This document shows, in pieces, positions 1 through 64,000 of a stretch of DNA of 64,000 nucleotides. The stretch's first letter is position 1. Each line of letters begins with the position of its first letter. A model generated the notes under the pieces. It saw only the letters and a list, made by a program, of their open reading frames with translations. It was not told the origin of the DNA and searched no databases. Origin of the DNA: Coriobacteriia bacterium (GTDB lineage: Bacteria > Actinomycetota > Coriobacteriia > WRKU01 > WQUG01); contig WRBC01000004.1 in assembly GCA_009779855.1 (NCBI GenBank), positions 30,769 to 94,768 of the forward strand, read 5' to 3'. A program made the position numbers and the translations under genes.

Positions 1-339
1 ATCCCCAACGTTATCCTGTTAAAACATCAGAGCTATGCGGCCTTCGTGCAAAAGATGGCATCCGCACAGCTGATTCTTTCAGATTCTGGCGGAATCCAGG
101 AAGAAGGACCGACACTTGGTGTGCCTGTCGTTGTTTTAAGAGATAAAACCGAATACCACGAATTGCTTGATGCAGGGGTAGTTATTTTAGGGGGCACAGA
201 AAAGGCAGAGATTGTACGTGTGGTGACAGACATTCTTGCAGCAGGTGTCTCTTTTCAGGATAGGCTTAATGAGTTCGCGCAGGCTAGAAGTTCGCAAGAT
301 AGTACAGCAGCCGTCCTTGATATTCTGGCAAGAGGGTAA
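1..339 (+). CDS. wecB: UDP-N-acetylglucosamine 2-epimerase, C-terminal part (5' end lies outside the window)
   Basis: Frame 1 is open from nt 1. 'LILSDSGGIQEEGPTLGVPVVVLRD' matches the conserved DSGG(I/L)QEE segment of the non-hydrolysing epimerase_2 family. Confidence 0.75.
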   Translation: MPNVILLKHQSYAAFVQKMASAQLILSDSGGIQEEGPTLGVPVVVLRDKTEYHELLDAGVVILGGTEKAEIVRVVTDILAAGVSFQDRLNEFAQARSSQDSTAAVLDILARG

Positions 340-341
340 AA

Positions 342-1520
342 GTGCGCGTTATTTTTGTCACAGATGCACCCTTCGCTAGGGATATCCGACTTCAACGTTC
401 AGTTGAAGCCTTGAATGCACTTGAAGGTGAAGTAGAAGTTTTCATATTGGATCAAGGATTACTCGTCGAAGAGTCTCAGGAATTGCTTGCAGATAAGGGA
501 GTGCTTTGCTCGCCCCCTGTTCCTCAAGGGGGAGTGGGTCGGTATTGGTGGCATGTGAAAAATAGATTGATATCCGTACGAGCATATAAAGCTCGAGCAC
601 GGTGGATACAAGAGACGACTACCTCACTTAAACCAGATATTATTCACTGCATTAATCCCTTCGCACTAGAAGCCTGCGTTGCGGCAGCCAGAGAAACGAA
701 TGCGCAATTGATTTATGAGGCTTACGAGTACTGGCCAGATTATTTGGACTGCTTGGGCGGACGGATCCCCCAGGTTCTTGCCGGTAGACTAAAGGCTGCT
801 GAAAAGGCAGCGTCTAAAGAAGCAGTATGCTTTATTACTGTGTCTGAACCTTTGTCTGAGTGGTATCAGGCTGACTTTGACATTGAGCCACCCCTCGTCA
901 TTTACAACGTAAATACTGCTGATGGGAAAGAGGTCCTTTCGCCCAGTGGTGAACCTCTAGCCAGCGAACCATTGACCGGTGAGTTATCACTTGTTTATTC
1001 AGGAATTTTACTGAAAGAAAGAAATGTAGATATAGCAATACGGGCACTAGTTTTGACAGAAAAGGTGCACCTATTTATACAGGGGGATGGTCCAGAAAAG
1101 GTTCACCTTCAGCAGATTGTTCAAGAACTCAACCTTAGCGACAAGGTTTCTTTCATTGATATGGTTCCTGCCAATCAACTTGTTGACTCTCTAAAAGAAT
1201 TTGATCTTGGACTTACTTTACTGCCCGCTACATCGAAGCAGATGAACGGGGCAGTACCCAACAAGGTCTTTGACTATGTTCGTGCAGGACTAGGTGTACT
1301 TTCTGTCGGAACTGCAGGAGTGCGCTCACTAACAGGAATTCAAGAATCGATTAGGTATATCGACATGCCCTGTCCTAACCAATTGGCAGCCGCAATAAAA
1401 GAAGTCCAGAAAAAAAGGGACGATCTTGCCGCCATGAAGATATCTTCACGTGAAAATGGTCCCCTGTATTCACGCGAAGAGCAAATGCGAAAGTTGCAGG
1501 ATGTATATGCCGCGTTATAG
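342..1520 (+). CDS. glycosyltransferase, GT4/GT1-like
   Basis: 392-aa ORF with GTG start 2 nt after the wecB stop. The C-terminal half ('NGAVPNKVFDYVRAGLGVL') resembles the GT-B Glycos_transf_1 fold. It sits in a glycosyltransferase cluster. Confidence 0.6.
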   Translation: MRVIFVTDAPFARDIRLQRSVEALNALEGEVEVFILDQGLLVEESQELLADKGVLCSPPVPQGGVGRYWWHVKNRLISVRAYKARARWIQETTTSLKPDIIHCINPFALEACVAAARETNAQLIYEAYEYWPDYLDCLGGRIPQVLAGRLKAAEKAASKEAVCFITVSEPLSEWYQADFDIEPPLVIYNVNTADGKEVLSPSGEPLASEPLTGELSLVYSGILLKERNVDIAIRALVLTEKVHLFIQGDGPEKVHLQQIVQELNLSDKVSFIDMVPANQLVDSLKEFDLGLTLLPATSKQMNGAVPNKVFDYVRAGLGVLSVGTAGVRSLTGIQESIRYIDMPCPNQLAAAIKEVQKKRDDLAAMKISSRENGPLYSREEQMRKLQDVYAAL

Positions 1521-2355
1521 CTTTATTATTCCCGCATATAATGCAGATGCAACACTGGGACGCACCCTGGATTCATTGCTTGCACAGACCCAAGACAACT
1601 GGGAGTGCGTGGTAGTTGATGATGGGTCAACTGATTCAACGGGTCGTGTTCTTGAAGACTACTGTAAGAAGGACTCGCGAATTAGGGGGGTCCAGCAAGA
1701 AAATGCAGGTACTGCGGCAGCGCTTAATACTGCAGCTTATGCATCAACGGGGGAGTTTCTTGTTCAGTTGGGTGCTGACGATGAGCTTCTTCCGGGTTTC
1801 TGCAGGGACACAGATAGGCTTATTGTGCAAAAACCAGACTTTGATATTTATGCTGCGAATGCGTGGCAATTTTTCCCAAATGGAGACAAGGAATATTTCA
1901 ATAAGGGGGCTCGCTTTGAAGAACAGACAAGTATCACCTTTGAAGATCAGGTCTCGAAATCACTTATATACTGCACTGCAGCAGTCCGGCGAGAACTTTT
2001 TTTGAATCTTGAGGGTTTTCGTGCTCATATCTACAATGAAGATTATGACTTTTGGCTTCGTGCCTTAGCTGCAGGTGCAAGGCATATATATCAGCCTAAA
2101 ATGCTCTCGCTTTATCATTCAGCCCCTAATCAAAAGACTGCGGATGCTCTAAAGGTGAGAGAGTCCGATTGGGACATACTTGATGATTTGGCGACAGGTG
2201 AACTTCTGTCAGAGGATCAGGTTTTGCGGGTTCGTGCTAGGCAAAATGAGCTTCAAGATAATATTGCTTTACGCAAAAAACTCTACCGTATTATGGGTGT
2301 GCGAATGACAGAAGCGCTGATTTCTAGGATACGATCTCTAAGAGGAAAGAATTGA
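1507..2355 (+). CDS. glycosyltransferase family 2
   Basis: 'YSFIIPAYNADATLGRTLDSLLAQTQDNWECVVVDDGSTDST' is the classic GT2 N-terminus. The ORF track starts at 1450; the ATG at 1501 or 1507, overlapping the upstream stop, is more likely. Confidence 0.8.
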   Translation: MPRYSFIIPAYNADATLGRTLDSLLAQTQDNWECVVVDDGSTDSTGRVLEDYCKKDSRIRGVQQENAGTAAALNTAAYASTGEFLVQLGADDELLPGFCRDTDRLIVQKPDFDIYAANAWQFFPNGDKEYFNKGARFEEQTSITFEDQVSKSLIYCTAAVRRELFLNLEGFRAHIYNEDYDFWLRALAAGARHIYQPKMLSLYHSAPNQKTADALKVRESDWDILDDLATGELLSEDQVLRVRARQNELQDNIALRKKLYRIMGVRMTEALISRIRSLRGKN

Positions 2356-2357
2356 TT

Positions 2358-3476
2358 ATGATGAAGGTTCTTCTTGATTATCGCATGGTGACTTGGTCAG
2401 GTATTGGTCGTTACAGTCAGGAACTGGCACGCGCTTTACACGAGCGCGATGATATTGAGTTATGCCTGATTAAGACAAAAGATAACCAGCTTCCAATAGA
2501 ACTGACTGATGTGTCTTATTTTGATGCAGGTGCTCACCCTTTGTCCTCAAAAGGTTTCCGGGAGCTGCGAATGGCTACCCGAAGCTTCGTACCAGATTTG
2601 CTGCATTGTACTCACATCTCAACGCCCAATCTGAAAGGGCTTGTATCAAGTGAAGGGAAGAAGATTCCTGTCGTGACCACCTTGCATGATTTGACTCCAA
2701 TTATTGTTGATGGGGTTATGCCCTCATTTGCAAAGCGTGCCATTTATTCAGGGTTAAACCAGCGTGCGGTTAACTGGTCTAGTGCCCTCATAACGCCTTC
2801 TCAGCATACAATAGGTGACCTTGAAAAATATTTCCCAAAGATTGCTTGCCCTATCACGGCAATTCCTCTTGCGGCAGATGAATTACTTAAGGTGGAACCG
2901 GTCAAGCCGTCTGCGATGAATTATCTTTCCCCAGTCTTTCAGCGCAATTTCTTGCTGTCTTTTGGGAATACAAAGCCGCATAAAGATTTACCCACCTTAT
3001 TTGCGGCCTTTGAGCAGGTTGCTGCGGGCCACGATGATATATCCCTTCTTCTGGTGGGAAAAGAGCCCCCTAATTATTTGAGGCAGCACAATTCGAGTGA
3101 CCTGCTTGACCGCGTTCAATTTACAGGACCAATCAGTGACGAGGAATTGGTTTGGCTCTATCAACGTGCGCGTGCCTTTGTGTTTCCCTCTCTTTATGAG
3201 GGCTTTGGCCTGCCACCGCTAGAAGCAATGAGTTTTGGCTGTCCCGTGATTGTGGCAGACACAACTTCATTGCCAGAGGTAGTGGATGATGCAGGAGTAA
3301 AAGTTGCTCCAAAGGATGTGCAAGGATTTGCAGGCGCCATTACGCGCGTCTTGAAAGACGAAGAGCATACGCAAGATCTTGAAGATAGAGGGCTGGAGAG
3401 GTCAAAAGAATTCAGTTGGGAAAAAGTTGCACATGCAACGGTTTCTGTCTACAAGAGCGTTTATAATGGCATTTGA
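2358..3476 (+). CDS. glycosyltransferase family 4 (GT-B, Glycos_transf_1)
   Basis: 'AFVFPSLYEGFGLPPLEAMSFGCPVIVADTTSLPEVV' is the EX7E region of GT4 enzymes. The ORF-track start at 2352 is TTG; ATG 2358 follows an AGGAAAG Shine-Dalgarno (SD) sequence. Confidence 0.8.
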   Translation: MMKVLLDYRMVTWSGIGRYSQELARALHERDDIELCLIKTKDNQLPIELTDVSYFDAGAHPLSSKGFRELRMATRSFVPDLLHCTHISTPNLKGLVSSEGKKIPVVTTLHDLTPIIVDGVMPSFAKRAIYSGLNQRAVNWSSALITPSQHTIGDLEKYFPKIACPITAIPLAADELLKVEPVKPSAMNYLSPVFQRNFLLSFGNTKPHKDLPTLFAAFEQVAAGHDDISLLLVGKEPPNYLRQHNSSDLLDRVQFTGPISDEELVWLYQRARAFVFPSLYEGFGLPPLEAMSFGCPVIVADTTSLPEVVDDAGVKVAPKDVQGFAGAITRVLKDEEHTQDLEDRGLERSKEFSWEKVAHATVSVYKSVYNGI

Positions 3477-3533
3477 TGTGTTTACCGAAGTATTTGCTGC
3501 AAGGCTAATTAACCGCAAGGAGTCTATTTATAT

Positions 3534-4508
3534 ATGACCGCGATAAAACCGCGCAAAAAGAAAGAATTGCTTACTTTTCAAAATGCCATATTGGCACTGC
3601 AAAATTACTGGGCGGATTATGGCTGCGTTATTCTTCAGCCCTACGACACAGAGGTTGGTGCGGGGACCTTTCATCCAGCCACTGTATTGCGTAGTCTAGG
3701 ACCAGATAGCTGGAATACAGCTTACGTGCAACCTTCACGTCGCCCTACAGATGGACGATACGGTGAAAATCCAAATCGCCTGCAGCACTACTACCAGTTC
3801 CAAGTCATATTAAAGCCAAGTCCTGATAACGTGGTTGATCTCTACTTTAGCTCGCTTAAGGCTATCGGTATTGACCCAGCACAGCATGATATGCGCCTTG
3901 TTGAAGATGACTGGGAGTCTCCGACATTGGGTGCATGGGGCCTAGGTTGGGAGGTTTGGTTAAACGGGATGGAGGTTACTCAGTTTACTTACTTCCAGCA
4001 AGTTGGAGGATTTGAGTGTAAGCCAGTGCCTGCAGAGATAACCTATGGACTAGAGCGCCTAATGATGATTGTCCAAGATGTTGACAATGTATATGACCTA
4101 GTGTGGACCTTGTCTCCTGATGGTAGTCCTGTTAGTTATGGCGACGTGTTCAAGATTAACGAACGGCAGTACTCTGCCTACAATTATGAGGTCGCAAGCG
4201 TGCCAATGCTACTGGGCCTCTTTACGCAATTTGAAAAAGAGTGTACCCAGGCTCTAGAGGCAGAATTGCCTATTCCTGCCTATGACTATGTACTGAAGTG
4301 TAGCCATGTTTTTAATATGCTTGATGCGCGTGGTGCTATCAGCGCAACAGAGCGTCAGGCATACATTATGCGTGTTCGTAATCTTGCGAAGCTTTGTTGC
4401 GAAGGGTACCTGAATATCTTGCCTGATGACGGGGACGCGGGTCAGAAGAAAGAAAGAGGATGTGTGGATAAAGATAAGGAAGCTGCTGTGAAAGGGGGCG
4501 ATGCGTAA
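3534..4508 (+). CDS. glyQ: glycine--tRNA ligase alpha subunit
   Basis: '[34 protein letters not shown]' and '[23 protein letters not shown]' are hallmark GlyQ sequences. The stop overlaps the glyS start (TAATG). Confidence 0.95.
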
Positions 4509-6637
4509 TGGAGATTAAGCCCTATACCGCAGACTTGCTTTTTGAAATAGGGGCAGAAGAAATGCCCTCTACTCCCCTTAATGCGGCACATAAGCAATTA
4601 GAGGTACTTGCAAAAACTGCTTTTAGTGATGCGCGACTTAGCTATGAAGGTCTAGAGGTTTTTTCGACTCCTCGTAGACTATCCTTGCTAGTGAAGGCTA
4701 TTGCAGAGCGTCAAGAGGATATCAGGCTTGAATTTAAAGGACCTTCGAAACAGATTGCCTATGCAGAGGATGGGACTCCCCAGAAAGCATTGGAAGGGTT
4801 TGCTCGTGGCAAGGGTGTTGATTTAGAAGATGTTGAATTGCGCATTATTGATGGCGCAGAATATGTATACGCTGTTAGGGACGAAAAAGGACTTCCTGCT
4901 AAGGAAATACTTCCTGATCTTTTACAGGGGCTTATTACGGGGCTTGACTGGCCAAAGCGTCAAAGATGGGGCAGTGGAGATGAGACCTTCATTCGTCCTG
5001 TGCGTTGGATCCTGGCAATTTTGGGTCAAGATCTCATCCCTTTAAATTTTGGAAAGCTGCAGTCAGGAAATTTCACATATGGACACCGCTTTCTCTCGAC
5101 TCAACAGATTCCTATAGCTGCAATGCGCGAGTACAAAAATGTCCTACGGGGCAATAAGGTTATTGTTGACCAGGGTAAGCGCAGACAGATGATTCTTGAA
5201 AGCATTGCAGAGTATACTGCCCAACTACCTGAACCTGGTAGTCTAGCCCTTGTGCCAGATAAGGTTCTTGATGAGGTTGTAAACCTTGTAGAATACCCTA
5301 ATGCACTACTTTGCTCTTTCGAGGAAGAGTTCTTGCGAGTCCCGCGTGAAATTCTTGAATACGCCATGAATTCGCACCAGCGTTACTTTGCGATACAGTC
5401 AGAGGACGGCAGTTTAAGCAATCATTTTATCGTTATTTCTAATGGGGATCCCTTGCATGGTCAGCAGATTGCTGCAGGTCATGAGAGTGTTATTCGTGCA
5501 CGTCTAGCTGACGCAGCATTTTTCTATGATGAAGATTTGAGGGTTGGTCTTGATGGATGGCGAAAAAAGCTTGGCACCTTGCTATTCCAGCAAAAATTGG
5601 GAACCCTAGCGGATAAAAGCTTGCGCGTCACAAGACTCGTTGCTTATCTTTGTGAGGACTTAGACCTTCCCGCACAAACTACACAATCCGCCCTGCGCGT
5701 AGCAGAGCTTGCAAAGGCAGATCTGACAAGTAATACCGTAATTGAGTTTACGGAGCTTCAGGGTGTGATTGGTGCTTACTATGCTAAGGCTCAGGGTGAA
5801 AGTGACGAAGTGGCTGAAGCAATACGGCAGCATTATCTACCTCGTTATTCAGGTGATGATTTGCCAGCCAGCACTGAAGGACAATTAGTTTCGCTTGCCG
5901 ATAAGGTTGACACGGTAGTTGGTATTATCGCGGCAGGCTTTGCTCCGAAGGGGACAAGTGATCCTTATGCGCTGCGCAGAAATGCCATTGGTGTTTTGCG
6001 CATAGTTATGGACAGGCTTCCTCTTAATGTTGAGAAACTAATTAGAGAGGCTATAAAATCCCTGCCAGAGGGATTGAAGACGAACGAAAGCGGGCCTGAG
6101 GGGTCTGAAGACTGCACGGAAGAGTTGGTTCAAAAGGTTCTGAGGTTCTTTACTTCACGCCTTGACAGCATGTTACGTGACAGGGATTACTCAACAGAGG
6201 TTATTTCTGCCGTGCTTGCTGCAGCTGCCCAGAGCCCTGCTGATAGCGCGGCACGCTGTGAGGCTTTGCACGCTTTCTTAGGGGAGAGCAGTGCATGGGA
6301 AAACCTGTCTACAGCATATACACGTGCTAAAAATCTGAGTGATCCAGAGGCAGGTGTGAGCGTTGATGTTGCACTCCTTGATCAGCATGAGCAGGCGTTC
6401 TATGACGCGCTTGTTTCAGCAGGACCACGTATCCAAGTGCAGCTTGCTGAACAGCGCTATAGTGATTATTTAAGTGAGCTTGCTGATGTGCGCGAACCTC
6501 TGGATGCCTTCTTTGACAACGTAATGGTTATGGATGAAGATGAAACCTTGCGCCGGAATAGGTTGGCATTGCTTAATGTGTTTATAGCTCAGGTAGAACC
6601 CTTTGCTGACCTGCGAAGACTGTCGAAGCAGAAATAA
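4508..6637 (+). CDS. glyS: glycine--tRNA ligase beta subunit
   Basis: 709 aa, translationally coupled to glyQ. It has the N-terminal 'LLFEIGAEEMP' and internal 'YFAIQSEDG', 'GTSDPYALRR' GlyS motifs. Confidence 0.95.
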   Translation: MEIKPYTADLLFEIGAEEMPSTPLNAAHKQLEVLAKTAFSDARLSYEGLEVFSTPRRLSLLVKAIAERQEDIRLEFKGPSKQIAYAEDGTPQKALEGFARGKGVDLEDVELRIIDGAEYVYAVRDEKGLPAKEILPDLLQGLITGLDWPKRQRWGSGDETFIRPVRWILAILGQDLIPLNFGKLQSGNFTYGHRFLSTQQIPIAAMREYKNVLRGNKVIVDQGKRRQMILESIAEYTAQLPEPGSLALVPDKVLDEVVNLVEYPNALLCSFEEEFLRVPREILEYAMNSHQRYFAIQSEDGSLSNHFIVISNGDPLHGQQIAAGHESVIRARLADAAFFYDEDLRVGLDGWRKKLGTLLFQQKLGTLADKSLRVTRLVAYLCEDLDLPAQTTQSALRVAELAKADLTSNTVIEFTELQGVIGAYYAKAQGESDEVAEAIRQHYLPRYSGDDLPASTEGQLVSLADKVDTVVGIIAAGFAPKGTSDPYALRRNAIGVLRIVMDRLPLNVEKLIREAIKSLPEGLKTNESGPEGSEDCTEELVQKVLRFFTSRLDSMLRDRDYSTEVISAVLAAAAQSPADSAARCEALHAFLGESSAWENLSTAYTRAKNLSDPEAGVSVDVALLDQHEQAFYDALVSAGPRIQVQLAEQRYSDYLSELADVREPLDAFFDNVMVMDEDETLRRNRLALLNVFIAQVEPFADLRRLSKQK

Positions 6638-6647
6638 GTACCCTCTG

Positions 6648-7499
6648 ATGAATGAAGAAAAGAGACAATTAACACTGCACATATTGAGCGATTCAGTTGG
6701 GGAGACCGCTGATACTGTTGCACATATTATTGCGATTCAGTTCCCCCAATTCCACTGGAATTATGTCTCGACAACCATGATTGACAGTGTTGAGACTCTT
6801 CATGAGGCAGTACTTCCGCACCGGGGGGATCCAAATTACATATTTGTCTATACATTTACGAGCCCCGTTTTGCGTGAAGAGATGATCAGCCTCTGCCATC
6901 CAGATGAAGGAGAGGCAAATTGCGTACACTCTGTTGATGTATTGGGTGGCGGCCTCGATTTAGTGACTGACCATACAGGAGAGCCACCCTCAGGGATGGT
7001 GGGGATGCTCCATCAGGTTGATGATACCTATTTTAGTCGCATTGCAGCCATGGAATTTACGGTTAATCATGATGACGGGCAATTACCTGAAAGCCTGACA
7101 GAGGCAGATATTGTTCTAATCGGGGTATCACGTACCTCAAAGACTCCTTTGTCAATGTATCTGGCGCATCGCGGATTTAAAACGGCAAACATTCCTTTGA
7201 CCTTAGAAACAGAGCCTCCTCAACAGCTGTTCGAGGTTGAGTCTCGTAAAATATTTGGCCTTATGACGGGCATGGACACGCTAACAAAGATACGTCAGGA
7301 GCGGATGTCAGATATTGGCACCTATGTTCCTAGTTATGCTGACCCTAATTACGTACAGAAAGAATTCGACTACGCTCGCAAGCTTATGCGTCAGTTAGGC
7401 GCACTAATTATTAACACGGAAAAGCGTGCAATAGAAAGTGTGGCTCAAGAAATATTAGCTCATCTAAAACCGACTATGCGAAACACCTTAAATCGCTAG
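6648..7499 (+). CDS. pyruvate, phosphate dikinase / PEP synthase regulatory protein (DUF299 kinase/pyrophosphorylase)
   Basis: 'LHILSDSVGETA' N-terminus and the 'LIGVSRTSKTPLSMYLA' P-loop are typical of the PpsR/PDRP family. The ORF track begins at 6603 inside glyS; ATG 6648 is the likely start. Confidence 0.8.
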   Translation: MNEEKRQLTLHILSDSVGETADTVAHIIAIQFPQFHWNYVSTTMIDSVETLHEAVLPHRGDPNYIFVYTFTSPVLREEMISLCHPDEGEANCVHSVDVLGGGLDLVTDHTGEPPSGMVGMLHQVDDTYFSRIAAMEFTVNHDDGQLPESLTEADIVLIGVSRTSKTPLSMYLAHRGFKTANIPLTLETEPPQQLFEVESRKIFGLMTGMDTLTKIRQERMSDIGTYVPSYADPNYVQKEFDYARKLMRQLGALIINTEKRAIESVAQEILAHLKPTMRNTLNR

Positions 7500-7543
7500 T
7501 AAGGTGACCCTAGTTGCCAGAAAGGTTACAGCAGTCTACATTC

Positions 7544-7571
7544 TTGACATATGAACGCACGTTCGATAATC
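7544..7571 (+). promoter_or_regulatory. candidate recA promoter (TTGACA -35, GATAAT/ATAATC -10)
   Basis: TTGACA lies at 7544-7549 and a gATAAT-like hexamer at 7565-7571, 15-16 nt apart. The site is ~140 nt upstream of the recA start. Confidence 0.5.
7553..7564. promoter_or_regulatory. LexA (SOS / Cheo-type) box GAAC-N4-GTTC
   Basis: GAACGCACGTTC is a perfect palindrome, extended to tGAACgcacGTTCGa. It sits between the -35 and -10 of the candidate recA promoter. Confidence 0.7.
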
Positions 7572-7710
7572 TAGTTCCGTTCAAATTCACAGGTATTGAC
7601 AAATATCTATCGCAGTAGCACAGTAGGAAGCGAACTCTCACAGTTGCGCAACCGGCAAGGCCTTTGGCTGATAAACGATGAAGTCAGCAGAGGTCAGAAA
7701 CGGAGACATA

Positions 7711-8727
7711 ATGGATACAAGTAAAGAGCAAATGTTAGATCTGACACGTGAACAGATTGAAAAGAAGTACGGAAAAGGATCCATCATGAAGTATGGTGAG
7801 GATTCGCAATTGGCTGTCGAGGTGATTCCTACAGGCTCACTTGCTATTGATGCTGCTTTAGGTGTGGGAGGGGTTCCGCGTGGTCGCGTTGTAGAAATAT
7901 TCGGACCAGAATCTAGTGGTAAAACTACCCTAGCCCTTTCAATTCTTGCAGAAGCCCAGGCTATGGGTGGTGTTGCAGCCTTTATTGATGCAGAACATGC
8001 GCTTGATCCGACTTATGCGGCACGTTTAGGTGTTGACTTGGATGAAATTCTTGTTTCTCAGCCAGACACAGGGGAGCAAGCACTTGAAATTTGTGACATG
8101 CTAGTGCGCAGTGGCGCTATTGACATTGTGGTTGTTGATTCGGTAGCGGCCTTGACTCCTCGTGCAGAAATTGAAGGAGAGATGGGGGATGCAACCGTAG
8201 GTGCTCAGGCTCGCCTTATGAGTCAAGCACTGCGTAAGCTAACGGGCTCTTTGTCAAAATCGAATACTACCTGTATCTTTATTAATCAAATTCGTGAAAA
8301 AATTGGAGTAATGTATGGTAGCCCTGAAACTACAACAGGTGGACGTGCGCTAAAATTCTTCTCGACAGTTCGAATTGATATACGTAGGGGAGAAGCCATT
8401 AAGCAGGGAACAGAGATTCTGGGCAATCGCACCAAGGCAAAGATTGTAAAAAATAAGGTTGCTCCACCTTTTAGAATCGCAGAGTTTGACATTATGTATG
8501 GTGAGGGCATTAGCAAAGAATCTTCCATCTTAGATTTAGGTGTTGCGCAGGGCATCCTGAAGCGCTCTGGTGCCTGGTACACCTATGGTGATGAAAGGCT
8601 TGGCCAGGGTAGAGAGGCAGCAAAAGAAACCTTGCGCACTAATCCTGAAATGAGTCTTGAAATCGAGACAGCAGTACGTGAAAAACTGGGGATGCTTAGA
8701 CCTGCAGATAGTGAAACAAAAGAATAA
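7711..8727 (+). CDS. recA: recombinase RecA
   Basis: '[12 protein letters not shown]', Walker A '[12 protein letters not shown]' and '[10 protein letters not shown]' are present. ATG 7711 follows a GGAGA SD; the ORF-track start is 7678. Confidence 0.97.
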
Positions 8728-8772
8728 ATTGGTGTAACGATGCCTATCTTAGAATCCTAGACGTCTCTCGTT

Positions 8773-9237
8773 ATGATGACTGATGGTGCCTGCAAAGAGG
8801 CTGCCTATGAAGAAGCAAGGAAGTGTGCTCATCGCATAATTAAGGCGCGCGAGAAAACTTCCCATGACCTACTTAAGCGCCTTCAAGAGAAGGGCTATAG
8901 TTTAGGGGCATCAGAAGATGTGGTTAAGCGCTTTATTGAGGTAGGTCTTGTAGACGACCTGCGCTACACCGAGCTCTATATCAGAAGTGCTCAGTACTCT
9001 TGTAAAGGATGGAGTCGTATAGTTCGCGAATTGCGACAACGGGGCATAGACACAGAGTATCTAGATCCGCCACTTGAAGAGGATGAACTGGAGCGTGCCA
9101 GGGCCGTGATTGCACGCCTTAGTCTTGATACGCATAAGGACCGTGACAAGGCTCTTCGTCGTTTGCAGAATAAGGGATTTTCTTACGGTGTTGCGAAGCA
9201 GGCAATTTCTAGGCAAATTGATGGTGAAGTCTTTTAA
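8773..9237 (+). CDS. recX: recombination regulator RecX
   Basis: 154-aa helical-repeat protein immediately downstream of recA. The 'DDLRYTELYIRS' and 'LRQRGID' repeats are RecX-like. Confidence 0.75.
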   Translation: MMTDGACKEAAYEEARKCAHRIIKAREKTSHDLLKRLQEKGYSLGASEDVVKRFIEVGLVDDLRYTELYIRSAQYSCKGWSRIVRELRQRGIDTEYLDPPLEEDELERARAVIARLSLDTHKDRDKALRRLQNKGFSYGVAKQAISRQIDGEVF

Positions 9238-9268
9238 CTCTGGTATACTTTGTCACTGTGTTTAACGT

Positions 9269-9344
9269 GGGGCCTTAGCTCAGCTGGGAGAGCGCATGGC
9301 TGGCAGCCATGAGGTCAGGGGTTCGACCCCCCTAGGCTCCACCA
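9269..9344 (+). tRNA. tRNA-Ala (anticodon GGC)
   Basis: Folded by hand into a 76-nt cloverleaf. Acceptor stem is GGGGCCT/AGGCTCC with the G3:U70 alanine identity pair. D-arm is GCTC-AGCTGGGA-GAGC. Anticodon stem is CATGG/CCATG with loop CTGGCAG. T-arm is AGGGG-TTCGACC-CCCCT, and the CCA is encoded. Confidence 0.93.
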
Positions 9345-9345
9345 T
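9300..9345 (+). repeat. attL: core (ctggcagccatgaggtca) plus tRNA 3' half within the intact tRNA-Ala
   Basis: Direct repeat of 18903-18948. The only 5 differences form two compensatory T-stem pairs plus one T-loop base. Confidence 0.85.
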
Positions 9346-9400
9346 CATTTTCGCAGGTCAGAAGCTTGTCAGCTACCTCTCTACTTTTATTGAAGATTAT

Positions 9401-9424
9401 TTTGCCGCAAATCTGCCGCAAATG
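9401..9424 (+). repeat. arm repeat, left copy (tttGCCGCAAATctGCCGCAAATg)
   Basis: 24 nt identical to 18785-18808. It contains an internal tandem 9-mer GCCGCAAAT at 11-bp periodicity and lies between attL and the integrase 3' end. Confidence 0.7.
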
Positions 9425-9452
9425 CTTTTACTTTGCCTACATTTTCGCAATC

Positions 9453-10655
9453 TTAAAGTTTGCTATCCCTGTTCCTTGGAACATGATTTTCCTTGATTTT
9501 CCTAGCGTAACTTTCTTTTGCTTCTGTTATTACAGATGTGAATACTTCTGCGACTTCTTTACCACTGCCAGACACGGTTCGTCCGTATACGTCTAGAGTC
9601 ATAGCACTTGTTGCATGTCCGACTCGCTCTTGTACCTTCTTGACATCGACACCAGCATCAAGTAAGTAAGAGATTTGCGTGTTCCGTGTCTCATGCGTAA
9701 CATAATGAGAAAGTCCGACCTTCTCAAGGTACTCTTTACGCCATCGTGAATAGTTTCGATAGTCGTGCCTATTGCCTATTTGGTCTGTGATAATAGGAGT
9801 TGTTGCCAATTGTTCCGTATCCCATTCAGATAGAATATTTTGTTGTGTCACTTGCCACTCTTTTAAGCATTGCAGCGTATCACCGTCCAAATAAACAAGT
9901 CTCTCCTCACCTGACTTTGTTGACTTGATTTCCATATAGGGAGTTATAGACTGTTTTATAATTATTCCACCATCTTCAAAATCTATATGTCTCCACTCAA
10001 GTCCTAACACTTCTCCAATTCTCACTCCCAATACCGCTGCTAAGCGAACTCCAATTACGCGAGGGTCTGAACTGCCTTCAGATTCTAACGCCGTAAACAG
10101 CTTGCCTAGGTCTGTCTTTTCAAATGGTTGGCGGTTTGGGATATCTCTGCGAGGAGTTTTCAATTTGTTCATGGGGTTTGATAAGCGGTAATCATTAAGT
10201 ACTGCTTCATTCATGATTTGACTGCATTTTTTATGGACAGCAAGCATCGTTGTGTTTCCAAGGTTGTATCTTTTCTTGATTTTGGCAAGAGCCGATTTAA
10301 TGGTTGAGGCATCTAGTTCTTTGATTGCTATGTCACCAATAATAGCGTTCAATCGATTAATGTATAACCGTTCTTGCTCAAGTGAGCCACGACCAACCTC
10401 ATTAGCCTCAATTCTAGCGTCATGCCACATTTGAGCAAACTGACCAAAGGTAGCAGTATCAGCATCTAACCGCATTCCGTTCTCTATTTCCATTCGCAGT
10501 TCAGCAAGCGCACGAGTAGCATCTGCCTTGCTCCCTTTGATGTTTCTATATTTACGGCGGTACTTGCCAGTTAGCGGGTCACGACCATAAGGCTGACAGA
10601 TTTCCCAGCTCTTCTTGCCACGCTTACGAATACTCCCTGCTCCACGACATTTCAT
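9453..10655 (-). CDS. int: tyrosine-type site-specific integrase
   Basis: 400 aa. The N-terminal 'GSIRKRGKKSWEI...DPLTGKYRRKYRN' is an arm-binding-type domain. Catalytic motifs are 'RIGEVLGLEWRHID', 'HETRNTQISYLL' and 'GHATSAMTLDVYGR'. The gene is adjacent to the tRNA. Confidence 0.93.
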   Translation of the reverse strand: MKCRGAGSIRKRGKKSWEICQPYGRDPLTGKYRRKYRNIKGSKADATRALAELRMEIENGMRLDADTATFGQFAQMWHDARIEANEVGRGSLEQERLYINRLNAIIGDIAIKELDASTIKSALAKIKKRYNLGNTTMLAVHKKCSQIMNEAVLNDYRLSNPMNKLKTPRRDIPNRQPFEKTDLGKLFTALESEGSSDPRVIGVRLAAVLGVRIGEVLGLEWRHIDFEDGGIIIKQSITPYMEIKSTKSGEERLVYLDGDTLQCLKEWQVTQQNILSEWDTEQLATTPIITDQIGNRHDYRNYSRWRKEYLEKVGLSHYVTHETRNTQISYLLDAGVDVKKVQERVGHATSAMTLDVYGRTVSGSGKEVAEVFTSVITEAKESYARKIKENHVPRNRDSKL

Positions 10656-10658
10656 AAA

Positions 10659-11828
10659 TTACTCGTCCTTCCCTCTTGGCACAAGTTCACGGTTGTAATA
10701 AACTCGACATTGATCCGAGCAATATCTTGTTTTCTTTGTCATTCTTGCAATAGGTCGCTGACAGTATGCACAAAATGGGTGAGGACTATTGTTCAGAATG
10801 GAGGCAGCCGTGAAAATCAATTCTTCCCATACATTTGTTGCCTTCCCTCTTGTGTACAGATTTCTATTTCTATCAAAGAAGAAGTGAGATGCTGATGTCA
10901 CATGCCTATCAATTAATGTATTGAGTAGAAGCTCCACCAACATTGGGGCGCAGTCACGGATGTAATCTTCGCGCGACTTTTCACTTGAAAGGTCTTTTAT
11001 TTCTTCGGTAAGGTAGATGGTTGCCAATGTATAGTTACCATTTACCTTTTTGGTTGGGTAGTTGTTTTCTAAAAATGGATGCGTGACGGCATTAGGAATG
11101 AAGTCATCCACAAAGTTATCGGTATCGTTTAGCATCAAAACAGACGATGTCAAGACAATGTCTTTAACTCCAGGAGTGTCGGTATCAATATGCTTTTTTG
11201 TGACAGTGATGTTTTCTGCATTTCCAATTAGTTCTGCTGCTTCACTCAAAAGAAAGCCAACAAAATAATTGCCCCTGCTATTTTTTTCAAAGATGAAACG
11301 TTTTCCAATATCGGATGCTATGCCATGAACCTTGGATATGGGCATAATATCTTCTCCGTTATTATCTTTGACATAGATGTTGCTGCCGATTGCTGCCAAC
11401 TGAAGCATTGTTCTTAGGAGTGTTTGAGCGTGGAAGAAGGTAGGCACATCAAAGAAGCGTCTATTCGATTTGCCCTCATTGCGTTCGACTTGTTTTTCCG
11501 TAAGATAGATTGGTTTTGCGCTACGTAAATAGCTTTGCAGATTTTCTTTGGGGGCGAAGAGGTGGGGGATTGAATAGCTTGCTGCATAACGAGATTCAAA
11601 AACAGGCCATTTATAACGCATAAAGTTTTCTAGCTCGCCCCAAGAGTTAACCTTGAGGAACTTTCCTAAAATCTCCCGCTGCTCTTTTTCGCACTCGACA
11701 TTCCAAGATTCATCAGAATCAGCGATTAGCAGCATAACATCTTTGTTAACTGCAAGCAGCTTACTTGGCAAAAGCATGTTACCTCCGTTCGGTGTTACGC
11801 AAAATGGAGTTATTTTTGCGAGTTCCAT
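10659..11828 (-). CDS. hypothetical protein with C-terminal CxxC...CxxxC zinc ribbon (Stl-like position)
   Basis: 389-aa ORF whose stop is 3 nt before the int start, so the two are co-transcribed. C-terminus is 'FCAYCQRPIARMTKKTRYCSDQCRVYYNR'. I recognise no other family. Confidence 0.6.
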   Translation of the reverse strand: MELAKITPFCVTPNGGNMLLPSKLLAVNKDVMLLIADSDESWNVECEKEQREILGKFLKVNSWGELENFMRYKWPVFESRYAASYSIPHLFAPKENLQSYLRSAKPIYLTEKQVERNEGKSNRRFFDVPTFFHAQTLLRTMLQLAAIGSNIYVKDNNGEDIMPISKVHGIASDIGKRFIFEKNSRGNYFVGFLLSEAAELIGNAENITVTKKHIDTDTPGVKDIVLTSSVLMLNDTDNFVDDFIPNAVTHPFLENNYPTKKVNGNYTLATIYLTEEIKDLSSEKSREDYIRDCAPMLVELLLNTLIDRHVTSASHFFFDRNRNLYTRGKATNVWEELIFTAASILNNSPHPFCAYCQRPIARMTKKTRYCSDQCRVYYNRELVPRGKDE

Positions 11829-11831
11829 ATA

Positions 11832-11875
11832 TTGTTACGTAAATATAAGATTATTCGTAACAATAGATTACGTAA
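11832..11875. promoter_or_regulatory. operator-like repeats in the divergent promoter region
   Basis: TTGTTACG (11832-11839) and CGTAACAA (11856-11863) form an inverted repeat. The palindrome TTACGTAA occurs twice (11835-11842 and 11868-11875), 33 bp apart. All lie between the leftward orf389-int and the rightward xis-rep genes. Confidence 0.5.
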
Positions 11876-11932
11876 AAGAATATACCGCAACAGTTGAGGG
11901 TATGTCAAAACGAAAAAGTAAGGAGAGGGTAC

Positions 11933-12163
11933 ATGCAACAGTTAGATGCCAAAGAGCAAGAATCCAAAGTGACTGGGATTTCATCAGAGCTTTCGGATTA
12001 TCCAAAGGTGCTAAGCGTGAAGCAGGCGGCAAAAATACTTACCGTTTCGCCACAAACGATAAGGAAGCTGCTGTACGAAAAGCAGCTACATGGTCGCCTC
12101 GTAGGCAAGCACTGGAAAATTAGATTGTCTGAAATTGACAGGTTTCTTGGAGGTCAATCATGA
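11933..12163 (+). CDS. xis: excisionase-family helix-turn-helix DNA-binding protein
   Basis: 'LSVKQAAKILTVSPQTIRKLLYEKQLHGRLVGKHWKIRLSEIDRFL' is a MerR/Xis-type HTH_17 signature. ATG 11933 follows an AAGGAGAGGG SD; the ORF-track start is 11894. Confidence 0.75.
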   Translation: MQQLDAKEQESKVTGISSELSDYPKVLSVKQAAKILTVSPQTIRKLLYEKQLHGRLVGKHWKIRLSEIDRFLGGQS

Positions 12164-12170
12164 GTAGGCA

Positions 12171-12215
12171 CCTATTAAGACTACGACCCTATTATGTGAC
12201 TTGTGCCATGTGCCA
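12171..12215 (+). promoter_or_regulatory. candidate rolling-circle double-strand origin (nick motif plus short repeats)
   Basis: gACTACGAC at 12179-12187 matches the pMV158-family nick sequence TACTACG/AC in 8 of 9 positions. It is bracketed by direct CCTATTA repeats (12171-12177 and 12188-12194). Tandem TGTGCCA x2 follows at 12202-12215. The site is just upstream of rep. Confidence 0.5.
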
Positions 12216-12236
12216 GACAAGCAGGAGGTTAACAAA

Positions 12237-12821
12237 ATGAGTAAAGCAACCAAAACAAGAAATTGGGCAGGAATTATCTACCCCGATAGTGCGCCATCTG
12301 ATTGGCTAGATGTATTAAAGGACTTGCGCATGAAGGTGCTTGTATCACCCCTGCATGACAAAGATGTAGATGAGGATGGCAATGCCAAGAAGCCTCACCA
12401 TCACATCATTCTTATATTTGATGGGCCGCAAACACAGAATCGTGTTAGTGAAATCTTTACAGCACTCGGAGGAGTAGCAACGATACAGCGTGTAAACTCC
12501 CTTTCCAGCCATACTCGCTATCTCGCTCACCTTGATAATCCTGAAAAAGCACAATACAGCCCTGATGACATCATTGCGTTTGGCGGGATTGATCCTATTG
12601 ATCTTTTGGGATCATCGCGAAGCAGTGCCGAAATGACCGCTCTCATAAATGAGATTTGTGATAAGTGCGCAGAACTTGGGATAGTTGAGTTTTCTAAGTT
12701 GATTGATTACACACGTAAAGAGCAGCCCAATTGGTTATTTTTTGCGTACAACAATGTTCATTTTTTTGACCGTTACTTATCAAGTTGCCGTCACATACGG
12801 AATATGGAAAACAGAAGATAG
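12237..12821 (+). CDS. repB: rolling-circle replication initiator / relaxase-like HUH protein, pMV158 RepB (Rep_2) family
   Basis: 'WAGIIYPDSAPSDWLDVL', 'LVSPLHDKDVDEDG', 'KKPHHHIILIF' and 'HTRYLAHLDNPEK' parallel pMV158 RepB 'YPESIPSDW', 'SPLHDKD', 'KKAHYHVLY' and the catalytic-Tyr 'YLYLTHES'. ATG 12237 follows a GGAGG SD. Confidence 0.85.
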   Translation: MSKATKTRNWAGIIYPDSAPSDWLDVLKDLRMKVLVSPLHDKDVDEDGNAKKPHHHIILIFDGPQTQNRVSEIFTALGGVATIQRVNSLSSHTRYLAHLDNPEKAQYSPDDIIAFGGIDPIDLLGSSRSSAEMTALINEICDKCAELGIVEFSKLIDYTRKEQPNWLFFAYNNVHFFDRYLSSCRHIRNMENRR

Positions 12822-12858
12822 AGGGCATGTTAAAGCCAAGACGATTAGGAGAGTAGTA

Positions 12859-13455
12859 ATGTCTAAGAAAGTAGAAAAGTGGCTAAAGCCAGAAGGCTTA
12901 AAGCAGATTGAGGAATGGGCAAAGCAGGGCATTAGTAAGCACGGCATAGCCCTCATGATGGGTGTTCACAGAACGACCCTTTGGGAGTGGTGCAAAGAAC
13001 ATGAGTCCTTGCGAATTGCCGTAGAGATTGGACGTGAGTATCTTATACAGGATTTACAGTTAGCCCTTTACAATGCTGCTCTTGGTGAAGTTGCAACGGA
13101 AGCCACAGTCATCGAAACCGAAGTTTTCCTAGATGGACGCGAGGCAGTTAGAAAAAGAAATACAACCACCCGAAAAGAGAAGCCAGATACGACTGCTCTG
13201 ATTTTCCTTTTGAAAAACTTGTCGCGCTACCATCCTGTTAGCAATCCAGATGGCTGGTTATCTGATCCTGCTACTCAATTTAGCAGAGAGTTGACAATGA
13301 TGATGAACGGCTTGGTAAAAGCCCCTGAAGTCTTTGCACTGGTGGCAGAAGAAATCAACACCTTGCCAGACTTAGCAGCAGTAACCGCACGCACAATTGA
13401 GAAAAACAATGCCAAATATAAATTAAGTTCAACAGAGGACACTTCAAAAGAATAA
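12859..13455 (+). CDS. terS: phage terminase small subunit-like protein
   Basis: N-terminal HTH 'GISKHGIALMMGVHRTTLWEWCKEH' and central 'LALYNAALG ... KPDTTALIFLLKN' resemble the TerS family motif (PDTTAxIFWLKNR). ATG 12859 follows an AGGAGAG SD; the ORF-track start 12703 overlaps rep. Confidence 0.65.
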   Translation: MSKKVEKWLKPEGLKQIEEWAKQGISKHGIALMMGVHRTTLWEWCKEHESLRIAVEIGREYLIQDLQLALYNAALGEVATEATVIETEVFLDGREAVRKRNTTTRKEKPDTTALIFLLKNLSRYHPVSNPDGWLSDPATQFSRELTMMMNGLVKAPEVFALVAEEINTLPDLAAVTARTIEKNNAKYKLSSTEDTSKE

Positions 13456-13772
13456 TCCGACAAATCCGACACCAGAAAAGGGCGCACATCACAATCGGTT
13501 GCTTTGAGGTATATTGTCATTGAATGCGATAATTGCTCCTGCAGAAAATAATCGAGTTAGTCGCCCAATGTGTCTAAGGATCGAGAGAAATAGTGAACAC
13601 TTGCAAAAGGTGTACATCACCACATAGCTCCAAGAGTATGTATAACCGCACTGCCAAAGGTACTATCTGTGAGAAAACAGGTCGTGATGTTACGGACAGT
13701 TCATTCAAGTGGATAGAAAATAATCGCTGTGAAAAATACATTGAATGTTCTTGCATCAGCACGATTTGTAGC

Positions 13773-13967
13773 CTATGTGCTGCGCCAGAAAAATAGCGGG
13801 AAACTTGTGGAAATAAACATCACACCCACTGTCATGGCTGCGAAGTCATTAACTACTGTGTGAGATTTAGACCAAAAGAATAAATGACGCAGTTCATGTG
13901 GTGGTGCGCCAGAGTACAGGGAGTGCTTGCTGTTCTGCACATCTTCTCGTTCCTGCGTACAGAACAT
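13773..13967 (-). CDS. small ORF with HEXXH motif (possible remnant of an ImmA/IrrE-like metallopeptidase)
   Basis: 64 aa, preceded by a strong GGGAGGAA SD 7 nt before the ATG. It contains 'PPHELRHLFF' (HEXXH). It is too short for a full peptidase and the surrounding ~1 kb is coding-poor. Confidence 0.3.
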   Translation of the reverse strand: MFCTQEREDVQNSKHSLYSGAPPHELRHLFFWSKSHTVVNDFAAMTVGVMFISTSFPLFFWRST

Positions 13968-14230
13968 AAGAGATTCCTCCCGTAAAGAGTAGACTGCTGC
14001 TATCGCGGACTAGACATCTACTCCCCACTCCCCGTGTGTACATTTTAGCAAGATTTTCTTCTATGGCAGTTTCGCCTACCTCAATATATTAAGCTCTGTA
14101 ACGGCTTCTGCTTAAACCCCATCCTTTTTGCTTGCTTCACAAGCTCGACAACTCGGGGGATATTATTGGTTGATAGTTGGCAGGTGCTGATATACGTCTT
14201 CGACGCTGTAGCCTTGCGCTATAATCGTAT

Positions 14231-14355
14231 CTGCCTTAACTGCTGGAGACAGTAGACTAACAACTTCATACTTGTGTCAATCACACCATAATGGGGCGTA
14301 ATCCTCATAACTTGGTGTGGTTGCAGTTTTCTGTTTCCCGCAGCAGTTAAGGCAG
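14231..14355 (+). promoter_or_regulatory. structured leader: perfect 15-bp long-range stem enclosing a 7-bp hairpin
   Basis: CTGCCTTAACTGCTG (14231-14245) is the exact reverse complement of CAGCAGTTAAGGCAG (14341-14355). The inner pair is CACACCA (14283-14289) / TGGTGTG (14313-14319). TATAAT at 14220-14225 lies just upstream and the cargo operon starts at 14433. Confidence 0.4.
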
Positions 14356-14432
14356 GGGATTGCGCCTTCTTGTCTGTTTTTGTGCGCTTACCCTTGCTCT
14401 GTTGATAAAGCAACTGAAGGGAAGTGATCGTT

Positions 14433-14885
14433 ATGTCTACTAAGAAGCCTAATGCCAATCCAAGTCCTGGACTTAATATAGCAACCTTAAAGAAGCCGTT
14501 TCTGATTTCTTTTACTGCCTCTTTCGTGGCTATGGTGGTGTTTGTGCTTGGGTTTTTCATTTGGCAAGGTGGCAGAATCCCTTTTGGTGGGCTGCTCTAC
14601 TTTGTTGCTCTATCGTTCGTTATATGTTGGATTGTATCTCTGCCAATTAGCGTTGCAAGCATAGTGCTTAAAAGACCAGTTCTTATTGCTTTCGTTGTTG
14701 CGTATCTTGTGTTGGCAATCTTTTTGTTTAGTAGACCCATAGGATTTGTTGAACTCACTATAGCGTTTGCTATTTCCGCAGTCATTCTTTTGCTTGTTTT
14801 TGTACCAATCGCAAAAAAGAAATACTCCAGTGAAAAGTCGAAAGAAGATATTGTGGCAATGTTGAAAGACATTGACTCCGATTAG
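14433..14885 (+). CDS. small integral membrane protein (about 4 TM segments), unknown function
   Basis: About 150 aa with four hydrophobic stretches ('FLISFTASFVAMVVFVLGFFIW', 'LLYFVALSFVICWIVSLPISV', 'VLIAFVVAYLVLAIFLF', 'LTIAFAISAVILLLVFVPI') and a charged C-tail. It is the first gene of the cargo operon. Confidence 0.6.
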   Translation: MSTKKPNANPSPGLNIATLKKPFLISFTASFVAMVVFVLGFFIWQGGRIPFGGLLYFVALSFVICWIVSLPISVASIVLKRPVLIAFVVAYLVLAIFLFSRPIGFVELTIAFAISAVILLLVFVPIAKKKYSSEKSKEDIVAMLKDIDSD

Positions 14886-14904
14886 GCTTGTGATAGGAGG
14901 ATAA

Positions 14905-15453
14905 ATGAAAATAGCAACTGTAAAAGCAAGCGGCAAGGTCATCGACTTCAAAGATAATGTGTTTTTGATTGATGGTCAGAGTGCTGCCAAAAGTCGGATT
15001 GAGGAATACGATCGTCTGGGTGTTCTTGAATGGGCAAATAGTGAAGTCCGCGACTATGCTTTGAGCAGCCAATCAGCAACTGTTGCTGTCAACACAAGAC
15101 ATGCCCCATTAGGTACGACAATAGAAACTGGCAGTAGTGATGCGGCTTGGTCGAAGTACATTGTCATTGCCATAACAGTGATAGTTATTGGTGTTGTAGG
15201 AGCATTTGCTATCAGTTGGTACATTGATGAGCAGTCCATACAGACTGGTCATGTTGTAGAAGTATTTTCGCACGATAGAAGCACTGGAAATAGATACGTT
15301 ATTGTTTCTGATAATAATAGCAATAGGGGTCATCTTGCGAGGACTCACCGTGATGTTTCAGTTGGTGACACAGTGCGCTTTAGGTTACAGGATGATAGTG
15401 CGAGGCGAGCCAGCATGGGCTTAACAGATATAACAATCATTTCTGTAAGATGA
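14905..15453 (+). CDS. single-pass membrane protein, paralog 1 (shared N-module, TM, small beta-rich C-domain)
   Basis: GGAGG SD upstream. The N-terminal 43 aa align without gaps to paralog 2 (F15, F20, DGQ23-25, EYD34-36, LG38-39, LEW41-43). The TM is 'YIVIAITVIVIGVVGAFAISWYI'. Confidence 0.65.
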   Translation: MKIATVKASGKVIDFKDNVFLIDGQSAAKSRIEEYDRLGVLEWANSEVRDYALSSQSATVAVNTRHAPLGTTIETGSSDAAWSKYIVIAITVIVIGVVGAFAISWYIDEQSIQTGHVVEVFSHDRSTGNRYVIVSDNNSNRGHLARTHRDVSVGDTVRFRLQDDSARRASMGLTDITIISVR

Positions 15454-15489
15454 CAAGATAAAGAGTGCATAAGCAGGAAGGGTGGCAAA

Positions 15490-16056
15490 GTGGAAATAGC
15501 AAAGCTCACAGGCACAGAAAAAGTATTATGTTTCGACAAGGGAACATTTAGTCTTGATGGTCAAGTGATTGATGCAGCAAAGTTAGCAGAGTATGACAAT
15601 CTCGGTATCCTTGAGTGGAAAAGTGATGAGTTGCAGCTGCTTGCGTACTCAATGATTCAAAACACCACAACAAATGCGCCTGCAGCAGATGCGTCAAATG
15701 CTCAATCTCAACAGCAGAACCAAGGCGGTTTTAGCGGAGAACGTGATGGACGCATATATCTCAATGATGTAGACATCACCAATGAAGACCCTTACTGGCA
15801 AGAGGAGTTTATTAAGATATATCAGAGCAAGGGTAGCTATACAGGAAAGTTCAACTGGGCTGCATTTCTTGCGGGGGCATTTTGGTTCTTTGCTAAAAAC
15901 TTGCCTGTTGTTGGCTTGATTTGGACTGCGGTAGCCATTGTTGGCGGTCTATTGACTGCCAGCGTTTTAGCGATAGGTGTATGGATACTTGCTGGTTTTA
16001 GGGCAAACTACATCAGATATAAAAAGGTTATCGAACACACAGAAATCTACTTCTAG
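15490..16056 (+). CDS. membrane protein, paralog 2 (shared N-module, Q/N-rich linker, DUF2628-like 2-TM C-domain)
   Basis: GTG start after a GGAAGGGTGG SD. N-module is 'FSLDGQVIDAAKLAEYDNLGILEWKSDE'. The C-terminal 'KFNWAAFLAGAFWFFAKNLPVVGLIW' resembles DUF2628. Confidence 0.65.
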   Translation: MEIAKLTGTEKVLCFDKGTFSLDGQVIDAAKLAEYDNLGILEWKSDELQLLAYSMIQNTTTNAPAADASNAQSQQQNQGGFSGERDGRIYLNDVDITNEDPYWQEEFIKIYQSKGSYTGKFNWAAFLAGAFWFFAKNLPVVGLIWTAVAIVGGLLTASVLAIGVWILAGFRANYIRYKKVIEHTEIYF

Positions 16057-16065
16057 GAGAGCTGA

Positions 16066-16998
16066 ATGAAAAAGCAAGTGGCAACATTTATCGCAGGATC
16101 ATTTTCTAACGTTGGCGAAGGTTTGTGGCGAGACGATAGAGGTGCATACTTTGTCGGTGGTGAGATGCCAATATCTACAGAGCGCATCGAAGAAATGGAC
16201 ACTCTAGGAGAACTGGAGTGGCTTTCTGGTGAGAGGTTAATGTTGTCACCTAGTGAGGCGGCTAGTGAGCAACAAGCTCATGAGAAGCCCCAGAATACAA
16301 TCGGTGAAATAGGCTTCACAGAAGCAGAGGAAGTCGCAGAGGAGGCTTCTGCTGCTGCGATAGAGCCTAAAGCATCAGCACAAGAAGAAACATCAAGTAC
16401 AAAAAAGAAGAAACTATCTTTGATTGCAGCTATTGTAGCCGCTGTAACCATCGGCATAGTTGCTGCTGTGCTTCTGTTGGGTCAGACTAGCGATGAATCT
16501 ACTGGTGAGCCACCAGTTGTTATTGACATGTCTGACCTGGGATTATCAGAACCAGAGGATGCTCCCGAACCAGAGCCTGTAGAAGAGCAAGAGCTAGGGG
16601 AATCTGCGCTGGAGTCAGAACCTTCCTTTTACGGCGTTACAGATGAGCAGTTTGACAGAGAGATGGGTGAAGCTCGCTCTGACATTGAATATTACGGACG
16701 CTATGCTGACGAGTTCTTCCCAGAAGAAGGATTTTACGGAATATGGGTATCAGCTAGTAGAGATAGGATAGAAGCAGAAAGAACACTCACCCAAGTTCTT
16801 GATAGACTGTTTGAAAGTGAAGGACTAGGTGCTGGTCTTGTTACTACAAGTTCTTGGAGTAACCTTAACCCAGATGTGTGGCACGCTGTTTGTGTCGGGC
16901 CATTTCTTTCTCAAGCAGAAGCTGAAGCAGCACTAGCAGCTGTAAGGGCAGCAGGATATAGTGATGCTTACGTTAAGTTTAGTGGGGCGATACGGTAG
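16066..16998 (+). CDS. single-pass membrane protein, paralog 3 (shared N-module, acidic linkers, TM, SPOR-like C-domain)
   Basis: N-module 'RIEEMDTLGELEWLSGE' is offset by 9 aa. The TM is 'LSLIAAIVAAVTIGIVAAVLLLG'. The C-terminal 'FYGIWVSASRDRIEAERT...WHAVCVGPFLSQAEAEAALAAVRAAGYSDAYVKF' follows the SPOR peptidoglycan-binding pattern. Confidence 0.65.
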   Translation: MKKQVATFIAGSFSNVGEGLWRDDRGAYFVGGEMPISTERIEEMDTLGELEWLSGERLMLSPSEAASEQQAHEKPQNTIGEIGFTEAEEVAEEASAAAIEPKASAQEETSSTKKKKLSLIAAIVAAVTIGIVAAVLLLGQTSDESTGEPPVVIDMSDLGLSEPEDAPEPEPVEEQELGESALESEPSFYGVTDEQFDREMGEARSDIEYYGRYADEFFPEEGFYGIWVSASRDRIEAERTLTQVLDRLFESEGLGAGLVTTSSWSNLNPDVWHAVCVGPFLSQAEAEAALAAVRAAGYSDAYVKFSGAIR

Positions 16999-17031
16999 GT
17001 ATCTTGCAGTCTCTTGGATGAGGAGTCGATT

Positions 17032-17982
17032 ATGGAGCAATGCGAGGAAAGCTATGGGATTACAGCAAGTATAGGTGTGGACTTCTCTGTTTCAGAAGAT
17101 GGACGTATCTACATTGCTGACATATCTGCCCTTTCAGCCAATGCACTACTTGAAATCTATGCAACCAGTAGAGGCACTAGTTTTTTACAGGACAAGTTTG
17201 TGGCATTAGTTGCAGATGGAGAGATTATTTCAAAAGGAAGTCTGCCCTTTGGAAATGCTACGTTGCGTAGAGTTACAGATAGACTTGCTAGTGTGACGAT
17301 AAGCGAGGGGCAGGTTAAGGTTAAACTTCAGAAGCGACTTCCTGGAGAGCGTAGCACCATACGCTCAAGACTATGGAAAAAGAAATGCTTGACCTGTTCA
17401 GATGGAAGTGATGATTCTCCCAGTAGGATAGAGTCTGCAAAAGAAGACTGTCACCTAGAAGAACTCAAACAAAATCTAAAGGAGTTAGATGTCTTCGTAA
17501 AGAACTCACGCGGAATCACAGCAGAGGAATACGAGAAGACAGAAAGCATCAATAATGCTCCTCCGCAATATACTGTCAAAATAAGGCAAGGTAATCCGCT
17601 TAGAGCCATTGTTAGTCGCAGCTTTGAGTATATAGATTACAGGCAAGCTGAACATGAGCGCATCATGGGAGAGAAAGTAAGGGTCTTACAGAGTCAAAAG
17701 AATATGCGGCTGTGCGAAGTTGAAGAACGTACAGGCGGAGACTATGTCATTTATGGTCTTACCCATTTTAGGAAAACCTTAGAAGATAAGATTCACTTCG
17801 TCTCTGAAAACCCAGAACAGTTTGCAGAAAAAGAGCCGTACCCTAGAGAGGTAGAAGATATTGCTGCTGACCTTGTTTGGGATGGGGTGTATGAAAATCC
17901 CTATCATCGTGAACCAGAATGTCATAAACGAGTAGTCCGAGAATATATCGACAGGCTGGAAGACTACTATTGGCGACTATAG
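17032..17982 (+). CDS. hypothetical cytoplasmic protein, no recognisable domain
   Basis: About 316 aa, charged, with no TM segment. ATG 17032 follows a GGATGAGGAG SD; the ORF-track TTG start is 17014. It follows paralog 3 by about 30 nt on the same strand. Confidence 0.55.
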   Translation: MEQCEESYGITASIGVDFSVSEDGRIYIADISALSANALLEIYATSRGTSFLQDKFVALVADGEIISKGSLPFGNATLRRVTDRLASVTISEGQVKVKLQKRLPGERSTIRSRLWKKKCLTCSDGSDDSPSRIESAKEDCHLEELKQNLKELDVFVKNSRGITAEEYEKTESINNAPPQYTVKIRQGNPLRAIVSRSFEYIDYRQAEHERIMGEKVRVLQSQKNMRLCEVEERTGGDYVIYGLTHFRKTLEDKIHFVSENPEQFAEKEPYPREVEDIAADLVWDGVYENPYHREPECHKRVVREYIDRLEDYYWRL

Positions 17983-18032
17983 CCGAGAAGCTAACCTTGT
18001 CTACGCTATAATGAAGTTGCTCAACTGAAGGT

Positions 18033-18485
18033 ATGGCAAGGAGAAAACACTTGAAGGTATATCTCGACATTTGCTGCTTTAATCGTCCTTTTGACGATCA
18101 AGTGCAGCTCAAGATTAAACTAGAGACTGATGCCAAGTTATTTGTGCAACAGCAGATTCTGCTAGGGAAATATCAGCTAGTGTGGTCATATATTCTTGAC
18201 TATGAAAACAGTAAAAGCCCTTTCAAAGAGCAGAGCCGAGCAATAGCTGCGTGGGAGAAGCTCTCCTGCGAAACTATTGACGAAACACCTGCTGTGCTTG
18301 CTCGTGCTAAGAAACTAATAGACTCTGGCATAAAGACAATGGATGCCTTGCACATTGCCTGTGCCGCAGAGAGTGGCTGTGATTACTTTATTACAACTGA
18401 CCGCCGCCTACTTTCAGCGGCAGAGCCAGACGTTAAGATTGTAAACCCTGTACAATTCATTCAAGAGATTGAGGTGACAACATGA
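18033..18485 (+). CDS. PIN-domain protein (VapC-like toxin candidate)
   Basis: N-terminal acidic 'VYLDICCFNRPFDDQ' and C-terminal 'MDALHIACAAESGCDYFITTDRRLL' match the PIN-fold conserved Asp positions. Confidence 0.7.
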   Translation: MARRKHLKVYLDICCFNRPFDDQVQLKIKLETDAKLFVQQQILLGKYQLVWSYILDYENSKSPFKEQSRAIAAWEKLSCETIDETPAVLARAKKLIDSGIKTMDALHIACAAESGCDYFITTDRRLLSAAEPDVKIVNPVQFIQEIEVTT

Positions 18486-18688
18486 CCAGTGAAACCGTAC
18501 TAAAAAATGAAGGCTTGCAATTGCTCACTAAGCATCTGGGCATGGTAGAAGCTGAACGCTTTATCGCACTGATGGCTCGTGAGCCATTTGATTACACGGA
18601 ATGGCGCAGAGATAAGTTCGATGACGTTTCTCTTGAAGAGCTAAGTGCTGCTGCCATGAAGCATGTCAGTGCAAAGAGGAACATGTGA
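18482..18688 (+). CDS. small protein translationally coupled to the PIN gene (putative antitoxin/partner)
   Basis: 68 aa with an ATGA start/stop overlap with the PIN ORF. I recognise no family. Confidence 0.45.
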   Translation: MTSETVLKNEGLQLLTKHLGMVEAERFIALMAREPFDYTEWRRDKFDDVSLEELSAAAMKHVSAKRNM

Positions 18689-18784
18689 TAGGATTGATTG
18701 TCGTTGATTGTTCATAGCAGCTTTATGAGCAATCTAGTGGAGCAAGAAGGTGTCGAATGCAAGATGGAATTGTTGCCAGTAAAG

Positions 18785-18808
18785 TTTGCCGCAAATCTGC
18801 CGCAAATG
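18785..18808 (+). repeat. arm repeat, right copy (tttGCCGCAAATctGCCGCAAATg)
   Basis: 24 nt identical to 9401-9424 in the same orientation. It lies about 95 nt inside attR. Confidence 0.7.
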
Positions 18809-18902
18809 TGCAGCGTTTCAGGTAGTGCCAGATGTAGTCAACTAGCCTATCTACCTGCGCAGATAGTGCTAAACATTACCTGCTATTACCTATCTGAAAA
18901 CA

Positions 18903-18948
18903 CTGGCAGCCATGAGGTCACCGGTTCGATCCCGGTAGGCTCCACCAT
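18903..18948 (+). repeat. attR: core plus displaced tRNA-Ala 3' half (no 5' half present)
   Basis: ctggcagccatgaggtca is followed by T-arm ACCGG-TTCGATC-CCGGT, then AGGCTCCACCA. It starts exactly at the anticodon loop and the preceding sequence is unrelated to the tRNA. Confidence 0.85.
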
Positions 18949-19062
18949 TACACGTTCGCCATTTCCACGCAATTTGAGATACGCTTGTCTTGCAGGGTGA
19001 AGTTTTGCTCATACCTTAAAAGGGTAAGGCTGTTCCAGTTTTCAAGAAAGAGAACATTACTT

Positions 19063-19563
19063 ATGGAAGAATCTACCGCATTTGATAAATTGCTTGCTAG
19101 TGATACCTTTTCTCGCTTCAGTAGGTTTTGGTTTTTCTGCTTTACTATTGCACTTATTCTGCCTCTTTTGGGACCGGACAGAATTTGGATTTTATCCGCA
19201 GCTCCCTTTGCGCTTCTGCTATTGAATGCTTATATCCAACTGTTGTATGCCATTCAAATCAGAAAACCTATACTGGATAAAAGATCACTTTCTTTACCTA
19301 GGTTCTTTTTATACGCAGGTAACTCATTCTTTGTGTTTTCTCTACTGCCCTTAGCAGCACTCACTTTTATACCGGGTGCACTTGAGGAAATGAGCGACTA
19401 CCTGATTGTGCCCCTTACATCCGCAGAGGTAACGACGGGCCTCTTTTTGCTTCTTGGGTGTGCAATATTAACTGTTTTGGGTACCTTGCTTTCAATTGTT
19501 CGTGGGCGTCAGATGGAAGCACTTGCCAAAGAGGGTGAAGGGGGACAAGGTAAAGAGGGTTAA
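19063..19563 (+). CDS. integral membrane protein, unknown function
   Basis: ATG 19063 ('MEESTAFDKLL') is followed by four hydrophobic segments. The ORF-track start 18985 would run into attR. Confidence 0.5.
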   Translation: MEESTAFDKLLASDTFSRFSRFWFFCFTIALILPLLGPDRIWILSAAPFALLLLNAYIQLLYAIQIRKPILDKRSLSLPRFFLYAGNSFFVFSLLPLAALTFIPGALEEMSDYLIVPLTSAEVTTGLFLLLGCAILTVLGTLLSIVRGRQMEALAKEGEGGQGKEG

Positions 19564-19599
19564 CCTAAGGGTAAACCTGTAAACGATATGGTTATGATT

Positions 19600-19626
19600 G
19601 AGCGACCCTTAGGGTCGCTCTTTTAC
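19600..19626 (+). terminator. rho-independent terminator
   Basis: GAGCGACCC-tta-GGGTCGCTC is a perfect 9-bp stem followed by TTTT. It lies 37 nt after the stop at 19563. Confidence 0.8.
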
Positions 19627-19636
19627 AATGTAGCTT

Positions 19637-20641
19637 ATGTTTACGCTATTGCTCAGAGGCCTAGTTCGTGGATTCGCCCTATTTTTCGGGATATTTTCTG
19701 CACTTAATATCGTCATTTCCCGTTTTGGTGCGGCCAGGGCAGAGGATATCTGGTGGATTCAGTTTGATTATCTTCCTTCGTGGGCAGTGGCAATCCTGTC
19801 TGCGATTCTAGCGGTTGCGCTTATTTGTTATGCAGTTAAGCCTGAAATGGGTATGCCTAGAAGGGCTATTACGACAGGGGTTTGTCTTGTCTATGCTATA
19901 TTTGCTCTTGTAAATGTGTTCGAGTATTACAGCTTGCTAAATGCGGGAGCCTTCACGACGCGCTTTCCTGTTCCGTTCTCACTTTTTATAGTTTTTGGGT
20001 TTCTTCTAACGGGAGTTGTGGCATGGGTACTCAATGAACAGAAGACAAAAATTGCAGAGATTGCTCTAGGTGTTGTCTTTGCCCTGTTAGGGGTATTGCT
20101 TTTTCCTTTGGCTCAAATATATACCTTTGGCTTTACTGACTATTCAAGAGAGGCAGATGTTGCTGTAGTTTTTGGTGCACGCGCTTTTGCAGATGGAAGA
20201 CTCTCCACAACACTGCGTGATCGTGTGGACCGCTCAATCGAACTTTATCATGACGGATATGTTCCAAAGCTGCTCTTTACTGGCGGTGTTGATGCTGACG
20301 GAGTAAATGAGCCACAAATGATGAAGGCTTATGCTGTTTCACATGGGGTAGATCCAGTGCATATCATTCTTGATGATCAGGGAAATAATACTGATCTTTC
20401 TGCAAGGAATACTGTTCCTATTTTCCATGAAATGGGGGCGACAAGGGTTCTTGCAATCAGTCAGAATTTTCACCTACCGCGCATCAAAATGACTTACCGC
20501 GCAGAAGGTTTTAATGTTTTGACTGTGCCAGCACATAGTGATCACTTCATTCCAGGGACTCATATGAATTTGGCACGAGAGACTGTAGCCTTTTGGGCTT
20601 ACTGGTTGCGAAGTGGTGTTCGAGACCTGCGCGTACCCTAG
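19637..20641 (+). CDS. membrane-anchored DUF218 (YdcF/ElyC/SanA-like) protein
   Basis: N-terminal TM bundle followed by 'VVFGARAFADGRLSTTLRDRVDRSIELYHDGYVPKLLFTGG' and 'QNFHLPR', typical of the DUF218 family. Confidence 0.7.
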   Translation: MFTLLLRGLVRGFALFFGIFSALNIVISRFGAARAEDIWWIQFDYLPSWAVAILSAILAVALICYAVKPEMGMPRRAITTGVCLVYAIFALVNVFEYYSLLNAGAFTTRFPVPFSLFIVFGFLLTGVVAWVLNEQKTKIAEIALGVVFALLGVLLFPLAQIYTFGFTDYSREADVAVVFGARAFADGRLSTTLRDRVDRSIELYHDGYVPKLLFTGGVDADGVNEPQMMKAYAVSHGVDPVHIILDDQGNNTDLSARNTVPIFHEMGATRVLAISQNFHLPRIKMTYRAEGFNVLTVPAHSDHFIPGTHMNLARETVAFWAYWLRSGVRDLRVP

Positions 20642-20760
20642 TGTGATCTCTTTCCTGGAGGTGCAGTATTTTCTTTGTGCGCTGCAGAATCTAGGCTTTA
20701 GTTTGATATGATTGACAGCGTTATTCTCTGATTTATACACAACACAGAAAGGTGCGAGCT

Positions 20761-23343
20761 GTGGCACGCGACTATAACCCTGAAAATATAGAACTTAAGT
20801 GGCAGGCAATCTGGGAAGACTCAGGCATTTATCACTGTGAAATTGATCCCGATAAACCGAAAAAGTATGTTTTAGAGATGTTTCCCTATCCATCAGGGAG
20901 CCCGCATATGGGGCATGTTCGCAATTACACCATAGGTGATGTTATTGCTCGCGCTGCCCGTATGCGCGGATACAATGTCTTGCACCCTATGGGCTGGGAT
21001 GCTTTTGGACTGCCTGCTGAAAATGCTGCAATCAAACAGAATTCACATCCTGCTGTTTGGACCTACCAGAACATAGAGGTGCAAGAAAAATCATTCAAGC
21101 GTATGGGTTTTTCCTACGACTGGAGGCGTAAGATTGTTACCTGCGATCCTGAGTATTACCGCTGGGGACAGTGGCTTTTTCTAAAGATGCATGAACGTGG
21201 CCTGGTGGAACGTAAAAAGAGTCCCGTAAATTGGTGCCCAGAGTGCGCCACCGTGCTCGCGAACGAACAGGTAGAAGGTGACGGGGTCTGCTGGCGCTGC
21301 GCAAGCCGTGTAGAAAAGCGCAACCTCGCCCAGTGGTATTTCAAGATAACTGACTATGCACAAGAGCTACTTGATGACCTGGATCAGCTTGAGCTGTGGC
21401 CAGAACGCGTAAAGACCATGCAGGCAAATTGGATTGGGAGAAGTACAGGAGCAAACATCACATTCTCCATCTGTGATGAGCAGGGTGAATCGACCGATCA
21501 GGCCATTACGGTCTATACAACAAGGCCCGACACTCTTTTCGGTTGTAGTTTTTTCCTGCTGGCACCAGAACATCCTTTAGTGGAAGAATTTACCGCGGGT
21601 ACGCCCTATGAGGCTGATTGCAGGGCCGTTATCGAAGCTAGTGCTCGTGAAACTGCAGTAGAGCGTGAAAGTGGTATTGCGGAAAAGCAGGGGGCTTTCA
21701 CAGGTCGTTTCGTGGTGAATCCTATCAACGGGGCAAAGGTTCCTGTTTGGATTGCAAATTACGTGCTAATGGACTACGGTACGGGTGCTGTTATGGCAGT
21801 TCCTTCAGGAGATGACCGTGATTTTGAATTCGCGCGTCACTATGGTCTCGACATTCCACCTGTTGTAGTAGCAGAAGATGATCCTTTGCTAAGTACACTT
21901 CGTGATGAGTCAGACCTTGTTCAGAAAAATGTTGACTGGGACACGGGCTATACAGGTCCTGGGGTTTTGGTACAGTCAGGACCTTTCACAGGCATGAAAG
22001 GTGGGAAAGATAGCGAAGCCTGTCGTGCGATTGTTGAGGCTTTGGCAACAGAAGGTAAAGGCGAGGCAACAGTCAATTTCCGTCTTCGCGACTGGCTGAT
22101 TTCAAGGCAGCGCTACTGGGGTAACCCCATTCCTATGATTCACTGTGATGTTTGCGGATTAATCCCTGTTCCCGAAGAGCAACTTCCTGTGATTTTGCCG
22201 CTTGATCTTGATATTAGCAAGGGTGCGACCCTAGATAGTGACCCTAGCTTTTATGAAGTTGATTGTCCTGCTTGTGGCGCTCAAGCAAAACGTGAAACAG
22301 ATACTATGGATACCTTTACCTGCAGTTCATGGTACTTTCTTCGCTTTGCTGATGCGCGTAATGATGAGCAAGCGTTTAGCAAAAAAAGCGCCGACTATTG
22401 GATGCCTGTCGATAACTATACGGGCGGTATTGAGCACGCAATTCTTCACTTGCTTTACTCTCGCTTTTTCACCAAGGTGATGCGTGATATGGACATGTTG
22501 AACTTTGACGAGCCCTTTAAGCAGTTACTGACACAAGGTATGGTCAAGCTTGACGGTGAAAAAATGAATAAGTCAAAAGGTAATATTGTGTCTCCTGATG
22601 AAGTGGTGCCGCGTTATGGTGCAGATACTGTACGTGGTTACATAATGTTCATGGCTCCGCCAGACAAAGATCTGGACTGGTCTCCTGATGGTGTAGAGGG
22701 AATGCATCGCTTCTTAGGGCGCGTTTGGCGCCTTGTAGGTGAATATGTGGACACATGTGTTCTCGCCGGTTCTGCTAGTGCAACAAATAGTGACGAGGAA
22801 GCTATAGTTAGGCAGTCATTACGGGATACTCAAGACGCTTCACTTACTGACGCAGAGCAGACTTTGCGACGTCTGACACATAAGCTAACAAAAAAGGCGA
22901 CCGATGACATTGATCGCCAGCAGTTTAATACAGCAATAGCTGCGCTGATGGAGCTAACGAATGCTCTCTATGACTTTAAGAAGCAGGACAATTGGACGGA
23001 TTCAGTTTACACAGCAGAAGGCATTGATGCCTTGTTGAAGATGCTCGCCCCAATTGCCCCTCATATAACAGAAGAGTTGTGGCGTGACTTGCATGGTGAA
23101 CAGGTGGAGAGCATTCATGTGCAGGACTGGCCTAGTTATAACCCTGACTATGTAGTTGCAGATACTATTGAGTTGCCTGTACAGGTTAACGGTAAAATTC
23201 GCGGCCGTGTAGAGGTAGCAGCTGATGCAGCAGATGAGGTTGTCGCAGAAGCAGCAAAAATAGCTGTGTCAGATCACATTGATGACGAAGAAATCAAGAA
23301 GCTTATAGTAGTGCCGGGTCGTATCGTCACTATAGTTATTTAA
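20761..23343 (+). CDS. leuS: leucine--tRNA ligase
   Basis: '[17 protein letters not shown]' (HIGH region), 'KMNKSKGN' (KMSKS) and CP1/zinc motifs are present. GTG 20761 follows a GAAAGGTG SD; the ORF-track start is GTG 20752. Confidence 0.97.
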
Positions 23344-23447
23344 CGATTACTTAATGCTGATTTAGCTTGACAATAATCACCCTTTAATCCTTGCCAGGTA
23401 CACTTTAGGTACTCAAAAATTCTGGGGGTCAGAATTGTGAGGGCAAA

Positions 23448-24326
23448 GTGGATAACGAGAGATATGCTCGCTATTTGGATGATAGTCCTTTCCGGCCAGA
23501 AGGTAAGCTAGGTCAAAATGTTGATCGTGCTGATCAAGGCTCCGTACTTGAGTCTAAGGCCGCTGATAACAAGCATCAAGTAACCCTGCGGGGACTACAG
23601 GTTACTTTGACGGATATAAAAAGTAAGCTGGGATTGCAGGGGCTATCACACACTTCTGCAATCTTGTTAGCCTTATTTGTTCTTCTGCTCTGCACTTTTG
23701 CAGTGTGGAACTATTCACCCAGTTTGCAAGGAATGTTTTCCCGTCAGTCATACGGGGATGAACCTTCGCTGGTAAAGGCGGGTGGTAGTACTGACTCTGC
23801 TTCTGCAATAGACGACAATGAAGATAGTGCCGAGTTAGGTTCAGAAGGTTCAACAGGAACCATTTATGTCTATATCAGCGGGGCTGTACATCAGCCTGAT
23901 GTTTATGAACTGGAATCCAGTGCGCGGATAATTGATGTGCTTAATGCAGCGGGTGGCTTTCTCGACTCTGCTGCACATGAAGCCGTTAATCTAGCCGCAG
24001 AATTGGACGATGGTACCCAAGTTCATATTTTAACAAGGAAAGAATTTGAAGAGCAGGGCGGCGGAATAGCAGCCGTTATTACGAATAGCTCTTCCTCAGA
24101 AGTTACTGGTGAGTCCAATGCAGGGGATGGACTCGTGAATCTTAACATGGCTGACAGTACTACCTTGCAAACTCTTCCGGGAATAGGACCTGTAACTGCC
24201 GACAAGGTTATTGCGGACAGAGAAGCCAATGGTCCCTACTCGAGCCTTGAAGATTTGACACGCGTTTCCGGAATTGGGCCAAAGCGTGTTGAAGGGCTGG
24301 AGGGTATCGCCAGTGTCGGACCATAA
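23448..24326 (+). CDS. comEA: ComEA-family DNA receptor (SLBB plus helix-hairpin-helix)
   Basis: TM anchor, then 'IYVYISGAVHQPDVYELESSARIIDVLNAAGG' (SLBB). The C-terminal 'LNMADSTTLQTLPGIGPVTADKVIADRE...LEDLTRVSGIGPKRVE' is the HhH pair. Confidence 0.85.
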   Translation: MDNERYARYLDDSPFRPEGKLGQNVDRADQGSVLESKAADNKHQVTLRGLQVTLTDIKSKLGLQGLSHTSAILLALFVLLLCTFAVWNYSPSLQGMFSRQSYGDEPSLVKAGGSTDSASAIDDNEDSAELGSEGSTGTIYVYISGAVHQPDVYELESSARIIDVLNAAGGFLDSAAHEAVNLAAELDDGTQVHILTRKEFEEQGGGIAAVITNSSSSEVTGESNAGDGLVNLNMADSTTLQTLPGIGPVTADKVIADREANGPYSSLEDLTRVSGIGPKRVEGLEGIASVGP

Positions 24327-26646
24327 ATCACGTAGTCAACCACTTGATAAACGAGAGCGCACTGAACCCCCTCCTAGACCGCAAATTCCGCTTATTATCT
24401 GGATTTTATTAGCTTTTCTGCTTGGTGCTACTCTGATGTATGGACGCATGAATAGCCTCTATATTGAGGCACAGGAAGTATCGCGTGGCTATCAGGTAGT
24501 GACGGTGCGTGCGCGAGCAGATCCGCGTGATGGACAGTATGGTGCTAGTGGGGAGGTCGTGGTCTTAGAGGGTGCTTTGCAGGGACAGAGGCTTGAATTG
24601 CGCTATGGCAGAGACATTGCCCCTCTTGAATTGGGTCAGACTGCTGAGGTTCGCGGGATTGTTCAGGGGTTGCCCTTAGAAGCAAGACAGCAACATCGCT
24701 TTTCTCGTGGTCTTACCGGAACCTTATCAGTGCAGTCGATTGATTCCGTGTATTATGCCAACAGTCCCTTAGGTCAACTTTGGAGCCTGCGTGCATCTTT
24801 GCAGAAAAAATTGAAAACACAGGCAGCTGTTACAGCTGAAGATGATAAGCAGATCGATAATAGGACTGGGCAGAGCAACTATGATCCCCAGTCGCTTGAC
24901 GCAACCAAAGAGAAGAGCGAAGCATACGGCCTCATAGCTGGACTTACTTATGGGGATAGACGAGAACTTAAAGACTCTCCTTTAGAAAGTGCGCTGCAGA
25001 GGACAGGTCTTGCACATTTTCTTGCTGTAAGTGGTACCCATATGGCACTGCTGGGCGCACTTCTTTTCTTTGCTTTAAACAAGACCTCTTTAGGTCGTAT
25101 AGGGGTAAGCGCGATTACATTGCTTATTTGCACCTGCTTTGTCTTCTTTACCGGCTTCGCTGCTGGCAGCATCAGATCAGTGCTTATGCTTGCGTTTGCT
25201 TTAGGGGCGTACTGCCTCTGGCGCCGGGTTTGCGTACTAAGCTCTATGGGGCTTGCGGGATTGATTATGCTAATTCTTGACCCTTTGCTTGCTATTTCAC
25301 TGGGTTTTTTGCTTTCTTTTGGCTCTGTGGCAGGGATTGTTATTTTTGGTCGCTACATTCAACAGTGGTTGACCTGTCTTATTCCTGTTAAGCTTCGACA
25401 AAGGTCAAAGACGCTTACCAATGGTCTTGCTATTGCCCTTGTTGCTGCGCTTGTCACTTTACCACTGACTTTGGAAGCTTTTGGTATACTGCCCCTTATT
25501 GGACCGCTGGCAAATCTACTTCTTGCTCCGGCGCTTTGCGCACTACTTATCCTTAGTTTTGTAGCACACTTCTTTTTGCTCGCACTGCCTCCGCTTGGAA
25601 TGGTTTTACTGGACGCATGTCTCATATATTCAGGGTTTTTGGGCACTATTATCAAGAGGCTTGCTCAAATTTCATGGGCAAGTATTCCTATGGAGGGGCT
25701 ATCTACCACTGGGGTAGCAATCTTCATTGGCGGTTTAGTTGCTTTATGGATTTGGTGGCCTAAGCCAAACCGAAGGATGTTATTGCGCGCGATTGTTGTC
25801 ATCTGCTGTGTGTTGATTGTTGCGGGTAGTTATACTCACTTCACAGCTGGTATCAAGCATGCTGACACATCAAAAACGATAACAGTACTTGACGTTGGAC
25901 AAGGGGACGCAATGTTGGTGCGCGATGGAGGTCACACCGTTCTTGTTGACGCAGGTCCTAGCCCAGCCCTACTTCGTGAACAGCTTAATGTTCACCAGGT
26001 GAAAAGGATTGATACCCTTATCTTCACGCATGGCCATGCAGATCATGTGCGTGGTGCACAGATGCTGGATGCATCTTACGGTGTTCGTGAGATCGTTGTT
26101 GCAGAGGGGGGAGAAGACTTCCCCGCATATCTAGAGATTGCACAGCGTGTAAATGCTCCTATCGTGACTGCGCTTGCAGGTGACATTATCTCTATGGATG
26201 CACTGGATATTCGCTTTATCTGGCCACCCAGTCCTGTTAGCGACCCTAGTGCAAACGGAACTTCATTATCGAAATTGATTGTAGATACAGCACCAGATCA
26301 TTTGGATGAAAATGAGTTAGATATTGTTTTCAATAGTGGTGATGCAGAGGCTCCAGATGTGAAAAAGGCCTTTATGTTGCCAGAAATTGAGACAGCATTG
26401 CAGGTAAACGGAAAAGTACAGTCGATTGATGTAATGGTAGTTCCTCATCACGGAAGCAAAGCATCTCTTGATAAGAGTTTTCTTGAGAAGGTGGCTCCTA
26501 ATAAAGAAAAGAGCATTGCGATAATTTCTGCAGGAAAAGACAATCAGTTTGGACACCCTAGACCAGAACCATTAGAGCTAATTGGGGAATATTTTCTAAA
26601 ACTCTACCGCACTGATAAGGATGGCAGCGTTACAATAGAGTTATGA
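24313..26646 (+). CDS. comEC: DNA internalization competence protein ComEC/Rec2 (with metallo-beta-lactamase domain)
   Basis: Polytopic competence domain ('GLAHFLAVSGTHMALL') plus 'VLDVGQGDAMLV ... FTHGHADHVRG' (MBL HxHxDH). The start is uncertain (GTG 24313 or ORF-track 24274) and overlaps the comEA end. Confidence 0.9.
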   Translation: MSDHKSRSQPLDKRERTEPPPRPQIPLIIWILLAFLLGATLMYGRMNSLYIEAQEVSRGYQVVTVRARADPRDGQYGASGEVVVLEGALQGQRLELRYGRDIAPLELGQTAEVRGIVQGLPLEARQQHRFSRGLTGTLSVQSIDSVYYANSPLGQLWSLRASLQKKLKTQAAVTAEDDKQIDNRTGQSNYDPQSLDATKEKSEAYGLIAGLTYGDRRELKDSPLESALQRTGLAHFLAVSGTHMALLGALLFFALNKTSLGRIGVSAITLLICTCFVFFTGFAAGSIRSVLMLAFALGAYCLWRRVCVLSSMGLAGLIMLILDPLLAISLGFLLSFGSVAGIVIFGRYIQQWLTCLIPVKLRQRSKTLTNGLAIALVAALVTLPLTLEAFGILPLIGPLANLLLAPALCALLILSFVAHFFLLALPPLGMVLLDACLIYSGFLGTIIKRLAQISWASIPMEGLSTTGVAIFIGGLVALWIWWPKPNRRMLLRAIVVICCVLIVAGSYTHFTAGIKHADTSKTITVLDVGQGDAMLVRDGGHTVLVDAGPSPALLREQLNVHQVKRIDTLIFTHGHADHVRGAQMLDASYGVREIVVAEGGEDFPAYLEIAQRVNAPIVTALAGDIISMDALDIRFIWPPSPVSDPSANGTSLSKLIVDTAPDHLDENELDIVFNSGDAEAPDVKKAFMLPEIETALQVNGKVQSIDVMVVPHHGSKASLDKSFLEKVAPNKEKSIAIISAGKDNQFGHPRPEPLELIGEYFLKLYRTDKDGSVTIEL

Positions 26647-27692
26647 CTTCAAAAGCAAAGCTTCAACCAGTGAATTTAATCATTTCTGACCAGGATCTTC
26701 TGCGAGCAGAGGCACTTAAGCGCTTGCGTCAACGCATGACAGAAGAGGGGGTTGACCTTGACCTAGACTCGCAGGTGTTTGATGCAGAGAGCATGGATAT
26801 TGCAGGCTTCACTAGTGCTACGGGTACACTGCCTTTTATGTCGCCCCTGCGTTTAGTTGTGGTTCAAAATATAGACAAACTGAAAGCATCTGATGAAAGG
26901 GTGCAGGCTGTAGTTGAATATTGCCTTAATCCTAATCCGACTACGGTGTTGACCTTAACTGCACAACGCGTGGCTAAGACAACAAAACTCTATAAGGCCG
27001 TAGCAAAAAGTGGTCTTGTAATTGACCGCAAGGCTCCTGCAAAGAAAGATTTGCCAGGGCACGTTGTTCTTATGTTTGCTCAGGCTGGTATTCAGGCATC
27101 ACAGATGGACTCAACGACTCTGATAAATTTGGTCGGCGACGATCTTGCAAGTCTTAACTCTGCCATAGAGCAACTAGCTGCTTTTAAAGATGTTGCAGGC
27201 AGGCGCAAGGCAGGTGACGACACGCTCATCTCTATATCACAACTTGAAATAACCAATATGATTGGGGACACTTCAGAGGTGAAAGCTTGGGAACTTACCG
27301 ATGCCTTGGCAAATAGGGACGGCTTAAAAACATTGGACATACTTAATCGCCTGACAAGGTCAGAGGGGGACAGCATCAATTTTCTTGTGGTCTTTCTAGC
27401 AGCGACCAAAATCCGTGAATTGTTAACTGCGCGTGCACTAATTGATAGAGGCGACGGCACATCTTCTGCCTTAATTGAGCAGTTACAGAATCACTCTACA
27501 AAAGGGAAGGGTCGCAGCTTGCAGCCTTGGTTAGCTGATAGGATTTTACGACAGGCAAGACAATTTTCCGCAGAGCAGCTGCGCGAATCATTGCGTGAAC
27601 TTGCAGAAGTTGAATATACAATGAAAACGAGCCCACCCCAATTGGGTAGGCTCGCCTTAGTTCGTTGTTTGCTTGAACTGTCTGCTACTTAA
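26643..27692 (+). CDS. holA: DNA polymerase III delta subunit
   Basis: 349 aa with an ATGA overlap with comEC, matching the conserved comEC-holA order. The N-terminal 'VNLIISDQDLLRAEALKRL' layout is delta-like. Confidence 0.8.
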   Translation: MTSKAKLQPVNLIISDQDLLRAEALKRLRQRMTEEGVDLDLDSQVFDAESMDIAGFTSATGTLPFMSPLRLVVVQNIDKLKASDERVQAVVEYCLNPNPTTVLTLTAQRVAKTTKLYKAVAKSGLVIDRKAPAKKDLPGHVVLMFAQAGIQASQMDSTTLINLVGDDLASLNSAIEQLAAFKDVAGRRKAGDDTLISISQLEITNMIGDTSEVKAWELTDALANRDGLKTLDILNRLTRSEGDSINFLVVFLAATKIRELLTARALIDRGDGTSSALIEQLQNHSTKGKGRSLQPWLADRILRQARQFSAEQLRESLRELAEVEYTMKTSPPQLGRLALVRCLLELSAT

Positions 27693-27948
27693 CTGCGTTA
27701 GCGGCCTTCATGAGACCTGACTTGCGGTTAGCGGCTTGGTTCTTATGAAGAACACCTTTTGATGCGGCGCGATCAAATAGTCTGCTCGCATCTTGTGCCG
27801 CAGCGATAGCTTCGTCACGATTACCAGCTTCAATAGCTGTTTGGACTTTCTTTGTAGCAGTCTTTAGTTCTGACTTTACTGCTCTGTTGCGCAGGCGAGC
27901 TTTCTCGTTAGTGATAATGCGCTTTTTTTGGCTTTTAATGTTTGCCAC
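27685..27948 (-). CDS. rpsT: 30S ribosomal protein S20
   Basis: '(M)ANIKSQKKRIITNEKARLRNRAVKSELKT' is the canonical S20 N-terminus. GTG 27948 follows a GAGAGGAAAG SD; the ORF-track TTG start is 27966. Confidence 0.93.
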   Translation of the reverse strand: MANIKSQKKRIITNEKARLRNRAVKSELKTATKKVQTAIEAGNRDEAIAAAQDASRLFDRAASKGVLHKNQAANRKSGLMKAANAVK

Positions 27949-28072
27949 TTGTGTCTTTCCTCTCAAATCATCAAGTCACGGCACCTGACTTTGAGTGGGG
28001 ACAAAAAGTCAAGCCCTAGAATAATACCATATTCGACACACCTGGGACGTGTGCTTTGCTACAATTCAGTAC

Positions 28073-28499
28073 GGAGTAAGCCAAGCAGCCGCGCTGCAGT
28101 ACCTTTATGACTGCGGTGAGGAAAGTCGGGGCTTCGTAGGGCAGGATGCCTGCTAACGGCAGGGCGCGGTGACGCGACGGAAAGTGCCACAGAAAAGAAA
28201 ACTCCCAGCAGCCTGGGTTCGTATTGGGTACGACCAGTTGCGGTAAGATATGTGTCCTCTCACGACGGATAGATAATCTTTGGGCAACAACTTGGCTGGG
28301 AAAAGCTGAAACGGTGTGGTAAGAGCGCACCAGCACATTGGTAACAATGTGGCTTGGTAAACCCCATTCGAAGCAAGGGCGTGTAGGTGCGGTTAAGGTC
28401 GGCCCGACCGGCGCACGGGTAGCCCGCTCGAGGCATATGGCAACATATGTCCCAGATAAATGGTTGTTCAAGACAGAACCCCGCTTATCGGCTTACTCC
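28073..28499 (+). ncRNA. rnpB: RNase P RNA, bacterial type A
   Basis: P1 pairing is GGAGTAAGCC (28073-28082) with GGCTTACTCC (28490-28499). Universal motifs GAGGAAAGTCGGGGC, ACAGAAAA, GGTAAGAGCGCACCAG, GGTAAACCCCA and AGACAGAACCCCGCTTA occur in the correct order. Confidence 0.95.
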
Positions 28500-28516
28500 T
28501 AAAATTGTAAATTGCA

Positions 28517-29026
28517 TTGAAAGGATTTGAACCTGTGTTTAAGCAGCCTGTGCAGGAATGGGAAAGCGCTATAGACGGCAAATATCTTCGGTTTAAGTGT
28601 GAACACGAAAAGGGTCAAACCTATACCCTTACAATAGGTGGCGAGTCTCTTGCAGTCAAAGGTGGATTTCTTTCTATGATGTTTGGCTTTGATGAACCCT
28701 TTACCTACGAGGGCAGAGAGATGCGTCTTGTTGCTGCCAAGGCAGGTATGGATGTTGTTTATGATGGGAAGCTTCTGGTTGCAGGTAAGCCCTATTATCC
28801 GCGACCTGCTTGGGTGTGGGTCTTTGTTATCATCTGTGTTTCCTTGGTGTTTTTAGCAGGCATGTTGGGGGGCTTCTTTGGCTTTCTGGGGGCAGTTGCT
28901 TGCATAGCAGCTTCCAGAACAGGGCTACCAGTTTTTATGCGCATTTTACTTTGCGCGGCCATTACTGTGTCAACATGGCTCGCCGTTATTGTTGCGGGGA
29001 CAACCCTGGGCACATTCTTATCTTAG
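28517..29026 (+). CDS. membrane protein, unknown function
   Basis: 169 aa with a soluble N-terminal ~95 aa, then three hydrophobic segments. The start is uncertain (TTG 28517 or GTG 28535). Confidence 0.5.
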   Translation: MKGFEPVFKQPVQEWESAIDGKYLRFKCEHEKGQTYTLTIGGESLAVKGGFLSMMFGFDEPFTYEGREMRLVAAKAGMDVVYDGKLLVAGKPYYPRPAWVWVFVIICVSLVFLAGMLGGFFGFLGAVACIAASRTGLPVFMRILLCAAITVSTWLAVIVAGTTLGTFLS

Positions 29027-29041
29027 AGAGGGATTCATTTC

Positions 29042-30229
29042 ATGATATACCGTAACAAGCTCTCGCTCTTAGGTTTTGGCATCATGCGTCTACCTATTGT
29101 AAAAACAGATTCAGGCGCAGAGGATATCGACACTTATCTTTCGACAGAGCTTATAGATTATGCGCTAGCTAATGGGGTCAACTACTTTGACACAGCTTGG
29201 CCTTATCATGAAGGTCAATCAGAGTCGTTTCTAGGGAAGGCATTAGTAGATCGTCACCCACGTGAGGATTTCTATTTAGCAACTAAGCTTCCTTTATGGG
29301 AAATTGATACTCCGGCAGATGCGGATACTCTCTTTGCAAGGCAGCTTACCAAATTGCGCACAGATTATGTCGATTTCTACCTCATGCATGCCTTAGATGG
29401 TGAGCGCTTTGATCATATGGTTAGTTCAGGCTTATTGCAGTGGGCAGTTGACTTGCAAAAATCAGGCAAGATTGGTCGGTTGGGTTTTTCATTTCACGGA
29501 ACTAATGAAGACCTTGCGCGCATAATTGCAGCCCACAGTTGGGATTTTGGACAGCTGCAGCTGAACTATCTTGATTGGGAGCTTCAAAAAGCAGGGCAGG
29601 CCTATAACATGCTTACAGATGCAGGTATTCCCGTTATAGTTATGGAGCCCGTGCGTGGCGGAAAACTAGCTTCGCTTATTCCTGCAGCAGAAGAAATTCT
29701 CAAGACACAACAACCAGGAAAATCGGTAGCTTCGTGGGCTTTTCGCTTTGTGGGGGGACTACCTAATGTGATGTCAGCGCTATCAGGCATGAGCACTCTT
29801 GATCAACTGAAGGACAATATTGAAACTTTTAGTGTGGCAGAGGTTGACCTAGTACTTACCAGTGCTGAGAGAGGCGTGCTTGACTCTGCACTAGAAGCGT
29901 CGCAGCTTGCGGCAGCGATACCTTGTACAGCCTGCAAATACTGCATGCCCTGTCCTTACGGGGTAGATATTGCAGGGGTATTTGGCTCATACAACGCCTA
30001 TAAGATGGGCGGTTCGGACTTTGGATACAAGATGGGGCTTAAGGCTTTAGGTGAAGACGCACTGGCAGACTCATGCATAGACTGTGGTGACTGCGTCCCG
30101 CTCTGTCCTCAGCAGATAGATATATCTCAGGAAATGGAAGCAATTGCTACTGAGACCGCGGAACTGTTGAGCGTAGATGAGTATAGAGCAGAACGAGCAG
30201 ATCTCATGGAAAAGCGAGGAAGCAACTAA
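29042..30229 (+). CDS. aldo/keto reductase with C-terminal 4Fe-4S ferredoxin-type domain
   Basis: 'GFGIMRLP', 'NYFDTAWPYHEGQSE' and 'YLATKLP' are AKR motifs. The C-terminal 'CTACKYCMPCPYGVDI' and 'CIDCGDCVPLCPQQIDI' are cysteine clusters. Confidence 0.8.
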   Translation: MIYRNKLSLLGFGIMRLPIVKTDSGAEDIDTYLSTELIDYALANGVNYFDTAWPYHEGQSESFLGKALVDRHPREDFYLATKLPLWEIDTPADADTLFARQLTKLRTDYVDFYLMHALDGERFDHMVSSGLLQWAVDLQKSGKIGRLGFSFHGTNEDLARIIAAHSWDFGQLQLNYLDWELQKAGQAYNMLTDAGIPVIVMEPVRGGKLASLIPAAEEILKTQQPGKSVASWAFRFVGGLPNVMSALSGMSTLDQLKDNIETFSVAEVDLVLTSAERGVLDSALEASQLAAAIPCTACKYCMPCPYGVDIAGVFGSYNAYKMGGSDFGYKMGLKALGEDALADSCIDCGDCVPLCPQQIDISQEMEAIATETAELLSVDEYRAERADLMEKRGSN

Positions 30230-30366
30230 TTTATAAGGATATTTTACACTCTATTGCGGTAGTGTGTAGGCATAGGGTATACTAATCAATCGTGTCTTCG
30301 TAGGTTATATAAGTTTTGCAGACTTGCAAACAACCCATGAACGTATAGAAAGAAGGATTTAGGATT

Positions 30367-30711
30367 ATGGATGTTATTCGCGCTTTGGAACAGCAGCAAA
30401 TTAGAGATGACTTGGCTCCGTTTCAGGTAGGCGATAATGTAAAGGTGCACTACAAGATTATCGAAGGTAATCGTGAGCGTATCCAGATTTTCGAAGGTCG
30501 TGTAATCCGCCGTCATGGTGCGATGAACCGTGAAACCTTTACTGTGCGTAAGATTAGCTTTGGTGTTGGCGTAGAGCGTACTTTCCCAGTAAACTCACCA
30601 AAAATCGAAAAGGTAGAGATTGTAAGTCGCGGTAAAGTAAGCAGGTCAAAACTTTACTTCCTTCGCGACAAAACTGGTAAGGCAGCACGTCTTAAAGAGC
30701 AAAAATTCTAG
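30367..30711 (+). CDS. rplS: 50S ribosomal protein L19
   Basis: '[34 protein letters not shown]' and '[21 protein letters not shown]' are canonical L19 sequences. Confidence 0.97.
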
Positions 30712-30720
30712 ACAGCTTTC

Positions 30721-31413
30721 GTGTCTAATAACAAGAAACAGAAGCGCCTCTGCAATGCGGAGGCGCTTTTTGCATACGAGAAGCAACTTTACAATGAGGG
30801 AGCTCGTATTGTTGTTGGTATCGATGAGGTCGGAAGGGGGCCAATAGCAGGCCCCGTGTCGGCTGCTGCAGTCGTACTTGGGGCAGGCTGGCAACCCATC
30901 TCTGGATTATGCGATTCGAAGCAGCTAAGTGCGGCAAAGCGTGAAGAGCTCTCGACTCAATTGACGGAGTCTGTCCACTCCTCCCATATCACTCATGTTG
31001 ATGCAGCCTATATCGATGACCATGGCATTATGCCCGCACTAAGACTTGCTATGCAGCGTGCTGTTGAAGGTTTAAGTCTTGGACTTGGTAGGGACGGTGG
31101 GGATGGCGAAGTGCTTGATGAAGTTCCTAGCAAGATTCTCATTGATGGACTCCCCCTCAAGCTTTTTGAACAAGAAGAAGCCATAGTAAAAGGTGATTCA
31201 AAGATAGCCTGTATTGCAGCTGCGTCGATTATTGCTAAAGTGGCACGCGATAAGTTAATGACTGAGGCCAGTCTCGACTATCCTGCTTATCATTTTGATT
31301 CAAACAAAGGTTATGCGTCAGTTGTGCATCGCCAAGCTATTGCGAAGTTTGGACTAACACCTTTGCACAGAAAAAGCTTTTGCCGAAATTTTCTACAAGA
31401 ATCTCTATGGTGA
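30721..31413 (+). CDS. rnhB: ribonuclease HII
   Basis: 'VGIDEVGRGPIAGPV', 'DSKQLSAAKRE' and 'GDSKIACIAAASIIAKVARD' are present. The start codon is GTG. Confidence 0.92.
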   Translation: MSNNKKQKRLCNAEALFAYEKQLYNEGARIVVGIDEVGRGPIAGPVSAAAVVLGAGWQPISGLCDSKQLSAAKREELSTQLTESVHSSHITHVDAAYIDDHGIMPALRLAMQRAVEGLSLGLGRDGGDGEVLDEVPSKILIDGLPLKLFEQEEAIVKGDSKIACIAAASIIAKVARDKLMTEASLDYPAYHFDSNKGYASVVHRQAIAKFGLTPLHRKSFCRNFLQESLW

Positions 31414-31581
31414 TTTTGCGCCAAAAACCATTATTCTTTTGGCGGCAAGCTGCGGATTTAACTTTTTCGTAATAATGGCTTAATCTTATTTTAACCATCC
31501 CTTAATTCTGTCTTAACAACTTCATAATTTCCTTTTAATCTCTTCTCGCTACTATGTTGTGCAGAGGGAGGTTTATGGATT

Positions 31582-31995
31582 ATGAAAACAAGCGTTAAAA
31601 AGGGCCAGACAAACAAAGAGAGCTATCATCAGAGGATGCGTCAGCTTGGTAGACGTGGAGAAGAGTTAGCCTGCGAATTTCTTGTTCGTAATAATATGAA
31701 AATTATTGATAGAAACTGGCGTTGTAGTTATGGCGAGGCTGATGTTATTGCTATGGAAGGGCACACCCTTGTTTTTTGTGAAATAAAAACACGCAGAAGC
31801 CTTAGATATGGAAATCCTGCAGGGGCGGTTACCTTCAAGAAAAGGGAGCGCTACTATAAGCTAATTAATCTTTACCGAAGTCGCTCCGCAATACGGCACA
31901 ATTCTGTTCGATTTGACGTTATCAGTATTTTTGTTGACGAAGATAAGAGAAAAGCCCAACTTCGTTATGTGCGTGATGCTTATGCCAACTGCTAG
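31582..31995 (+). CDS. yraN: YraN-family endonuclease (UPF0102)
   Basis: 'GRRGEELACEFLVRNNMKIIDRNWRCSYGEADVIA...LVFCEIKTRRS' is the YraN signature. Confidence 0.88.
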   Translation: MKTSVKKGQTNKESYHQRMRQLGRRGEELACEFLVRNNMKIIDRNWRCSYGEADVIAMEGHTLVFCEIKTRRSLRYGNPAGAVTFKKRERYYKLINLYRSRSAIRHNSVRFDVISIFVDEDKRKAQLRYVRDAYANC

Positions 31996-32020
31996 TACAT
32001 CAGTCAGCTCTGAGAGCTCT

Positions 32021-33553
32021 ATGATGTCCAAGTTAAGTACACGACGCTACAGTGAGGTTAGTACTGCGGGGATGCAAGGAATCGAGCCAAAACAGATTAG
32101 CGTTCAGGTAAATTTAACTACAGGCTTACCGGCATTTCACATTGTTGGACTGGGCGATACGGCAGTAAAAGAGGCTCACCGTAGAGTAATAGCAGCGCTT
32201 AAAAATAGTGGTTTTCGTGTTCCTGACGGGGTCATTACCGTGAACCTTGCTCCTGCACTTCTACATAAATCTGGAACAGGATTTGATCTAGCTATTGCAG
32301 TCGGAATTCTACTTGCAGATGGAGTTCTGCCCAAAAGAAGCTTTCACAATCATCTCTTTATTGGCGAGCTGGGACTAAATGGTGCAGTTTCAAATATACG
32401 AGGCATGGTTGGCTTTGGGTTGCTTTCCCAAAAGACAGGAAAAGTAATTTCTTGCGCGGATACCTCAGTATTTGACGGACTTTTCAATGTGAGGGCATTA
32501 GAGCTCAATCATTTAAGTGATTTGCACCATCTAGCTACTCTTAAGTCAGAACAAAAATCACCTTCTTCTTATACTGACAAGGCACAAAGTGATGTCTGCG
32601 GGGACTTTGCCGATGTTGTGGGTCAGCAGCAAGCCGTACGAGCCCTAACTATTGCCGCTGCAGGACAACATAACCTTATGATGGTGGGACCGCCTGGAAC
32701 GGGGAAAACTATGCTTGCGTCCCGTTTGCCCAGCATCCTTCCCAGATTAGACTCAGAGGACCTTATTGAGTCTGCGCTGGTGTTTTCTGTGGCTGGAGTA
32801 GCTTTTGATCAGCGACTGAGGAAAAGGCCTTTTAGGTCCCCTCACCACAGTGCAACTACGACAGCGATAGTGGGGGGGGGAAATCCTGTCAAACCTGGAG
32901 AGGTGTCTCTCGCACATAATGGAGTACTCTTTTTAGACGAGATGCCTCAATTCTCACGAGGTACTTTGCAGTCACTACGGCAACCAATAGAAGAAAGAAA
33001 GGTTTGCATTGTTCGGGCACAGGGTTCATTTATGTTTCCGTCAAATTTTATACTGATTGGAGCAGCTAATCCTTGTCCCTGTGGTTATTTGGGCGATAAG
33101 TCCAAAAACTGTCGCTGTCTACCCAACCAGATTGAGCACTATCAAAATAGGATAGGTGGACCACTCATTGATCGCTTTGACATGTTTGTGTACGTTCCTC
33201 GCCCCAATCCTGATCAGTTCTTTGAAAGGGCAAACAGCAACGGACAACAGCCCCTTAGCTCAAAGAATATTTTCAAGCGTGTAGTGGCTGCACGAGACTT
33301 CGCGGAGCATTGTAAGCGAGGTTCTGTGCATGACCTCACGAGACAGCAACTCTGTGAGTCTAGTCTAATTGAAAAAGATGCTCTGGACTTGCTGCGCAGG
33401 GCGGCACATAATCTTAAGCTTTCTGGTCGTGCAATCATAAGAACACTTCGTCTATCGCGAACTATTGCAGATCTTGAACTTGCTAGACAAATTAACAGTT
33501 CTCATCTTAGCGAGGCTCTTACTTACAGAAAGACTTGGAACAGTCATGACTAA
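32021..33553 (+). CDS. comM: Mg-chelatase-like ATPase YifB/ComM
   Basis: Lon-like N-domain 'GLPAFHIVGLGDTAVKEAHRRV', Walker A 'MMVGPPGTGKTMLA', 'GVLFLDEMPQF' and 'PCPCGYLGDKSKNCRC' are present. ATG 32021 lies after the yraN stop; the ORF-track start is 31913. Confidence 0.93.
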   Translation: MMSKLSTRRYSEVSTAGMQGIEPKQISVQVNLTTGLPAFHIVGLGDTAVKEAHRRVIAALKNSGFRVPDGVITVNLAPALLHKSGTGFDLAIAVGILLADGVLPKRSFHNHLFIGELGLNGAVSNIRGMVGFGLLSQKTGKVISCADTSVFDGLFNVRALELNHLSDLHHLATLKSEQKSPSSYTDKAQSDVCGDFADVVGQQQAVRALTIAAAGQHNLMMVGPPGTGKTMLASRLPSILPRLDSEDLIESALVFSVAGVAFDQRLRKRPFRSPHHSATTTAIVGGGNPVKPGEVSLAHNGVLFLDEMPQFSRGTLQSLRQPIEERKVCIVRAQGSFMFPSNFILIGAANPCPCGYLGDKSKNCRCLPNQIEHYQNRIGGPLIDRFDMFVYVPRPNPDQFFERANSNGQQPLSSKNIFKRVVAARDFAEHCKRGSVHDLTRQQLCESSLIEKDALDLLRRAAHNLKLSGRAIIRTLRLSRTIADLELARQINSSHLSEALTYRKTWNSHD

Positions 33554-34466
33554 AGCAGCATCACTACAGCGCACGCGCTTTGAACTAACACAAGACGACG
33601 CTCTTTATCCTGAGCTCCTTGCATTGCGGGGCATCTCACCCCGTCTTATATACGGACTGGGAAAAGAGGACGCCCTAGGCCAGGGGGTTGCCATAATTGG
33701 TGCTCGAAACGCGACTTCCTATGGCAGGCGTATTGCCCGGCTGGTGGCATCTTGGGCTGCCGACTTGGGACTAGTAGTCTACTCTGGCGGGGCTAGAGGC
33801 TGTGATCAAGCTGCTCATCAGGGGGCATTAGAGGCCGGAGGTAGTACCGTTGCTGTTATGGGCTGCGGGGCAGATATTGTCTATCCTTCTCGTGCAGAAA
33901 AATTGCTTGATGAAATTACGCAAAAAGGGGCAGTGATATCTGAATATGTCTGGCAGACACCACCAATGAAGTATCGCTTTCGTGAACGTAATCGTCTCAT
34001 AGCAGCGCTTTCTGATTTAGTTATTGTGGTTGAAGCTAGGCTTCCTAGCGGAACGTTATCAACGGTGCATCATGCTTTGGAATTGGGTGTGCCCGTTGCC
34101 GCTGTACCTGGATCAATTCTGTGCCTAGAATCAGCTGCGCCCAATAGGCTGATTAGCGAGGGTGCTTTTCCTATCTGTTGCCGTGATGATCTTGCACTTG
34201 CCTGTAGTTTTTCTGAAGCTCGTACAGGTCTTTCGGAACTTTATAAAAGTTTTGAAGTTAACTCTGACTTTGAGTCAGAGTCACATGCAGGCAAAATATT
34301 TGCAGCTCTGCAAAGTATGCCAGCATTACCGGATGATTTGGTACAAGACCTAGGACTTTCCTTAGAGGAAGTACTGGAGGTATTAGGGCATTTTGAAGTG
34401 CAGGGTCGCGTAATTCGACATCCAGATGGTCGGTATGGCCACGGTGAGGGTGGTAGGCTTCTATGA
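33546..34466 (+). CDS. dprA: DNA-processing protein DprA (Smf)
   Basis: 'VAIIGARNATSYG', 'VVYSGGARGCDQAAHQGAL', 'EYVWQTPPMKYRFRERNRLIAALS' and 'SGTLSTVHHALELG' are present. ATG 33546 overlaps the comM stop. Confidence 0.93.
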   Translation: MTKAASLQRTRFELTQDDALYPELLALRGISPRLIYGLGKEDALGQGVAIIGARNATSYGRRIARLVASWAADLGLVVYSGGARGCDQAAHQGALEAGGSTVAVMGCGADIVYPSRAEKLLDEITQKGAVISEYVWQTPPMKYRFRERNRLIAALSDLVIVVEARLPSGTLSTVHHALELGVPVAAVPGSILCLESAAPNRLISEGAFPICCRDDLALACSFSEARTGLSELYKSFEVNSDFESESHAGKIFAALQSMPALPDDLVQDLGLSLEEVLEVLGHFEVQGRVIRHPDGRYGHGEGGRLL

Positions 34467-35170
34467 TTAACCTTAGGCTTGGAAAAAGGGCAGAATCCAC
34501 AATCAATCCAATAAGTGGGAATTTCATCCCTTGGTCAAAGGGAACAAATAGAAGCTCTGGTCAATTCTTGATTACTGTAGCAGGAGCCGAACCAAAAGCT
34601 GGAGCCACACATCTAGCACTTTCTTTAGCGGTAAAAGCGCATAAGCGAAATATAAACTGTGCGCTTATTGTGTCTCATGAAAGCTTCGAGGCACTTAGAC
34701 AATACTATGTATTGTCAGTCAGAGAGGACTCAATTGGTGCTCAGTCAGGTGCAGAAAAAAGGGGAGCGCAAAGCAGTTTGCGTCAATTTGCTAGTTTTGC
34801 AGGGCTAAGCATTATGGCTGGTGTCCTTCCTAGTGACCTTGAGGGCTATCAATTGATAATTTGGGATTGCGGCAGTTTGCCAAAAGCACAACGACGTTTT
34901 TCACGAGGCAATCTTTGCTGTCTTGTTAGTGGAGGTCAGCCCTGGGAACTTATTCCGTTAGATAACCTATTGAATGATATGAGTTATGACGACATGAGCA
35001 GGCATGTTATATGTGTTCGTGGGGTCACAGAGTCTGAACTCAACCACATTAAGCAACAGATGGCAGGCAAGGTGCGCTGCCTTGGCATATTGCATAAGCC
35101 AGACTGGACCGATGTGAGACTGCGGGAGGACCTAGTTACGATTTTAAGGTTGACTGAGGGGTGCAATTGA
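34463..35170 (+). CDS. hypothetical protein, possibly a degenerate (lysine-less P-loop) ParA/MinD-like fold
   Basis: ATGA overlap with the dprA stop. 'FLITVAGAEPKAGATHLALSLA' sits where a deviant Walker A would be but lacks GK(T/S). 'LIIWDCGS' resembles Walker B. Confidence 0.4.
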   Translation: MINLRLGKRAESTINPISGNFIPWSKGTNRSSGQFLITVAGAEPKAGATHLALSLAVKAHKRNINCALIVSHESFEALRQYYVLSVREDSIGAQSGAEKRGAQSSLRQFASFAGLSIMAGVLPSDLEGYQLIIWDCGSLPKAQRRFSRGNLCCLVSGGQPWELIPLDNLLNDMSYDDMSRHVICVRGVTESELNHIKQQMAGKVRCLGILHKPDWTDVRLREDLVTILRLTEGCN

Positions 35171-35252
35171 CGACATTGCTTTAAAGATTGCCTCTCTGCG
35201 CGTGATCTTATCGTAAGCGGAATTATTGCACTGAATAGGAAAAGAGGAGCGG

Positions 35253-36431
35253 ATGAAGACTTCAAAATTATTTAAGCTACCAGAGCGCCGAAACATTTTA
35301 CTCGTTCAAAGAGGGTTACGTGAAAAGGATTTGAAAAAAAGGGCAGAAGTGCAGAATAAGAAAGCAAAGATCACCCACCGCAGACAGAAAAGAGAACAGG
35401 TACTGACAAGTCCATTCATGAAGGTTTGTGGAGGTGCCGGAAATCTTCTTTGGGTGCTAACAATGTCTTTAGTGCTCACCCTGATTGCTAGCTATTTAGC
35501 CATCAATCCCCATTTCTTTGAGGTGATAACCTCTCCAATTGAGCAATTATTTAGTGCAAATATTGCTGGAGCTACACCAGTTGTAAATGAGAAAGACCAC
35601 CTAACCAGTCAGGTTGAGCTAGAGATTGAGAGAGAGTTTGATATTAGTTACATGGGGAAAGAAAACCAAATTATTCAGACAATAGGTTTATCTAGGAAGC
35701 ACTATTCGGGAGGGCAGGATAGGATTTTGACCTTGAAAAAGCTTGAGGTAACCCCTGTTATTGGTCATTTTTCTGACAGGGTAGATAAGGTGATAGAGTT
35801 TGATAATCTTCCCACAAACGATGTAGCGCAATTGCCACTGAAGCGAAATTTCACTTTGCGCAGTGACAAAGAAATGGGTTTAAAAGCGGAAGTGTCTTTA
35901 CATGCAGCAGAGTGGCGGTGGGAAACTCAGGACTATGATGTATTTCATTTGCCTAACGCATATAAAGCGTTCGTGACTTACCGCGGCGAAGAGCACTGGT
36001 TAGATTATTCGGTGCTAAGGGTGAAAGCCTTCTATGCTGGACAAAAGACAGGAGAATCCTCTGCTAGTCCGCCGCAATCTGCCAAAGTTTCAGACCATGA
36101 AAGGCCATACAGAGAGTCAAGGAATGGACTGCAGGCTTTAGGGCACTCTAGAGAAGTTGTTGAGCAGCCCGTGCAGTCGGTTATTTCAGAACCAGAGGTC
36201 ATCCTGCATGAACCTATTATTGAAGAGGATCCTTCTAATACTGCCGAGCAAAATGAGACAGTCACTGCTTCTGGTGCAGATGCAGAAGCTAGGGTTGAAA
36301 GTGACAGTAGTCTTCTTCTCCCTGCGGCTGCAGGATTAGCCGTAGCTGCAGCAGCTGGTGGTACAGCAGTTACAATCTTCTACCGCAGGCGAAAGAAGAA
36401 GCAGGAGAGTTTGCAAGACACAGGATTTTAG
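35253..36431 (+). CDS. hypothetical protein with N-terminal and C-terminal membrane anchors
   Basis: Basic N-terminus, then TM 'LLWVLTMSLVLTLIASYLAI'. The C-terminal 'LLLPAAAGLAVAAAAGGTAVTIFYRRRKKK' is a hydrophobic helix with a basic tail, like a sorting signal but without LPXTG. Confidence 0.5.
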   Translation: MKTSKLFKLPERRNILLVQRGLREKDLKKRAEVQNKKAKITHRRQKREQVLTSPFMKVCGGAGNLLWVLTMSLVLTLIASYLAINPHFFEVITSPIEQLFSANIAGATPVVNEKDHLTSQVELEIEREFDISYMGKENQIIQTIGLSRKHYSGGQDRILTLKKLEVTPVIGHFSDRVDKVIEFDNLPTNDVAQLPLKRNFTLRSDKEMGLKAEVSLHAAEWRWETQDYDVFHLPNAYKAFVTYRGEEHWLDYSVLRVKAFYAGQKTGESSASPPQSAKVSDHERPYRESRNGLQALGHSREVVEQPVQSVISEPEVILHEPIIEEDPSNTAEQNETVTASGADAEARVESDSSLLLPAAAGLAVAAAAGGTAVTIFYRRRKKKQESLQDTGF

Positions 36432-36495
36432 CTTTTGTGGAACGCCTTAACAACGCACAGGATTACGCCTTAAGTAAACTTGCTAAAATGGGAGC

Positions 36496-37890
36496 ATGCT
36501 AAGAAGTAAAAGATCTAATGTTCAGTGCGCGCTAATAAGAGCTAAGGAAGGTCCACAAGTGATTGTTGTGGGCGGAGGACTTGCTGGCAGTGAAGCTGCC
36601 CTGCAATTAGCCTATAGGGGCGTGCGGGTCAGGCTGTATGAGATGCGACCTGCGGTAAACTCACCTGCGCATCATAGTGCATATTGCGCAGAACTTGTTT
36701 GTTCGAACTCATTTAAGAGTAACGAGGAGCGCACAGCTGCGGGCACCTTGAAAAGAGAACTCAACTTACTGGGAAGCCATCTTCTTTGCCATGCTTACGA
36801 ACATCGTGTTCCCGCGGGTGGTGCACTTGCTGTTAACAGGGACGGCTTTTCAGCAGCGGTCACCTCTGAAATTGAGCAGCATCCCAATATCGAATTACTG
36901 CGCGAGGAATTCAGGGGACTAAATTCGGACATTCCTATAATTGTCGCAGCTGGCCCCTTGGCGTCACCCGATATTTCTGAGGCTCTGATTGCTGTAACGG
37001 GCACTGAGTCTCTTGCTTTTTATGATGCAGCAGCACCTATTGTAAGTAAGGATTCTCTAGACATGAGCAAGGTCTTCGCTGCTTCGCGTTACGGAAAAGG
37101 TGACGGTGATGATTACCTGAATTGTGCCCTCAATGAAGAAGAGTACCAAAAGTTTTACGATGCACTTGTGTCTGCTGAGCGTGTCAAAGAGAAAGATTTT
37201 GAACAGAAAGAGCTTTTCGCTGCCTGTCAGCCAGTAGAGGAAATAGCGCGCAAAGGTAGGGATGCTCTGCGCTACGGAACTATGAAGCCCATCGGTATCG
37301 ATGATCCACGTACAGGGCGCTATCCTTTTGCTCTGGTCCAGTTGCGCAAAGAAACAAAAGAAGGCAAGCTGTACAACCTAGTTGGTTTTCAGACGAATTT
37401 AAAGTTTGGTGAACAAAAAAAGGTTCTTTCGTTGATTCCTGGTTTAGAGCATGCAGAGATAGTTCGTTACGGAGTCATGCATAGGAATACGTTTGTTGAT
37501 GCTCCTCGTACGCTTAATCAAGATTTTTCCTTAAAGTTTGAACCGAACGTTTTTCTGGCTGGGCAAATATGTGGTACAGAGGGGTACCTTGAAGCAGTAG
37601 GCTCAGGACTTATGTGTGCCCTACAGGTTTACTCGCGACTTCAAGGCAATTTGCGTCAACCTCTAAAACCGCTTCCGAAAGAGAGCGTGCTAGGAGCACT
37701 ATTTGCTTACAGCCTTGATTCGAGTGTAAAAAATTATCAGCCAATGCATGTTAACTATGGTCTGATGCCTCCCTTTGAAAAGCGTATCAAGAACAAACAG
37801 GAGCGCTATACGGCGTACTCGAATAGAGCTCAATTTGTCGTTAGGGAGTGGATTGAGGGCTATAAAGACAGGTTGTTTAATCATGTCTAG
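36496..37890 (+). CDS. trmFO: methylenetetrahydrofolate--tRNA-(uracil54-C5)-methyltransferase TrmFO (Gid)
   Basis: 'VIVVGGGLAGSEAALQLAYRGVRVRLYEMRP' FAD motif, 'AELVCSNSFKS', 'FLAGQICGTEGYLEA' and 'NYQPMHVNYGLMPP' are present. Confidence 0.93.
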   Translation: MLRSKRSNVQCALIRAKEGPQVIVVGGGLAGSEAALQLAYRGVRVRLYEMRPAVNSPAHHSAYCAELVCSNSFKSNEERTAAGTLKRELNLLGSHLLCHAYEHRVPAGGALAVNRDGFSAAVTSEIEQHPNIELLREEFRGLNSDIPIIVAAGPLASPDISEALIAVTGTESLAFYDAAAPIVSKDSLDMSKVFAASRYGKGDGDDYLNCALNEEEYQKFYDALVSAERVKEKDFEQKELFAACQPVEEIARKGRDALRYGTMKPIGIDDPRTGRYPFALVQLRKETKEGKLYNLVGFQTNLKFGEQKKVLSLIPGLEHAEIVRYGVMHRNTFVDAPRTLNQDFSLKFEPNVFLAGQICGTEGYLEAVGSGLMCALQVYSRLQGNLRQPLKPLPKESVLGALFAYSLDSSVKNYQPMHVNYGLMPPFEKRIKNKQERYTAYSNRAQFVVREWIEGYKDRLFNHV

Positions 37891-38821
37891 CGAGCTTAAA
37901 AACACTCAACAGGATAGAGGGATCTCTGAATTTGAAACAGCTCGAGACAGATTCATTAGTTCAATTGTTGCTGTTCAAAATAAATCAGAAAAAACGGCAC
38001 AATCCTATCGTTCTGATCTTGATGTCTACTATGAATGGACGAAACGGTCAAAACTTGACCCGATTAGAGTTGAATACCGTCAGCTGCGTAGATATTTAGC
38101 AGAGCAAAGTGCTGCCCAGTATGCACGCAGTACTATTGCGCGCAGATTGGCTTGTTTACGCACGTTTTTTAGATATCTAGACCAAGAAGGATTAATCGAG
38201 GGCAATCCAGCACAGTTGCTACAGACTCCAAAATTGGAAAAATCTCTTCCGGGTACGCTAAGTGAAAAGGAAATCAGTAGCATACTTGACGTGCACGATC
38301 TCTCCACCAACGAAGGATTGCGTGACTCGGCCTTATTGGAATTGCTCTATGCAAGTGGGGGACGCGTAAGCGAAATTGCCCATCTTCGACTGGCTGACTT
38401 AAAGTTAGATCAAGGCATTGCAAGGGTTCAAGGGAAAGGGGGGAGAGATCGCTATGTTCCTCTTCATCAGCTAGCGGTAGACAAATTGGATACTTATTTA
38501 GAAAGAGTTCGTCCAACCCTTGTAGGCAGCAAAGTCACAGTAGGTGACACGGTCTTCCTTTCCGCTCGAGGCAATGCTTTAAGTGCTGACGCTATTAGGC
38601 GCATTGTTAAAAAAAGTGCGAAACTCGCTGGGATTAGTCGTCCCGTTACTCCGCACAGTTTTCGGCACAGTTTTGCAACTGACCTTCTCAATAATGGCGC
38701 AGACTTACGCAGTGTTCAAGAATTACTGGGACACGCCAATCTTTCGACTACACAAGTTTACACGCACCTAAGCTCCAGGCGCCTTCAGAAAGTCCACCAG
38801 CAAGCTCATCCTAGAAACTGA
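37883..38821 (+). CDS. xerC: tyrosine recombinase XerC/XerD family
   Basis: 'ARSTIARRLACLRTFFRYL', 'LLYASGGRVSEIAHLRLADL', 'TPHSFRHSFATDLL' and 'LGHANLSTTQVYTHL' are present. The trmFO-xerC order matches the gid-codV order of Gram-positives. ATG 37883 overlaps the trmFO stop. Confidence 0.9.
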   Translation: MSSELKNTQQDRGISEFETARDRFISSIVAVQNKSEKTAQSYRSDLDVYYEWTKRSKLDPIRVEYRQLRRYLAEQSAAQYARSTIARRLACLRTFFRYLDQEGLIEGNPAQLLQTPKLEKSLPGTLSEKEISSILDVHDLSTNEGLRDSALLELLYASGGRVSEIAHLRLADLKLDQGIARVQGKGGRDRYVPLHQLAVDKLDTYLERVRPTLVGSKVTVGDTVFLSARGNALSADAIRRIVKKSAKLAGISRPVTPHSFRHSFATDLLNNGADLRSVQELLGHANLSTTQVYTHLSSRRLQKVHQQAHPRN

Positions 38822-38925
38822 GGTTTTTAGGTGCTTAGTAGGTATAAGTGTATGCTAATATTCATATCTACTGATTTAGCCAACTAAAGTCTGTTGATTA
38901 GGTACAACATGAAGGGAAATAAGCA

Positions 38926-40374
38926 ATGACAAAGGTAAAATTTGTATCAGGAGAATCTGTTCCCATTGAAATGCATAAAGTGCGCATGGTTCAGAAAATT
39001 CAACTGCATCCTGTTGAAGATCGCCTTCAGGCGATGAAAGAGGCGGGCTTTAACACCTTCTTGCTCAGAAATCGCGATATTTTTCTAGACATGCTTACTG
39101 ATAGTGGCTCTAATGCAATGAGCGACAACCAGTACGCTGCTATGCTTCAGGCAGATGATAGCTATGCAGGATCAGAAACCTTCTATCGTCTAGAATCAGT
39201 ACTCAAAGATATGTTTGGCAATAAGCACTTTCTTCCAGCACATCAGGGACGTGCTTGCGAGAATATCGTTTCAGAAGTTTTAATTAAGCCAGAATCAACT
39301 GTGCTCATGAACTATCACTTTACTACTTCAAAGGTTCACATTACGCTTAGAGGTGGCCTTGTTGAAGAGATAATTATCGATGAGGGGCTTAAGATCAATA
39401 GCGACCACCCCTTTAAAGGGAATCTAGATATTGAAAAGCTTAAAGAGGCTATTGCACGTCTAGGGGCAGAAAATATTGCCTTTGTTCGTCTGGAGGCAGG
39501 TACTAACCTTATTGGAGGCCAGCCTATTTCAGTCCAAAATATGCGCGAAGTGTCAAAAATTTGTCGCAGGGAAGGCATCATAACTGTATTTGATGCAAGC
39601 TTACTAGCCGACAACCTCTACTTCATTAAGACAAGGGAGCCAGAGTTTGAAATGGTTGACCTTAAAGAAATCACCCAGGAGATGGGCATGCTTATGGATG
39701 TTACTTATTTCTCTGGGCGCAAACTAGGCTTCGCGCGCGGTGGAGGAATTTTGACAAGCGATGACGAACTGTTCGGCAAGATGCGTGAGCTAATTCCTCT
39801 TTATGAGGGATTTTTGACCTATGGTGGAATGTCGGTGCGCGAGATGGAGGCTATGGCAGTTGGACTGGAGGAGACTTTAGACTTTGATGTCATTAGTCAG
39901 ACCCCCATTTTCGTAGAGGCGTTTACTGATGAGCTTATGAGGAAAGGGGTTCCTGTGGTAACCCCTCCAGGTGGCTTAGGCTGCCATGTTGATGCTGCCT
40001 CTTTCTGTGATCATATTCCGCAAGAACAGTATCCTGCGGGAGCCCTAGCTGCGGCACTTTTCATTGTTGGTGGTGTTCGTGGAATGGAACGCGGAACCCT
40101 GAGTGAGGAACGCAGGGCAGACGGTACAGAACCTCTGGCAGAAATGGAATTGGTGCGCTTAGCTCTGCCAAGGCGTGTGTTTACTTTGTCGCAGATTAAA
40201 TACGCTGCAGATAGACTGGATTGGTTGCATCAAAATCGCGAGCGAATTGGTGGTCTTGAGTTTGAAGAAGAGCCAGCAGTGCTTCGTTTCTTTTTCGGTC
40301 GCTTAAGAGCCACGAGTGACTGGCCAGATAAGTTGGCAGAGGCGTTTCGTCGTGACTTCGGTACAAGCCTCTAG
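38926..40374 (+). CDS. beta-eliminating lyase, tryptophanase / tyrosine phenol-lyase family (PLP-dependent)
   Basis: 'AGFNTFLLRNRDIFLDMLTDSGSNAMSDNQYAAMLQADDSYAGSETFYRLE' aligns closely with the TPL/TnaA N-terminus. 'FSGRKLG' holds the PLP lysine position. 'ELVRLALPRRVFT' also matches. Confidence 0.88.
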   Translation: MTKVKFVSGESVPIEMHKVRMVQKIQLHPVEDRLQAMKEAGFNTFLLRNRDIFLDMLTDSGSNAMSDNQYAAMLQADDSYAGSETFYRLESVLKDMFGNKHFLPAHQGRACENIVSEVLIKPESTVLMNYHFTTSKVHITLRGGLVEEIIIDEGLKINSDHPFKGNLDIEKLKEAIARLGAENIAFVRLEAGTNLIGGQPISVQNMREVSKICRREGIITVFDASLLADNLYFIKTREPEFEMVDLKEITQEMGMLMDVTYFSGRKLGFARGGGILTSDDELFGKMRELIPLYEGFLTYGGMSVREMEAMAVGLEETLDFDVISQTPIFVEAFTDELMRKGVPVVTPPGGLGCHVDAASFCDHIPQEQYPAGALAAALFIVGGVRGMERGTLSEERRADGTEPLAEMELVRLALPRRVFTLSQIKYAADRLDWLHQNRERIGGLEFEEEPAVLRFFFGRLRATSDWPDKLAEAFRRDFGTSL

Positions 40375-40422
40375 TTGTGCAGACTTTACAAGTCTAGAGA
40401 AACTTTTGGATAGTAAATAATA

Positions 40423-41370
40423 ATGATTAATATCTTTGCTGGGGCAGTAGGGCTAGGACTTATCTGGGGTATTGTTACCTTAGGTATATTCATCAGCTAT
40501 CGTGTGCTAGGTATGCCTGACCTTAGTGTTGAGGGCTCAATAGTCACAGGGGCTGCGGTCGCAACGATGCTCATTATCAGCGGAGCTCACCCACTCTTAG
40601 CACTCTTGGGTGCTACCCTTGCAGGTGCAGCTGCAGGTACGATAACGGGATTCCTGCACACTCGACTAAAAATACCAGCACTCCTCTCTGGTATTTTGAC
40701 CATGACGGCGCTGTATTCAATTAATATTCGCATCATGGATGGCAGGCCGAACGTGCCCCTACTTAGAACTGATACCTTACTTACTCCACTTGTTGATCTG
40801 GGACTTACACGAGATTACGCCATTATCGTTATCGCGCTTGCTGCAGTTATTTTAGTGGTTGGTGCGTTGCGCTGGTTTTTAACAACAGAATTTGGTTCGG
40901 CCTTGCGTGCAACAGGAAACAATCCTCATATGTCAACAGCGCAAGGAATCAATACCAAAACCATGAAATTGGTAGGGCTTGCTTGTGCGAACTCGCTAGT
41001 GGGACTTGCTGGTGGTTTGCTTGCTCAGTATCAAGGTTTTGTTGATGTTCAAATGGGTATTGGTGCTATTGTTATAGCTTTGGCTTCACTGATTATTGGT
41101 GAGGTCATTTTTGGACGCACAACGCTTCTTCGCAGCATGATCGCTGTGGTGCTAGGTGCTATTGTCTACAGAATTATTATCGCAATGGTGCTTGAAGCAG
41201 GGATGGCTGCAACTGACCTTAGGTTGTTTACCGCAATAACAGTGGCTCTAGCACTTTGGCTGCCTTCAGCGCGCGACCAGATCGACATAATCTCTCGCCG
41301 AATTAGGCATAAGGCTCATACCTTTGGTCAGTCAGGCGATGATTCGAAACAAACAGGACAAACAGGCTAG
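40423..41370 (+). CDS. ABC transporter permease (COG4120-type)
   Basis: 315-aa polytopic protein, 'GIFISYRVLGMPDLSVEGS...', upstream of a COG1101-type ATPase. Confidence 0.75.
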   Translation: MINIFAGAVGLGLIWGIVTLGIFISYRVLGMPDLSVEGSIVTGAAVATMLIISGAHPLLALLGATLAGAAAGTITGFLHTRLKIPALLSGILTMTALYSINIRIMDGRPNVPLLRTDTLLTPLVDLGLTRDYAIIVIALAAVILVVGALRWFLTTEFGSALRATGNNPHMSTAQGINTKTMKLVGLACANSLVGLAGGLLAQYQGFVDVQMGIGAIVIALASLIIGEVIFGRTTLLRSMIAVVLGAIVYRIIIAMVLEAGMAATDLRLFTAITVALALWLPSARDQIDIISRRIRHKAHTFGQSGDDSKQTGQTG

Positions 41371-41379
41371 GGGATAAAG

Positions 41380-42153
41380 ATGCTAGCACTTAATAAGGTT
41401 AACCTAAGCTTTAACACAGGTACAGTCAATGAGGTTCAAGCCCTGAAAGATCTGGGACTCTTGCTTGAGCAAGGTGACTTCGTTGTTGTTATTGGTGGCA
41501 ATGGATCAGGCAAGTCGACAATGCTCAACACTGTCTCAGGAACCTATTTGCCCGATAACGGCAAAATTGTACTTGATGGTAAAGACATTACCTTTATGCC
41601 AGAGCATGTACGCGCAAAGTATGTAGGTCGCGTCTTTCAAGATCCCATGCGCGGAACTGCGCCTGACATGACTATTGAAGAGAACCTTGCGCTTGCACAT
41701 CGTCGTGGTGAAAAGCGTAGTTTTAGACGCGGAATTAGGGCAGCAGAACGCACACAGTACCGTGAACTACTCTCGCGCCTAGATTTAGGGCTTGAAGATA
41801 GACTTAATACGCGTATTGGATTGCTTTCTGGTGGGCAGCGTCAGGCTATCACGCTACTTATGGCAACCTTGCAAAATCCAAAGGTGTTGCTTCTGGATGA
41901 GCATACAGCAGCCCTTGATCCAAAGACTGCAGCAAAGGTGCTAGAGATATCTGTGCACCTTATTGAAGAGAGTTACTTGACCACGCTTATGGTTACGCAC
42001 AACATGGCAGATGCAATCAAGTATGGAAATAGGCTTGTGCTTATGCGTGAAGGAGAGATAATCTTTGAAGCAACGGGACAGCAGAAAGCATCCTTAACCG
42101 TGCCTGAGCTGGTTGACAAGTTCATTTCAGCAGGGGTTGAAGTGCTAGTATAG
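41380..42153 (+). CDS. ABC transporter ATP-binding protein (COG1101-type)
   Basis: Walker A 'GGNGSGKST', 'GRVFQDPMRGTAPDMTIEENL', signature 'LSGGQRQ' and Walker B 'LLLDEHTAALD' are present. Confidence 0.88.
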   Translation: MLALNKVNLSFNTGTVNEVQALKDLGLLLEQGDFVVVIGGNGSGKSTMLNTVSGTYLPDNGKIVLDGKDITFMPEHVRAKYVGRVFQDPMRGTAPDMTIEENLALAHRRGEKRSFRRGIRAAERTQYRELLSRLDLGLEDRLNTRIGLLSGGQRQAITLLMATLQNPKVLLLDEHTAALDPKTAAKVLEISVHLIEESYLTTLMVTHNMADAIKYGNRLVLMREGEIIFEATGQQKASLTVPELVDKFISAGVEVLV

Positions 42154-42181
42154 TTAGCCCCAGTTTGCTATCGTAACTATT

Positions 42182-42907
42182 ATGGTATTTTCTGTGCTCC
42201 ATAGTGATAGCAAAAGCGCAAGCCACCCAAAAGAACAAGGTGAAATTGTGAGTAAAGCCAGTAGGAATCAGAAGGACTCTGAGCGAATACTGACGGTTCC
42301 TAACGCCATAACTCTTCTTCGCCTGCTCTTAGTTCCTTTAGTGTTTGTCCTCATCATTAATGGGGGAAACAATCTATTGGCCTTTTTGCTTTTTGCCCTG
42401 GCAGGACTTACAGATTTTGCTGACGGTTATATTGCAAGAAAAACAAATGCGGTGACTGAGTTTGGTAAGGCCATTGATCCTCTAGTGGATAGGCTTTTGC
42501 TAGGGTGTGGGGTGTTGGCTCTTTTCATTGTAGGAAAATTACCAATTTGGATTTTGGTACTTGTTATTTTTAGAGACTTCTTCTTGCTTTCTGGACTTGC
42601 GATAGTTCGCAAGGTAACGGAAGTCGAAATCAGGATTCGAACCATCGGAAAGATTACAACAGCAGTGTTACTGACAGGGTTTGCGGGACTGATCTCAGGC
42701 ATTGGAGCAATGCCCTCTGGGTTAGGCTGGATAGACTCTAGTGCTTTCCCTGGATTTTCCGCTGAACCCTACTTTGCTTGGATTTGGCTGATTTACTTAG
42801 GTCTTATTTTTTCACTAATGACTTTAGTTACGTATATTTATGACGGGTTTCAACTTATTAAAGGGGCAAAATTGCGACAGAAGGAAGCTACAAGCGATGC
42901 AGCTTAG
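42182..42907 (+). CDS. pgsA: CDP-alcohol phosphatidyltransferase (PgsA-like)
   Basis: 'PNAITLLRLLLVP' and the 'DFADGYIARKTNAVTEFGKAIDPLVDRLL' motif (D-G-x2-A-R-x8-G-x3-D-x3-D) are present. The exact start is uncertain. Confidence 0.85.
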   Translation: MVFSVLHSDSKSASHPKEQGEIVSKASRNQKDSERILTVPNAITLLRLLLVPLVFVLIINGGNNLLAFLLFALAGLTDFADGYIARKTNAVTEFGKAIDPLVDRLLLGCGVLALFIVGKLPIWILVLVIFRDFFLLSGLAIVRKVTEVEIRIRTIGKITTAVLLTGFAGLISGIGAMPSGLGWIDSSAFPGFSAEPYFAWIWLIYLGLIFSLMTLVTYIYDGFQLIKGAKLRQKEATSDAA

Positions 42908-44909
42908 CGATCAGGAACTTTTAAAGCGCGTTCTTTATGAAGGCAGGCATGATGATGGCGAGGAAATAAGTCAAGATATGCAGGCACAAAAGTCTGCTGC
43001 CGAACAGAGAAAAAAGCTAATTCAAAAAGAGAAGAAGAAAACGCGTCGCAGGGGATTTCTGCGTGTTGCAGTGCCGCTTATGATTGTGTTTTTGTTGTTG
43101 GGTGGCGCACTTGCTTTTGAGTACCTTTCAAGCTGGGATAGGGTTCATCGTAATGTTGTGGTTGCCGGTATAGAAATCGGAGGAAAGACTCCTGATGAAG
43201 CAAAAGTTTATCTGAATGATAGATTGGCTACCTACGCTGAGACACCCGTAAGTATTCAGTTTGTTCCCGAAGACGAAGAAGATGCAGGTGAACTTGCCAT
43301 CGAGGCAGATTCAGAAGACGCAGAAGGCTCCTATGAAGAAGGTGAGAATGGCTACAACTGGATGCTTTTAGCCGAAGATATTGGTCTAAGTTTCGACACT
43401 ACTGAAGCTGTTGACCTAGCATATTCCTTTGGGCGCGGGGGGAGTGTTCTGGACGACTTTTATGATCGCTTCATGAGTTACTTTGAAGCACATCGTGTTG
43501 GCTTGCAGTTCTCTTATAATGAAGAGCTTGCTGCTGAAAACTTTGAGCCAGTTCGCGAAATTGTCAATTTGGAGCCAACGGATTCAAGAGTGGTGCTTGA
43601 AGATGGAACCTTTGTTGTAGATAGCGGGAGCGATGGTATTGTTCTGGGCGAGTCAGAGCTTGTTGACCTGATAGCAGAAGCAGTACTTCTCCAAAACTAT
43701 GATATAGAAACAGTGCTTGAAGCTTATCCGCGCTACATCGATGATGAAAATGCACAACGCGCTGCAAATACTGCCAATGATGCAATTGAATTGCCTGTCG
43801 ATGTAAACTATGGCGAAAGAAATTGGACTTTTGAGCCTGCAGATGTTGCTCAGCTTATTGAGTTCAAACGCAGTGACAGAGTTGAAGATGATGACATTTT
43901 GCTTGCCTCAAGAGAGCCAGCTCCTTCTGCAGAGCATAGCTTAGAGACTTTTATATCAACAGATGAGGTGAGCGAGCGCGTTATCGGACGCCTGGGAACA
44001 GACGTAGGCAGTTCACCAAGGGATGCTCAGTTTACCGTGAGTGGGGATAGCGTAACCATTCAGCCCTCAATAACAGGCTCTGGAGTGGATGCTCAACAGC
44101 TCACTCTTGATTTGTCTCAAGCTCTTATGAATGTAAGTCCTGAGCAGCGCAGTGTCGAAGTTACTCTAAGGGATATCAGCCCGCGTCGAACCACTGAAGA
44201 TGCAGAAGCTATGGGTATCAATGAGCGAATCGGAGGCTACACTACCAACTTTAGCCTAGGAAATGCCCCGCGTCTTCACAATATTCAACTTATGGCGCGC
44301 ATGTTAGATGGCATTATTGTGGCTCCTGGTGAGGAATTCTCTATCAACGGAGCAACGGGGTACCGTACTGCCGCTGATGGCTTTCAGGCGGCAGGTGTAA
44401 TTGTGCAAGGTGAAATGTCAACTGCTGTAGGTGGTGGGATCTGTCAGGTTTCGACTACGATGTTCAATGCTGCCATGAGTACAGGTTTCCAGATTACTCA
44501 GCGCATTAATCATTCGGTCTTCCTAAGCTCCTACAATCCAGGAAAGGATGCGGCAATTGCAGCACATGGTCCTGATTTTCGCTTTAGGAACACTCTGGAT
44601 AGTCACGTGCTTATCTCGACCTCTTCTACCGATTCTTCAATAACAATCTCCTTTTTTGGAACAGATCCAGGGTATGACATAGACATCCGAACAGGCACTT
44701 TTACACGAAGTGACTTTAGTACCACAGAAATTCGTGATAGTGCTATCCCAAGAGGGGAACGCAGGGTTGAGCGCGCGGGACAACGTGGGGGCACTGTCAA
44801 CGTGTACTACACTGTTCGTAGCGGGGATCGTGTCGTTAGAGAGCAGACCTTTACAAGCAGATATAGAACAGTCGATCAGATTGTGCGTATAGGTACAGGA
44901 AGTGACTAG
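42897..44909 (+). CDS. VanW-family protein (TM anchor, PG-binding-like repeats, VanW domain, G5-like C-terminus)
   Basis: 'GYTTNFSLGNAPRLHNIQLMARMLDGIIVAPGEEFSINGATG' and 'GGGICQVSTTMFNAA' are VanW-core motifs. ATG 42897 overlaps the pgsA stop. Confidence 0.8.
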   Translation: MQLSDQELLKRVLYEGRHDDGEEISQDMQAQKSAAEQRKKLIQKEKKKTRRRGFLRVAVPLMIVFLLLGGALAFEYLSSWDRVHRNVVVAGIEIGGKTPDEAKVYLNDRLATYAETPVSIQFVPEDEEDAGELAIEADSEDAEGSYEEGENGYNWMLLAEDIGLSFDTTEAVDLAYSFGRGGSVLDDFYDRFMSYFEAHRVGLQFSYNEELAAENFEPVREIVNLEPTDSRVVLEDGTFVVDSGSDGIVLGESELVDLIAEAVLLQNYDIETVLEAYPRYIDDENAQRAANTANDAIELPVDVNYGERNWTFEPADVAQLIEFKRSDRVEDDDILLASREPAPSAEHSLETFISTDEVSERVIGRLGTDVGSSPRDAQFTVSGDSVTIQPSITGSGVDAQQLTLDLSQALMNVSPEQRSVEVTLRDISPRRTTEDAEAMGINERIGGYTTNFSLGNAPRLHNIQLMARMLDGIIVAPGEEFSINGATGYRTAADGFQAAGVIVQGEMSTAVGGGICQVSTTMFNAAMSTGFQITQRINHSVFLSSYNPGKDAAIAAHGPDFRFRNTLDSHVLISTSSTDSSITISFFGTDPGYDIDIRTGTFTRSDFSTTEIRDSAIPRGERRVERAGQRGGTVNVYYTVRSGDRVVREQTFTSRYRTVDQIVRIGTGSD

Positions 44910-44917
44910 GAGGATCA

Positions 44918-45352
44918 ATGGCGCAACAACTTTCAGTATTTCTTGAGGATGCCCCAGGTCGCTTAAATCAGCTTACTCGCGTATTGGGAGACCGCAAAAT
45001 AAACATGCATGCACTCTTCTTATCGAAAGAGGGTGATTTCGGTGTAGTACGTATTATTTGTGACAAGACTGAACATGCCCTGATTGTGCTTAAAAAGGCA
45101 GGATTTTCGGTGGCCACTACAGACATTGTTGCGGTTGCGATTCCTGATACACCGGGAGCTCTGGGAAAGCTTTTCGAGGTCATAGCTAATGCCGACATTG
45201 ATATTAGCTATGCCTATTGCATCGTTGATCCTGCAAGTAAACAAGCAGTCAATTTCTGCCGATTTAAGACTCCGCACGCTGCAGAGATTATAACAAGCGC
45301 TGGCTTCACTGTTTTGGGTGATAGTGTTTTTCATGAAAATAATGACAAGTAG
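44918..45352 (+). CDS. ACT-domain protein
   Basis: Two tandem ~65-aa units, 'LSVFLEDAPGRLNQLTRVLGDRKINMHAL' and 'VAVAIPDTPGALGKLFEVIANADIDISYAY', match the ACT pattern. Confidence 0.7.
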   Translation: MAQQLSVFLEDAPGRLNQLTRVLGDRKINMHALFLSKEGDFGVVRIICDKTEHALIVLKKAGFSVATTDIVAVAIPDTPGALGKLFEVIANADIDISYAYCIVDPASKQAVNFCRFKTPHAAEIITSAGFTVLGDSVFHENNDK

Positions 45353-45370
45353 TAAATGTCTTAGACACGA

Positions 45371-46588
45371 ATGAAAGCATCTATGCAATCGATTAAAAAA
45401 GTCATAGCTCTTTTCTTTCTGGTGTTTGCGCTATTCGTGTCTACAATTGTGCCACCTGCAGCAATTGCTAGTGTTCGTGGAATAGACCAACTAGACGGGG
45501 TGCGCTGGGCAGAATTTGACATTCAGCAAGAAATCATGCCAGAGGTTTCAATGGCCGCAGGAGCCCTCGTAACCAGCGATGGTCGAATTTTGTGGTCACG
45601 CAATCTTGATGAGAGACGGTCACCTGCCTCGATCACAAAGGTGATGACAGCAATCCTTGCCGTTGAGCATCTGGACGCAGATGAAGCGTTTACGCTTCCT
45701 GCAATGCCTATTGGTCCTGGTGAATCTAGGGCACACCTTAGAGAGGGCGATGTGCTTACTCGTGAGCAATTGCTGCAGGCTTTACTTATTGTTTCTGGAA
45801 ATGATGCCGCATATGCCATAGCGGTTTCAGTTGCAGGAGACATATCCAACTTTACAGAGATGATGAATGAACGTGCACTGCAGTTAGGAATGAACGATAC
45901 GCAATTCAGAAATGCTTCAGGAATAGATCAGTCGGGTCAGTTTTCAACTGCCCGTGATATTGCAACCCTGTCACGCTTTGCTCTTGAAATTCCAGAAATC
46001 AGAGAAGTCGTAGGTACGACAGAGGTTGAGATTACTACAAGCAGAACAGCACACGAATTGATAAATACTAATGTACTGCTGCAGTCTTATGACGGTGCGA
46101 CCGGAGTTAAGACAGGATTTACCCGTGATGCAGGCTTTAGCCTTTCTATGTCGGCCCAGCGCGAAGATGTAGAACTTTTTGCTGTTGTCTTAGGCAGCAA
46201 TACTGATCTTGCGCGCTTTTTTGATGCACGGTATCTGCTAGATTTTGGCTTTACGCATTACCGTGCACAGAATCTTGCAATCAAAAATGCTGTTGTGGGA
46301 AGAGCAGACGTCGTCAATTTTCCTGACAGAAACGTGCAAGTTGCCGTAAGTGAAGATGTGCTACTGCCTGTGCTTGATTTGGCAGGTCCTATAGAACAAA
46401 GTATTGAAATCAATGATGTGCGCTCTCCTGTGAATCGGGGGGACACCTTAGGACATATTTCATTTACCCAGCGCGATAGATTGATTGCTCGTGTACCGCT
46501 GGTCGCAACACAAGATGTAAATAACCCTTTTTTCTTGGTTCAGTGGTACTATAATGCCGTTATCGCATGGAGAAATAGATCCAACTAA
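45371..46588 (+). CDS. dacB: D-alanyl-D-alanine carboxypeptidase (class A low-MW PBP)
   Basis: Signal peptide, SxxK 'SPASITKVMTA', SxN 'VSGNDAA' and KTG 'GVKTGFT' are present. Confidence 0.88.
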   Translation: MKASMQSIKKVIALFFLVFALFVSTIVPPAAIASVRGIDQLDGVRWAEFDIQQEIMPEVSMAAGALVTSDGRILWSRNLDERRSPASITKVMTAILAVEHLDADEAFTLPAMPIGPGESRAHLREGDVLTREQLLQALLIVSGNDAAYAIAVSVAGDISNFTEMMNERALQLGMNDTQFRNASGIDQSGQFSTARDIATLSRFALEIPEIREVVGTTEVEITTSRTAHELINTNVLLQSYDGATGVKTGFTRDAGFSLSMSAQREDVELFAVVLGSNTDLARFFDARYLLDFGFTHYRAQNLAIKNAVVGRADVVNFPDRNVQVAVSEDVLLPVLDLAGPIEQSIEINDVRSPVNRGDTLGHISFTQRDRLIARVPLVATQDVNNPFFLVQWYYNAVIAWRNRSN

Positions 46589-46617
46589 CTTCAACACACT
46601 ACTCGAAAGGCAACTAG

Positions 46618-47721
46618 ATGAGCAAAAGCAAAGATGCTGTAACTAAAATAAGCAAAACACCTCTGCATGACGAGCACCTTTCTCTGGGCGCTACCATGGT
46701 TTCCTTTGCTGGCTTTGACATGCCCTTGCAGTATCAGGGTATAGTTGAAGAGCATCTTGCTACACGCGAATCAGTTGGCATTTTTGATGTTTCTCATATG
46801 GCAACTCTAAGAATTCGTGGTGAAGGTTCGTGGCAGTTCTTGCAACATATCTTAGCTAATGACCTTGAAAAGATTGAAAATATTGGGGCAGCGCAATATA
46901 GTCTACTCTTAGACGAGGATGGTCATATTATTGATGATCTTATTGTCTACAATACAGGTGCAGAATTTATGCTGATTGTAAACGCGAGTAACGCGCAAAC
47001 AGATTTTGACTGGATGATACAGCACTGCCCTGATGATGTTGAAATATTTGATGAGTCCGAACGCACAGCAATCATTGCAGTGCAAGGTCCAGAAGCTCTT
47101 GAGGTTATTGCAGAACTTGCTGAAGAGGACGACTGGGATCCTCCAAAACGCTTTCATCTTGCTCCGCTAACCATGGTCGGAGGAGCAAATATGCTTGTTG
47201 CCCGCACTGGATACACAGGAGAAGATGGTGTAGAGCTAATTATGCACAGGGAAGATGCTGTTGCTGTATGGCGAGTTCTTATGTCGTTCGAGAACGTAAA
47301 TCCTATAGGATTAGGTGCGCGTGATACCTTGCGCTTAGAAATGGGATATCACCTTTACGGCAATGATATGGATCGTAGCCGCAACCCAATAGAAGCAGGG
47401 TTAGGATGGGTTTGTCCGAAGACTAAGACTGGTTACATAGGTGCAGAAGCAGTAGCAAAAGCGCGTGACGAAGGCTGCAAAGAAAAGCTGGCTTACTTGA
47501 AAATCACAGGAGGTATTCCGCGTGAAGGATATCCTGTATTAGATGTTGAGAAGGAAATAGGCACGATTGCTAGTGGATCCCATTCGCCCTCTTTAGGAGT
47601 AGGTATCGCAACGGTTTATTTGCCTAGAAAGTTTGCCGTAGAGGGCACAAAGCTTCAGATAGGCATTCGTAAGCGCAGGGCAGAGGCAGAAGTAGTTAAG
47701 CCGCCCTTCTATAAGAAATAA
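46618..47721 (+). CDS. gcvT: glycine cleavage system aminomethyltransferase (T protein)
   Basis: 'TPLHDEHLSLGATMVSFAGFDMPLQY', 'FDVSHMA', 'ARTGYTGEDGVEL' and 'GLGARDTLRLEMG' are present. Confidence 0.95.
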   Translation: MSKSKDAVTKISKTPLHDEHLSLGATMVSFAGFDMPLQYQGIVEEHLATRESVGIFDVSHMATLRIRGEGSWQFLQHILANDLEKIENIGAAQYSLLLDEDGHIIDDLIVYNTGAEFMLIVNASNAQTDFDWMIQHCPDDVEIFDESERTAIIAVQGPEALEVIAELAEEDDWDPPKRFHLAPLTMVGGANMLVARTGYTGEDGVELIMHREDAVAVWRVLMSFENVNPIGLGARDTLRLEMGYHLYGNDMDRSRNPIEAGLGWVCPKTKTGYIGAEAVAKARDEGCKEKLAYLKITGGIPREGYPVLDVEKEIGTIASGSHSPSLGVGIATVYLPRKFAVEGTKLQIGIRKRRAEAEVVKPPFYKK

Positions 47722-47733
47722 TTTTTCCGAAAG

Positions 47734-48762
47734 ATGATTTACATCGAAAGCAGTAGTCATGACGCTGCTTATAATTTTTCAATTGAAGATTATCTGCTGC
47801 ATCACGCAGAATTAACCTGTCCAATAGTTATGTTGTGGCAAACTAAACCCTGCGTCATGATAGGCCAGTACCAAATTGCTGACCTTGAGGTGGATAAGGT
47901 TCGTGCCAAAGAAAAAAATGTTGCTATCGTTCGTAGACCCAGTGGCGGCGGAGCAATCTACACAGATGAAGGCACCTTTTTACTTAGTCTAATTTTGCCT
48001 GCAGGCGTTAGTGAGATAGGCGCTGCTGACATTCTTCCGCAAAATCAGGCGCGTACAAGGTTTATTGATTTGCTTATTGGTGCACTTACTGAAATGGGAA
48101 TACCTGCACAACTTGAAGGCAGAAATGACATTTTGCTTGCAGGTAAGAAAATTTCAGGAATGGCGCAGCACGTAAAGGCGGGTAAGTCTTGCACACACGC
48201 TTCATTACTTTTCGACGCTGACTTAGAATCATTGGCAAGCCTGCTGCGTGTCGACGATGAGAAATTTCGCACAAAAGCAGTGAAGTCTATTCGTAGTCGT
48301 GTGACCAATATCAAGGACTCTGCAAGCAGTGGTGATGTTGCCTTGGGCAGCACAGCAGAAGAGTTCGCCTGTACCTTTAAATCGGTGCTGCTTGCTATGA
48401 CGAACGCAAAGTTACACACTTTTACTCCTGCTGAGGGCGCACAAATAGAGCAGATTTACCAAGAAAAGTATGGTAATTCGGCATGGACTTATACGAAAAC
48501 ACCAAAATTTAGCACTCATACTACAAGACGTTTTCCCGGTGGGAAGGTTGAGGTTTTCCTTGAAATAGTAAAGGGTAGGGTAGATGCCTGTGCTATCCAT
48601 GGTGATTTTTTAGGAACAACCCCTATAACATCACTAGAGAAAAAATTAATCGGGCTAGAGTATTCACCCAGATGTTTTGAAAAAGCCCTAGATCAAATAG
48701 CTTTAACTCCCTATCTGGGAGACATTACTGCAGAAGAATTGCTTTCTTGTGTCTTTGACTGA
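47734..48762 (+). CDS. lplA: lipoate--protein ligase A
   Basis: 'VRRPSGGGAIYTDEG' and 'GKKISGMAQH' (lipoyl-AMP binding lysine motif) are present. The gene sits inside the gcv operon. Confidence 0.88.
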   Translation: MIYIESSSHDAAYNFSIEDYLLHHAELTCPIVMLWQTKPCVMIGQYQIADLEVDKVRAKEKNVAIVRRPSGGGAIYTDEGTFLLSLILPAGVSEIGAADILPQNQARTRFIDLLIGALTEMGIPAQLEGRNDILLAGKKISGMAQHVKAGKSCTHASLLFDADLESLASLLRVDDEKFRTKAVKSIRSRVTNIKDSASSGDVALGSTAEEFACTFKSVLLAMTNAKLHTFTPAEGAQIEQIYQEKYGNSAWTYTKTPKFSTHTTRRFPGGKVEVFLEIVKGRVDACAIHGDFLGTTPITSLEKKLIGLEYSPRCFEKALDQIALTPYLGDITAEELLSCVFD

Positions 48763-49642
48763 AGCATACGCACAAGGTCACAATGATAGATCCACTTTGC
48801 GTAAGCCAGACTGGCTGCGGGTGCCTCGCAGGTCAAGTCCTGAGCAAAGTGAAGTAGAGGGCTTGCTAAAAGAACTAGGGTTGAACACGGTCTGCAAGGA
48901 AGCCAATTGCCCCAATTACTCAGACTGCTTTTCGCGCAAAACAGCTACCTTTATGATTATGGGTACTGACTGCACGCGCAACTGCCGATTCTGTAACGTA
49001 AAAACGTCAAAACCGCAAGGGCTTGATGCTGATGAGCCTCTTAACGTTGCGCAGGCTGTGCAGCGATTGGGGCTTCGGTATGTAGTCATTACTGCAGTCA
49101 CAAGAGATGACCTGCCAGATGGAGGAGCATCACACTTTGCCGCGACGATTCGCGCTGTGCGCAGAAAATCTCCACAAGCTGCAATAGAGGTACTTGTTCC
49201 TGACTTCAAGGGCAATAAAGAAGCCATCCTTGCTGTAGTACAGGCAGGGCCTGATGTAATCAGTCACAATATCGAGACAGTGCCCGCACTTTATTCACGG
49301 GTACGCTCACAAGCCAATTATCGACGTTCACTTGGTTTACTGGCAGAAGTCAAGCGTCTTGACTCAAGCATCAAGACAAAATCAGGAATCATGCTTGGGC
49401 TAGGTGAAGTGCGGAAGCAGGTTCTAGAGGTGTTTGATGATTTGATGGAAGCAAGCTGCGAGATCTTGACAGTCGGACAATATTTGTCACCCAGCCTTGA
49501 CCATTATCCTGTTCAGGAATTCATCGAGCCAGAAATTTTTGACAATTATAGAAAAATAGCCTATGAAAAAGGTTTCGGTTTTGTAGCGTCTGCTCCCCTT
49601 GTGAGAAGTTCGTACCAAGCAGAAGAGGCACTTCATAGGTAA
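48749..49642 (+). CDS. lipA: lipoyl synthase
   Basis: 'CKEANCPN' is the auxiliary cluster and 'CTRNCRFCNV' the radical-SAM CX3CX2C. 'TKSGIMLGLGE' is also present. GTG start overlaps the lplA stop. Confidence 0.95.
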   Translation: MSLTEAYAQGHNDRSTLRKPDWLRVPRRSSPEQSEVEGLLKELGLNTVCKEANCPNYSDCFSRKTATFMIMGTDCTRNCRFCNVKTSKPQGLDADEPLNVAQAVQRLGLRYVVITAVTRDDLPDGGASHFAATIRAVRRKSPQAAIEVLVPDFKGNKEAILAVVQAGPDVISHNIETVPALYSRVRSQANYRRSLGLLAEVKRLDSSIKTKSGIMLGLGEVRKQVLEVFDDLMEASCEILTVGQYLSPSLDHYPVQEFIEPEIFDNYRKIAYEKGFGFVASAPLVRSSYQAEEALHR

Positions 49643-49837
49643 TCTCTTAGGCTTAAGAAACTGTTACTTAGATTGTGCTGTTCGTTAAGCATATTTTCCC
49701 TTAATGTTTCATACAATTTCATGATGCATTTGGTACTATTACATACGTTAAAACATTCATTAGAGTTGAGGGTGCGCGTGACCATGCTGTCACGCGTGTT
49801 TACATGAGTAAGCTGGCTAAAATTGAAAGGGGTACGG

Positions 49838-50215
49838 ATGGCATCTCCAACCGATCGTAAGTATTCTACCGACCACGAATGGGTTCTTGTTGATGGCGAT
49901 GTGGCAACTATTGGCATAACTAAATATGCTGCCGATCAATTAGGATCTATTGTTTTTGTAGAGCTCCCCGAAGAGGGTGAGAGCTTTGGCTCAGAGGACG
50001 CTTACGGTGAAGTTGAAAGCGTGAAGTCGGTATCTGAACTGCTTCTTCCTGTGGGGGGAGAGGTTGTAGCCATTAACCAGGCACTCGAGGATGCTCCAGA
50101 GACGGTAAATGATGACCCCTATGGTGAGGGTTGGCTTGTGCGTGTTCGTTTGGACAACAAGGGCGACCTTGACGAACTGATTGACGGTGCTGCTTACGAC
50201 GCAAGCTTAGCCTAA
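49838..50215 (+). CDS. gcvH: glycine cleavage system H protein
   Basis: 'YSTDHEWV', the lipoyl-lysine motif 'VESVKSVSEL' and 'DPYGEGWL' are present. ATG 49838 follows a GAAAGGGG SD. Confidence 0.95.
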   Translation: MASPTDRKYSTDHEWVLVDGDVATIGITKYAADQLGSIVFVELPEEGESFGSEDAYGEVESVKSVSELLLPVGGEVVAINQALEDAPETVNDDPYGEGWLVRVRLDNKGDLDELIDGAAYDASLA

Positions 50216-50223
50216 GGTCAAGC

Positions 50224-51642
50224 ATGAATTATATTTCGATAACACAAAATCAGCGTAAGCTGATGTTACAGCGTGTTGATGCAGCAAGCACTGACGAACT
50301 TTACGAGGTTGTTCCTGAAAGTGTGCGCCTAGATAGTGTTCCTAAGGTAACGGGAGGCATGTCAGAAATCGACCTCAGCCGTCAACTGGCAGAGCTCGCC
50401 AACATCAATGTTGCCGCGCATGAGTATACATCTTTTGCTGGTGCAGGTTGCTACGACCACTACTCACCGGCCTTTATTGATCACCTGTTACGTAGGCCTG
50501 AATTCTTCACTGCATACACGCCTTATCAGCCCGAAGTTAGCCAGGGCACGCTTCAGGCGATATATGAATATCAGACAGGCATCTGCGAACTTACGGGCAT
50601 GGATGTTGCAAACGCCAGCATGTATGATGGCGCAACAGCTCTAGTTGAGGCTGCCTTTATGGCGCTTCGCCTGACCCGTGGTAAACGTAAGGTAATGCTA
50701 GTATCAGAGGCTTTGCATCCTGAGAAACTTGAAACCATGATGACTTATGCAAGTTCTGAACTTATTGATCCCGTGTTTGTGCCCGTAAATGATGAACTCA
50801 TTACTGACAGTCAGGCGTTTTTATCCCTGCTGGAAGAATATGCTGGTGAAGTAGCAGCAGTACTGCTGCCTTATCCGAATTTCTTCGGCATTATCGAAGA
50901 TGTTTCACCGCTCATCATAGCAGCAAAAGAGGCTGGTGCGTACGTAGTGCTTGACACTAACCCCATCATGCTGGGACTCTTGAAGCGTCCTGCAGAGTTA
51001 GGTGCCGACATAGTTGTGGGTGAGGGTCAACCGCTGGGTAGTGCTATGAGTTTTGGTGGTCCAGGACTTGGCTATTTTGCCTGCACTCAAAAGTGCGTGC
51101 GTCAACTACCCGGTCGTCTTGTAGGGCGCACTACTGATGTTGACGGAAACCGGGGTTATGTTCTGACTATGTCAACGCGCGAACAGCATATACGCCGGGA
51201 AAAGGCAACTTCTAACATCTGCAGTAATCATGCCTTAAATGCATTGATTGCAGGCATGTATCTTGCTGCGGTTGGCAGCAAAGGACTTAAAGACATCGCC
51301 ACTGATTGTGTGACGAAGGCACATTACTTGCGTAATGAATTGCTTACCACGGGATTATTCGTATCGCCAAAATCAGACAATGTGCAATCTTTTGGCTATG
51401 AATTTCCTCTTGTTTATACAGGCAGCTTACCAATAACGTTATGGCATGACGAACTGTTCGAGCGTGGCTACCTTGCAGGCGTAATACTTGCAGAAGGAAG
51501 CCTATCCAACGAAGACGAGGGTCACCTTGACGATACTGCTGACAACAGTGCGGAAACCTCACTTGTTCTTTTCGCTACAACAGAGAAGCGCACACGTGCA
51601 GAGATCGATGAGTTTGTACAGGTGGTGAAGGACCTTGGATAA
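50224..51642 (+). CDS. gcvPA: glycine dehydrogenase (decarboxylating) subunit 1
   Basis: 'FAGAGCYDHYSPAFIDHL', 'FFTAYTPYQPEVSQGTLQAIYEYQT' and 'REQHIRREKATSNICSN' are present. Confidence 0.95.
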   Translation: MNYISITQNQRKLMLQRVDAASTDELYEVVPESVRLDSVPKVTGGMSEIDLSRQLAELANINVAAHEYTSFAGAGCYDHYSPAFIDHLLRRPEFFTAYTPYQPEVSQGTLQAIYEYQTGICELTGMDVANASMYDGATALVEAAFMALRLTRGKRKVMLVSEALHPEKLETMMTYASSELIDPVFVPVNDELITDSQAFLSLLEEYAGEVAAVLLPYPNFFGIIEDVSPLIIAAKEAGAYVVLDTNPIMLGLLKRPAELGADIVVGEGQPLGSAMSFGGPGLGYFACTQKCVRQLPGRLVGRTTDVDGNRGYVLTMSTREQHIRREKATSNICSNHALNALIAGMYLAAVGSKGLKDIATDCVTKAHYLRNELLTTGLFVSPKSDNVQSFGYEFPLVYTGSLPITLWHDELFERGYLAGVILAEGSLSNEDEGHLDDTADNSAETSLVLFATTEKRTRAEIDEFVQVVKDLG

Positions 51643-53182
51643 AGCAGCAATCACTCCAGAAGTGCACTCTGATGCTAGTTACAACTGCAGCTATAGGGGA
51701 CCAAAGGAGACAATTTATGAGTTGTCAGAAGTAGGACGAAGCTGTCTTGAAGCCCCTGCAAGCGAACTTCCAAACCTTGACCTGAAAGCCATTCCTTTGT
51801 TGTCAGATTACCTGGCAACTGACGAAGAAGGCCCAACACTGCCACAGGTCACAGAGACTGATATTATGCGCCACTATACTCACCTAGCTTCGATGAATTT
51901 CGGTGTTGATGGGGGTATGTACCCGCTGGGATCATGTACCATGAAATACAATCCTCGCTTGAATGAAGATGCTGCTCGATTACCAGGCTTTGCCAGCCTG
52001 CATCCTTATCAGCCAGAATATAGTGTGCAGGGTATTTTGCAAATTATGCATGAGCTGCAGGAAGATTTGGCAGAAATCGCAGGTTTTGATGCGACATCTT
52101 TGCAACCCTCTGCAGGCGCACACGGCGAATACGCAGCGTTAATGGCTTTTCGGTCCGCACATTTAGTGCGTACAGAGGGTAAAACTGCTCGCAACAAGGT
52201 CATTATTCCAGATACAGCACATGGGACTAATCCTGCATCTGTTGCAATGGCTGGTTATCAAACAGTGACGGTACCTTCTAGTTCAGAAGGTCTGGTGGAC
52301 CTGGATGCACTCCGCGAATTGCTTGATGAAGATGTGGCAGCTTTCATGTTAACTAATCCTAATACTTTGGGACTGTTTGAACCGCAGATTGTCGAGATTA
52401 ACGAAGCTTGTCATGCTGTTGGTGCCTTTACCTACTGCGACGGGGCAAATCTAAATGCGATACTAGGAGTTGCCAGGCCAGGGGACATGGGCTTTGATGC
52501 GTTGCATATCAATTTGCATAAGACGTTTTCTACCCCACATGGAGGGGGAGGCCCAGGTGCTGGACCAATTTGTGTAAAAGAGGAACTTGCACCCTTTTTA
52601 CCTGGCCCGGTAGTTACGAAATTTACACATGGTGATACTGGCCTAGATTTGTACACGTTGGCGATGCCAGAGAATTCTATCGGCAGAGTGCGTAGTTTCT
52701 ATGGGAACGTTAGCGTAATGGTGCGGGCGTGGACTTATATCCGCTCTTTAGGTGGAGACGGACTAAAAGATGTTGCACACCAGGCAGTACTTTCAGCAAA
52801 TTATCTGAGGGTGGTTTTACAGGACCACTTCAAGGTTGCCTTCGATACCACCTGCATGCATGAATTTGTACTGACGGGCGCCCCCTTTAAAGATGCGCAT
52901 GGGGTTCGTACACTTGACGTGGCGAAGCGCTTGCTAGACTATGGTTTCCATCCGCCAACCATTTACTTCCCCTTACTCGTGGATGAAGCTATGATGATTG
53001 AGCCAACAGAAACAGAGCCCTTGAAAGACCTTGATGCTTTTGCAGATGCAATGATTGCTATTGCAAGAGAGATTAAAGAAACCCCGGAGCTACTACAGGG
53101 TGCGCCCTATACAACTCCGGTTAGGCGCCTAGATGAAGCTGCGGCTGTGCGAAACCCGGAACTTAGATGGAGGAAAGATTAA
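51635..53182 (+). CDS. gcvPB: glycine dehydrogenase (decarboxylating) subunit 2
   Basis: 'YPLGSCTMKYNP', 'LQPSAGAHGEYA' and the PLP-lysine 'NLHKTFSTPHGGGGPG' are present. TTG start overlaps the gcvPA end. Confidence 0.93.
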   Translation: MDKAAITPEVHSDASYNCSYRGPKETIYELSEVGRSCLEAPASELPNLDLKAIPLLSDYLATDEEGPTLPQVTETDIMRHYTHLASMNFGVDGGMYPLGSCTMKYNPRLNEDAARLPGFASLHPYQPEYSVQGILQIMHELQEDLAEIAGFDATSLQPSAGAHGEYAALMAFRSAHLVRTEGKTARNKVIIPDTAHGTNPASVAMAGYQTVTVPSSSEGLVDLDALRELLDEDVAAFMLTNPNTLGLFEPQIVEINEACHAVGAFTYCDGANLNAILGVARPGDMGFDALHINLHKTFSTPHGGGGPGAGPICVKEELAPFLPGPVVTKFTHGDTGLDLYTLAMPENSIGRVRSFYGNVSVMVRAWTYIRSLGGDGLKDVAHQAVLSANYLRVVLQDHFKVAFDTTCMHEFVLTGAPFKDAHGVRTLDVAKRLLDYGFHPPTIYFPLLVDEAMMIEPTETEPLKDLDAFADAMIAIAREIKETPELLQGAPYTTPVRRLDEAAAVRNPELRWRKD

Positions 53183-53439
53183 TGTTTAGATTTGGGAAGA
53201 GAAACAAAGATAAGAAGTCCAACCTTTTCTTGAGTGTTCCAGAAACACGCGCAATAGAGTACATTGTTCGTGAAATGACAGAGTCTGAACGTGATCTTTT
53301 TGACATTATGGAAGACCCTTTTGTGCGTAATCGCATTGTAGAAGAAAGGCGTTATGCCATTAAGCAAGATGAGGAGCTTCTAGAAGCCTTTCAGCAAGAG
53401 ATTGATCGCGTGCGTATCCGTCTTGAAGAGGATCAATAG
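53182..53439 (+). CDS. small charged hypothetical protein
   Basis: 85 aa. The ATG overlaps the gcvPB TAA (TAATG) and follows a GGAGGAAAG SD. I recognise no family. Confidence 0.45.
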   Translation: MFRFGKRNKDKKSNLFLSVPETRAIEYIVREMTESERDLFDIMEDPFVRNRIVEERRYAIKQDEELLEAFQQEIDRVRIRLEEDQ

Positions 53440-53442
53440 AAG

Positions 53443-53883
53443 ATGCCTGTTTGTCAGAGCTGCGGAAGTGAACTACAGGGCGACAGCCATCTTTGTCGTG
53501 ACTGCTTAGATACCGCAGACCAATCGACAACTTCTTTCGTTCCTGTTGGTCGACCTCGGAATAATGAACGCATTGAACATTCGCCTGATGATGATATTTT
53601 TCTAAAAATCGTAAAAGGTCCTCAGATAGAGGAGCGTTTTTACTTAGAGGGTGACTACATTGTCATAGGACGCGATCCGAAGGCACAATTATTTTTGGGC
53701 GATGTAACGGTCTCGCGGGAACATGCCGCGATTATCAGAGAAGGCATAGAGGTTTCTGTGCGTGACTTGGGATCACTGAATGGTACTTACCTTAACGGAG
53801 ACATTGTAGAAGAATCACTGTTAAAGAGTGGCGACATTATTCAGATAGGTACGTTTCAATTAATGTTTTGCTGGGGAGCCTAA
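53443..53883 (+). CDS. FHA-domain protein, GarA/OdhI-like, with N-terminal zinc ribbon
   Basis: 'CQSCGSELQGDSHLCRDC' is followed by 'QSTTSFVP' (compare the GarA ETTSVF phospho-motif). The FHA core is 'IGRDPKAQLFLGDVTVSREHAAI...RDLGSLNGTYLNGD...GDIIQIGTFQLMF'. Confidence 0.8.
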   Translation: MPVCQSCGSELQGDSHLCRDCLDTADQSTTSFVPVGRPRNNERIEHSPDDDIFLKIVKGPQIEERFYLEGDYIVIGRDPKAQLFLGDVTVSREHAAIIREGIEVSVRDLGSLNGTYLNGDIVEESLLKSGDIIQIGTFQLMFCWGA

Positions 53884-53892
53884 GTACAGGCA

Positions 53893-54750
53893 ATGACCTT
53901 TCGTGACTACTTAACCATAGGCGAGGTAGTTCAAAAATTACAGGTTAAATTTGATGACCTGTCTGTCTCTAAATTGCGCTTCCTTGAGGACGAAGGCTTA
54001 ATCACGCCAGAGCGTACACAGGGCGGTTACCGCAAATATTCTCGTGAAGAAATTAAACGAGTTGAACTAATTTTGCGCTTGCAACGTGAAAAATTTCTTC
54101 CACTTGCTGTCATTAAGGTAAAACTTGAGGAGTTCGAGCGCGGATTGGTGTCTCCAGAGCTTGCAGATTTATTGCAACAGGAAGCGGACAAGGGTACCGA
54201 AGATGCGGTAAGTGCACTCAATACTTCTGACGCTTCCGATGGCGCAGGAAGCGGAGCTATCCCTGAGGGATACAGTAATGCACACGACTACTTAAGTGAT
54301 GAAAAGCGCTATTCCCTAAAGCAAGATACAACCGCTGTTGTATCTATTGGTGAAATGGTTCGAGATGAAAAAATCCCTGAACAATTTTTTGCAGAGCTGA
54401 GACGTTATGGCATTGTAGAGCCCAGTTCACCCAAAACGGGAATTGTAGGGGCAGGATCAGGACCCGTATCTAGCGCTAGATTAACTGCGGCCGAAGCAGC
54501 CTGTGTTCGAGCTGCATGGAATTTGCGATCAGTAGGAATAGAGCCCCGTCATTTACGCATGTATGCAACCTTTGCTGACAAGGAAGCTCTTATTTATGAA
54601 CAATTTCTACGACCAACCTATCGTCATAAGACCCCACGATCAAAAGAGATGCTGGCCGAAGCAGCTGCCGACATTGTGCGACAGACAGAATTACTTAAGC
54701 GTCAGTTATTACAGCAGGAATTGCGAAACAAGCTAGGAGATTTGCTATAG
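53893..54750 (+). CDS. MerR-family transcriptional regulator (FtsR / Rv1828-like by synteny)
   Basis: N-terminal 'LTIGEVVQKLQVKFDDLSVSKLRFLEDEGLITPERTQGGYRKYS' is a MerR wHTH. It follows the GarA-like gene, as in Corynebacterium (odhI-ftsR) and M. tuberculosis (garA-Rv1828). Confidence 0.75.
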   Translation: MTFRDYLTIGEVVQKLQVKFDDLSVSKLRFLEDEGLITPERTQGGYRKYSREEIKRVELILRLQREKFLPLAVIKVKLEEFERGLVSPELADLLQQEADKGTEDAVSALNTSDASDGAGSGAIPEGYSNAHDYLSDEKRYSLKQDTTAVVSIGEMVRDEKIPEQFFAELRRYGIVEPSSPKTGIVGAGSGPVSSARLTAAEAACVRAAWNLRSVGIEPRHLRMYATFADKEALIYEQFLRPTYRHKTPRSKEMLAEAAADIVRQTELLKRQLLQQELRNKLGDLL

Positions 54751-54795
54751 TAGGAAAGGCCTATTTTCTGCAGCAAGTACAAAGGAGAAACAGTA

Positions 54796-55317
54796 ATGGA
54801 CTACAAAAATATTATCCGCACGATTCCTGACTGGCCCAGCGCAGGTGTTTCCTTTAAGGATATCACCCCAGTGCTAGCGGATGCTGCAGCTTTTAAGCAG
54901 GCAATTGATGAGATGTGTGAGCCCTTTCTGGATGCGGGTATTACAAAGGTATTTGGAGCAGAGGCACGAGGCTTTTTCTTCGGAACCACCATGGCCTACA
55001 AATTGGGTGCTGGATTCATCCCTGCACGTAAAGCGGGGAAACTTCCTTACGTAACCGTTGGCGAAGAATACACCCTAGAGTACGGCAAGGCAGTTATCGA
55101 GGTTCATAAAGATGACGTTACTGATGACGACAGAATCCTTATTGTTGACGATGTACTTGCTACGGGTGGGACTGCAGCTGCAAAGGCACATCTTATTAAT
55201 AAGTTGGGTGCAACCCTTGTAGGATACAGCTTTTTTATTGAATTGGACTTTCTCAATGGACGTGAGCAACTAGAGAAAAGTAATGCGCCGATTCACTCAT
55301 TGGTGAGGTACCAATAA
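54796..55317 (+). CDS. apt: adenine phosphoribosyltransferase
   Basis: 'IRTIPDWPSAGVSFKDITPVL', 'ARGFFFG' and the PRPP motif 'ILIVDDVLATGGTAAA' are present. Confidence 0.95.
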   Translation: MDYKNIIRTIPDWPSAGVSFKDITPVLADAAAFKQAIDEMCEPFLDAGITKVFGAEARGFFFGTTMAYKLGAGFIPARKAGKLPYVTVGEEYTLEYGKAVIEVHKDDVTDDDRILIVDDVLATGGTAAAKAHLINKLGATLVGYSFFIELDFLNGREQLEKSNAPIHSLVRYQ

Positions 55318-55323
55318 TTTAAC

Positions 55324-56109
55324 ATGCTAACGGAGCGCAGGCGCATAGTTTTACGTGCCGTGGTAGATCACCACGTTGCCAGTGCTGCTCCTGTGGGGTC
55401 AAGTATTTTGGCTCAACGCTATGTAATGAACACTTCACCAGCAACCATTCGTTCAGAATTGGGGGCTCTGGAAGATAGCGCATTGCTCTATCAGCCCCAC
55501 ACCTCTGCTGGTCGCGTACCTACACATGCTGGCTACCGTAGAGTAGTTGACGATATTTTATCAAGACCCGTGTTGTCTGCTGCAGCCAGCCTACGTAATG
55601 CTGAAGCAGCGTATCCGCACCGGAAGCTGCACTTGGCACTGCGTAAATCAAACAGTAATGGCTCATTGATGCTTGCGGAATTGTTTCGTTCTGTAGTTAT
55701 GCATCTTGCAGCAGCGACAAGCAGTCTTGCCTTGTTAAGTGTCACTTTGTCTAGAGGAACTAGCTCAAGGTTTGGAGTAGGTCAGTTATATTACAATGGT
55801 CTGGCGAATTTACTCATGCAGCCCGAATTTACCAAGTCAGGTGGACAGGAGGGATTTGCGCACTTAGTAGGAATGCTTGAAAATGAGCGTGCCCTTAACG
55901 AAGTCCTTGTGGCCTGCTCGTACGATGATCGTGTTACCGTGTCTATTGGTTCGGAAAATTGTACTACTGGCCTAGATGAACTTAGCCTAGTCACTCATCG
56001 TTATACTGGTGGTGTTATTGCCGTTATTGGTCCCACAAGAATGAATTACCGTGAAGCAATTGCTGCAGTTTCTACTGCAGCACATACCCTAGATGATATT
56101 TTGGAGTAA
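55324..56109 (+). CDS. hrcA: heat-inducible transcription repressor HrcA (short form)
   Basis: 'LTERRRIVLRAVVDHHVASAAPVGSSILAQRY...SPATIRSELGALED...LYQPHTSAGRVPT' is the HrcA wHTH. The C-terminal 'IAVIGPTRMNYREAI' motif is present. It is followed by dnaJ. Confidence 0.85.
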   Translation: MLTERRRIVLRAVVDHHVASAAPVGSSILAQRYVMNTSPATIRSELGALEDSALLYQPHTSAGRVPTHAGYRRVVDDILSRPVLSAAASLRNAEAAYPHRKLHLALRKSNSNGSLMLAELFRSVVMHLAAATSSLALLSVTLSRGTSSRFGVGQLYYNGLANLLMQPEFTKSGGQEGFAHLVGMLENERALNEVLVACSYDDRVTVSIGSENCTTGLDELSLVTHRYTGGVIAVIGPTRMNYREAIAAVSTAAHTLDDILE

Positions 56110-56112
56110 GCC

Positions 56113-57279
56113 TTGTCTACTGTTCGTTATGATTACTATGAAATGCTTGAGATTACCCGCGATGCCGACGGCGAAACTATTAAGCGCGCCTTTAGGCGAA
56201 AAGCACGCGAATATCACCCCGATGTAAACGATGCACCCGATGCAGAAGATCGCTTCAAAGAGCTAAATGAAGCTTATGATGTTTTATCTGACCCCAGTAA
56301 GCGCCAACACTATGATCAGTTTGGCACGGCTCCGGGCAGTAGTGGTGGCGGAGCCTACAATGTAGATTTCAATGACATATTCGGTGGGGGAGCAGTAGAT
56401 TTAGGGGATTTGTTTTCGTCGTTTTTTGGTGGAGTTGCAGGCACACGTGGTGGTCGTGCAGTGCGCACTGAAGGCCGCGACATGGGCATGACTGTCAATA
56501 TTTCACTAGAAGATGCTGCGCGGGGAATGTCACGTCAGGTTACCGTTGATCGTCTTGCACCCTGTGATATTTGCGATGCAACAGGTTCTGCTGATAAATC
56601 AGGGTCAACTTCTTGTGAGACTTGCGATGGGGCTGGACAAGTCGTTGGTCACCAGCAGACCATTTTTGGCACTATGCGTACCCAGCAGGCCTGTTCTGAC
56701 TGCAGTGGCACCGGTCAACATGTAGAGCATCCTTGTGAGGAGTGTCAGGGTTCAGGGCGCATGATTGACCGCCAAGTTGTGGATGTTGAAATTCCGGCAG
56801 GAATTGCAGATGGTCAGAAAATTCGTCTCCCCGGAATGGGAGAAGCAGGAATTCGCGGAGCAGCGAGCGGGGATCTAATTATCACTATTCAAGTGCAACC
56901 GCATGAACGTTTTGTGCGGAAAGGACAGAATCTGAATGTTCGTCTTGCACTTTCAATCGCAGAGGCTGCGCTAGGTACTACAAAGCGTATAGAGGGTCTA
57001 CTTACTGAGGTGACGGTTGAAGTTCCTGCTGGGGTTCAGACGGGGGATCGAGTTAGTGTTAAAGACGCTGGCTTGCCCCATCTAAACCGTCCAGAAACCA
57101 TAGGCAAACTCTATTGTCATGTTGATGTCATTGTGCCAAGGAAGATGAGCCAGCGCTCTCGTGATTTACTTGCAGAACTCAGTACAGAACTGGGGGACAA
57201 TGAGAAATCAGATGCAGACGATTTATTGCAGCAAGGCTTTGGTGACAAAGTAAAGGATTTCTTCAAGGGACCAAAGTAG
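56113..57279 (+). CDS. dnaJ: molecular chaperone DnaJ
   Basis: J-domain 'YDYYEMLEITRDADGETIKRAFRRKAREYHPDVN', a G/F-rich region and four CxxCxGxG zinc motifs are present. The start codon is TTG. Confidence 0.95.
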   Translation: MSTVRYDYYEMLEITRDADGETIKRAFRRKAREYHPDVNDAPDAEDRFKELNEAYDVLSDPSKRQHYDQFGTAPGSSGGGAYNVDFNDIFGGGAVDLGDLFSSFFGGVAGTRGGRAVRTEGRDMGMTVNISLEDAARGMSRQVTVDRLAPCDICDATGSADKSGSTSCETCDGAGQVVGHQQTIFGTMRTQQACSDCSGTGQHVEHPCEECQGSGRMIDRQVVDVEIPAGIADGQKIRLPGMGEAGIRGAASGDLIITIQVQPHERFVRKGQNLNVRLALSIAEAALGTTKRIEGLLTEVTVEVPAGVQTGDRVSVKDAGLPHLNRPETIGKLYCHVDVIVPRKMSQRSRDLLAELSTELGDNEKSDADDLLQQGFGDKVKDFFKGPK

Positions 57280-57300
57280 AGGCAAGGGTCGGTTGAAGTT

Positions 57301-58095
57301 ATGGCAGTACCCCGTTTTTTCATAGATGAGCCCTACGCACATCAAGTTCTTGTGCCAGGGACAAGAACGTCCTTAACTAGTGACACAAGTGCCTATCACC
57401 ACGTTGTAAATGTTTTGCGCCTTACTGCAGATAAGCGGGTAGAAATTGTCCAGCGAGGTGTCTGGACAGCTTGGCTTTGCAAGATTGAGAGTATTGATGC
57501 GAATCAAGTGCTCTTAGAGGTTGTCGAAGAGATCAAGTCAGTTCCTTTGCTCTTTGAGACGACGTTACTTCTTGGTTTCTCAAAAGGTGACACTAACGAA
57601 AAAGTTATCAGACAGGCGACAGAGCTAGGAGTAACGCGCGTGATTCCTGTGCTTTTCGATCGTTCAGTCAGCAGGCCTGACCAAAAGCGAGCTAAGTCAA
57701 AAATTGAACGCCTGCGCAAGATAGCAGTTTCAGCAGCCCAACAGGCACATCGTAGAGATCTGCCCATCATTGAGGACTTGCATGGGTTTTCAGAAGCCTT
57801 AGATTTGCTTACCAGTTTGCAATTGGATGTGACGCTTGTTCCGTGGGAAGAAGAGACAGACAAATCATTTAGTGCCTATCTTGAAGGTTTGACTTTATCT
57901 GAGTATCCTCGAGTTGCTCTAGTGATTGGCCCAGAGGGAGGTATCACTCAGGGCGAAATTCTTGCTCTACAAGACCTAGGTGCACAAAGCGTCAGTCTGG
58001 GTCCAACAATTCTTCGTGTTGACACAGCAGTTTGTGCATCACTTGCTATCACTCATGATATTCTCGCGGGCAAACATATAAAAGGTGATGCATAG
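57301..58095 (+). CDS. rsmE: 16S rRNA (uracil1498-N3)-methyltransferase
   Basis: N-terminal 'PRFFID' and C-terminal 'LVIGPEGGITQGEI...SLGPTILRVDTA' are RsmE motifs. The hrcA-dnaJ-rsmE order is conserved. Confidence 0.88.
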   Translation: MAVPRFFIDEPYAHQVLVPGTRTSLTSDTSAYHHVVNVLRLTADKRVEIVQRGVWTAWLCKIESIDANQVLLEVVEEIKSVPLLFETTLLLGFSKGDTNEKVIRQATELGVTRVIPVLFDRSVSRPDQKRAKSKIERLRKIAVSAAQQAHRRDLPIIEDLHGFSEALDLLTSLQLDVTLVPWEEETDKSFSAYLEGLTLSEYPRVALVIGPEGGITQGEILALQDLGAQSVSLGPTILRVDTAVCASLAITHDILAGKHIKGDA

Positions 58096-58097
58096 AT

Positions 58098-59348
58098 ATG
58101 GCTCGCTACTTTATTAAAACATTCGGCTGCAAGGTAAATCAGGCTGAATCAGATAGCCTGTATACGGCGCTCATGAAAATGGGAATGCAACATGCCTCTG
58201 ATGTTGCAGAAGCAGACTTTGTCATAATTTATACATGTACAGTGACAGGTGAAGCCGACAGAAAGGTACGCAAAGAACTGCGCAGAGCTACTCGCTTGCT
58301 TAATATTGCTTCGATTGTCGTCACAGGCTGTGCGGCAAACCTCAATAAAGAGGAACTTGAATCTCTTGATGAAAAGATTCGTGTAATTTGTAGCCAGGAT
58401 GAGATTGTAAACTTTTTTTCTAGCCATTCGGAAACGCTCCCAATAACGAAGGACGGCTCTGATTCCACTAACTTAGACAAGCCTCACCATGAGCGCATCC
58501 GGATGCCTATCAAGGTCCAAGATGGCTGCGAAGATTTTTGTAGCTACTGCATAGTCCCCTTTGCTCGTGGAGAATGTAAATCTGTCAACCCTCATGTGAT
58601 CATTGAACAAATTCAAAAGGCTGCAGAAAGGGGAGTAAAAGAGGCTGTGCTTACGGGTATTAACTTAGGCAATTACGCTAATTCAAGTAGCTCCAACTGT
58701 TTAAATCTTGCGCAACTACTTCACCAAATTCGAACAAAAACAGATATGCATCGCATAAGACTTTCCAGTATAGAACCTAGACATGTTACAAATGACTTGT
58801 TAGTAGAACTTTCAGAAGAAAAGGGTATTCTCTGCGAACATTTGCATATTCCCCTCCAGTCAGGCTCAGACTATGTGCTGGGAGACATGAATCGTGGGTA
58901 CAGTACAAGTGAATACCTGCAGCTTGTTCAAAAAATTCGCGCAGTAAAACCTCATACCGCTATCACTACAGATATTATTGTTGGGTATCCCAGTGAAAGC
59001 GATGAAGACTTTCAAGCAACTTTAGATACTGTTCGTAAGGTTGGCTTCTCAAAGGTGCACATCTTTCGCTATAGTCCCCGAGAAGGAACCGCTGCTAGTC
59101 ATCTTAAGCCCTTGAATCCGCGTATAGTCAAAAAGCGAGCACATCTATTGCGCGAACAAGCAGAACAAGATGCATTGCAGTATCGAAAGTCTAGAGCAGG
59201 CCATCAGCTAGAGATGATTGTCGAGCAATTGGATGAGGATGAAGGAATGATAACAGGAACGACACGTGAATACTTACGATTGACTTTGGCTGCCGATAAC
59301 CATAATCCCGGGGATATAGTTTTTACAAAGGCAGAGAATGCACTTTGA
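58098..59348 (+). CDS. mtaB: MiaB-like tRNA methylthiotransferase (MtaB type)
   Basis: 'FGCKVNQAESD', 'IIYTCTVT' and radical-SAM 'VQDGCEDFCSYCIVPFARG' are present, plus a TRAM-like C-terminus. Confidence 0.85.
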   Translation: MARYFIKTFGCKVNQAESDSLYTALMKMGMQHASDVAEADFVIIYTCTVTGEADRKVRKELRRATRLLNIASIVVTGCAANLNKEELESLDEKIRVICSQDEIVNFFSSHSETLPITKDGSDSTNLDKPHHERIRMPIKVQDGCEDFCSYCIVPFARGECKSVNPHVIIEQIQKAAERGVKEAVLTGINLGNYANSSSSNCLNLAQLLHQIRTKTDMHRIRLSSIEPRHVTNDLLVELSEEKGILCEHLHIPLQSGSDYVLGDMNRGYSTSEYLQLVQKIRAVKPHTAITTDIIVGYPSESDEDFQATLDTVRKVGFSKVHIFRYSPREGTAASHLKPLNPRIVKKRAHLLREQAEQDALQYRKSRAGHQLEMIVEQLDEDEGMITGTTREYLRLTLAADNHNPGDIVFTKAENAL

Positions 59349-59390
59349 TAGAATACTATCTATGACTTGGATTAAAATCTTGAAGATATA

Positions 59391-60218
59391 ATGACAAGGC
59401 AAGCTGTTCAGACAAAGTCTTTTCAAATAATTGCAGACAGTGGCTGCAATCTGCCTCCGTGGCTGATTCGACGATTTAAGATATTTACGGTTCCAACTTC
59501 GTACTATTCAAGAAGAAGCCCCCAAAACGAAGAGCTATTTGATGTGAATTTTGGCTTTGATGCACAAAGTTTTTATGCACGCATGAAAATGGGTGAAGAC
59601 TTTGTTTTTAATCCCTTAAACGCATCAACTTGTGTAAGATTTATTGATCCGCTTATAGAGGAAACTGACGACGATGTTTTGTTTCTCTTTGCTTCTTCTG
59701 CAATTTCATCTAATTCAGAGAGTGTTCTGTCGTACTTTGACGAAGTAAGTATGCGTTATCCTAACCGCACCTTTAAGGCTGTTGACACTCTGTCAGTAAG
59801 CTTAGGATTTGGCAGATTACTTATGTGGGCATGTGAGCTTCGCGAAGACGGCGCAAGTATTGAAGCTGTTGCAAAGTGGGTTGGCGAAAGTCGCCTTGGA
59901 ATGAGTCAGTGGTTTTTGGAGGGGGCTCAGCAGTCACTTATACATGTCAATAATTCAGGCAAGTTGTATCCGCCAGTGGAGCATCCCAGAGGAAGGTCGC
60001 TGACAGAGATTTATAAGCACAGGTCAGCAGTGCCTTATAACAAATATAATCCATCGATTGTGCACGCGGATAACAGGGATGCAGCCCTTCAGCTAGCATC
60101 ACAGCTAGATGAATATTTTGGAGTACCAAATTCTATGATTTATGACGTGGAGCCATGTCTTGGTTCTAGGTTAGGACCAGGTACACTTGGATTAATTTTT
60201 TGGGGAGGACCACGATAA
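59391..60218 (+). CDS. DegV-family (fatty-acid-binding) protein, divergent
   Basis: 275 aa. The N-terminal 'FQIIADSGCNLP' resembles the DegV 'IVTDSxxDLP' start. The rest is divergent, so the call is tentative. Confidence 0.5.
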   Translation: MTRQAVQTKSFQIIADSGCNLPPWLIRRFKIFTVPTSYYSRRSPQNEELFDVNFGFDAQSFYARMKMGEDFVFNPLNASTCVRFIDPLIEETDDDVLFLFASSAISSNSESVLSYFDEVSMRYPNRTFKAVDTLSVSLGFGRLLMWACELREDGASIEAVAKWVGESRLGMSQWFLEGAQQSLIHVNNSGKLYPPVEHPRGRSLTEIYKHRSAVPYNKYNPSIVHADNRDAALQLASQLDEYFGVPNSMIYDVEPCLGSRLGPGTLGLIFWGGPR

Positions 60219-61237
60219 TTCTCATAAATACAGACACCAATCAAGCAAGTAAGCCTTTTGAGGAAGTATTTAACCTACCAGAAAGCATTAACCCTGTTGA
60301 ATTGTTGGGACAGCGCGATGAGCACTTGCGCCTTATCAACAGGGCCTTTGAAGCACAGACCACAGTAAGAGGCAATGAAATAACTATTATGGGTGCTGAA
60401 TCTGACTGCGCGGTAGTTCATGATTTGTTCGCTGACCTAATTGCCCTTTTGCAAGCGAAGGAGTCGCTTGATCGTGCTACTGTCGAGCGTTATATTGATG
60501 TGTTGGTGCATAGTGACTTGCGACCGTCTCACTTGTCCTCTGATGCAATTGCAACGTATCGCGGGCGTGCAGTGCGCGCAAAGACGCTGGGGCAAAAAGC
60601 TTATCTTGAAACGGTGCGCAGCAACTCCATCACTTTTGGAATAGGTCCTGCAGGGACAGGGAAGACCTATCTTGCCATGGCTCTTGCTGTTGAGGCACTG
60701 AAGGCAAAGCAAGTTAAGCGACTTATCTTGACTCGACCAGCGGTGGAGGCAGGGGAGAACCTGGGCTTTCTTCCAGGTTCTTTGGTAGAAAAGGTTGATC
60801 CTTACTTAAGGCCACTTTACGATGCTCTTTTGGATATGATGGAGCCAGAAAGATCTACAGGCCTGCTGGAAACCGGTGTCATAGAAATTGCCCCTATTGC
60901 ATTTATGCGTGGGCGCACACTTAATGATGCTTTCATTATTGTTGATGAGGCTCAAAATACAACTTCGTCACAGATGAAAATGCTTTTAACGCGCTTAGGC
61001 TTTAACAGTAAAATGGTTGTAACGGGGGATGCAACACAGATTGATTTACCGCGTGGCCAAAGTGGTCTTGCTGATGTTGAGTCAATACTTACAGGCGTTA
61101 AGGGTGTTGGTTTCTCATATTTTAGTGGGAAAGATGTTGTGCGTCATAAGTTGGTTCAACGAATTGTTGAAGCCTACCGCATCCACGAAGGTGGAGAACA
61201 GTTGCAACTATCAGTGACTGAAGAGGAAAAATCATGA
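60200..61237 (+). CDS. phoH: PhoH-like ATPase
   Basis: 'FGIGPAGTGKTYLAMALAV', 'LILTRPAVEAGENLGFLPG', 'FIIVDEAQNTT' and 'VVTGDATQIDLP' are present. The start is uncertain (TTG 60200 overlaps the degV end). Confidence 0.92.
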   Translation: MGRTTIILINTDTNQASKPFEEVFNLPESINPVELLGQRDEHLRLINRAFEAQTTVRGNEITIMGAESDCAVVHDLFADLIALLQAKESLDRATVERYIDVLVHSDLRPSHLSSDAIATYRGRAVRAKTLGQKAYLETVRSNSITFGIGPAGTGKTYLAMALAVEALKAKQVKRLILTRPAVEAGENLGFLPGSLVEKVDPYLRPLYDALLDMMEPERSTGLLETGVIEIAPIAFMRGRTLNDAFIIVDEAQNTTSSQMKMLLTRLGFNSKMVVTGDATQIDLPRGQSGLADVESILTGVKGVGFSYFSGKDVVRHKLVQRIVEAYRIHEGGEQLQLSVTEEEKS

Positions 61238-61806
61238 GTGTAAATCTAAATAATGAATCTGACTTTGAGTTACCAAAGAACTTTTTAGACGAATGTGACC
61301 AGTTGGCTGACTTCGTTTTACTGCAGGAGCAGGCACCTCTTACTGCGGTTCTATCTGTCACCTTTGTCGGTGACAGTGAAATGGCGACACTTAATCAAGA
61401 GCATCGCAGTAAAGAAGGGCCAACAGATGTCCTATCGTTTCCCTGTGACGATATTAGTCAGTCGGGTGCCAAGATTGCTGAAAATGCAATTGATGATGAC
61501 CCCACTTCGATTTATTGGGCAGATTTTGATGCGGCAGAAGATGCTGCACCAATTTTGCTGGGCGATGTTGTTATTGCTCCGTATGTGGCTGCCGTGCAAG
61601 CGGAAGAACTAAATAAGAATTTCTTTGATGAGGTGCGCCTTTTGCTTGTTCATGGAATCTTGCACTTGCTGGGATATGACCATGAAGGTAACGAAGAGCA
61701 GGCTGGTGCAATGGAGACTCGTGAAAAAGAAATCCTAAGTGACTGGGCAAACCTTGCATGCGAAGAAGATAACGTCATCCACTGTGGTGGAGGATGTTGT
61801 GGCTAG
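61234..61806 (+). CDS. ybeY: rRNA maturation endoribonuclease YbeY
   Basis: 'TDVLSFP' and the zinc motif 'LLVHGILHLLGYDH' are present. There is an ATGA overlap with phoH. Confidence 0.93.
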   Translation: MSVNLNNESDFELPKNFLDECDQLADFVLLQEQAPLTAVLSVTFVGDSEMATLNQEHRSKEGPTDVLSFPCDDISQSGAKIAENAIDDDPTSIYWADFDAAEDAAPILLGDVVIAPYVAAVQAEELNKNFFDEVRLLLVHGILHLLGYDHEGNEEQAGAMETREKEILSDWANLACEEDNVIHCGGGCCG

Positions 61807-62164
61807 GCAGTCAATTTTTAAAAGCTGGGCTGTTTCTATGACGGGCTTCTTTGCTGCTGTAAGAACAGAGCGCAACGTTGCGCTTGTTTGTTTTTTTGCT
61901 GTGCTTGCCATAGTCCTTTCCGCAGTTTTTCGCATACCTCTAGCTGAATGGATAATTGTGATCTTTTGTTGCGGATTAGTACTAACTGTCGAATTGGTGA
62001 ATACGGCTATTGAATCGGTAACGGACTTGGCTTGCAATAATGAAATTCATCCATTAGCAAAAATTGCTAAGGATACCGCATCGGCTGCAACGTTAGTAGC
62101 TTCAGTAACTAGCCTGATAGTGGCATTGTTAATATTTACTCCAAGAGTTCTCGCTTTGCTCTAA
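61799..62164 (+). CDS. dgkA: diacylglycerol / undecaprenol kinase family membrane protein
   Basis: 'FKSWAVSMTGFFAAVRTERNV', 'VELVNTAIESVTDL' and 'AKDTASAATLV' are DgkA motifs. GTG 61799 follows a GGTGGAGGA SD; the ORF-track start is 61739. Confidence 0.85.
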   Translation: MARQSIFKSWAVSMTGFFAAVRTERNVALVCFFAVLAIVLSAVFRIPLAEWIIVIFCCGLVLTVELVNTAIESVTDLACNNEIHPLAKIAKDTASAATLVASVTSLIVALLIFTPRVLALL

Positions 62165-62191
62165 AAATTTGTTCTAAGAAAGGTTATACCC

Positions 62192-63103
62192 TTGTCTCAC
62201 AATAAAGACTTCAAATCAGGGTTTGTGACTCTGGCAGGCAGACCTAATGCTGGCAAATCAACACTCACGAATGCGCTTGTTGGCACGAAGGTTGCTATTA
62301 CTTCTGAAGCCCCACAAACTACACGACACAGGCTACGTGCAATACTTACCACAGATGACGCCCAGATAGTTTTTGTGGATACCCCAGGGCTGCATAGACC
62401 AAAAGATGCCTTAGGGGAAGAAGTAAACAAGTCAACGTACAAAGCACTAGAAGACACAGATTTATCGGTTCTTTTAATAGATAGCACACGTCCCTTGGGA
62501 AAGGGTGATATCTGGGTTTTTGAGTTGCTCAAAAATGCCGCTAAGGGCACTGAGCCTTTGGTGTTGTTCACTAAGGTTGATGCTGCAAGTGAGGAGCAAA
62601 TCGTTCAGCAACGTGAAGCGCTTTCTGCCATTACTAGTGTTGATCCGTTATTGATCTCTGCTGTTTCTGGGCAAGGGAAGTCAGAATTTATAGAGAAGAT
62701 CGCAGGATTACTCCCTAAAGGCCCTCTGTGGTTTCCGGCAGACACAAAAACAGATCAGCCCTTCGAAACACTTATCGCTGAGTTTATTCGTGAAAAAATA
62801 CTTAGGAATACTTTTGATGAGGTTCCTCATGCTATTGGAATCCGTACAGATGAACTTAATCAAGACCTAAAACGTAACTTGACCCGTGTTGAAGCAACCA
62901 TATTTGTCGAACGTGACTCACAAAAGGGAATCGTTGTAGGAAAGAAGGGCGCTGGCATCAAGGCGATTGGGGTGGATGCCCGCAAGGATTTAGAGATGCT
63001 TTTGGGTACGCGAGTGTTTTTAGATTTGCGAGTCAAGGTGAAGAAGAACTGGCGAAAAGATGCTGCGCAGATTCGTCGCTTTGGCTATGGTGAAGGCTCC
63101 TAG
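62192..63103 (+). CDS. era: GTPase Era
   Basis: G1 'GRPNAGKSTL', G3 'DTPGLH', G4 'TKVD' and the KH domain 'VERDSQKGIVVGKKGAGIK' are present. The start codon is TTG. Confidence 0.95.
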   Translation: MSHNKDFKSGFVTLAGRPNAGKSTLTNALVGTKVAITSEAPQTTRHRLRAILTTDDAQIVFVDTPGLHRPKDALGEEVNKSTYKALEDTDLSVLLIDSTRPLGKGDIWVFELLKNAAKGTEPLVLFTKVDAASEEQIVQQREALSAITSVDPLLISAVSGQGKSEFIEKIAGLLPKGPLWFPADTKTDQPFETLIAEFIREKILRNTFDEVPHAIGIRTDELNQDLKRNLTRVEATIFVERDSQKGIVVGKKGAGIKAIGVDARKDLEMLLGTRVFLDLRVKVKKNWRKDAAQIRRFGYGEGS

Positions 63104-63105
63104 TA

Positions 63106-63768
63106 GTGCGCAGCTATACGGCAGAAGTTCTTGTTCTGGGCAAGACCAAGCTAGGGGAAACTGATCTTATCCTTACCTTGTTATCGTCAGACAATAAGCA
63201 AATTCGTGCTGTGGCAAAAGGGGCTCGAAAACCAGGAGCAAAGCTCTGCGGCTTATCAGAACCCTTCATGGTATTCGAGGGAAAGTTCCACGTAGGCAAG
63301 ACGCTAAACATCATTTCTGAAGCTAAAGCGACCGAGGCCTACGCAGAGATTCGAAGCAGCTATGATTGCCTGATGGCAGGTAGTGTCATTCTAGAGATAG
63401 CAACACAAGTCACTAATGATGGTGATGATATTCCCAGGTTATATGCTATGACGCGTACATTTTTGGATGTGCTAAGCAGTGCTTCCGAAAAGTATGTGCA
63501 GGTTTTGGTATCGGCATACTTATTAAAGGCTTTGGCGATGATGGGGTATTCTCCAGAGTACGAGCTCTGCATTAAGAACGAACGTCTAGCGCAGTTATTT
63601 AGAAGCACCTTTGAAGAAGTGGTGCGCAGAAAGTTACCCGAAGAAAGTGTAGAACTTAAGTCCGAAAGCAAAAAACAACTTTCGGACTTGCGGCAAGTAA
63701 TGAACTTTACAGAAAAGCATTTACCTGTAAATTTAAAAGCTTTAACCCAATACAGAAGGTCGCTTTAA
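63106..63768 (+). CDS. recO: DNA repair protein RecO
   Basis: 'EVLVLGKTKLGETDLILTLLSSDNKQIRAVAKGARKP' is an OB-fold N-terminus typical of RecO. The era-recO order is conserved. The start codon is GTG. Confidence 0.85.
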   Translation: MRSYTAEVLVLGKTKLGETDLILTLLSSDNKQIRAVAKGARKPGAKLCGLSEPFMVFEGKFHVGKTLNIISEAKATEAYAEIRSSYDCLMAGSVILEIATQVTNDGDDIPRLYAMTRTFLDVLSSASEKYVQVLVSAYLLKALAMMGYSPEYELCIKNERLAQLFRSTFEEVVRRKLPEESVELKSESKKQLSDLRQVMNFTEKHLPVNLKALTQYRRSL

Positions 63769-63819
63769 GGATGTTTTACGAAGATTGTGCTGTCTGGCGA
63801 CAAATGTGTCATAGGTGTA

Positions 63820-63848
63820 TTGTGCTTACATAGGAAGAGGCCTATAAT
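63820..63848 (+). promoter_or_regulatory. candidate sigma-70 promoter (TTGTGC-17-TATAAT) for a downstream unit outside the window
   Basis: TTGTGC lies at 63820-63825, then a 17-nt spacer, then TATAAT at 63843-63848. It sits in a 230-nt stretch after recO with no ORF. Confidence 0.3.
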
Positions 63849-64000
63849 GGCTGTAGTGCGTAGATGCCTGCAGGGTAGTGTAGGTTTTCTATTTGAAGTA
63901 GTACTTGATGATTGGTGTGAAGCAATCAATCAAAAGTGCATGAATGGTTAACACGCGCAGTTCGGATAACTGTGTTTGTATATAAAAGTTTCCAGGTTAC

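Follow-up and report, generated by a model that had tools for sequence, protein, structure and literature searches.

The 64,000-nucleotide window analysed here comes from a termite-gut Coriobacteriia bacterium and contains an island of ~9.6 kb whose target is the tRNA-Ala(GGC) gene. The DNA between the 46-nt repeats (9345-18902) is almost certainly a discrete mobile unit, that is, a site-specific integrative mobile element, because conspecific assemblies exist that are without exactly this inter-repeat segment. On balance we favour a full account that combines integration into the tRNA gene, rolling-circle replication and satellite-type transfer, although its individual parts differ in strength. 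The features of the element are collected in Table 1.

Table 1. Features of the island and its boundaries (positions counted from the first nucleotide of the window)
Feature	Position	Strand	Remarks
Intact tRNA-Ala(GGC)	9269-9344	+	ARAGORN; Rfam 62.9 bits; the genome's only tRNA-Ala(GGC) gene
attL core repeat copy	9300-9345	+	Contains the proposed crossover region, the 7-nt anticodon loop CTGGCAG at 9300-9306
P' arm-type site	9401-9424	+	2 x GCCGCAAAT, 11 bp spacing; begins 94 nt past the anticodon loop
Tyrosine integrase, 400 aa	9453-10655	-	PF00589 E 3.9e-19; R..HxxR..H..Y present
orf389, orphan protein, 372-389 aa	10659-11828	-	C-terminal CxxC...CxxxC zinc ribbon; stops 3 nt short of the int start codon
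Divergent control region	11829-11932	.	Leftward promoter-like site at 11908-11879
Excisionase-family HTH protein, 76 aa	11933-12163	+	TIGR01764 37.8 bits (cut-off 28.8); phrog_66; PF12728 precomputed
Candidate double-strand origin or oriT, ACTACGAC	12180-12187	+	Matches pMV158-family nick sequence; ~50 nt upstream of rep
RepB/pMV158-type rolling-circle initiator (Rep_OBD + RepB_C)	12237-12821	+	HUH motif and catalytic Tyr present
Phage small-terminase (TerS) homologue, 198 aa	12859-13455	+	phrog_309 E 3e-25; 32% identity over the whole Tuc2009 TerS
Candidate single-strand origin, long imperfect hairpin	14215-14375	+	In a ~1-kb non-coding stretch
Cargo operon	14433-17982	+	150-aa membrane protein, three paralogous membrane proteins, 316-aa soluble protein
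PIN-domain protein and overlapping 68-aa partner	18033-18688	+	PF01850
P arm-type site	18785-18808	+	Identical to 9401-9424; ends 94 nt ahead of the anticodon-loop copy
Core-proximal P arm	18849-18902	+	100% identical to the G007:C4 remnant; the adjacent 36 nt differ at 14 positions
attR core repeat copy, displaced tRNA 3' half	18903-18948	+	T-arm ACCGG-TTCGATC-CCGGT

The initial annotation had proposed that relatives with contiguous flanks would reveal an empty site, and such sites were indeed found in three other metagenome contigs of the same species (L027, L028 and L037). In these contigs window positions 1-9345 are joined straight to 18903 and onwards, with the 46-nt repeat as the overlap; the flanks are about 99.8-99.9% identical to the window, and the missing DNA is exactly the inter-repeat segment. 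The flanking genes are those first described, namely recA and recX on the left and a membrane protein, DUF218 and leuS on the right. Neither the attP pattern nor an excised circle was seen in JGI metagenome contigs.

ARAGORN calls the intact tRNA-Ala as the sole tRNA in the window, and 18903 is not preceded by a 5' tRNA half, which agrees with the earlier view that the second copy is a 3' part only. The two core copies form the longest direct repeat within 8500-20000 (46 nt, 41/46 identical), and their layout is as previously noted: an identical block of 18 nt, five differences, and an identical block of 13 nt. The mismatches are GG/CC at 9318-9319, C/T at 9327 and CC/GG at 9331-9332, and each T-stem is complementary within itself. 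[quoted passage not shown] The 5' part of the intact tRNA is host DNA, whereas its 3' part, from the anticodon loop on and within attL, would be element-derived.

Strand exchange very likely occurs within the 7-nt anticodon loop, and the original proposal of an anticodon-region crossover with an element-supplied 3' half is supported. This placement is supported because the tRNA-derived block begins at the first base of the loop and because arm-type sites sit exactly 94 nt away on both sides of it. The window has five GCCGCAAAT matches, and four of them are located at the two ends of the element, symmetric about the anticodon loop. It is similarly supported because a related element end in another genus (G007:C9) shares both the arm site and the 94-nt spacer, beyond which lies a displaced tRNA-Ile(GAU) 3' half that starts at its own anticodon loop. 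Finally, the T-arm alleles argue for the same point: the T-loop C variant (AGGGG/TTCGACC/CCCCT) is confined to the two element-bearing genomes, and the ACCGG/CCGGT arm at attR is that of the intact tRNA in the relatives G002, G003 and G011. In our preferred account the integrase recombined the single-copy tRNA-Ala(GGC) gene with an attP that carries two GCCGCAAAT arm sites per side, as well as a tRNA copy that begins at the anticodon loop and ends with CCA. At attL the working tRNA is now completed by the element's 3' half, AGGGG-TTCGACC-CCCCT, and the host's former 3' half is left unused at attR.

One prediction of the initial annotation did not hold. Where ACCGG/CCGGT was anticipated in the intact tRNA of an empty site, the same-species empty sites instead carry AGGGG-TTCGATC-CCCCT, which is 1 nt from attL, 4 nt from attR, and matches neither allele. 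This arm is not what one would expect from simple excision at the anticodon loop, and the observation counts against our preferred account. Because the conspecific empty sites have this sequence rather than ACCGG/CCGGT, either the T-arm is polymorphic in the species or these are cured sites that retain an element-type arm. The closeness of the empty-site allele to attL also speaks for a different att mechanism, with crossover inside the 13-nt 3' block TAGGCTCCACCAT, such that the attL tRNA would be almost wholly native and ACCGG/CCGGT at attR would be attP sequence; AGGGG-TTCGATC-CCCCT is, moreover, the natural full-length tRNA arm in G001, G006 and five IMG/VR contigs. We nonetheless consider this mechanism improbable, since it would need two separate origins of the rare T-loop C, one per genus and both confined to element carriers, and leaves unexplained both the constant 94-nt spacing and the start of the tRNA block at the anticodon loop in the Ala and Ile lineages. 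It also sits poorly with G003, which belongs to the same genus as G007 and has ACCGG/CCGGT in its intact tRNA.

Related DNA in G007 extends beyond this one element end. At attL and attR the G007:C4 remnant carries the alleles of the element described here, and it is 94.5% identical over 947 nt, whereas the host proteins are only 60-94% identical; transfer between genera is therefore indicated. Similarly, the PIN-domain protein and its partner, which probably constitute a toxin-antitoxin or stabilisation pair and may stabilise carriage of the element, are kept at 94-98% amino acid identity in two G007 element ends. In the cargo operon the three paralogous membrane proteins are 182, 188 and 310 aa long, the 310-aa member with a SPOR domain. 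A paralogue of the SPOR part, 96% identical, is found on contig C5, where it belongs to a second island.

The gene beside attL is a tyrosine integrase, as first annotated, on the minus strand and with a PF00589 match. Its catalytic residues are found in alignment as R (GVRIGE), HxxR (HETR), H (GHAT) and Y (DVYGR), and no relative above 27% identity was detected in 5.8 billion proteins. The adjacent orf389 product is possibly a regulator or a recombination accessory factor; it gave no HTH match, though it is placed where the master repressor of phage-inducible chromosomal islands (PICIs) sits, divergent from xis, and its structure model (pLDDT 34) was unusable. The leftward promoter-like site of the control region is strong (TTGACA-18-TATATT). 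Together, the integrase and the excisionase-family protein would excise the element as a circle.

This circle would probably replicate by the rolling-circle mode, to judge from the sequence of the replication module. The initiator matches PF01719 (E 1.5e-37) and PF21861, and its HUH motif and tyrosine align to the pMV158 RepB structures 8amt and 3dkx. It would nick ACTACG/AC at 12180 and so start copying; we compared ACTACGAC with the pMV158-family nick sequence TACTACG/AC, and a hairpin around the motif was not significant. The strong 160-nt hairpin downstream, at 14215-14375, could then serve as single-strand origin. Folded as ssDNA it reaches -34.6 kcal/mol (z = -6.9), and 0/200 shuffles fold as well. 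The surrounding 13456-14432 gave no Pfam or Rfam signal and no pseudogene traces.

As for transfer, our preferred but tentative reading of the gene content is that the element spreads as a satellite in borrowed phage capsids. Packaging into the capsids of a putative pac-type helper phage would be directed by the element's own TerS homologue, in a PICI-like manner. In phages this homologue stands ahead of TerL and portal, and within the same class the loci that encode TerS homologues look like prophages. For example, in G019 the homologue is followed by two long same-strand ORFs whose sizes would fit a large terminase and a portal. For the element's TerS, no close relative turned up among 5.8 billion proteins. 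The element's ORFs include no large terminase, capsid, structural, lysis, conjugation, FtsK-like or VirB4-like gene, and no helper phage is visible in the MAG, in which we found no TerL (PF03354, PF03237) and no HK97 capsid.

The main rival to this phage-satellite reading is a mobilizable island, a view prompted by the recombinase-FtsK-Rep modules in which the closest Rep relatives are found. An integrative mobilizable element (IME) would integrate and excise in the same way, yet its RepB-type protein would act as a relaxase at an oriT, ACTACGAC, a conjugative element in the same cell would supply the mating pore for its exit, and the TerS-like protein would be a DNA-binding accessory. Among the closest Rep homologues (45-50% identity), the six whose context could be read all belong to serine-recombinase / FtsK_SpoIIIE / Rep modules of a kind typical for mobilizable islands, each ordered as a recombinase and a 300-436-aa protein pointing leftward, then small ORFs, FtsK_SpoIIIE and Rep pointing rightward, and the recombinase-adjacent proteins have a C-terminal zinc-ribbon motif in common with orf389. 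Furthermore, Coluzzi et al. 2017 (PMC5357655) describe streptococcal IMEs in which a tyrosine integrase and an excisionase accompany a PF01719 'relaxase', the combination found in the element, although relaxase activity of PF01719 proteins is an inference in that paper itself. We regard this route as unlikely, though not remotely so: the element has no FtsK/TcpA-like coupling protein (no PF01580 match), the MAG contains a chromosomal FtsK only and no VirB4-like match above cut-off, and the full-length phage TerS homologue, which occurs in none of the six Rep-homologue loci, is left unexplained.

Less probable by a clear step is an integrative rolling-circle plasmid that lacks a transfer function of its own, resembling an actinomycete integrative and conjugative element (AICE) without Tra, which would alternate between integrated and plasmid states, be PIN-stabilised, and spread by natural transformation or generalised transduction. 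The host class, Coriobacteriia, belongs to the Actinomycetota, the host has comEA, comEC and dprA genes, and AICEs like pSAM2 pair int, xis, a rolling-circle Rep and tRNA-gene integration (te Poele et al. 2008, PMC2440964). However, the FtsK/SpoIIIE transfer protein that defines AICEs is absent, the Rep is of the pMV158 family rather than the pC194-like RepSA family, the TerS homologue is again unaccounted for, and spread between genera at ~94% nucleotide identity argues against it. A decayed prophage remnant that has lost mobility would fit the phage-type int, xis and terS genes and the lack of a detected circle, but is highly improbable given the compact layout with all backbone genes intact, the non-coding kilobase free of pseudogene traces, the exact absence in conspecific strains, the related ends found both in a different genus and at a second tRNA, and a plasmid-type Rep in place of a caudovirus replication module.

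Beyond the satellite reading itself, a more speculative and on the whole unlikely proposal is that the element represents an undescribed lineage, a rolling-circle mini-satellite in Actinomycetota. Its mobilizable-island backbone, comprising the recombinase and zinc-ribbon partner divergent from the excisionase and RepB-type initiator, would have acquired a phage small terminase in place of the FtsK-like coupling protein and thereby switched vehicle from mating pore to capsids, and its integrase module would have been retargeted between tRNA-Ala and tRNA-Ile at a fixed geometry of arm sites, 94 nt and anticodon loop. If true, a host's single-copy tRNA-Ala would have its T-arm overwritten at repeated visits of these elements, and the flipping of T-arm alleles within genera would be explained.

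The element shares features with several known systems. Like PICIs/SaPIs, it has int and a leftward gene divergent from xis, a replication gene and terS, which would here be the packaging-redirection gene (terS, ppi, cpm or rpp class); it is likewise ~10 kb, occupies one specific site, carries accessory cargo, and is devoid of capsid, tail, lysis and TerL genes. It differs from them in having a plasmid-type HUH rolling-circle initiator rather than a primase/helicase (pri-rep) and iteron origin, and in showing no recognisable Stl-like repressor, ppi or cpm. PICMIs and marine VEIMEs (PMC10803314, PMC9618062) are also small satellites without capsid-remodelling genes; some VEIMEs have TerS homologues and are packaged as concatemers, and in PICMIs the int-overlapping iolg, needed for excision, is positioned like orf389. 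PICMIs, however, have a primase, a site next to fis and no terS, and PICMIs and VEIMEs inhabit marine Gram-negative hosts. The PF01719 IMEs and the serine-recombinase modules resemble it in combining a recombinase with a PF01719 Rep/relaxase, here 45-50% identical, and a large zinc-ribbon protein co-transcribed with the recombinase, but most members, including all of the nearest Rep contexts, have the TcpA/FtsK-like coupling protein that is absent here, and our element has a tyrosine rather than a serine recombinase and a TerS homologue after Rep. With AICEs such as pSAM2 it has in common an Actinomycetota host, a size of ~10 kb, int, xis and a rolling-circle Rep, and a tRNA-gene site that is kept functional; in contrast, it has no FtsK/SpoIIIE Tra, spd, Nudix or Kor genes, its Rep is not of the pC194 family, and its host is a non-mycelial gut bacterium. 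The RepB-type initiator, HUH metal site and catalytic tyrosine are those of pMV158-family rolling-circle replicons. Integration by a tyrosine integrase at a tRNA anticodon loop is exemplified by phage P22 at thrW, and as in other such islands and prophages the integrase lies beside attL, a 46-nt block covers the tRNA from anticodon loop to 3' end, and arm sites lie on both sides. Our element departs from these in that its 3' half differs from the displaced half by two compensatory stem pairs, in its isolated integrase, and in that one and the same 94-nt arm geometry serves two targets in sister lineages, tRNA-Ala(GGC) and tRNA-Ile(GAU).

The island lies at the tRNA-Ala(GGC) gene at 9269-9344, the sole tRNA that ARAGORN detected in the window (Rfam score 62.9 bits). 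The longest direct repeat within 8500-20000 pairs 9300-9345 in this gene (attL) with 18903-18948 (attR), with identity at 41/46 nt, distributed as an identical 18-nt block, five differences and an identical 13-nt block. This is the layout that the initial annotation had described for a displaced tRNA-Ala 3′ half at the right end, and its statement that no 5′ half precedes 18903 holds as well, as nothing resembling one was found upstream of that position. The 1.54-Mb MAG (of which the window is C4:30769-94768) encodes 40 tRNAs but only one tRNA-Ala(GGC), so any insertion here requires that the element restore the gene. Elements that enter a tRNA gene and bring a substitute 3′ half are textbook biology, and the core finding is ordinary in this respect.

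A 24-nt sequence that contains two GCCGCAAAT repeats is present at both 9401-9424 and 18785-18808, and these arm-type sites account for four of the five GCCGCAAAT matches in the window (0.5 expected by chance). One site begins 94 nt past the 7-nt anticodon loop and the other stops 94 nt before the copy of that loop. Two further element ends were identified in G007, a MAG of another genus of the same family from one of the same samples. To describe them we write T-arm alleles as the 5′ stem pair, the T-loop base and the 3′ stem pair: GG,C,CC (AGGGG-TTCGACC-CCCCT) at attL, CC,T,GG (ACCGG-TTCGATC-CCGGT) at attR. The first end, on the G007 contig C4, is a remnant of ~2 kb between recX and DUF218, running from a GG,C,CC tRNA through one unrelated ORF, a PIN gene, a 68-aa gene, an arm site and 94 nt to a displaced CC,T,GG half. 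Its PIN and 68-aa proteins share 94% and 98.5% amino acid identity with those of the element; the remnant is 94.5% identical to window 18001-18947, as against just 60-94% for host proteins, and the 54 nt adjoining the core are 100% conserved. On contig C9, a PIN gene (98%), the 68-aa gene, an identical 24-nt arm site and exactly 94 nt are followed by a displaced tRNA-Ile(GAU) 3′ half, which begins at the anticodon loop CTGATAA. In two lineages with different tRNA targets, element DNA thus meets tRNA DNA at the first anticodon-loop base, and the spacing from there to the arm sites is constant. The family shows an integrase module retargeted between tRNAs with its attP geometry exactly kept.

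We located the same locus in several assemblies of the species by searching for proteins identical to RecX and to the membrane protein encoded at 19063. Samples with the locus include runs SRR10512951, SRR10512952 and SRR10512955 and assembly ERZ27257304. The element is present in ERZ27257297 at 100% identity to the window, and empty sites were found in ERZ27257300 (L027), JGI 3300009826 (L028) and JGI 3300010049 (L037), in which window 1-9345 is joined straight to 18903 onward. The left and right parts of these alignments overlap by exactly the 46-nt repeat, with flank identities of 99.91% and 99.78%. The 9,603-bp unit varies as a block, present or absent inside one species. Apart from the T-arm, filled and empty strains show 0 SNPs over the 2.7 kb left of the element and the 1 kb right of it; since flanking SNPs are not clustered at the junctions, we rejected the idea that homologous recombination had brought in the filled locus from a divergent donor. 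No excised circle or attP junction was observed in contig-level pattern searches: the exact attP pattern was absent from JGI metagenome contigs, the right-end pattern matched only the G007 contig there, and the tRNA-core pattern matched only full tRNAs of other hosts in IMG/VR. Filled and empty sites coexist within the same termite-gut samples, and existing material therefore lends itself to direct tests of excision and transfer.

Other differences among these assemblies were also seen. Contigs from two independent assemblies, L025 (ERZ27257304) and L026 (SRR10512951), stop exactly at 13301, where no repeat or other cause was found, and L031 begins at 18237; the element's middle may vary among co-occurring variants. 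L031 has the host flank of the window but 16 SNPs bunched in 176 nt of the PIN gene (window 18266-18441), only 4 of which are common to the G007 C4 copy. At least three PIN variants thus circulate, and the cluster looks like a recombination patch. At 25635, comEC is a single 777-aa ORF (Competence + Lactamase_B) in the element-bearing strain; empty-site strains have one extra T there, and two ORFs, of 483 and 287 aa, are called in its place.

Where the strands were exchanged can be judged from the T-arms. A crossover inside the T-arm was rejected, because the T-stems of attL and attR are both perfectly self-complementary, which excludes exchange between the two stem halves. Across the order, GG,C,CC is limited to the two element-bearing genomes; CC,T,GG is found in the intact tRNA of G002 (same genus), G003 (the genus of G007), G011, G013 and G014, and a third allele, GG,T,CC (AGGGG-TTCGATC-CCCCT), in G001, G006 and five IMG/VR contigs. 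Together with the arm-site geometry and the tRNA-Ile lineage, these alleles support a crossover in the anticodon loop, in which GG,C,CC would come from the element and CC,T,GG would be the displaced host half. The initial annotation had proposed such a crossover with an element-supplied 3′ half, and had predicted an empty site with ACCGG/CCGGT in the intact tRNA. The flanks are indeed joined through a single repeat, but the allele at all three conspecific empty sites is GG,T,CC, one base off the element arm and four off the displaced arm. Simple anticodon-loop excision would restore CC,T,GG and does not fit the empty sites seen. Possibly two natural alleles, each known from its genus, coexist in the species; it is also possible that these are cured sites that lost a T-variant of the element through the 13-nt 3′ block and retained its arm. 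A crossover at the 3′ block itself is improbable, as it requires two separate origins of the rare T-loop C, in element carriers only, and leaves the tRNA-Ile lineage unexplained. T-arm alleles flip inside both genera, a pattern that repeated element visits would produce, and an element-borne T-arm offers a mechanism for allele replacement in an essential single-copy tRNA.

The site downstream of tRNA-Ala is a variable hotspot. In G002, of the same genus, ~2.9 kb (C74, L009 4650-7597) separate the intact tRNA-Ala from a homologue of the 19063 membrane protein, and hold three unrelated genes (387, 168 and 237 aa) with no integrase and no repeat. In G013 (L012) and G014 (L013), members of a different family within the order, leuS immediately follows tRNA-Ala(GGC), so the tRNA-leuS linkage seems ancestral; the membrane protein and DUF218 genes seem to be later arrivals, or to have been lost in that family. 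A second island in the studied genome (contig C5:12000-31999, L014, ~3170-15630) lies beside tRNA-Arg(CCT), and its far end may be marked by 17 nt at L014 3170-3186 that match part of the tRNA exactly. It encodes a tyrosine integrase (28% identity to the one studied here), an excisionase-like HTH protein, a 395-aa leftward orphan, RtcB, an RF-1-domain protein, DprA and three zinc-ribbon membrane paralogues, the last with a SPOR C-terminus 96% identical in amino acids to window 16477-16998. Window 14905-16998 likewise encodes three successive membrane proteins with differing C-termini, but their common N-terminal module (..EYD.LG.LEW..) before the transmembrane helix takes the place of the zinc ribbon.

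Gene content of the element, with positions in the window
Feature	Position	Direction	Observations
Tyrosine integrase	9453-10655	leftward	R, HxxR, H and Y in place
orf389, orphan of 372-389 aa with C-terminal zinc ribbon		leftward, co-transcribed with integrase	ends 3 nt before the integrase start
Strong promoter-like site	11908-11879	leftward	
Excisionase-family HTH protein		rightward	TIGR01764, above cut-off
RepB/pMV158-type rolling-circle initiator		rightward	PF01719 (E 1.5e-37) and RepB_C; HUH and Tyr align to RepB structures
TerS homologue, 198 aa		rightward	phrog_309 (E 3e-25); 32% identity over whole Tuc2009 TerS
Cargo operon			four membrane proteins and one soluble protein
Right end			PIN protein and 68-aa partner

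A match to the pMV158 nick sequence, ACTACGAC, lies 50 nt upstream of rep. Downstream of terS, ~1 kb of non-coding DNA, in which six-frame Pfam searches gave no match, terminates in a 160-nt hairpin, a candidate single-strand origin, with z = -6.9 when folded as single-stranded DNA. Rfam reported nothing on the element beyond the tRNA, PADLOC and NCBIfam made no defence or function calls in the cargo, and no TerL, portal, capsid, tail, lysis, FtsK-like or VirB4-like genes were found in the element. The integrase gave only weak matches in GTDB representative genomes (20-34% identity over the best segment) and none above 27% identity in a set of 5.8 billion proteins; TerS searches retrieved only TerS itself, and the orf389 search only itself and two weak matches. 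AlphaFold models were of low confidence (pLDDT 34 for orf389, 51 for TerS). As these three proteins have no close relatives, all family-level inference draws on Rep, on this species and on the two fragments in G007.

We tentatively favor transfer as a phage satellite. A TerS-type gene immediately precedes TerL and portal in Tuc2009 and Flavonifractor phage Chenonceau. The host class is Coriobacteriia, in which TerS homologues exist and look to reside in prophages; in G019, the homologue is followed on its own strand by two ORFs, of 454 and 471 aa, which look like large terminase and portal by size alone. No helper phage was observed, and the MAG yielded no TerL (PF03354, PF03237) or HK97 capsid (PF05065). 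The main counter-evidence points to conjugative mobilisation, which we consider less likely: the closest Rep homologues (45-50% identity) lie, in 6/6 cases with readable context, in serine recombinase/FtsK/Rep modules (serine recombinase ← 300-436-aa protein, then small ORFs → FtsK_SpoIIIE → Rep), the arrangement reported for IMEs that carry PF01719 'relaxases' (PMC5357655). However, none of the six modules contains TerS and the element lacks a coupling protein. No conjugative partner was observed; in the MAG, no VirB4-like protein scored above cut-off and the only FtsK is the chromosomal copy. That there is no dedicated transfer route is less probable still.

The recombinase-adjacent proteins of these modules have only a zinc-ribbon motif in common with orf389, and its homology to them or to DUF6076 was rejected, since the zinc ribbon alone aligns (hhalign probability 44%). 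Metagenome contigs L063-L071 display a widespread conserved module around Rep homologues (serine recombinase ← DUF6076-like/zinc-ribbon protein; three small ORFs → short FtsK_SpoIIIE protein → Rep_OBD/RepB_C). The cargo behind this module varies, and in L069 it includes GmrSD-like and methylase genes.

Among known systems, the element resembles AICEs in its integrase, excisionase, rolling-circle Rep, tRNA site and Actinomycetota host, but the FtsK-like Tra protein that defines them is absent (PMC2440964). Like PICIs and SaPIs it is ~10 kb long and without virion genes, with the integrase and a partner gene leftward and xis-rep-terS rightward; for replication, however, it encodes a plasmid-type rolling-circle initiator and not the pri-rep module of PICIs. 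To our knowledge, none of the published satellite families PICI, cf-PICI, P4, PLE and PICMI joins a rolling-circle initiator with a lone TerS, and the gene set of this element unites the two: an initiator of the plasmid/IME type and a lone phage TerS.

Follow-up and report, generated by a model that had tools for sequence, protein, structure and literature searches.

The five-gene array and the island that carries it

The window (the whole 64-kb stretch of DNA that was analysed) contains a 9.6-kb island bounded by copies of the 3' end of a tRNA-Ala gene, and at the attR end of this island the forward strand carries five co-directional open reading frames between positions 14433 and 17982. The features of the locus are as follows.

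9300-9345, + strand: attL, the 3' end of tRNA-Ala(GGC), left boundary of the island
13919-14052, no strand assigned: conserved non-coding block 5' of the cassette, 83% identical to locus L125 and 75% to locus L088
14217-14225, + strand: extended -10-like promoter box (TGcgcTATAAT), equally spaced from the leader in 11/11 copies examined
14232-14376, + strand: structured 5' leader RNA of about 145 nt, 130.7 bits with covariance model (CM) R1, helices with covariation
14350-14385, + strand: terminator-like hairpin and U-tract, overlapping the 3' strand of the closing helix of the leader and containing its anti-box
14433-14885, + strand: P0, first gene, 150 aa, four transmembrane segments (TM), no family
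14905-15453, + strand: P1, first-position module (residues 1-58), one TM, small beta-rich ectodomain
15490-16056, + strand: P2, second-position module (residues 1-57), Q/N-rich linker, DUF2628-like two-TM hairpin
16066-16998, + strand: P3, last-position module (residues 1-65), acidic linker, one TM, SPOR domain (residues 222-303)
17032-17982, + strand: P5, soluble protein of 316 aa, no TM, no family
18033-18688, + strand: PIN-domain gene (18033-18485; Pfam PIN, 32.1 bits) and an overlapping 68-aa gene (18482-18688)
18903-18948, + strand: attR, the duplicated 3' end of tRNA-Ala

All five reading frames of the array lie at exactly the positions given in an earlier note on this DNA, and its description of a same-strand series with short gaps and individual SD sequences is borne out, since the spacings are 19, 36, 9 and 33 nt and a purine-rich SD lies 5-10 nt 5' of every start codon. 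The predicted membrane topologies (four TM in P0, one in P1, a C-terminal hairpin in P2, one in P3 following KKKK, and none in P5) agree with those assigned earlier, and the statement that no family could be recognised for the shared module, P0 or P5 held in searches of Pfam, NCBIfam, PHROGs and PADLOC. The block at 13919-14052 does not conserve a reading frame in comparison with L125 and L088.

The tRNA-Ala(GGC) gene occupies 9269-9344, and its 3' 46 nt (9300-9345) recur at 18903-18948 with 89% identity. Products of the island include an integrase, an AlpA-like HTH_17 protein, a RepB-type Rep (Rep_OBD+RepB_C) and a TerS-like protein (phrog_309, 2e-25). It thus has the gene content by which phage-inducible chromosomal islands (PICIs) and phage satellites are recognised, namely an integrase, att repeats in a tRNA gene, a replication gene and a TerS-like gene in about 10 kb, together with HTH_17 and cargo near attR, and the view that the array is cargo of a satellite-like island, placed near attR, is supported. 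Unlike those elements, the island has no sign of a helper phage, capsid remodelling or packaging, and its type of array is also found off-island. The proteins of the PIN pair are 97-98% identical (DNA about 95%) to those of a pair 3' of a zinc-ribbon array in locus L126. A VapBC-type toxin-antitoxin assignment for this pair was rejected, because the small gene lies downstream and overlaps the PIN stop codon and there is no upstream partner. The host is an uncultured actinobacterium from the termite gut and probably related to Coriobacteriia, as its LeuS shares 65% identity with the LeuS of the Coriobacteriia MAG Lab288P4bin85.

The shared N-terminal module

The claim that the three middle proteins begin with a common module is confirmed by BLASTP, which aligns P1 with P2 at E=1e-11 (25 identities in 68 positions, no gap across residues 1-57) and P1 with P3 at E=9e-5, and by a module family HMM, against which P1, P2 and P3 each score 81-87 bits. 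P2 and P3 have no significant pairwise BLASTP match, their likeness being only transitive, and no ORF besides these three matches the HMM within the 64-kb window. The residues listed previously as identical (F15, F20, D23-G24-Q25, E34-Y35-D36, L38-G39 and L41-E42-W43) are correct, as is the 9-residue offset in P3 (W52 vs W43), which is due mostly to a 6-residue insertion in that protein.

The module had no match in Pfam, NCBIfam, PHROGs, PADLOC or the PDB. AlphaFold2 predicts a compact b4-a-b-a domain (pLDDT 90.9), and a Foldseek search with this prediction returned no PDB match (best E=1.1); the profile and structural checks on the isolated module that the earlier note had suggested gave a confident fold with no match in these databases. 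Positive-inside residues and the absence of a signal peptide indicate an N-in topology for the proteins that carry it. The module is accordingly a real and previously undescribed N-in cytoplasmic domain of about 55 residues, borne by three membrane proteins whose C-terminal parts are unrelated. A search of 185,579 reference species genomes did not find it, and it was seen only in termite-gut metagenomes, so that all module sequences come from one narrowly sampled habitat.

A similar plan is known from the RsgI-type anti-sigma-I paralogs of Clostridia (for example the sigma-I/RsgI proteins of Clostridium thermocellum), in which an N-terminal cytoplasmic domain of about 50 aa is followed by one TM and by differing extracellular domains. 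By analogy, the array proteins could be transmembrane sensors whose N-domain binds a regulator in the cytoplasm while the ectodomains each respond to a different cue outside the cell, and the design logic of a shared cytoplasmic domain, one TM and variable ectodomains is indeed the same. Such a role is nevertheless very improbable, because no sigma gene occurs at any of the loci, the arrays have no conserved neighbour that encodes another regulator, RsgI_N and zf-HC2 Pfam matches are absent from the 25 members at E<=10, the Foldseek result above gives no structural match, and the second-type protein has only a membrane hairpin and no ectodomain. The array paralogs also differ from RsgI in lying within a single operon.

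Beyond the module, the ectodomain of P1 belongs to no family and gives at most weak OB-fold-like hints. The two-TM hairpin of P2 and the YWQxEF...GKFNWAAF motif that precedes it resemble the small membrane proteins of DUF2628 (PF10947), but the score of P2 (18.3-20.4 bits) is under the 23-bit Pfam cut-off, although 5/7 close relatives reach E<=0.01 (best 1.8e-6). Relatives are spread over many phyla at 30-47% identity, and begin with a zinc ribbon or with nothing, in contrast to P2, which begins with the module; P2 as a whole is 89% identical to its counterpart in L088. P0 has a sole detected homolog, also in L088 (37%). P5 is a fusion protein: L088 and L125 encode its N-half (residues ~15-130) and its C-half (~138-316) by two separate genes, which stand there in swapped order. 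P0 and P5 accompany island-borne cassettes only and are absent from most arrays, and they are not universal partners.

The SPOR-like domain proposed for P3 passes its Pfam cut-off (PF05036, residues 222-303, 27.5 bits against a gathering threshold of 21, E=4e-6), and P3 resembles SPOR proteins of the FtsN, DedD and CwlC type in its N-in TM, its long acidic linker and the SPOR domain at its C-terminus, while its N-terminal domain is unrelated to that of FtsN. The array might accordingly be a division-site module, in which SPOR brings the complex to septal peptidoglycan, where division is modified; there are more than 100 close SPOR relatives, and the island at L119 adjoins PASTA-kinase and FtsW/PBP genes. 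The P3 gene, however, is chimeric at the DNA level, with a 5' part like that of L088 and nt 16253-16998 89% identical to a zinc-ribbon-SPOR gene of L119. Judged from these sequences, P3 is a recombinant that gained SPOR through recent recombination with a zinc-ribbon-SPOR gene. SPOR is not kept at this position in other arrays, where the last-type proteins all carry a different ectodomain, and septal targeting, which the earlier note had offered as a candidate role, is hence not a conserved feature. A division-site function is extremely improbable.

Arrays in other loci and exchange with zinc ribbons

Module genes stand in tandem at L082, L083, L084, L088, L090, L092, L095 and L097, and tandem arrays of 2-3 of them are seen in every locus long enough to reveal them. 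It had been reasoned that the proposal would be refuted if the genes failed to co-occur outside this locus; they do co-occur, and this objection therefore does not apply. The modules form three old, position-specific clusters (first, second and last), with 45-61% identity within a type and 24-32% between types, and the arrays always run first-(second)-last. Wherever the upstream side of an array is visible, the gene ahead of a last-type gene is of the first or second type; the second type is missing from some arrays, and L122 has no last-type member.

The counterpart of the module is a cytoplasmic N-terminal zinc ribbon (Zn_Ribbon_1 PF13240 / DZR PF12773), which takes the gene positions of the module in sister cassettes. 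Bacterial membrane proteins with such a ribbon are a large class for which we know of no function, and the bitopic members resemble the array proteins in gene positions, linker, TM, ectodomain families, islands and leader RNA. The arrays of L119 and L125 are zinc-ribbon throughout, L125 being a sister island of L088 (flanks 79-85% identical in nucleotides) with an alternative array at the same site, and one zinc-ribbon-SPOR protein (P0003) matches P3 residues 64-310 at 86% identity but has a CxxC...CxxC ribbon as its N-terminus. On this comparison the module is interchangeable with the ribbon in sister cassettes. It is not a degenerate ribbon: residues 1-60 of P1-P3 contain no Cys pairs, the 25 module sequences gave no zinc-ribbon Pfam match at E<=10, the module is about twice as long with a b4-a-b-a prediction, and it can stand in tandem with a ribbon in one protein (P0005 and a 287-aa protein of L097). 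The idea of a common cytoplasmic handle, put forward when the array was first described, is supported by the folded N-in module, the ribbon at the same positions in sister cassettes and the recombinant P3.

The same exchange admits a reading with no joint complex, in which tandem surface-protein paralogs act singly and the module or ribbon is a fast-folding cytoplasmic plug that fixes the N-in topology or aids insertion. Free exchange and combination of module and ribbon argue for a generic rather than a specific role, the ectodomains are mutually unrelated, and arrays differ in size, with between 2 and 4 genes. A plug would not, however, need three distinct sequence types in a fixed gene order across all arrays, nor does it agree with the constant placing of the last-type gene behind another type, or with the tight spacing and overlapping stops and starts between array genes in L088, which suggest co-translation. 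This account is unlikely.

The distribution of the arrays also bears on the suggestion that they are anti-phage or superinfection-exclusion cargo, an island membrane complex that would block adsorption or DNA entry and whose ectodomains would be engaged in an arms race. Arrays are cargo on at least four distinct integrase-bearing islands (those of the window, L088, L119 and L125), their neighbours include Abi_2, AbiE-like, PIN/RelB, T5orf172 and RtcB/RF-1 genes, and near-identical genes shuffle ectodomains and handles. Against this, the 5027 models of PADLOC-DB v2, including Kiwa (4-TM KwaA and soluble KwaB), gave nothing above low-complexity noise: P0, P1, P2 and P5 had no match, and the sole match was between the acidic low-complexity linker of P3 and PD-T4-6 (E=7e-4). 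The module and P5 are absent from the 2.9 million viral contigs of IMG/VR, and several arrays are chromosomal, lying directly 3' of 23S-5S rRNA operons or adjoining rho/rpmE. Phage interference and superinfection exclusion, the roles named first in the earlier note, are not borne out by these results, and the leader described below counts further against them, since a riboswitch-like leader is more typical of physiological than of defence genes and one copy stands before the gene of an AMP-binding enzyme rather than a membrane array. A defence role has a low probability.

The structured leader RNA and its relation to the array

The leader lies just upstream of the coordinates covered by the earlier note, and the -10-like box is 6-7 nt 5' of it. 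The RNA comprises a closing helix (14232-14245 / 14341-14354) and a GNRA hairpin, together with a conserved box at ~14293-14306 that finds its complement in an anti-box at 14355-14368, and its single-sequence fold has z=-7.0. It occurs upstream of nearly every array, zinc-ribbon arrays included; the CM matches upstream of arrays in 10 loci, with 3 further copies in a Coriobacteriia MAG, and matches nothing in 1.35 Mb of control DNA or elsewhere in the window. The start codon follows at 45-56 nt in 9/10 copies with a visible downstream start. In an alignment of 12 related sequences, 94.1% of cells pair, compared with 76.2% for shuffles (0/500) and 35-46% with the partner strand slid, and 23/33 pairs have compensatory double changes; 7/10 pairs of the closing helix covary even though this helix was left out of the model used to build the alignment, and helices in individual sequences are 12-18 bp long. 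Rfam 15, searched at permissive E-values with the window island and six other loci, gave only tRNA, rRNA and chance miRNA matches. The leader is a previously undescribed structured RNA whose helices are kept by compensatory changes.

The leader has the conserved covarying structure in a 5' UTR that is one mark of riboswitches, and its architecture resembles that of a riboswitch or attenuator: a promoter directly precedes a covarying multi-helix element, a terminator-like hairpin adjoins the closing helix at its 3' strand, and, as in attenuators, a long-range helix appears to compete with that hairpin. The closing helix, the box:anti-box helix and the hairpin could be mutually exclusive pairings, or the first two could instead coexist as a pseudoknot. 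In contrast to known riboswitches, the leader belongs to no Rfam 15 family. In every copy the hairpin overlaps both the anti-box and the closing helix, and in the window a C-rich anti-SD-like stretch comes after it; the U-tract is found in only some copies (the window, L125 and L122), so the expression platform is uncertain.

The explanation favoured here, held tentatively and at somewhat below an even likelihood, is that the array is a horizontally mobile, RNA-regulated accessory envelope cassette in which the module is a docking handle and the subunits form a hetero-oligomeric membrane complex. A single conserved extended -10 promoter would start the leader and then the 4-TM protein and the three N-in membrane proteins. 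The module would be a protein-protein handle doing the job of the zinc ribbon, with first/second-type and last-type modules binding each other or a common cytoplasmic partner, and the array would thereby produce one hetero-oligomeric complex whose exchangeable outer domains (beta-rich, DUF2628 hairpin, SPOR or a different ectodomain in its place) face the cell wall. Its physiological role may be wall-associated and niche-specific. The leader might turn the operon on or off upon a signal, by transcription attenuation and/or masking of the SD, and P0 and P5 would be accessories of the island-borne version. It is further possible, though not likely, that the leader represents a new class of riboswitch, responsive to an envelope-linked metabolite or ion, and governs a new kind of modular hetero-oligomeric envelope complex in termite-gut Coriobacteriia, whose subunits dock via module or zinc ribbon and whose outer domains are swapped by recombination and moved on satellite-like islands.

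The replacement of a ribbon by the module between near-identical proteins means that the purpose of the ribbon can now be put to the test by asking about docking partners. With the leader comes a new structured cis-regulatory motif, well supported and with a defined regulon, in Coriobacteriia-like gut bacteria, for which, to our knowledge, very little regulation has been described, and identification of its ligand or effector would reveal the signal to which these envelope proteins respond. The case shows how handle, linker/TM and ectodomain pieces are shuffled into accessory envelope genes, which small integrative islands then spread.

The cassette and its N-terminal module

The cassette comprises five open reading frames, all recovered as an earlier note on this DNA had listed them:

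14433-14885 (+), P0, a four-TM protein
14905-15453 (+), P1
15490-16056 (+), P2
16066-16998 (+), P3
17032-17982 (+), P5, a soluble protein of about 315 residues

The gaps between them, previously put at about 10-40 nt, measure 19, 36, 9 and 33 nt, and an SD-like purine run precedes every start, in agreement with the claim that each frame has its own SD. That P1, P2 and P3 begin with one common module of about 55 residues is borne out by the comparisons of P1 with P2 (E=1e-11) and of P1 with P3 (9e-5), P2 and P3 being connected via P1 only. Given a six-residue insertion in P3, the three modules align end to end with W43 invariant, and they score 81-87 bits against the family HMM, which found no further match among the other ORFs of the window; the N-terminal half of P5 and the internal DGRIY segment of P2, considered as additional copies, were rejected for lack of an HMM match. 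That the module is cytoplasmic, as had been presumed, follows from the arrangement of the TMs and from positive residues ahead of the TM; it belongs to no recognised family, since searches of Pfam, NCBIfam, PHROG, PADLOC and PDB sequences gave no match even with 25 members at E<=10. AlphaFold2, run with nine homologs, predicts a compact domain (pLDDT 90.9) with strands at residues 2-6, 12-16, 19-22 and 25-27, a helix at 29-38, a strand at 41-43 and a helix at 46-57. Foldseek returned no match to this model in the PDB (best E=1.1, TM 0.36) and a weak, non-significant likeness to small uncharacterised phage proteins in BFVD (E>=0.16).

Word-indexed searches with P1 (self match only) and with the short module alignments A1 and A3 (no matches) came back empty because such a tool is limited for a domain of about 55 residues. 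An exhaustive HMMER search with the P1+P2+P3+P5 concatenate as query, run over 1.84 billion representatives, did recover full-length relatives of P1, P2 and P3. Module patterns are absent from 185,579 reference species genomes and from IMG/VR viral contigs, and the module is present in twelve JGI metagenome loci; sample 3300009784, the sole one traced to a paper, is a higher-termite gut-compartment metagenome.

Module genes keep company beyond the window: all loci long enough to show it have two or three of them arrayed in tandem. Their modules fall into three clusters that track gene position, with the P1 type first, the P2 type second and always joined to a DUF2628-like body, and the P3 type last. 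Module identity is 45-61% within a type against 24-32% between types; the triplication is thus an old one, with each type kept up since, and this speaks against simple tandem duplication or gene conversion. The array is a conserved, co-transcribed set of N-in membrane proteins whose cytoplasmic domain is novel and comes in three fixed types, and the modules would dock these subunits into a single complex.

Among the C-terminal bodies, the proposed SPOR domain of P3 passes the Pfam threshold, while the DUF2628 assignment of P2 holds at the level of the family, P2 itself being sub-threshold. Pfam scans found nothing in relatives of P0, of the P5 halves or of the alternative last-position ectodomain, and no family, only weak OB-fold hints, in relatives of the P1 ectodomain; literature searches on DUF2628 and on zinc ribbon with SPOR found nothing relevant. 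A single-sequence AlphaFold2 model of P5 was useless (pLDDT 35). A Kiwa-like reading of P0 and P5, as a four-TM protein with a soluble partner, was rejected for lack of a PADLOC match.

Interchange and mosaicism

The module is interchangeable with a zinc ribbon. From residue 64 to its end P3 is 86% identical to P0003, a relative whose N-terminus is a zinc ribbon and which belongs to a three-gene array on a different island of the same sample (locus L119), where a zinc ribbon opens all members. Islands L088 and L125 are sisters (flanks 79-85% identical in nucleotides, same integrase lineage), and the zinc-ribbon array of L125 occupies the site of the L088 module array and ends in a gene with the same ectodomain family. 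The reading of the module as a degenerate zinc ribbon was rejected on account of the tandem co-occurrence of both domains in P0005, another relative, and in a 287-aa protein of locus L097.

The window is itself a mosaic at the DNA level, with 14832-16414 matching L088 (72%), 16253-16998 matching L119 (89%), 17075-17380 matching the second P5-like gene of L088 and 17451-17969 matching locus L087. It follows that P3 is a chimera of recent origin, and that SPOR does not belong to the conserved features of the system. P5 is a fusion: the sister islands have its two halves as separate, overlapping genes in reverse order, and the C-terminal half also stands alone in L087:

Window 17032-17982, P5
L088 5725-6937, counterpart
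L125 8001-9159, counterpart

The one homolog of P0 is in L088 (37%); P0 and P5 accompany island-borne cassettes of either type, module or zinc ribbon, and are absent from chromosomal arrays. Zinc-ribbon arrays open with a protein of about 145-165 aa in which a double zinc ribbon is joined to two TMs:

L097 840-1280, two-TM opening gene
L119 6688-7131, two-TM opening gene
L125 5516-5944, two-TM opening gene
L126 1093-1593, two-TM opening gene

A G(A/G)DFYT motif is conserved in three of these four proteins. The L097 protein has the same body with a different N-terminus that lacks the ribbon, and its gene is a further N-terminal swap, at the position held by P0 in the window.

Behind the cassette lies a PIN-domain gene overlapped on its downstream, not its upstream, side by a gene of 68 aa:

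Window 18033-18688, PIN/68-aa pair
L126 2576-3225, PIN/68-aa pair, directly behind the zinc-ribbon array

Since the proteins of the two pairs are 97-98% identical, the pair seems, from sequence comparison, to travel with the right end of the cassette.

A structured leader before the arrays

When the regions upstream of the cassette in four islands were aligned, a -10 box and an element of about 145 nt proved to be conserved:

14217-14225 (+), promoter box
14232-14376 (+), leader RNA
to about 14385 (+), hairpin and U-tract

A covariance model, R1, built from these four copies, matches before the first array gene in L122, L082, L084, L092, L090 and L095; control loci totalling 1.35 Mb gave no match, and the rest of the window no second copy. 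The leader precedes module-type and zinc-ribbon-type arrays at 10 loci, and three further copies lie in a Coriobacteriia MAG, where one stands ahead of the gene for an AMP-binding enzyme (PF00501, 2e-69; locus L129). On the opposite strand of L129 another copy precedes a small ORF, with a KilA-N gene between the copies and leuS adjacent:

L129 5905-7853, leader region on the AMP-binding enzyme side
L129 4113-4245 (-), other leader copy

All copies have a closing helix of 12-17 bp whose sequence differs between copies, a hairpin with a GNRA cap, and a box:anti-box pairing of 14-18 bp which spans a terminator-like hairpin that the 3' end of the closing helix abuts. In the window the closing helix includes 14232-14241 paired with 14345-14354, and the box at 14293-14306 pairs with the anti-box at 14355-14368. 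The leader has alternative pairings, and its covariation is strong: in 12 copies 94.1% of cells pair, compared with 76.2% in shuffles (0/500) and 35-46% with the partner slid, and compensatory double changes occur at 23 of 33 pairs. The automatic consensus of R1 took the box:anti-box helix and omitted the closing helix, which was counted separately in a pseudoknot-style bracket and, although the model behind the alignment did not include it, shows covariation at 7 of its 10 pairs. An extended -10 box stands 6-7 nt upstream in 11/11 copies, and the window copy has a folding z of -7.0. No Rfam family matches the leader, and the literature searched for Coriobacteriia riboswitch candidates offered nothing of relevance. 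Only some copies have a U-tract after the hairpin, and a C-rich anti-SD-like stretch comes next, so that the read-out could lie in termination, in SD masking or in both. The leader would gate expression upon some signal.

A second conserved non-coding block (13919-14052; 83% to L125 5014-5131, 75% to L088 2559-2688) contains a long-range GGGAGTG/CACTCCC stem, and no convincing ORF was found around it in 13455-14230. Its counterparts in L088 and L125 come after a conserved 83-104-aa gene that is absent from the window.

Genomic setting and possible function

The window is part of a 171-kb metagenome contig, and the cassette sits at the right end of a 9.6-kb island:

9269-9344, tRNA-Ala(GGC), left boundary
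18903-18948, copy of the last 46 nt of tRNA-Ala(GGC), right boundary

The genes of the island code for a tyrosine integrase, an HTH_17 protein, a RepB-type Rep (Rep_OBD 1e-37) and a TerS-like protein (phrog_309 2e-25), and they make up a satellite-like set. Just within its ends lies an identical 24-nt direct repeat, TTTGCCGCAAATCTGCCGCAAATG (9401-9424 and 18785-18808), itself a pair of 11-nt units; a degenerate third unit occupies 18796-18819, and these repeats may be arm-type recombinase sites. A family-less protein of about 380-450 aa with a Cys-rich basic C-terminal tail adjoins the integrase in 4/4 islands, among which likeness is detectable in the tail only (27%):

Window 10659-11828 (-)
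L088 8646-9794
L119 8910-10097 (-)
L125 10505-11845

Gene orientation in the window is extremely biased, since GC skew is positive throughout and ORFs of at least 100 aa across 1-64000 are nearly all on the forward strand, the main exceptions being two island genes (9453-11828). LeuS shares 65% identity with its counterpart in a Coriobacteriia MAG from termite gut, and the best RecA matches are for the most part from Actinomycetota, so that the host is probably related to the Coriobacteriia; as a taxonomic anchor RecA was rejected for its excessive conservation (63-71% identity across phyla).

The array moves on several islands without being restricted to them: it occurs on integrase-bearing islands in the window and L088, right behind 23S-5S rRNA operons in L084 and L092, and next to rho/rpmE at L090/L091. 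The two rRNA-linked chromosomal arrays lie directly 3' of a 5S rRNA gene (L084 1-400; L092 20-135 and 5893-6685), and in L092 the array, together with SEC-C and AbiE-like genes, has a 5S gene on one side and the beginning of a 23S gene on the other. Carriage on islands, TA/Abi neighbour genes and the shuffling of domains lend only circumstantial support to the reading of the cassette as anti-phage cargo, against which stand the chromosomal copies, the riboswitch-like control and the negative PADLOC and IMG/VR searches. The observation made in the earlier note is confirmed, and its interpretation, a multi-component envelope system with phage interference, superinfection exclusion or division-site targeting as candidate roles, is supported in part. 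Both the domain family and the RNA motif of the locus are new, and they stand within known kinds of system.
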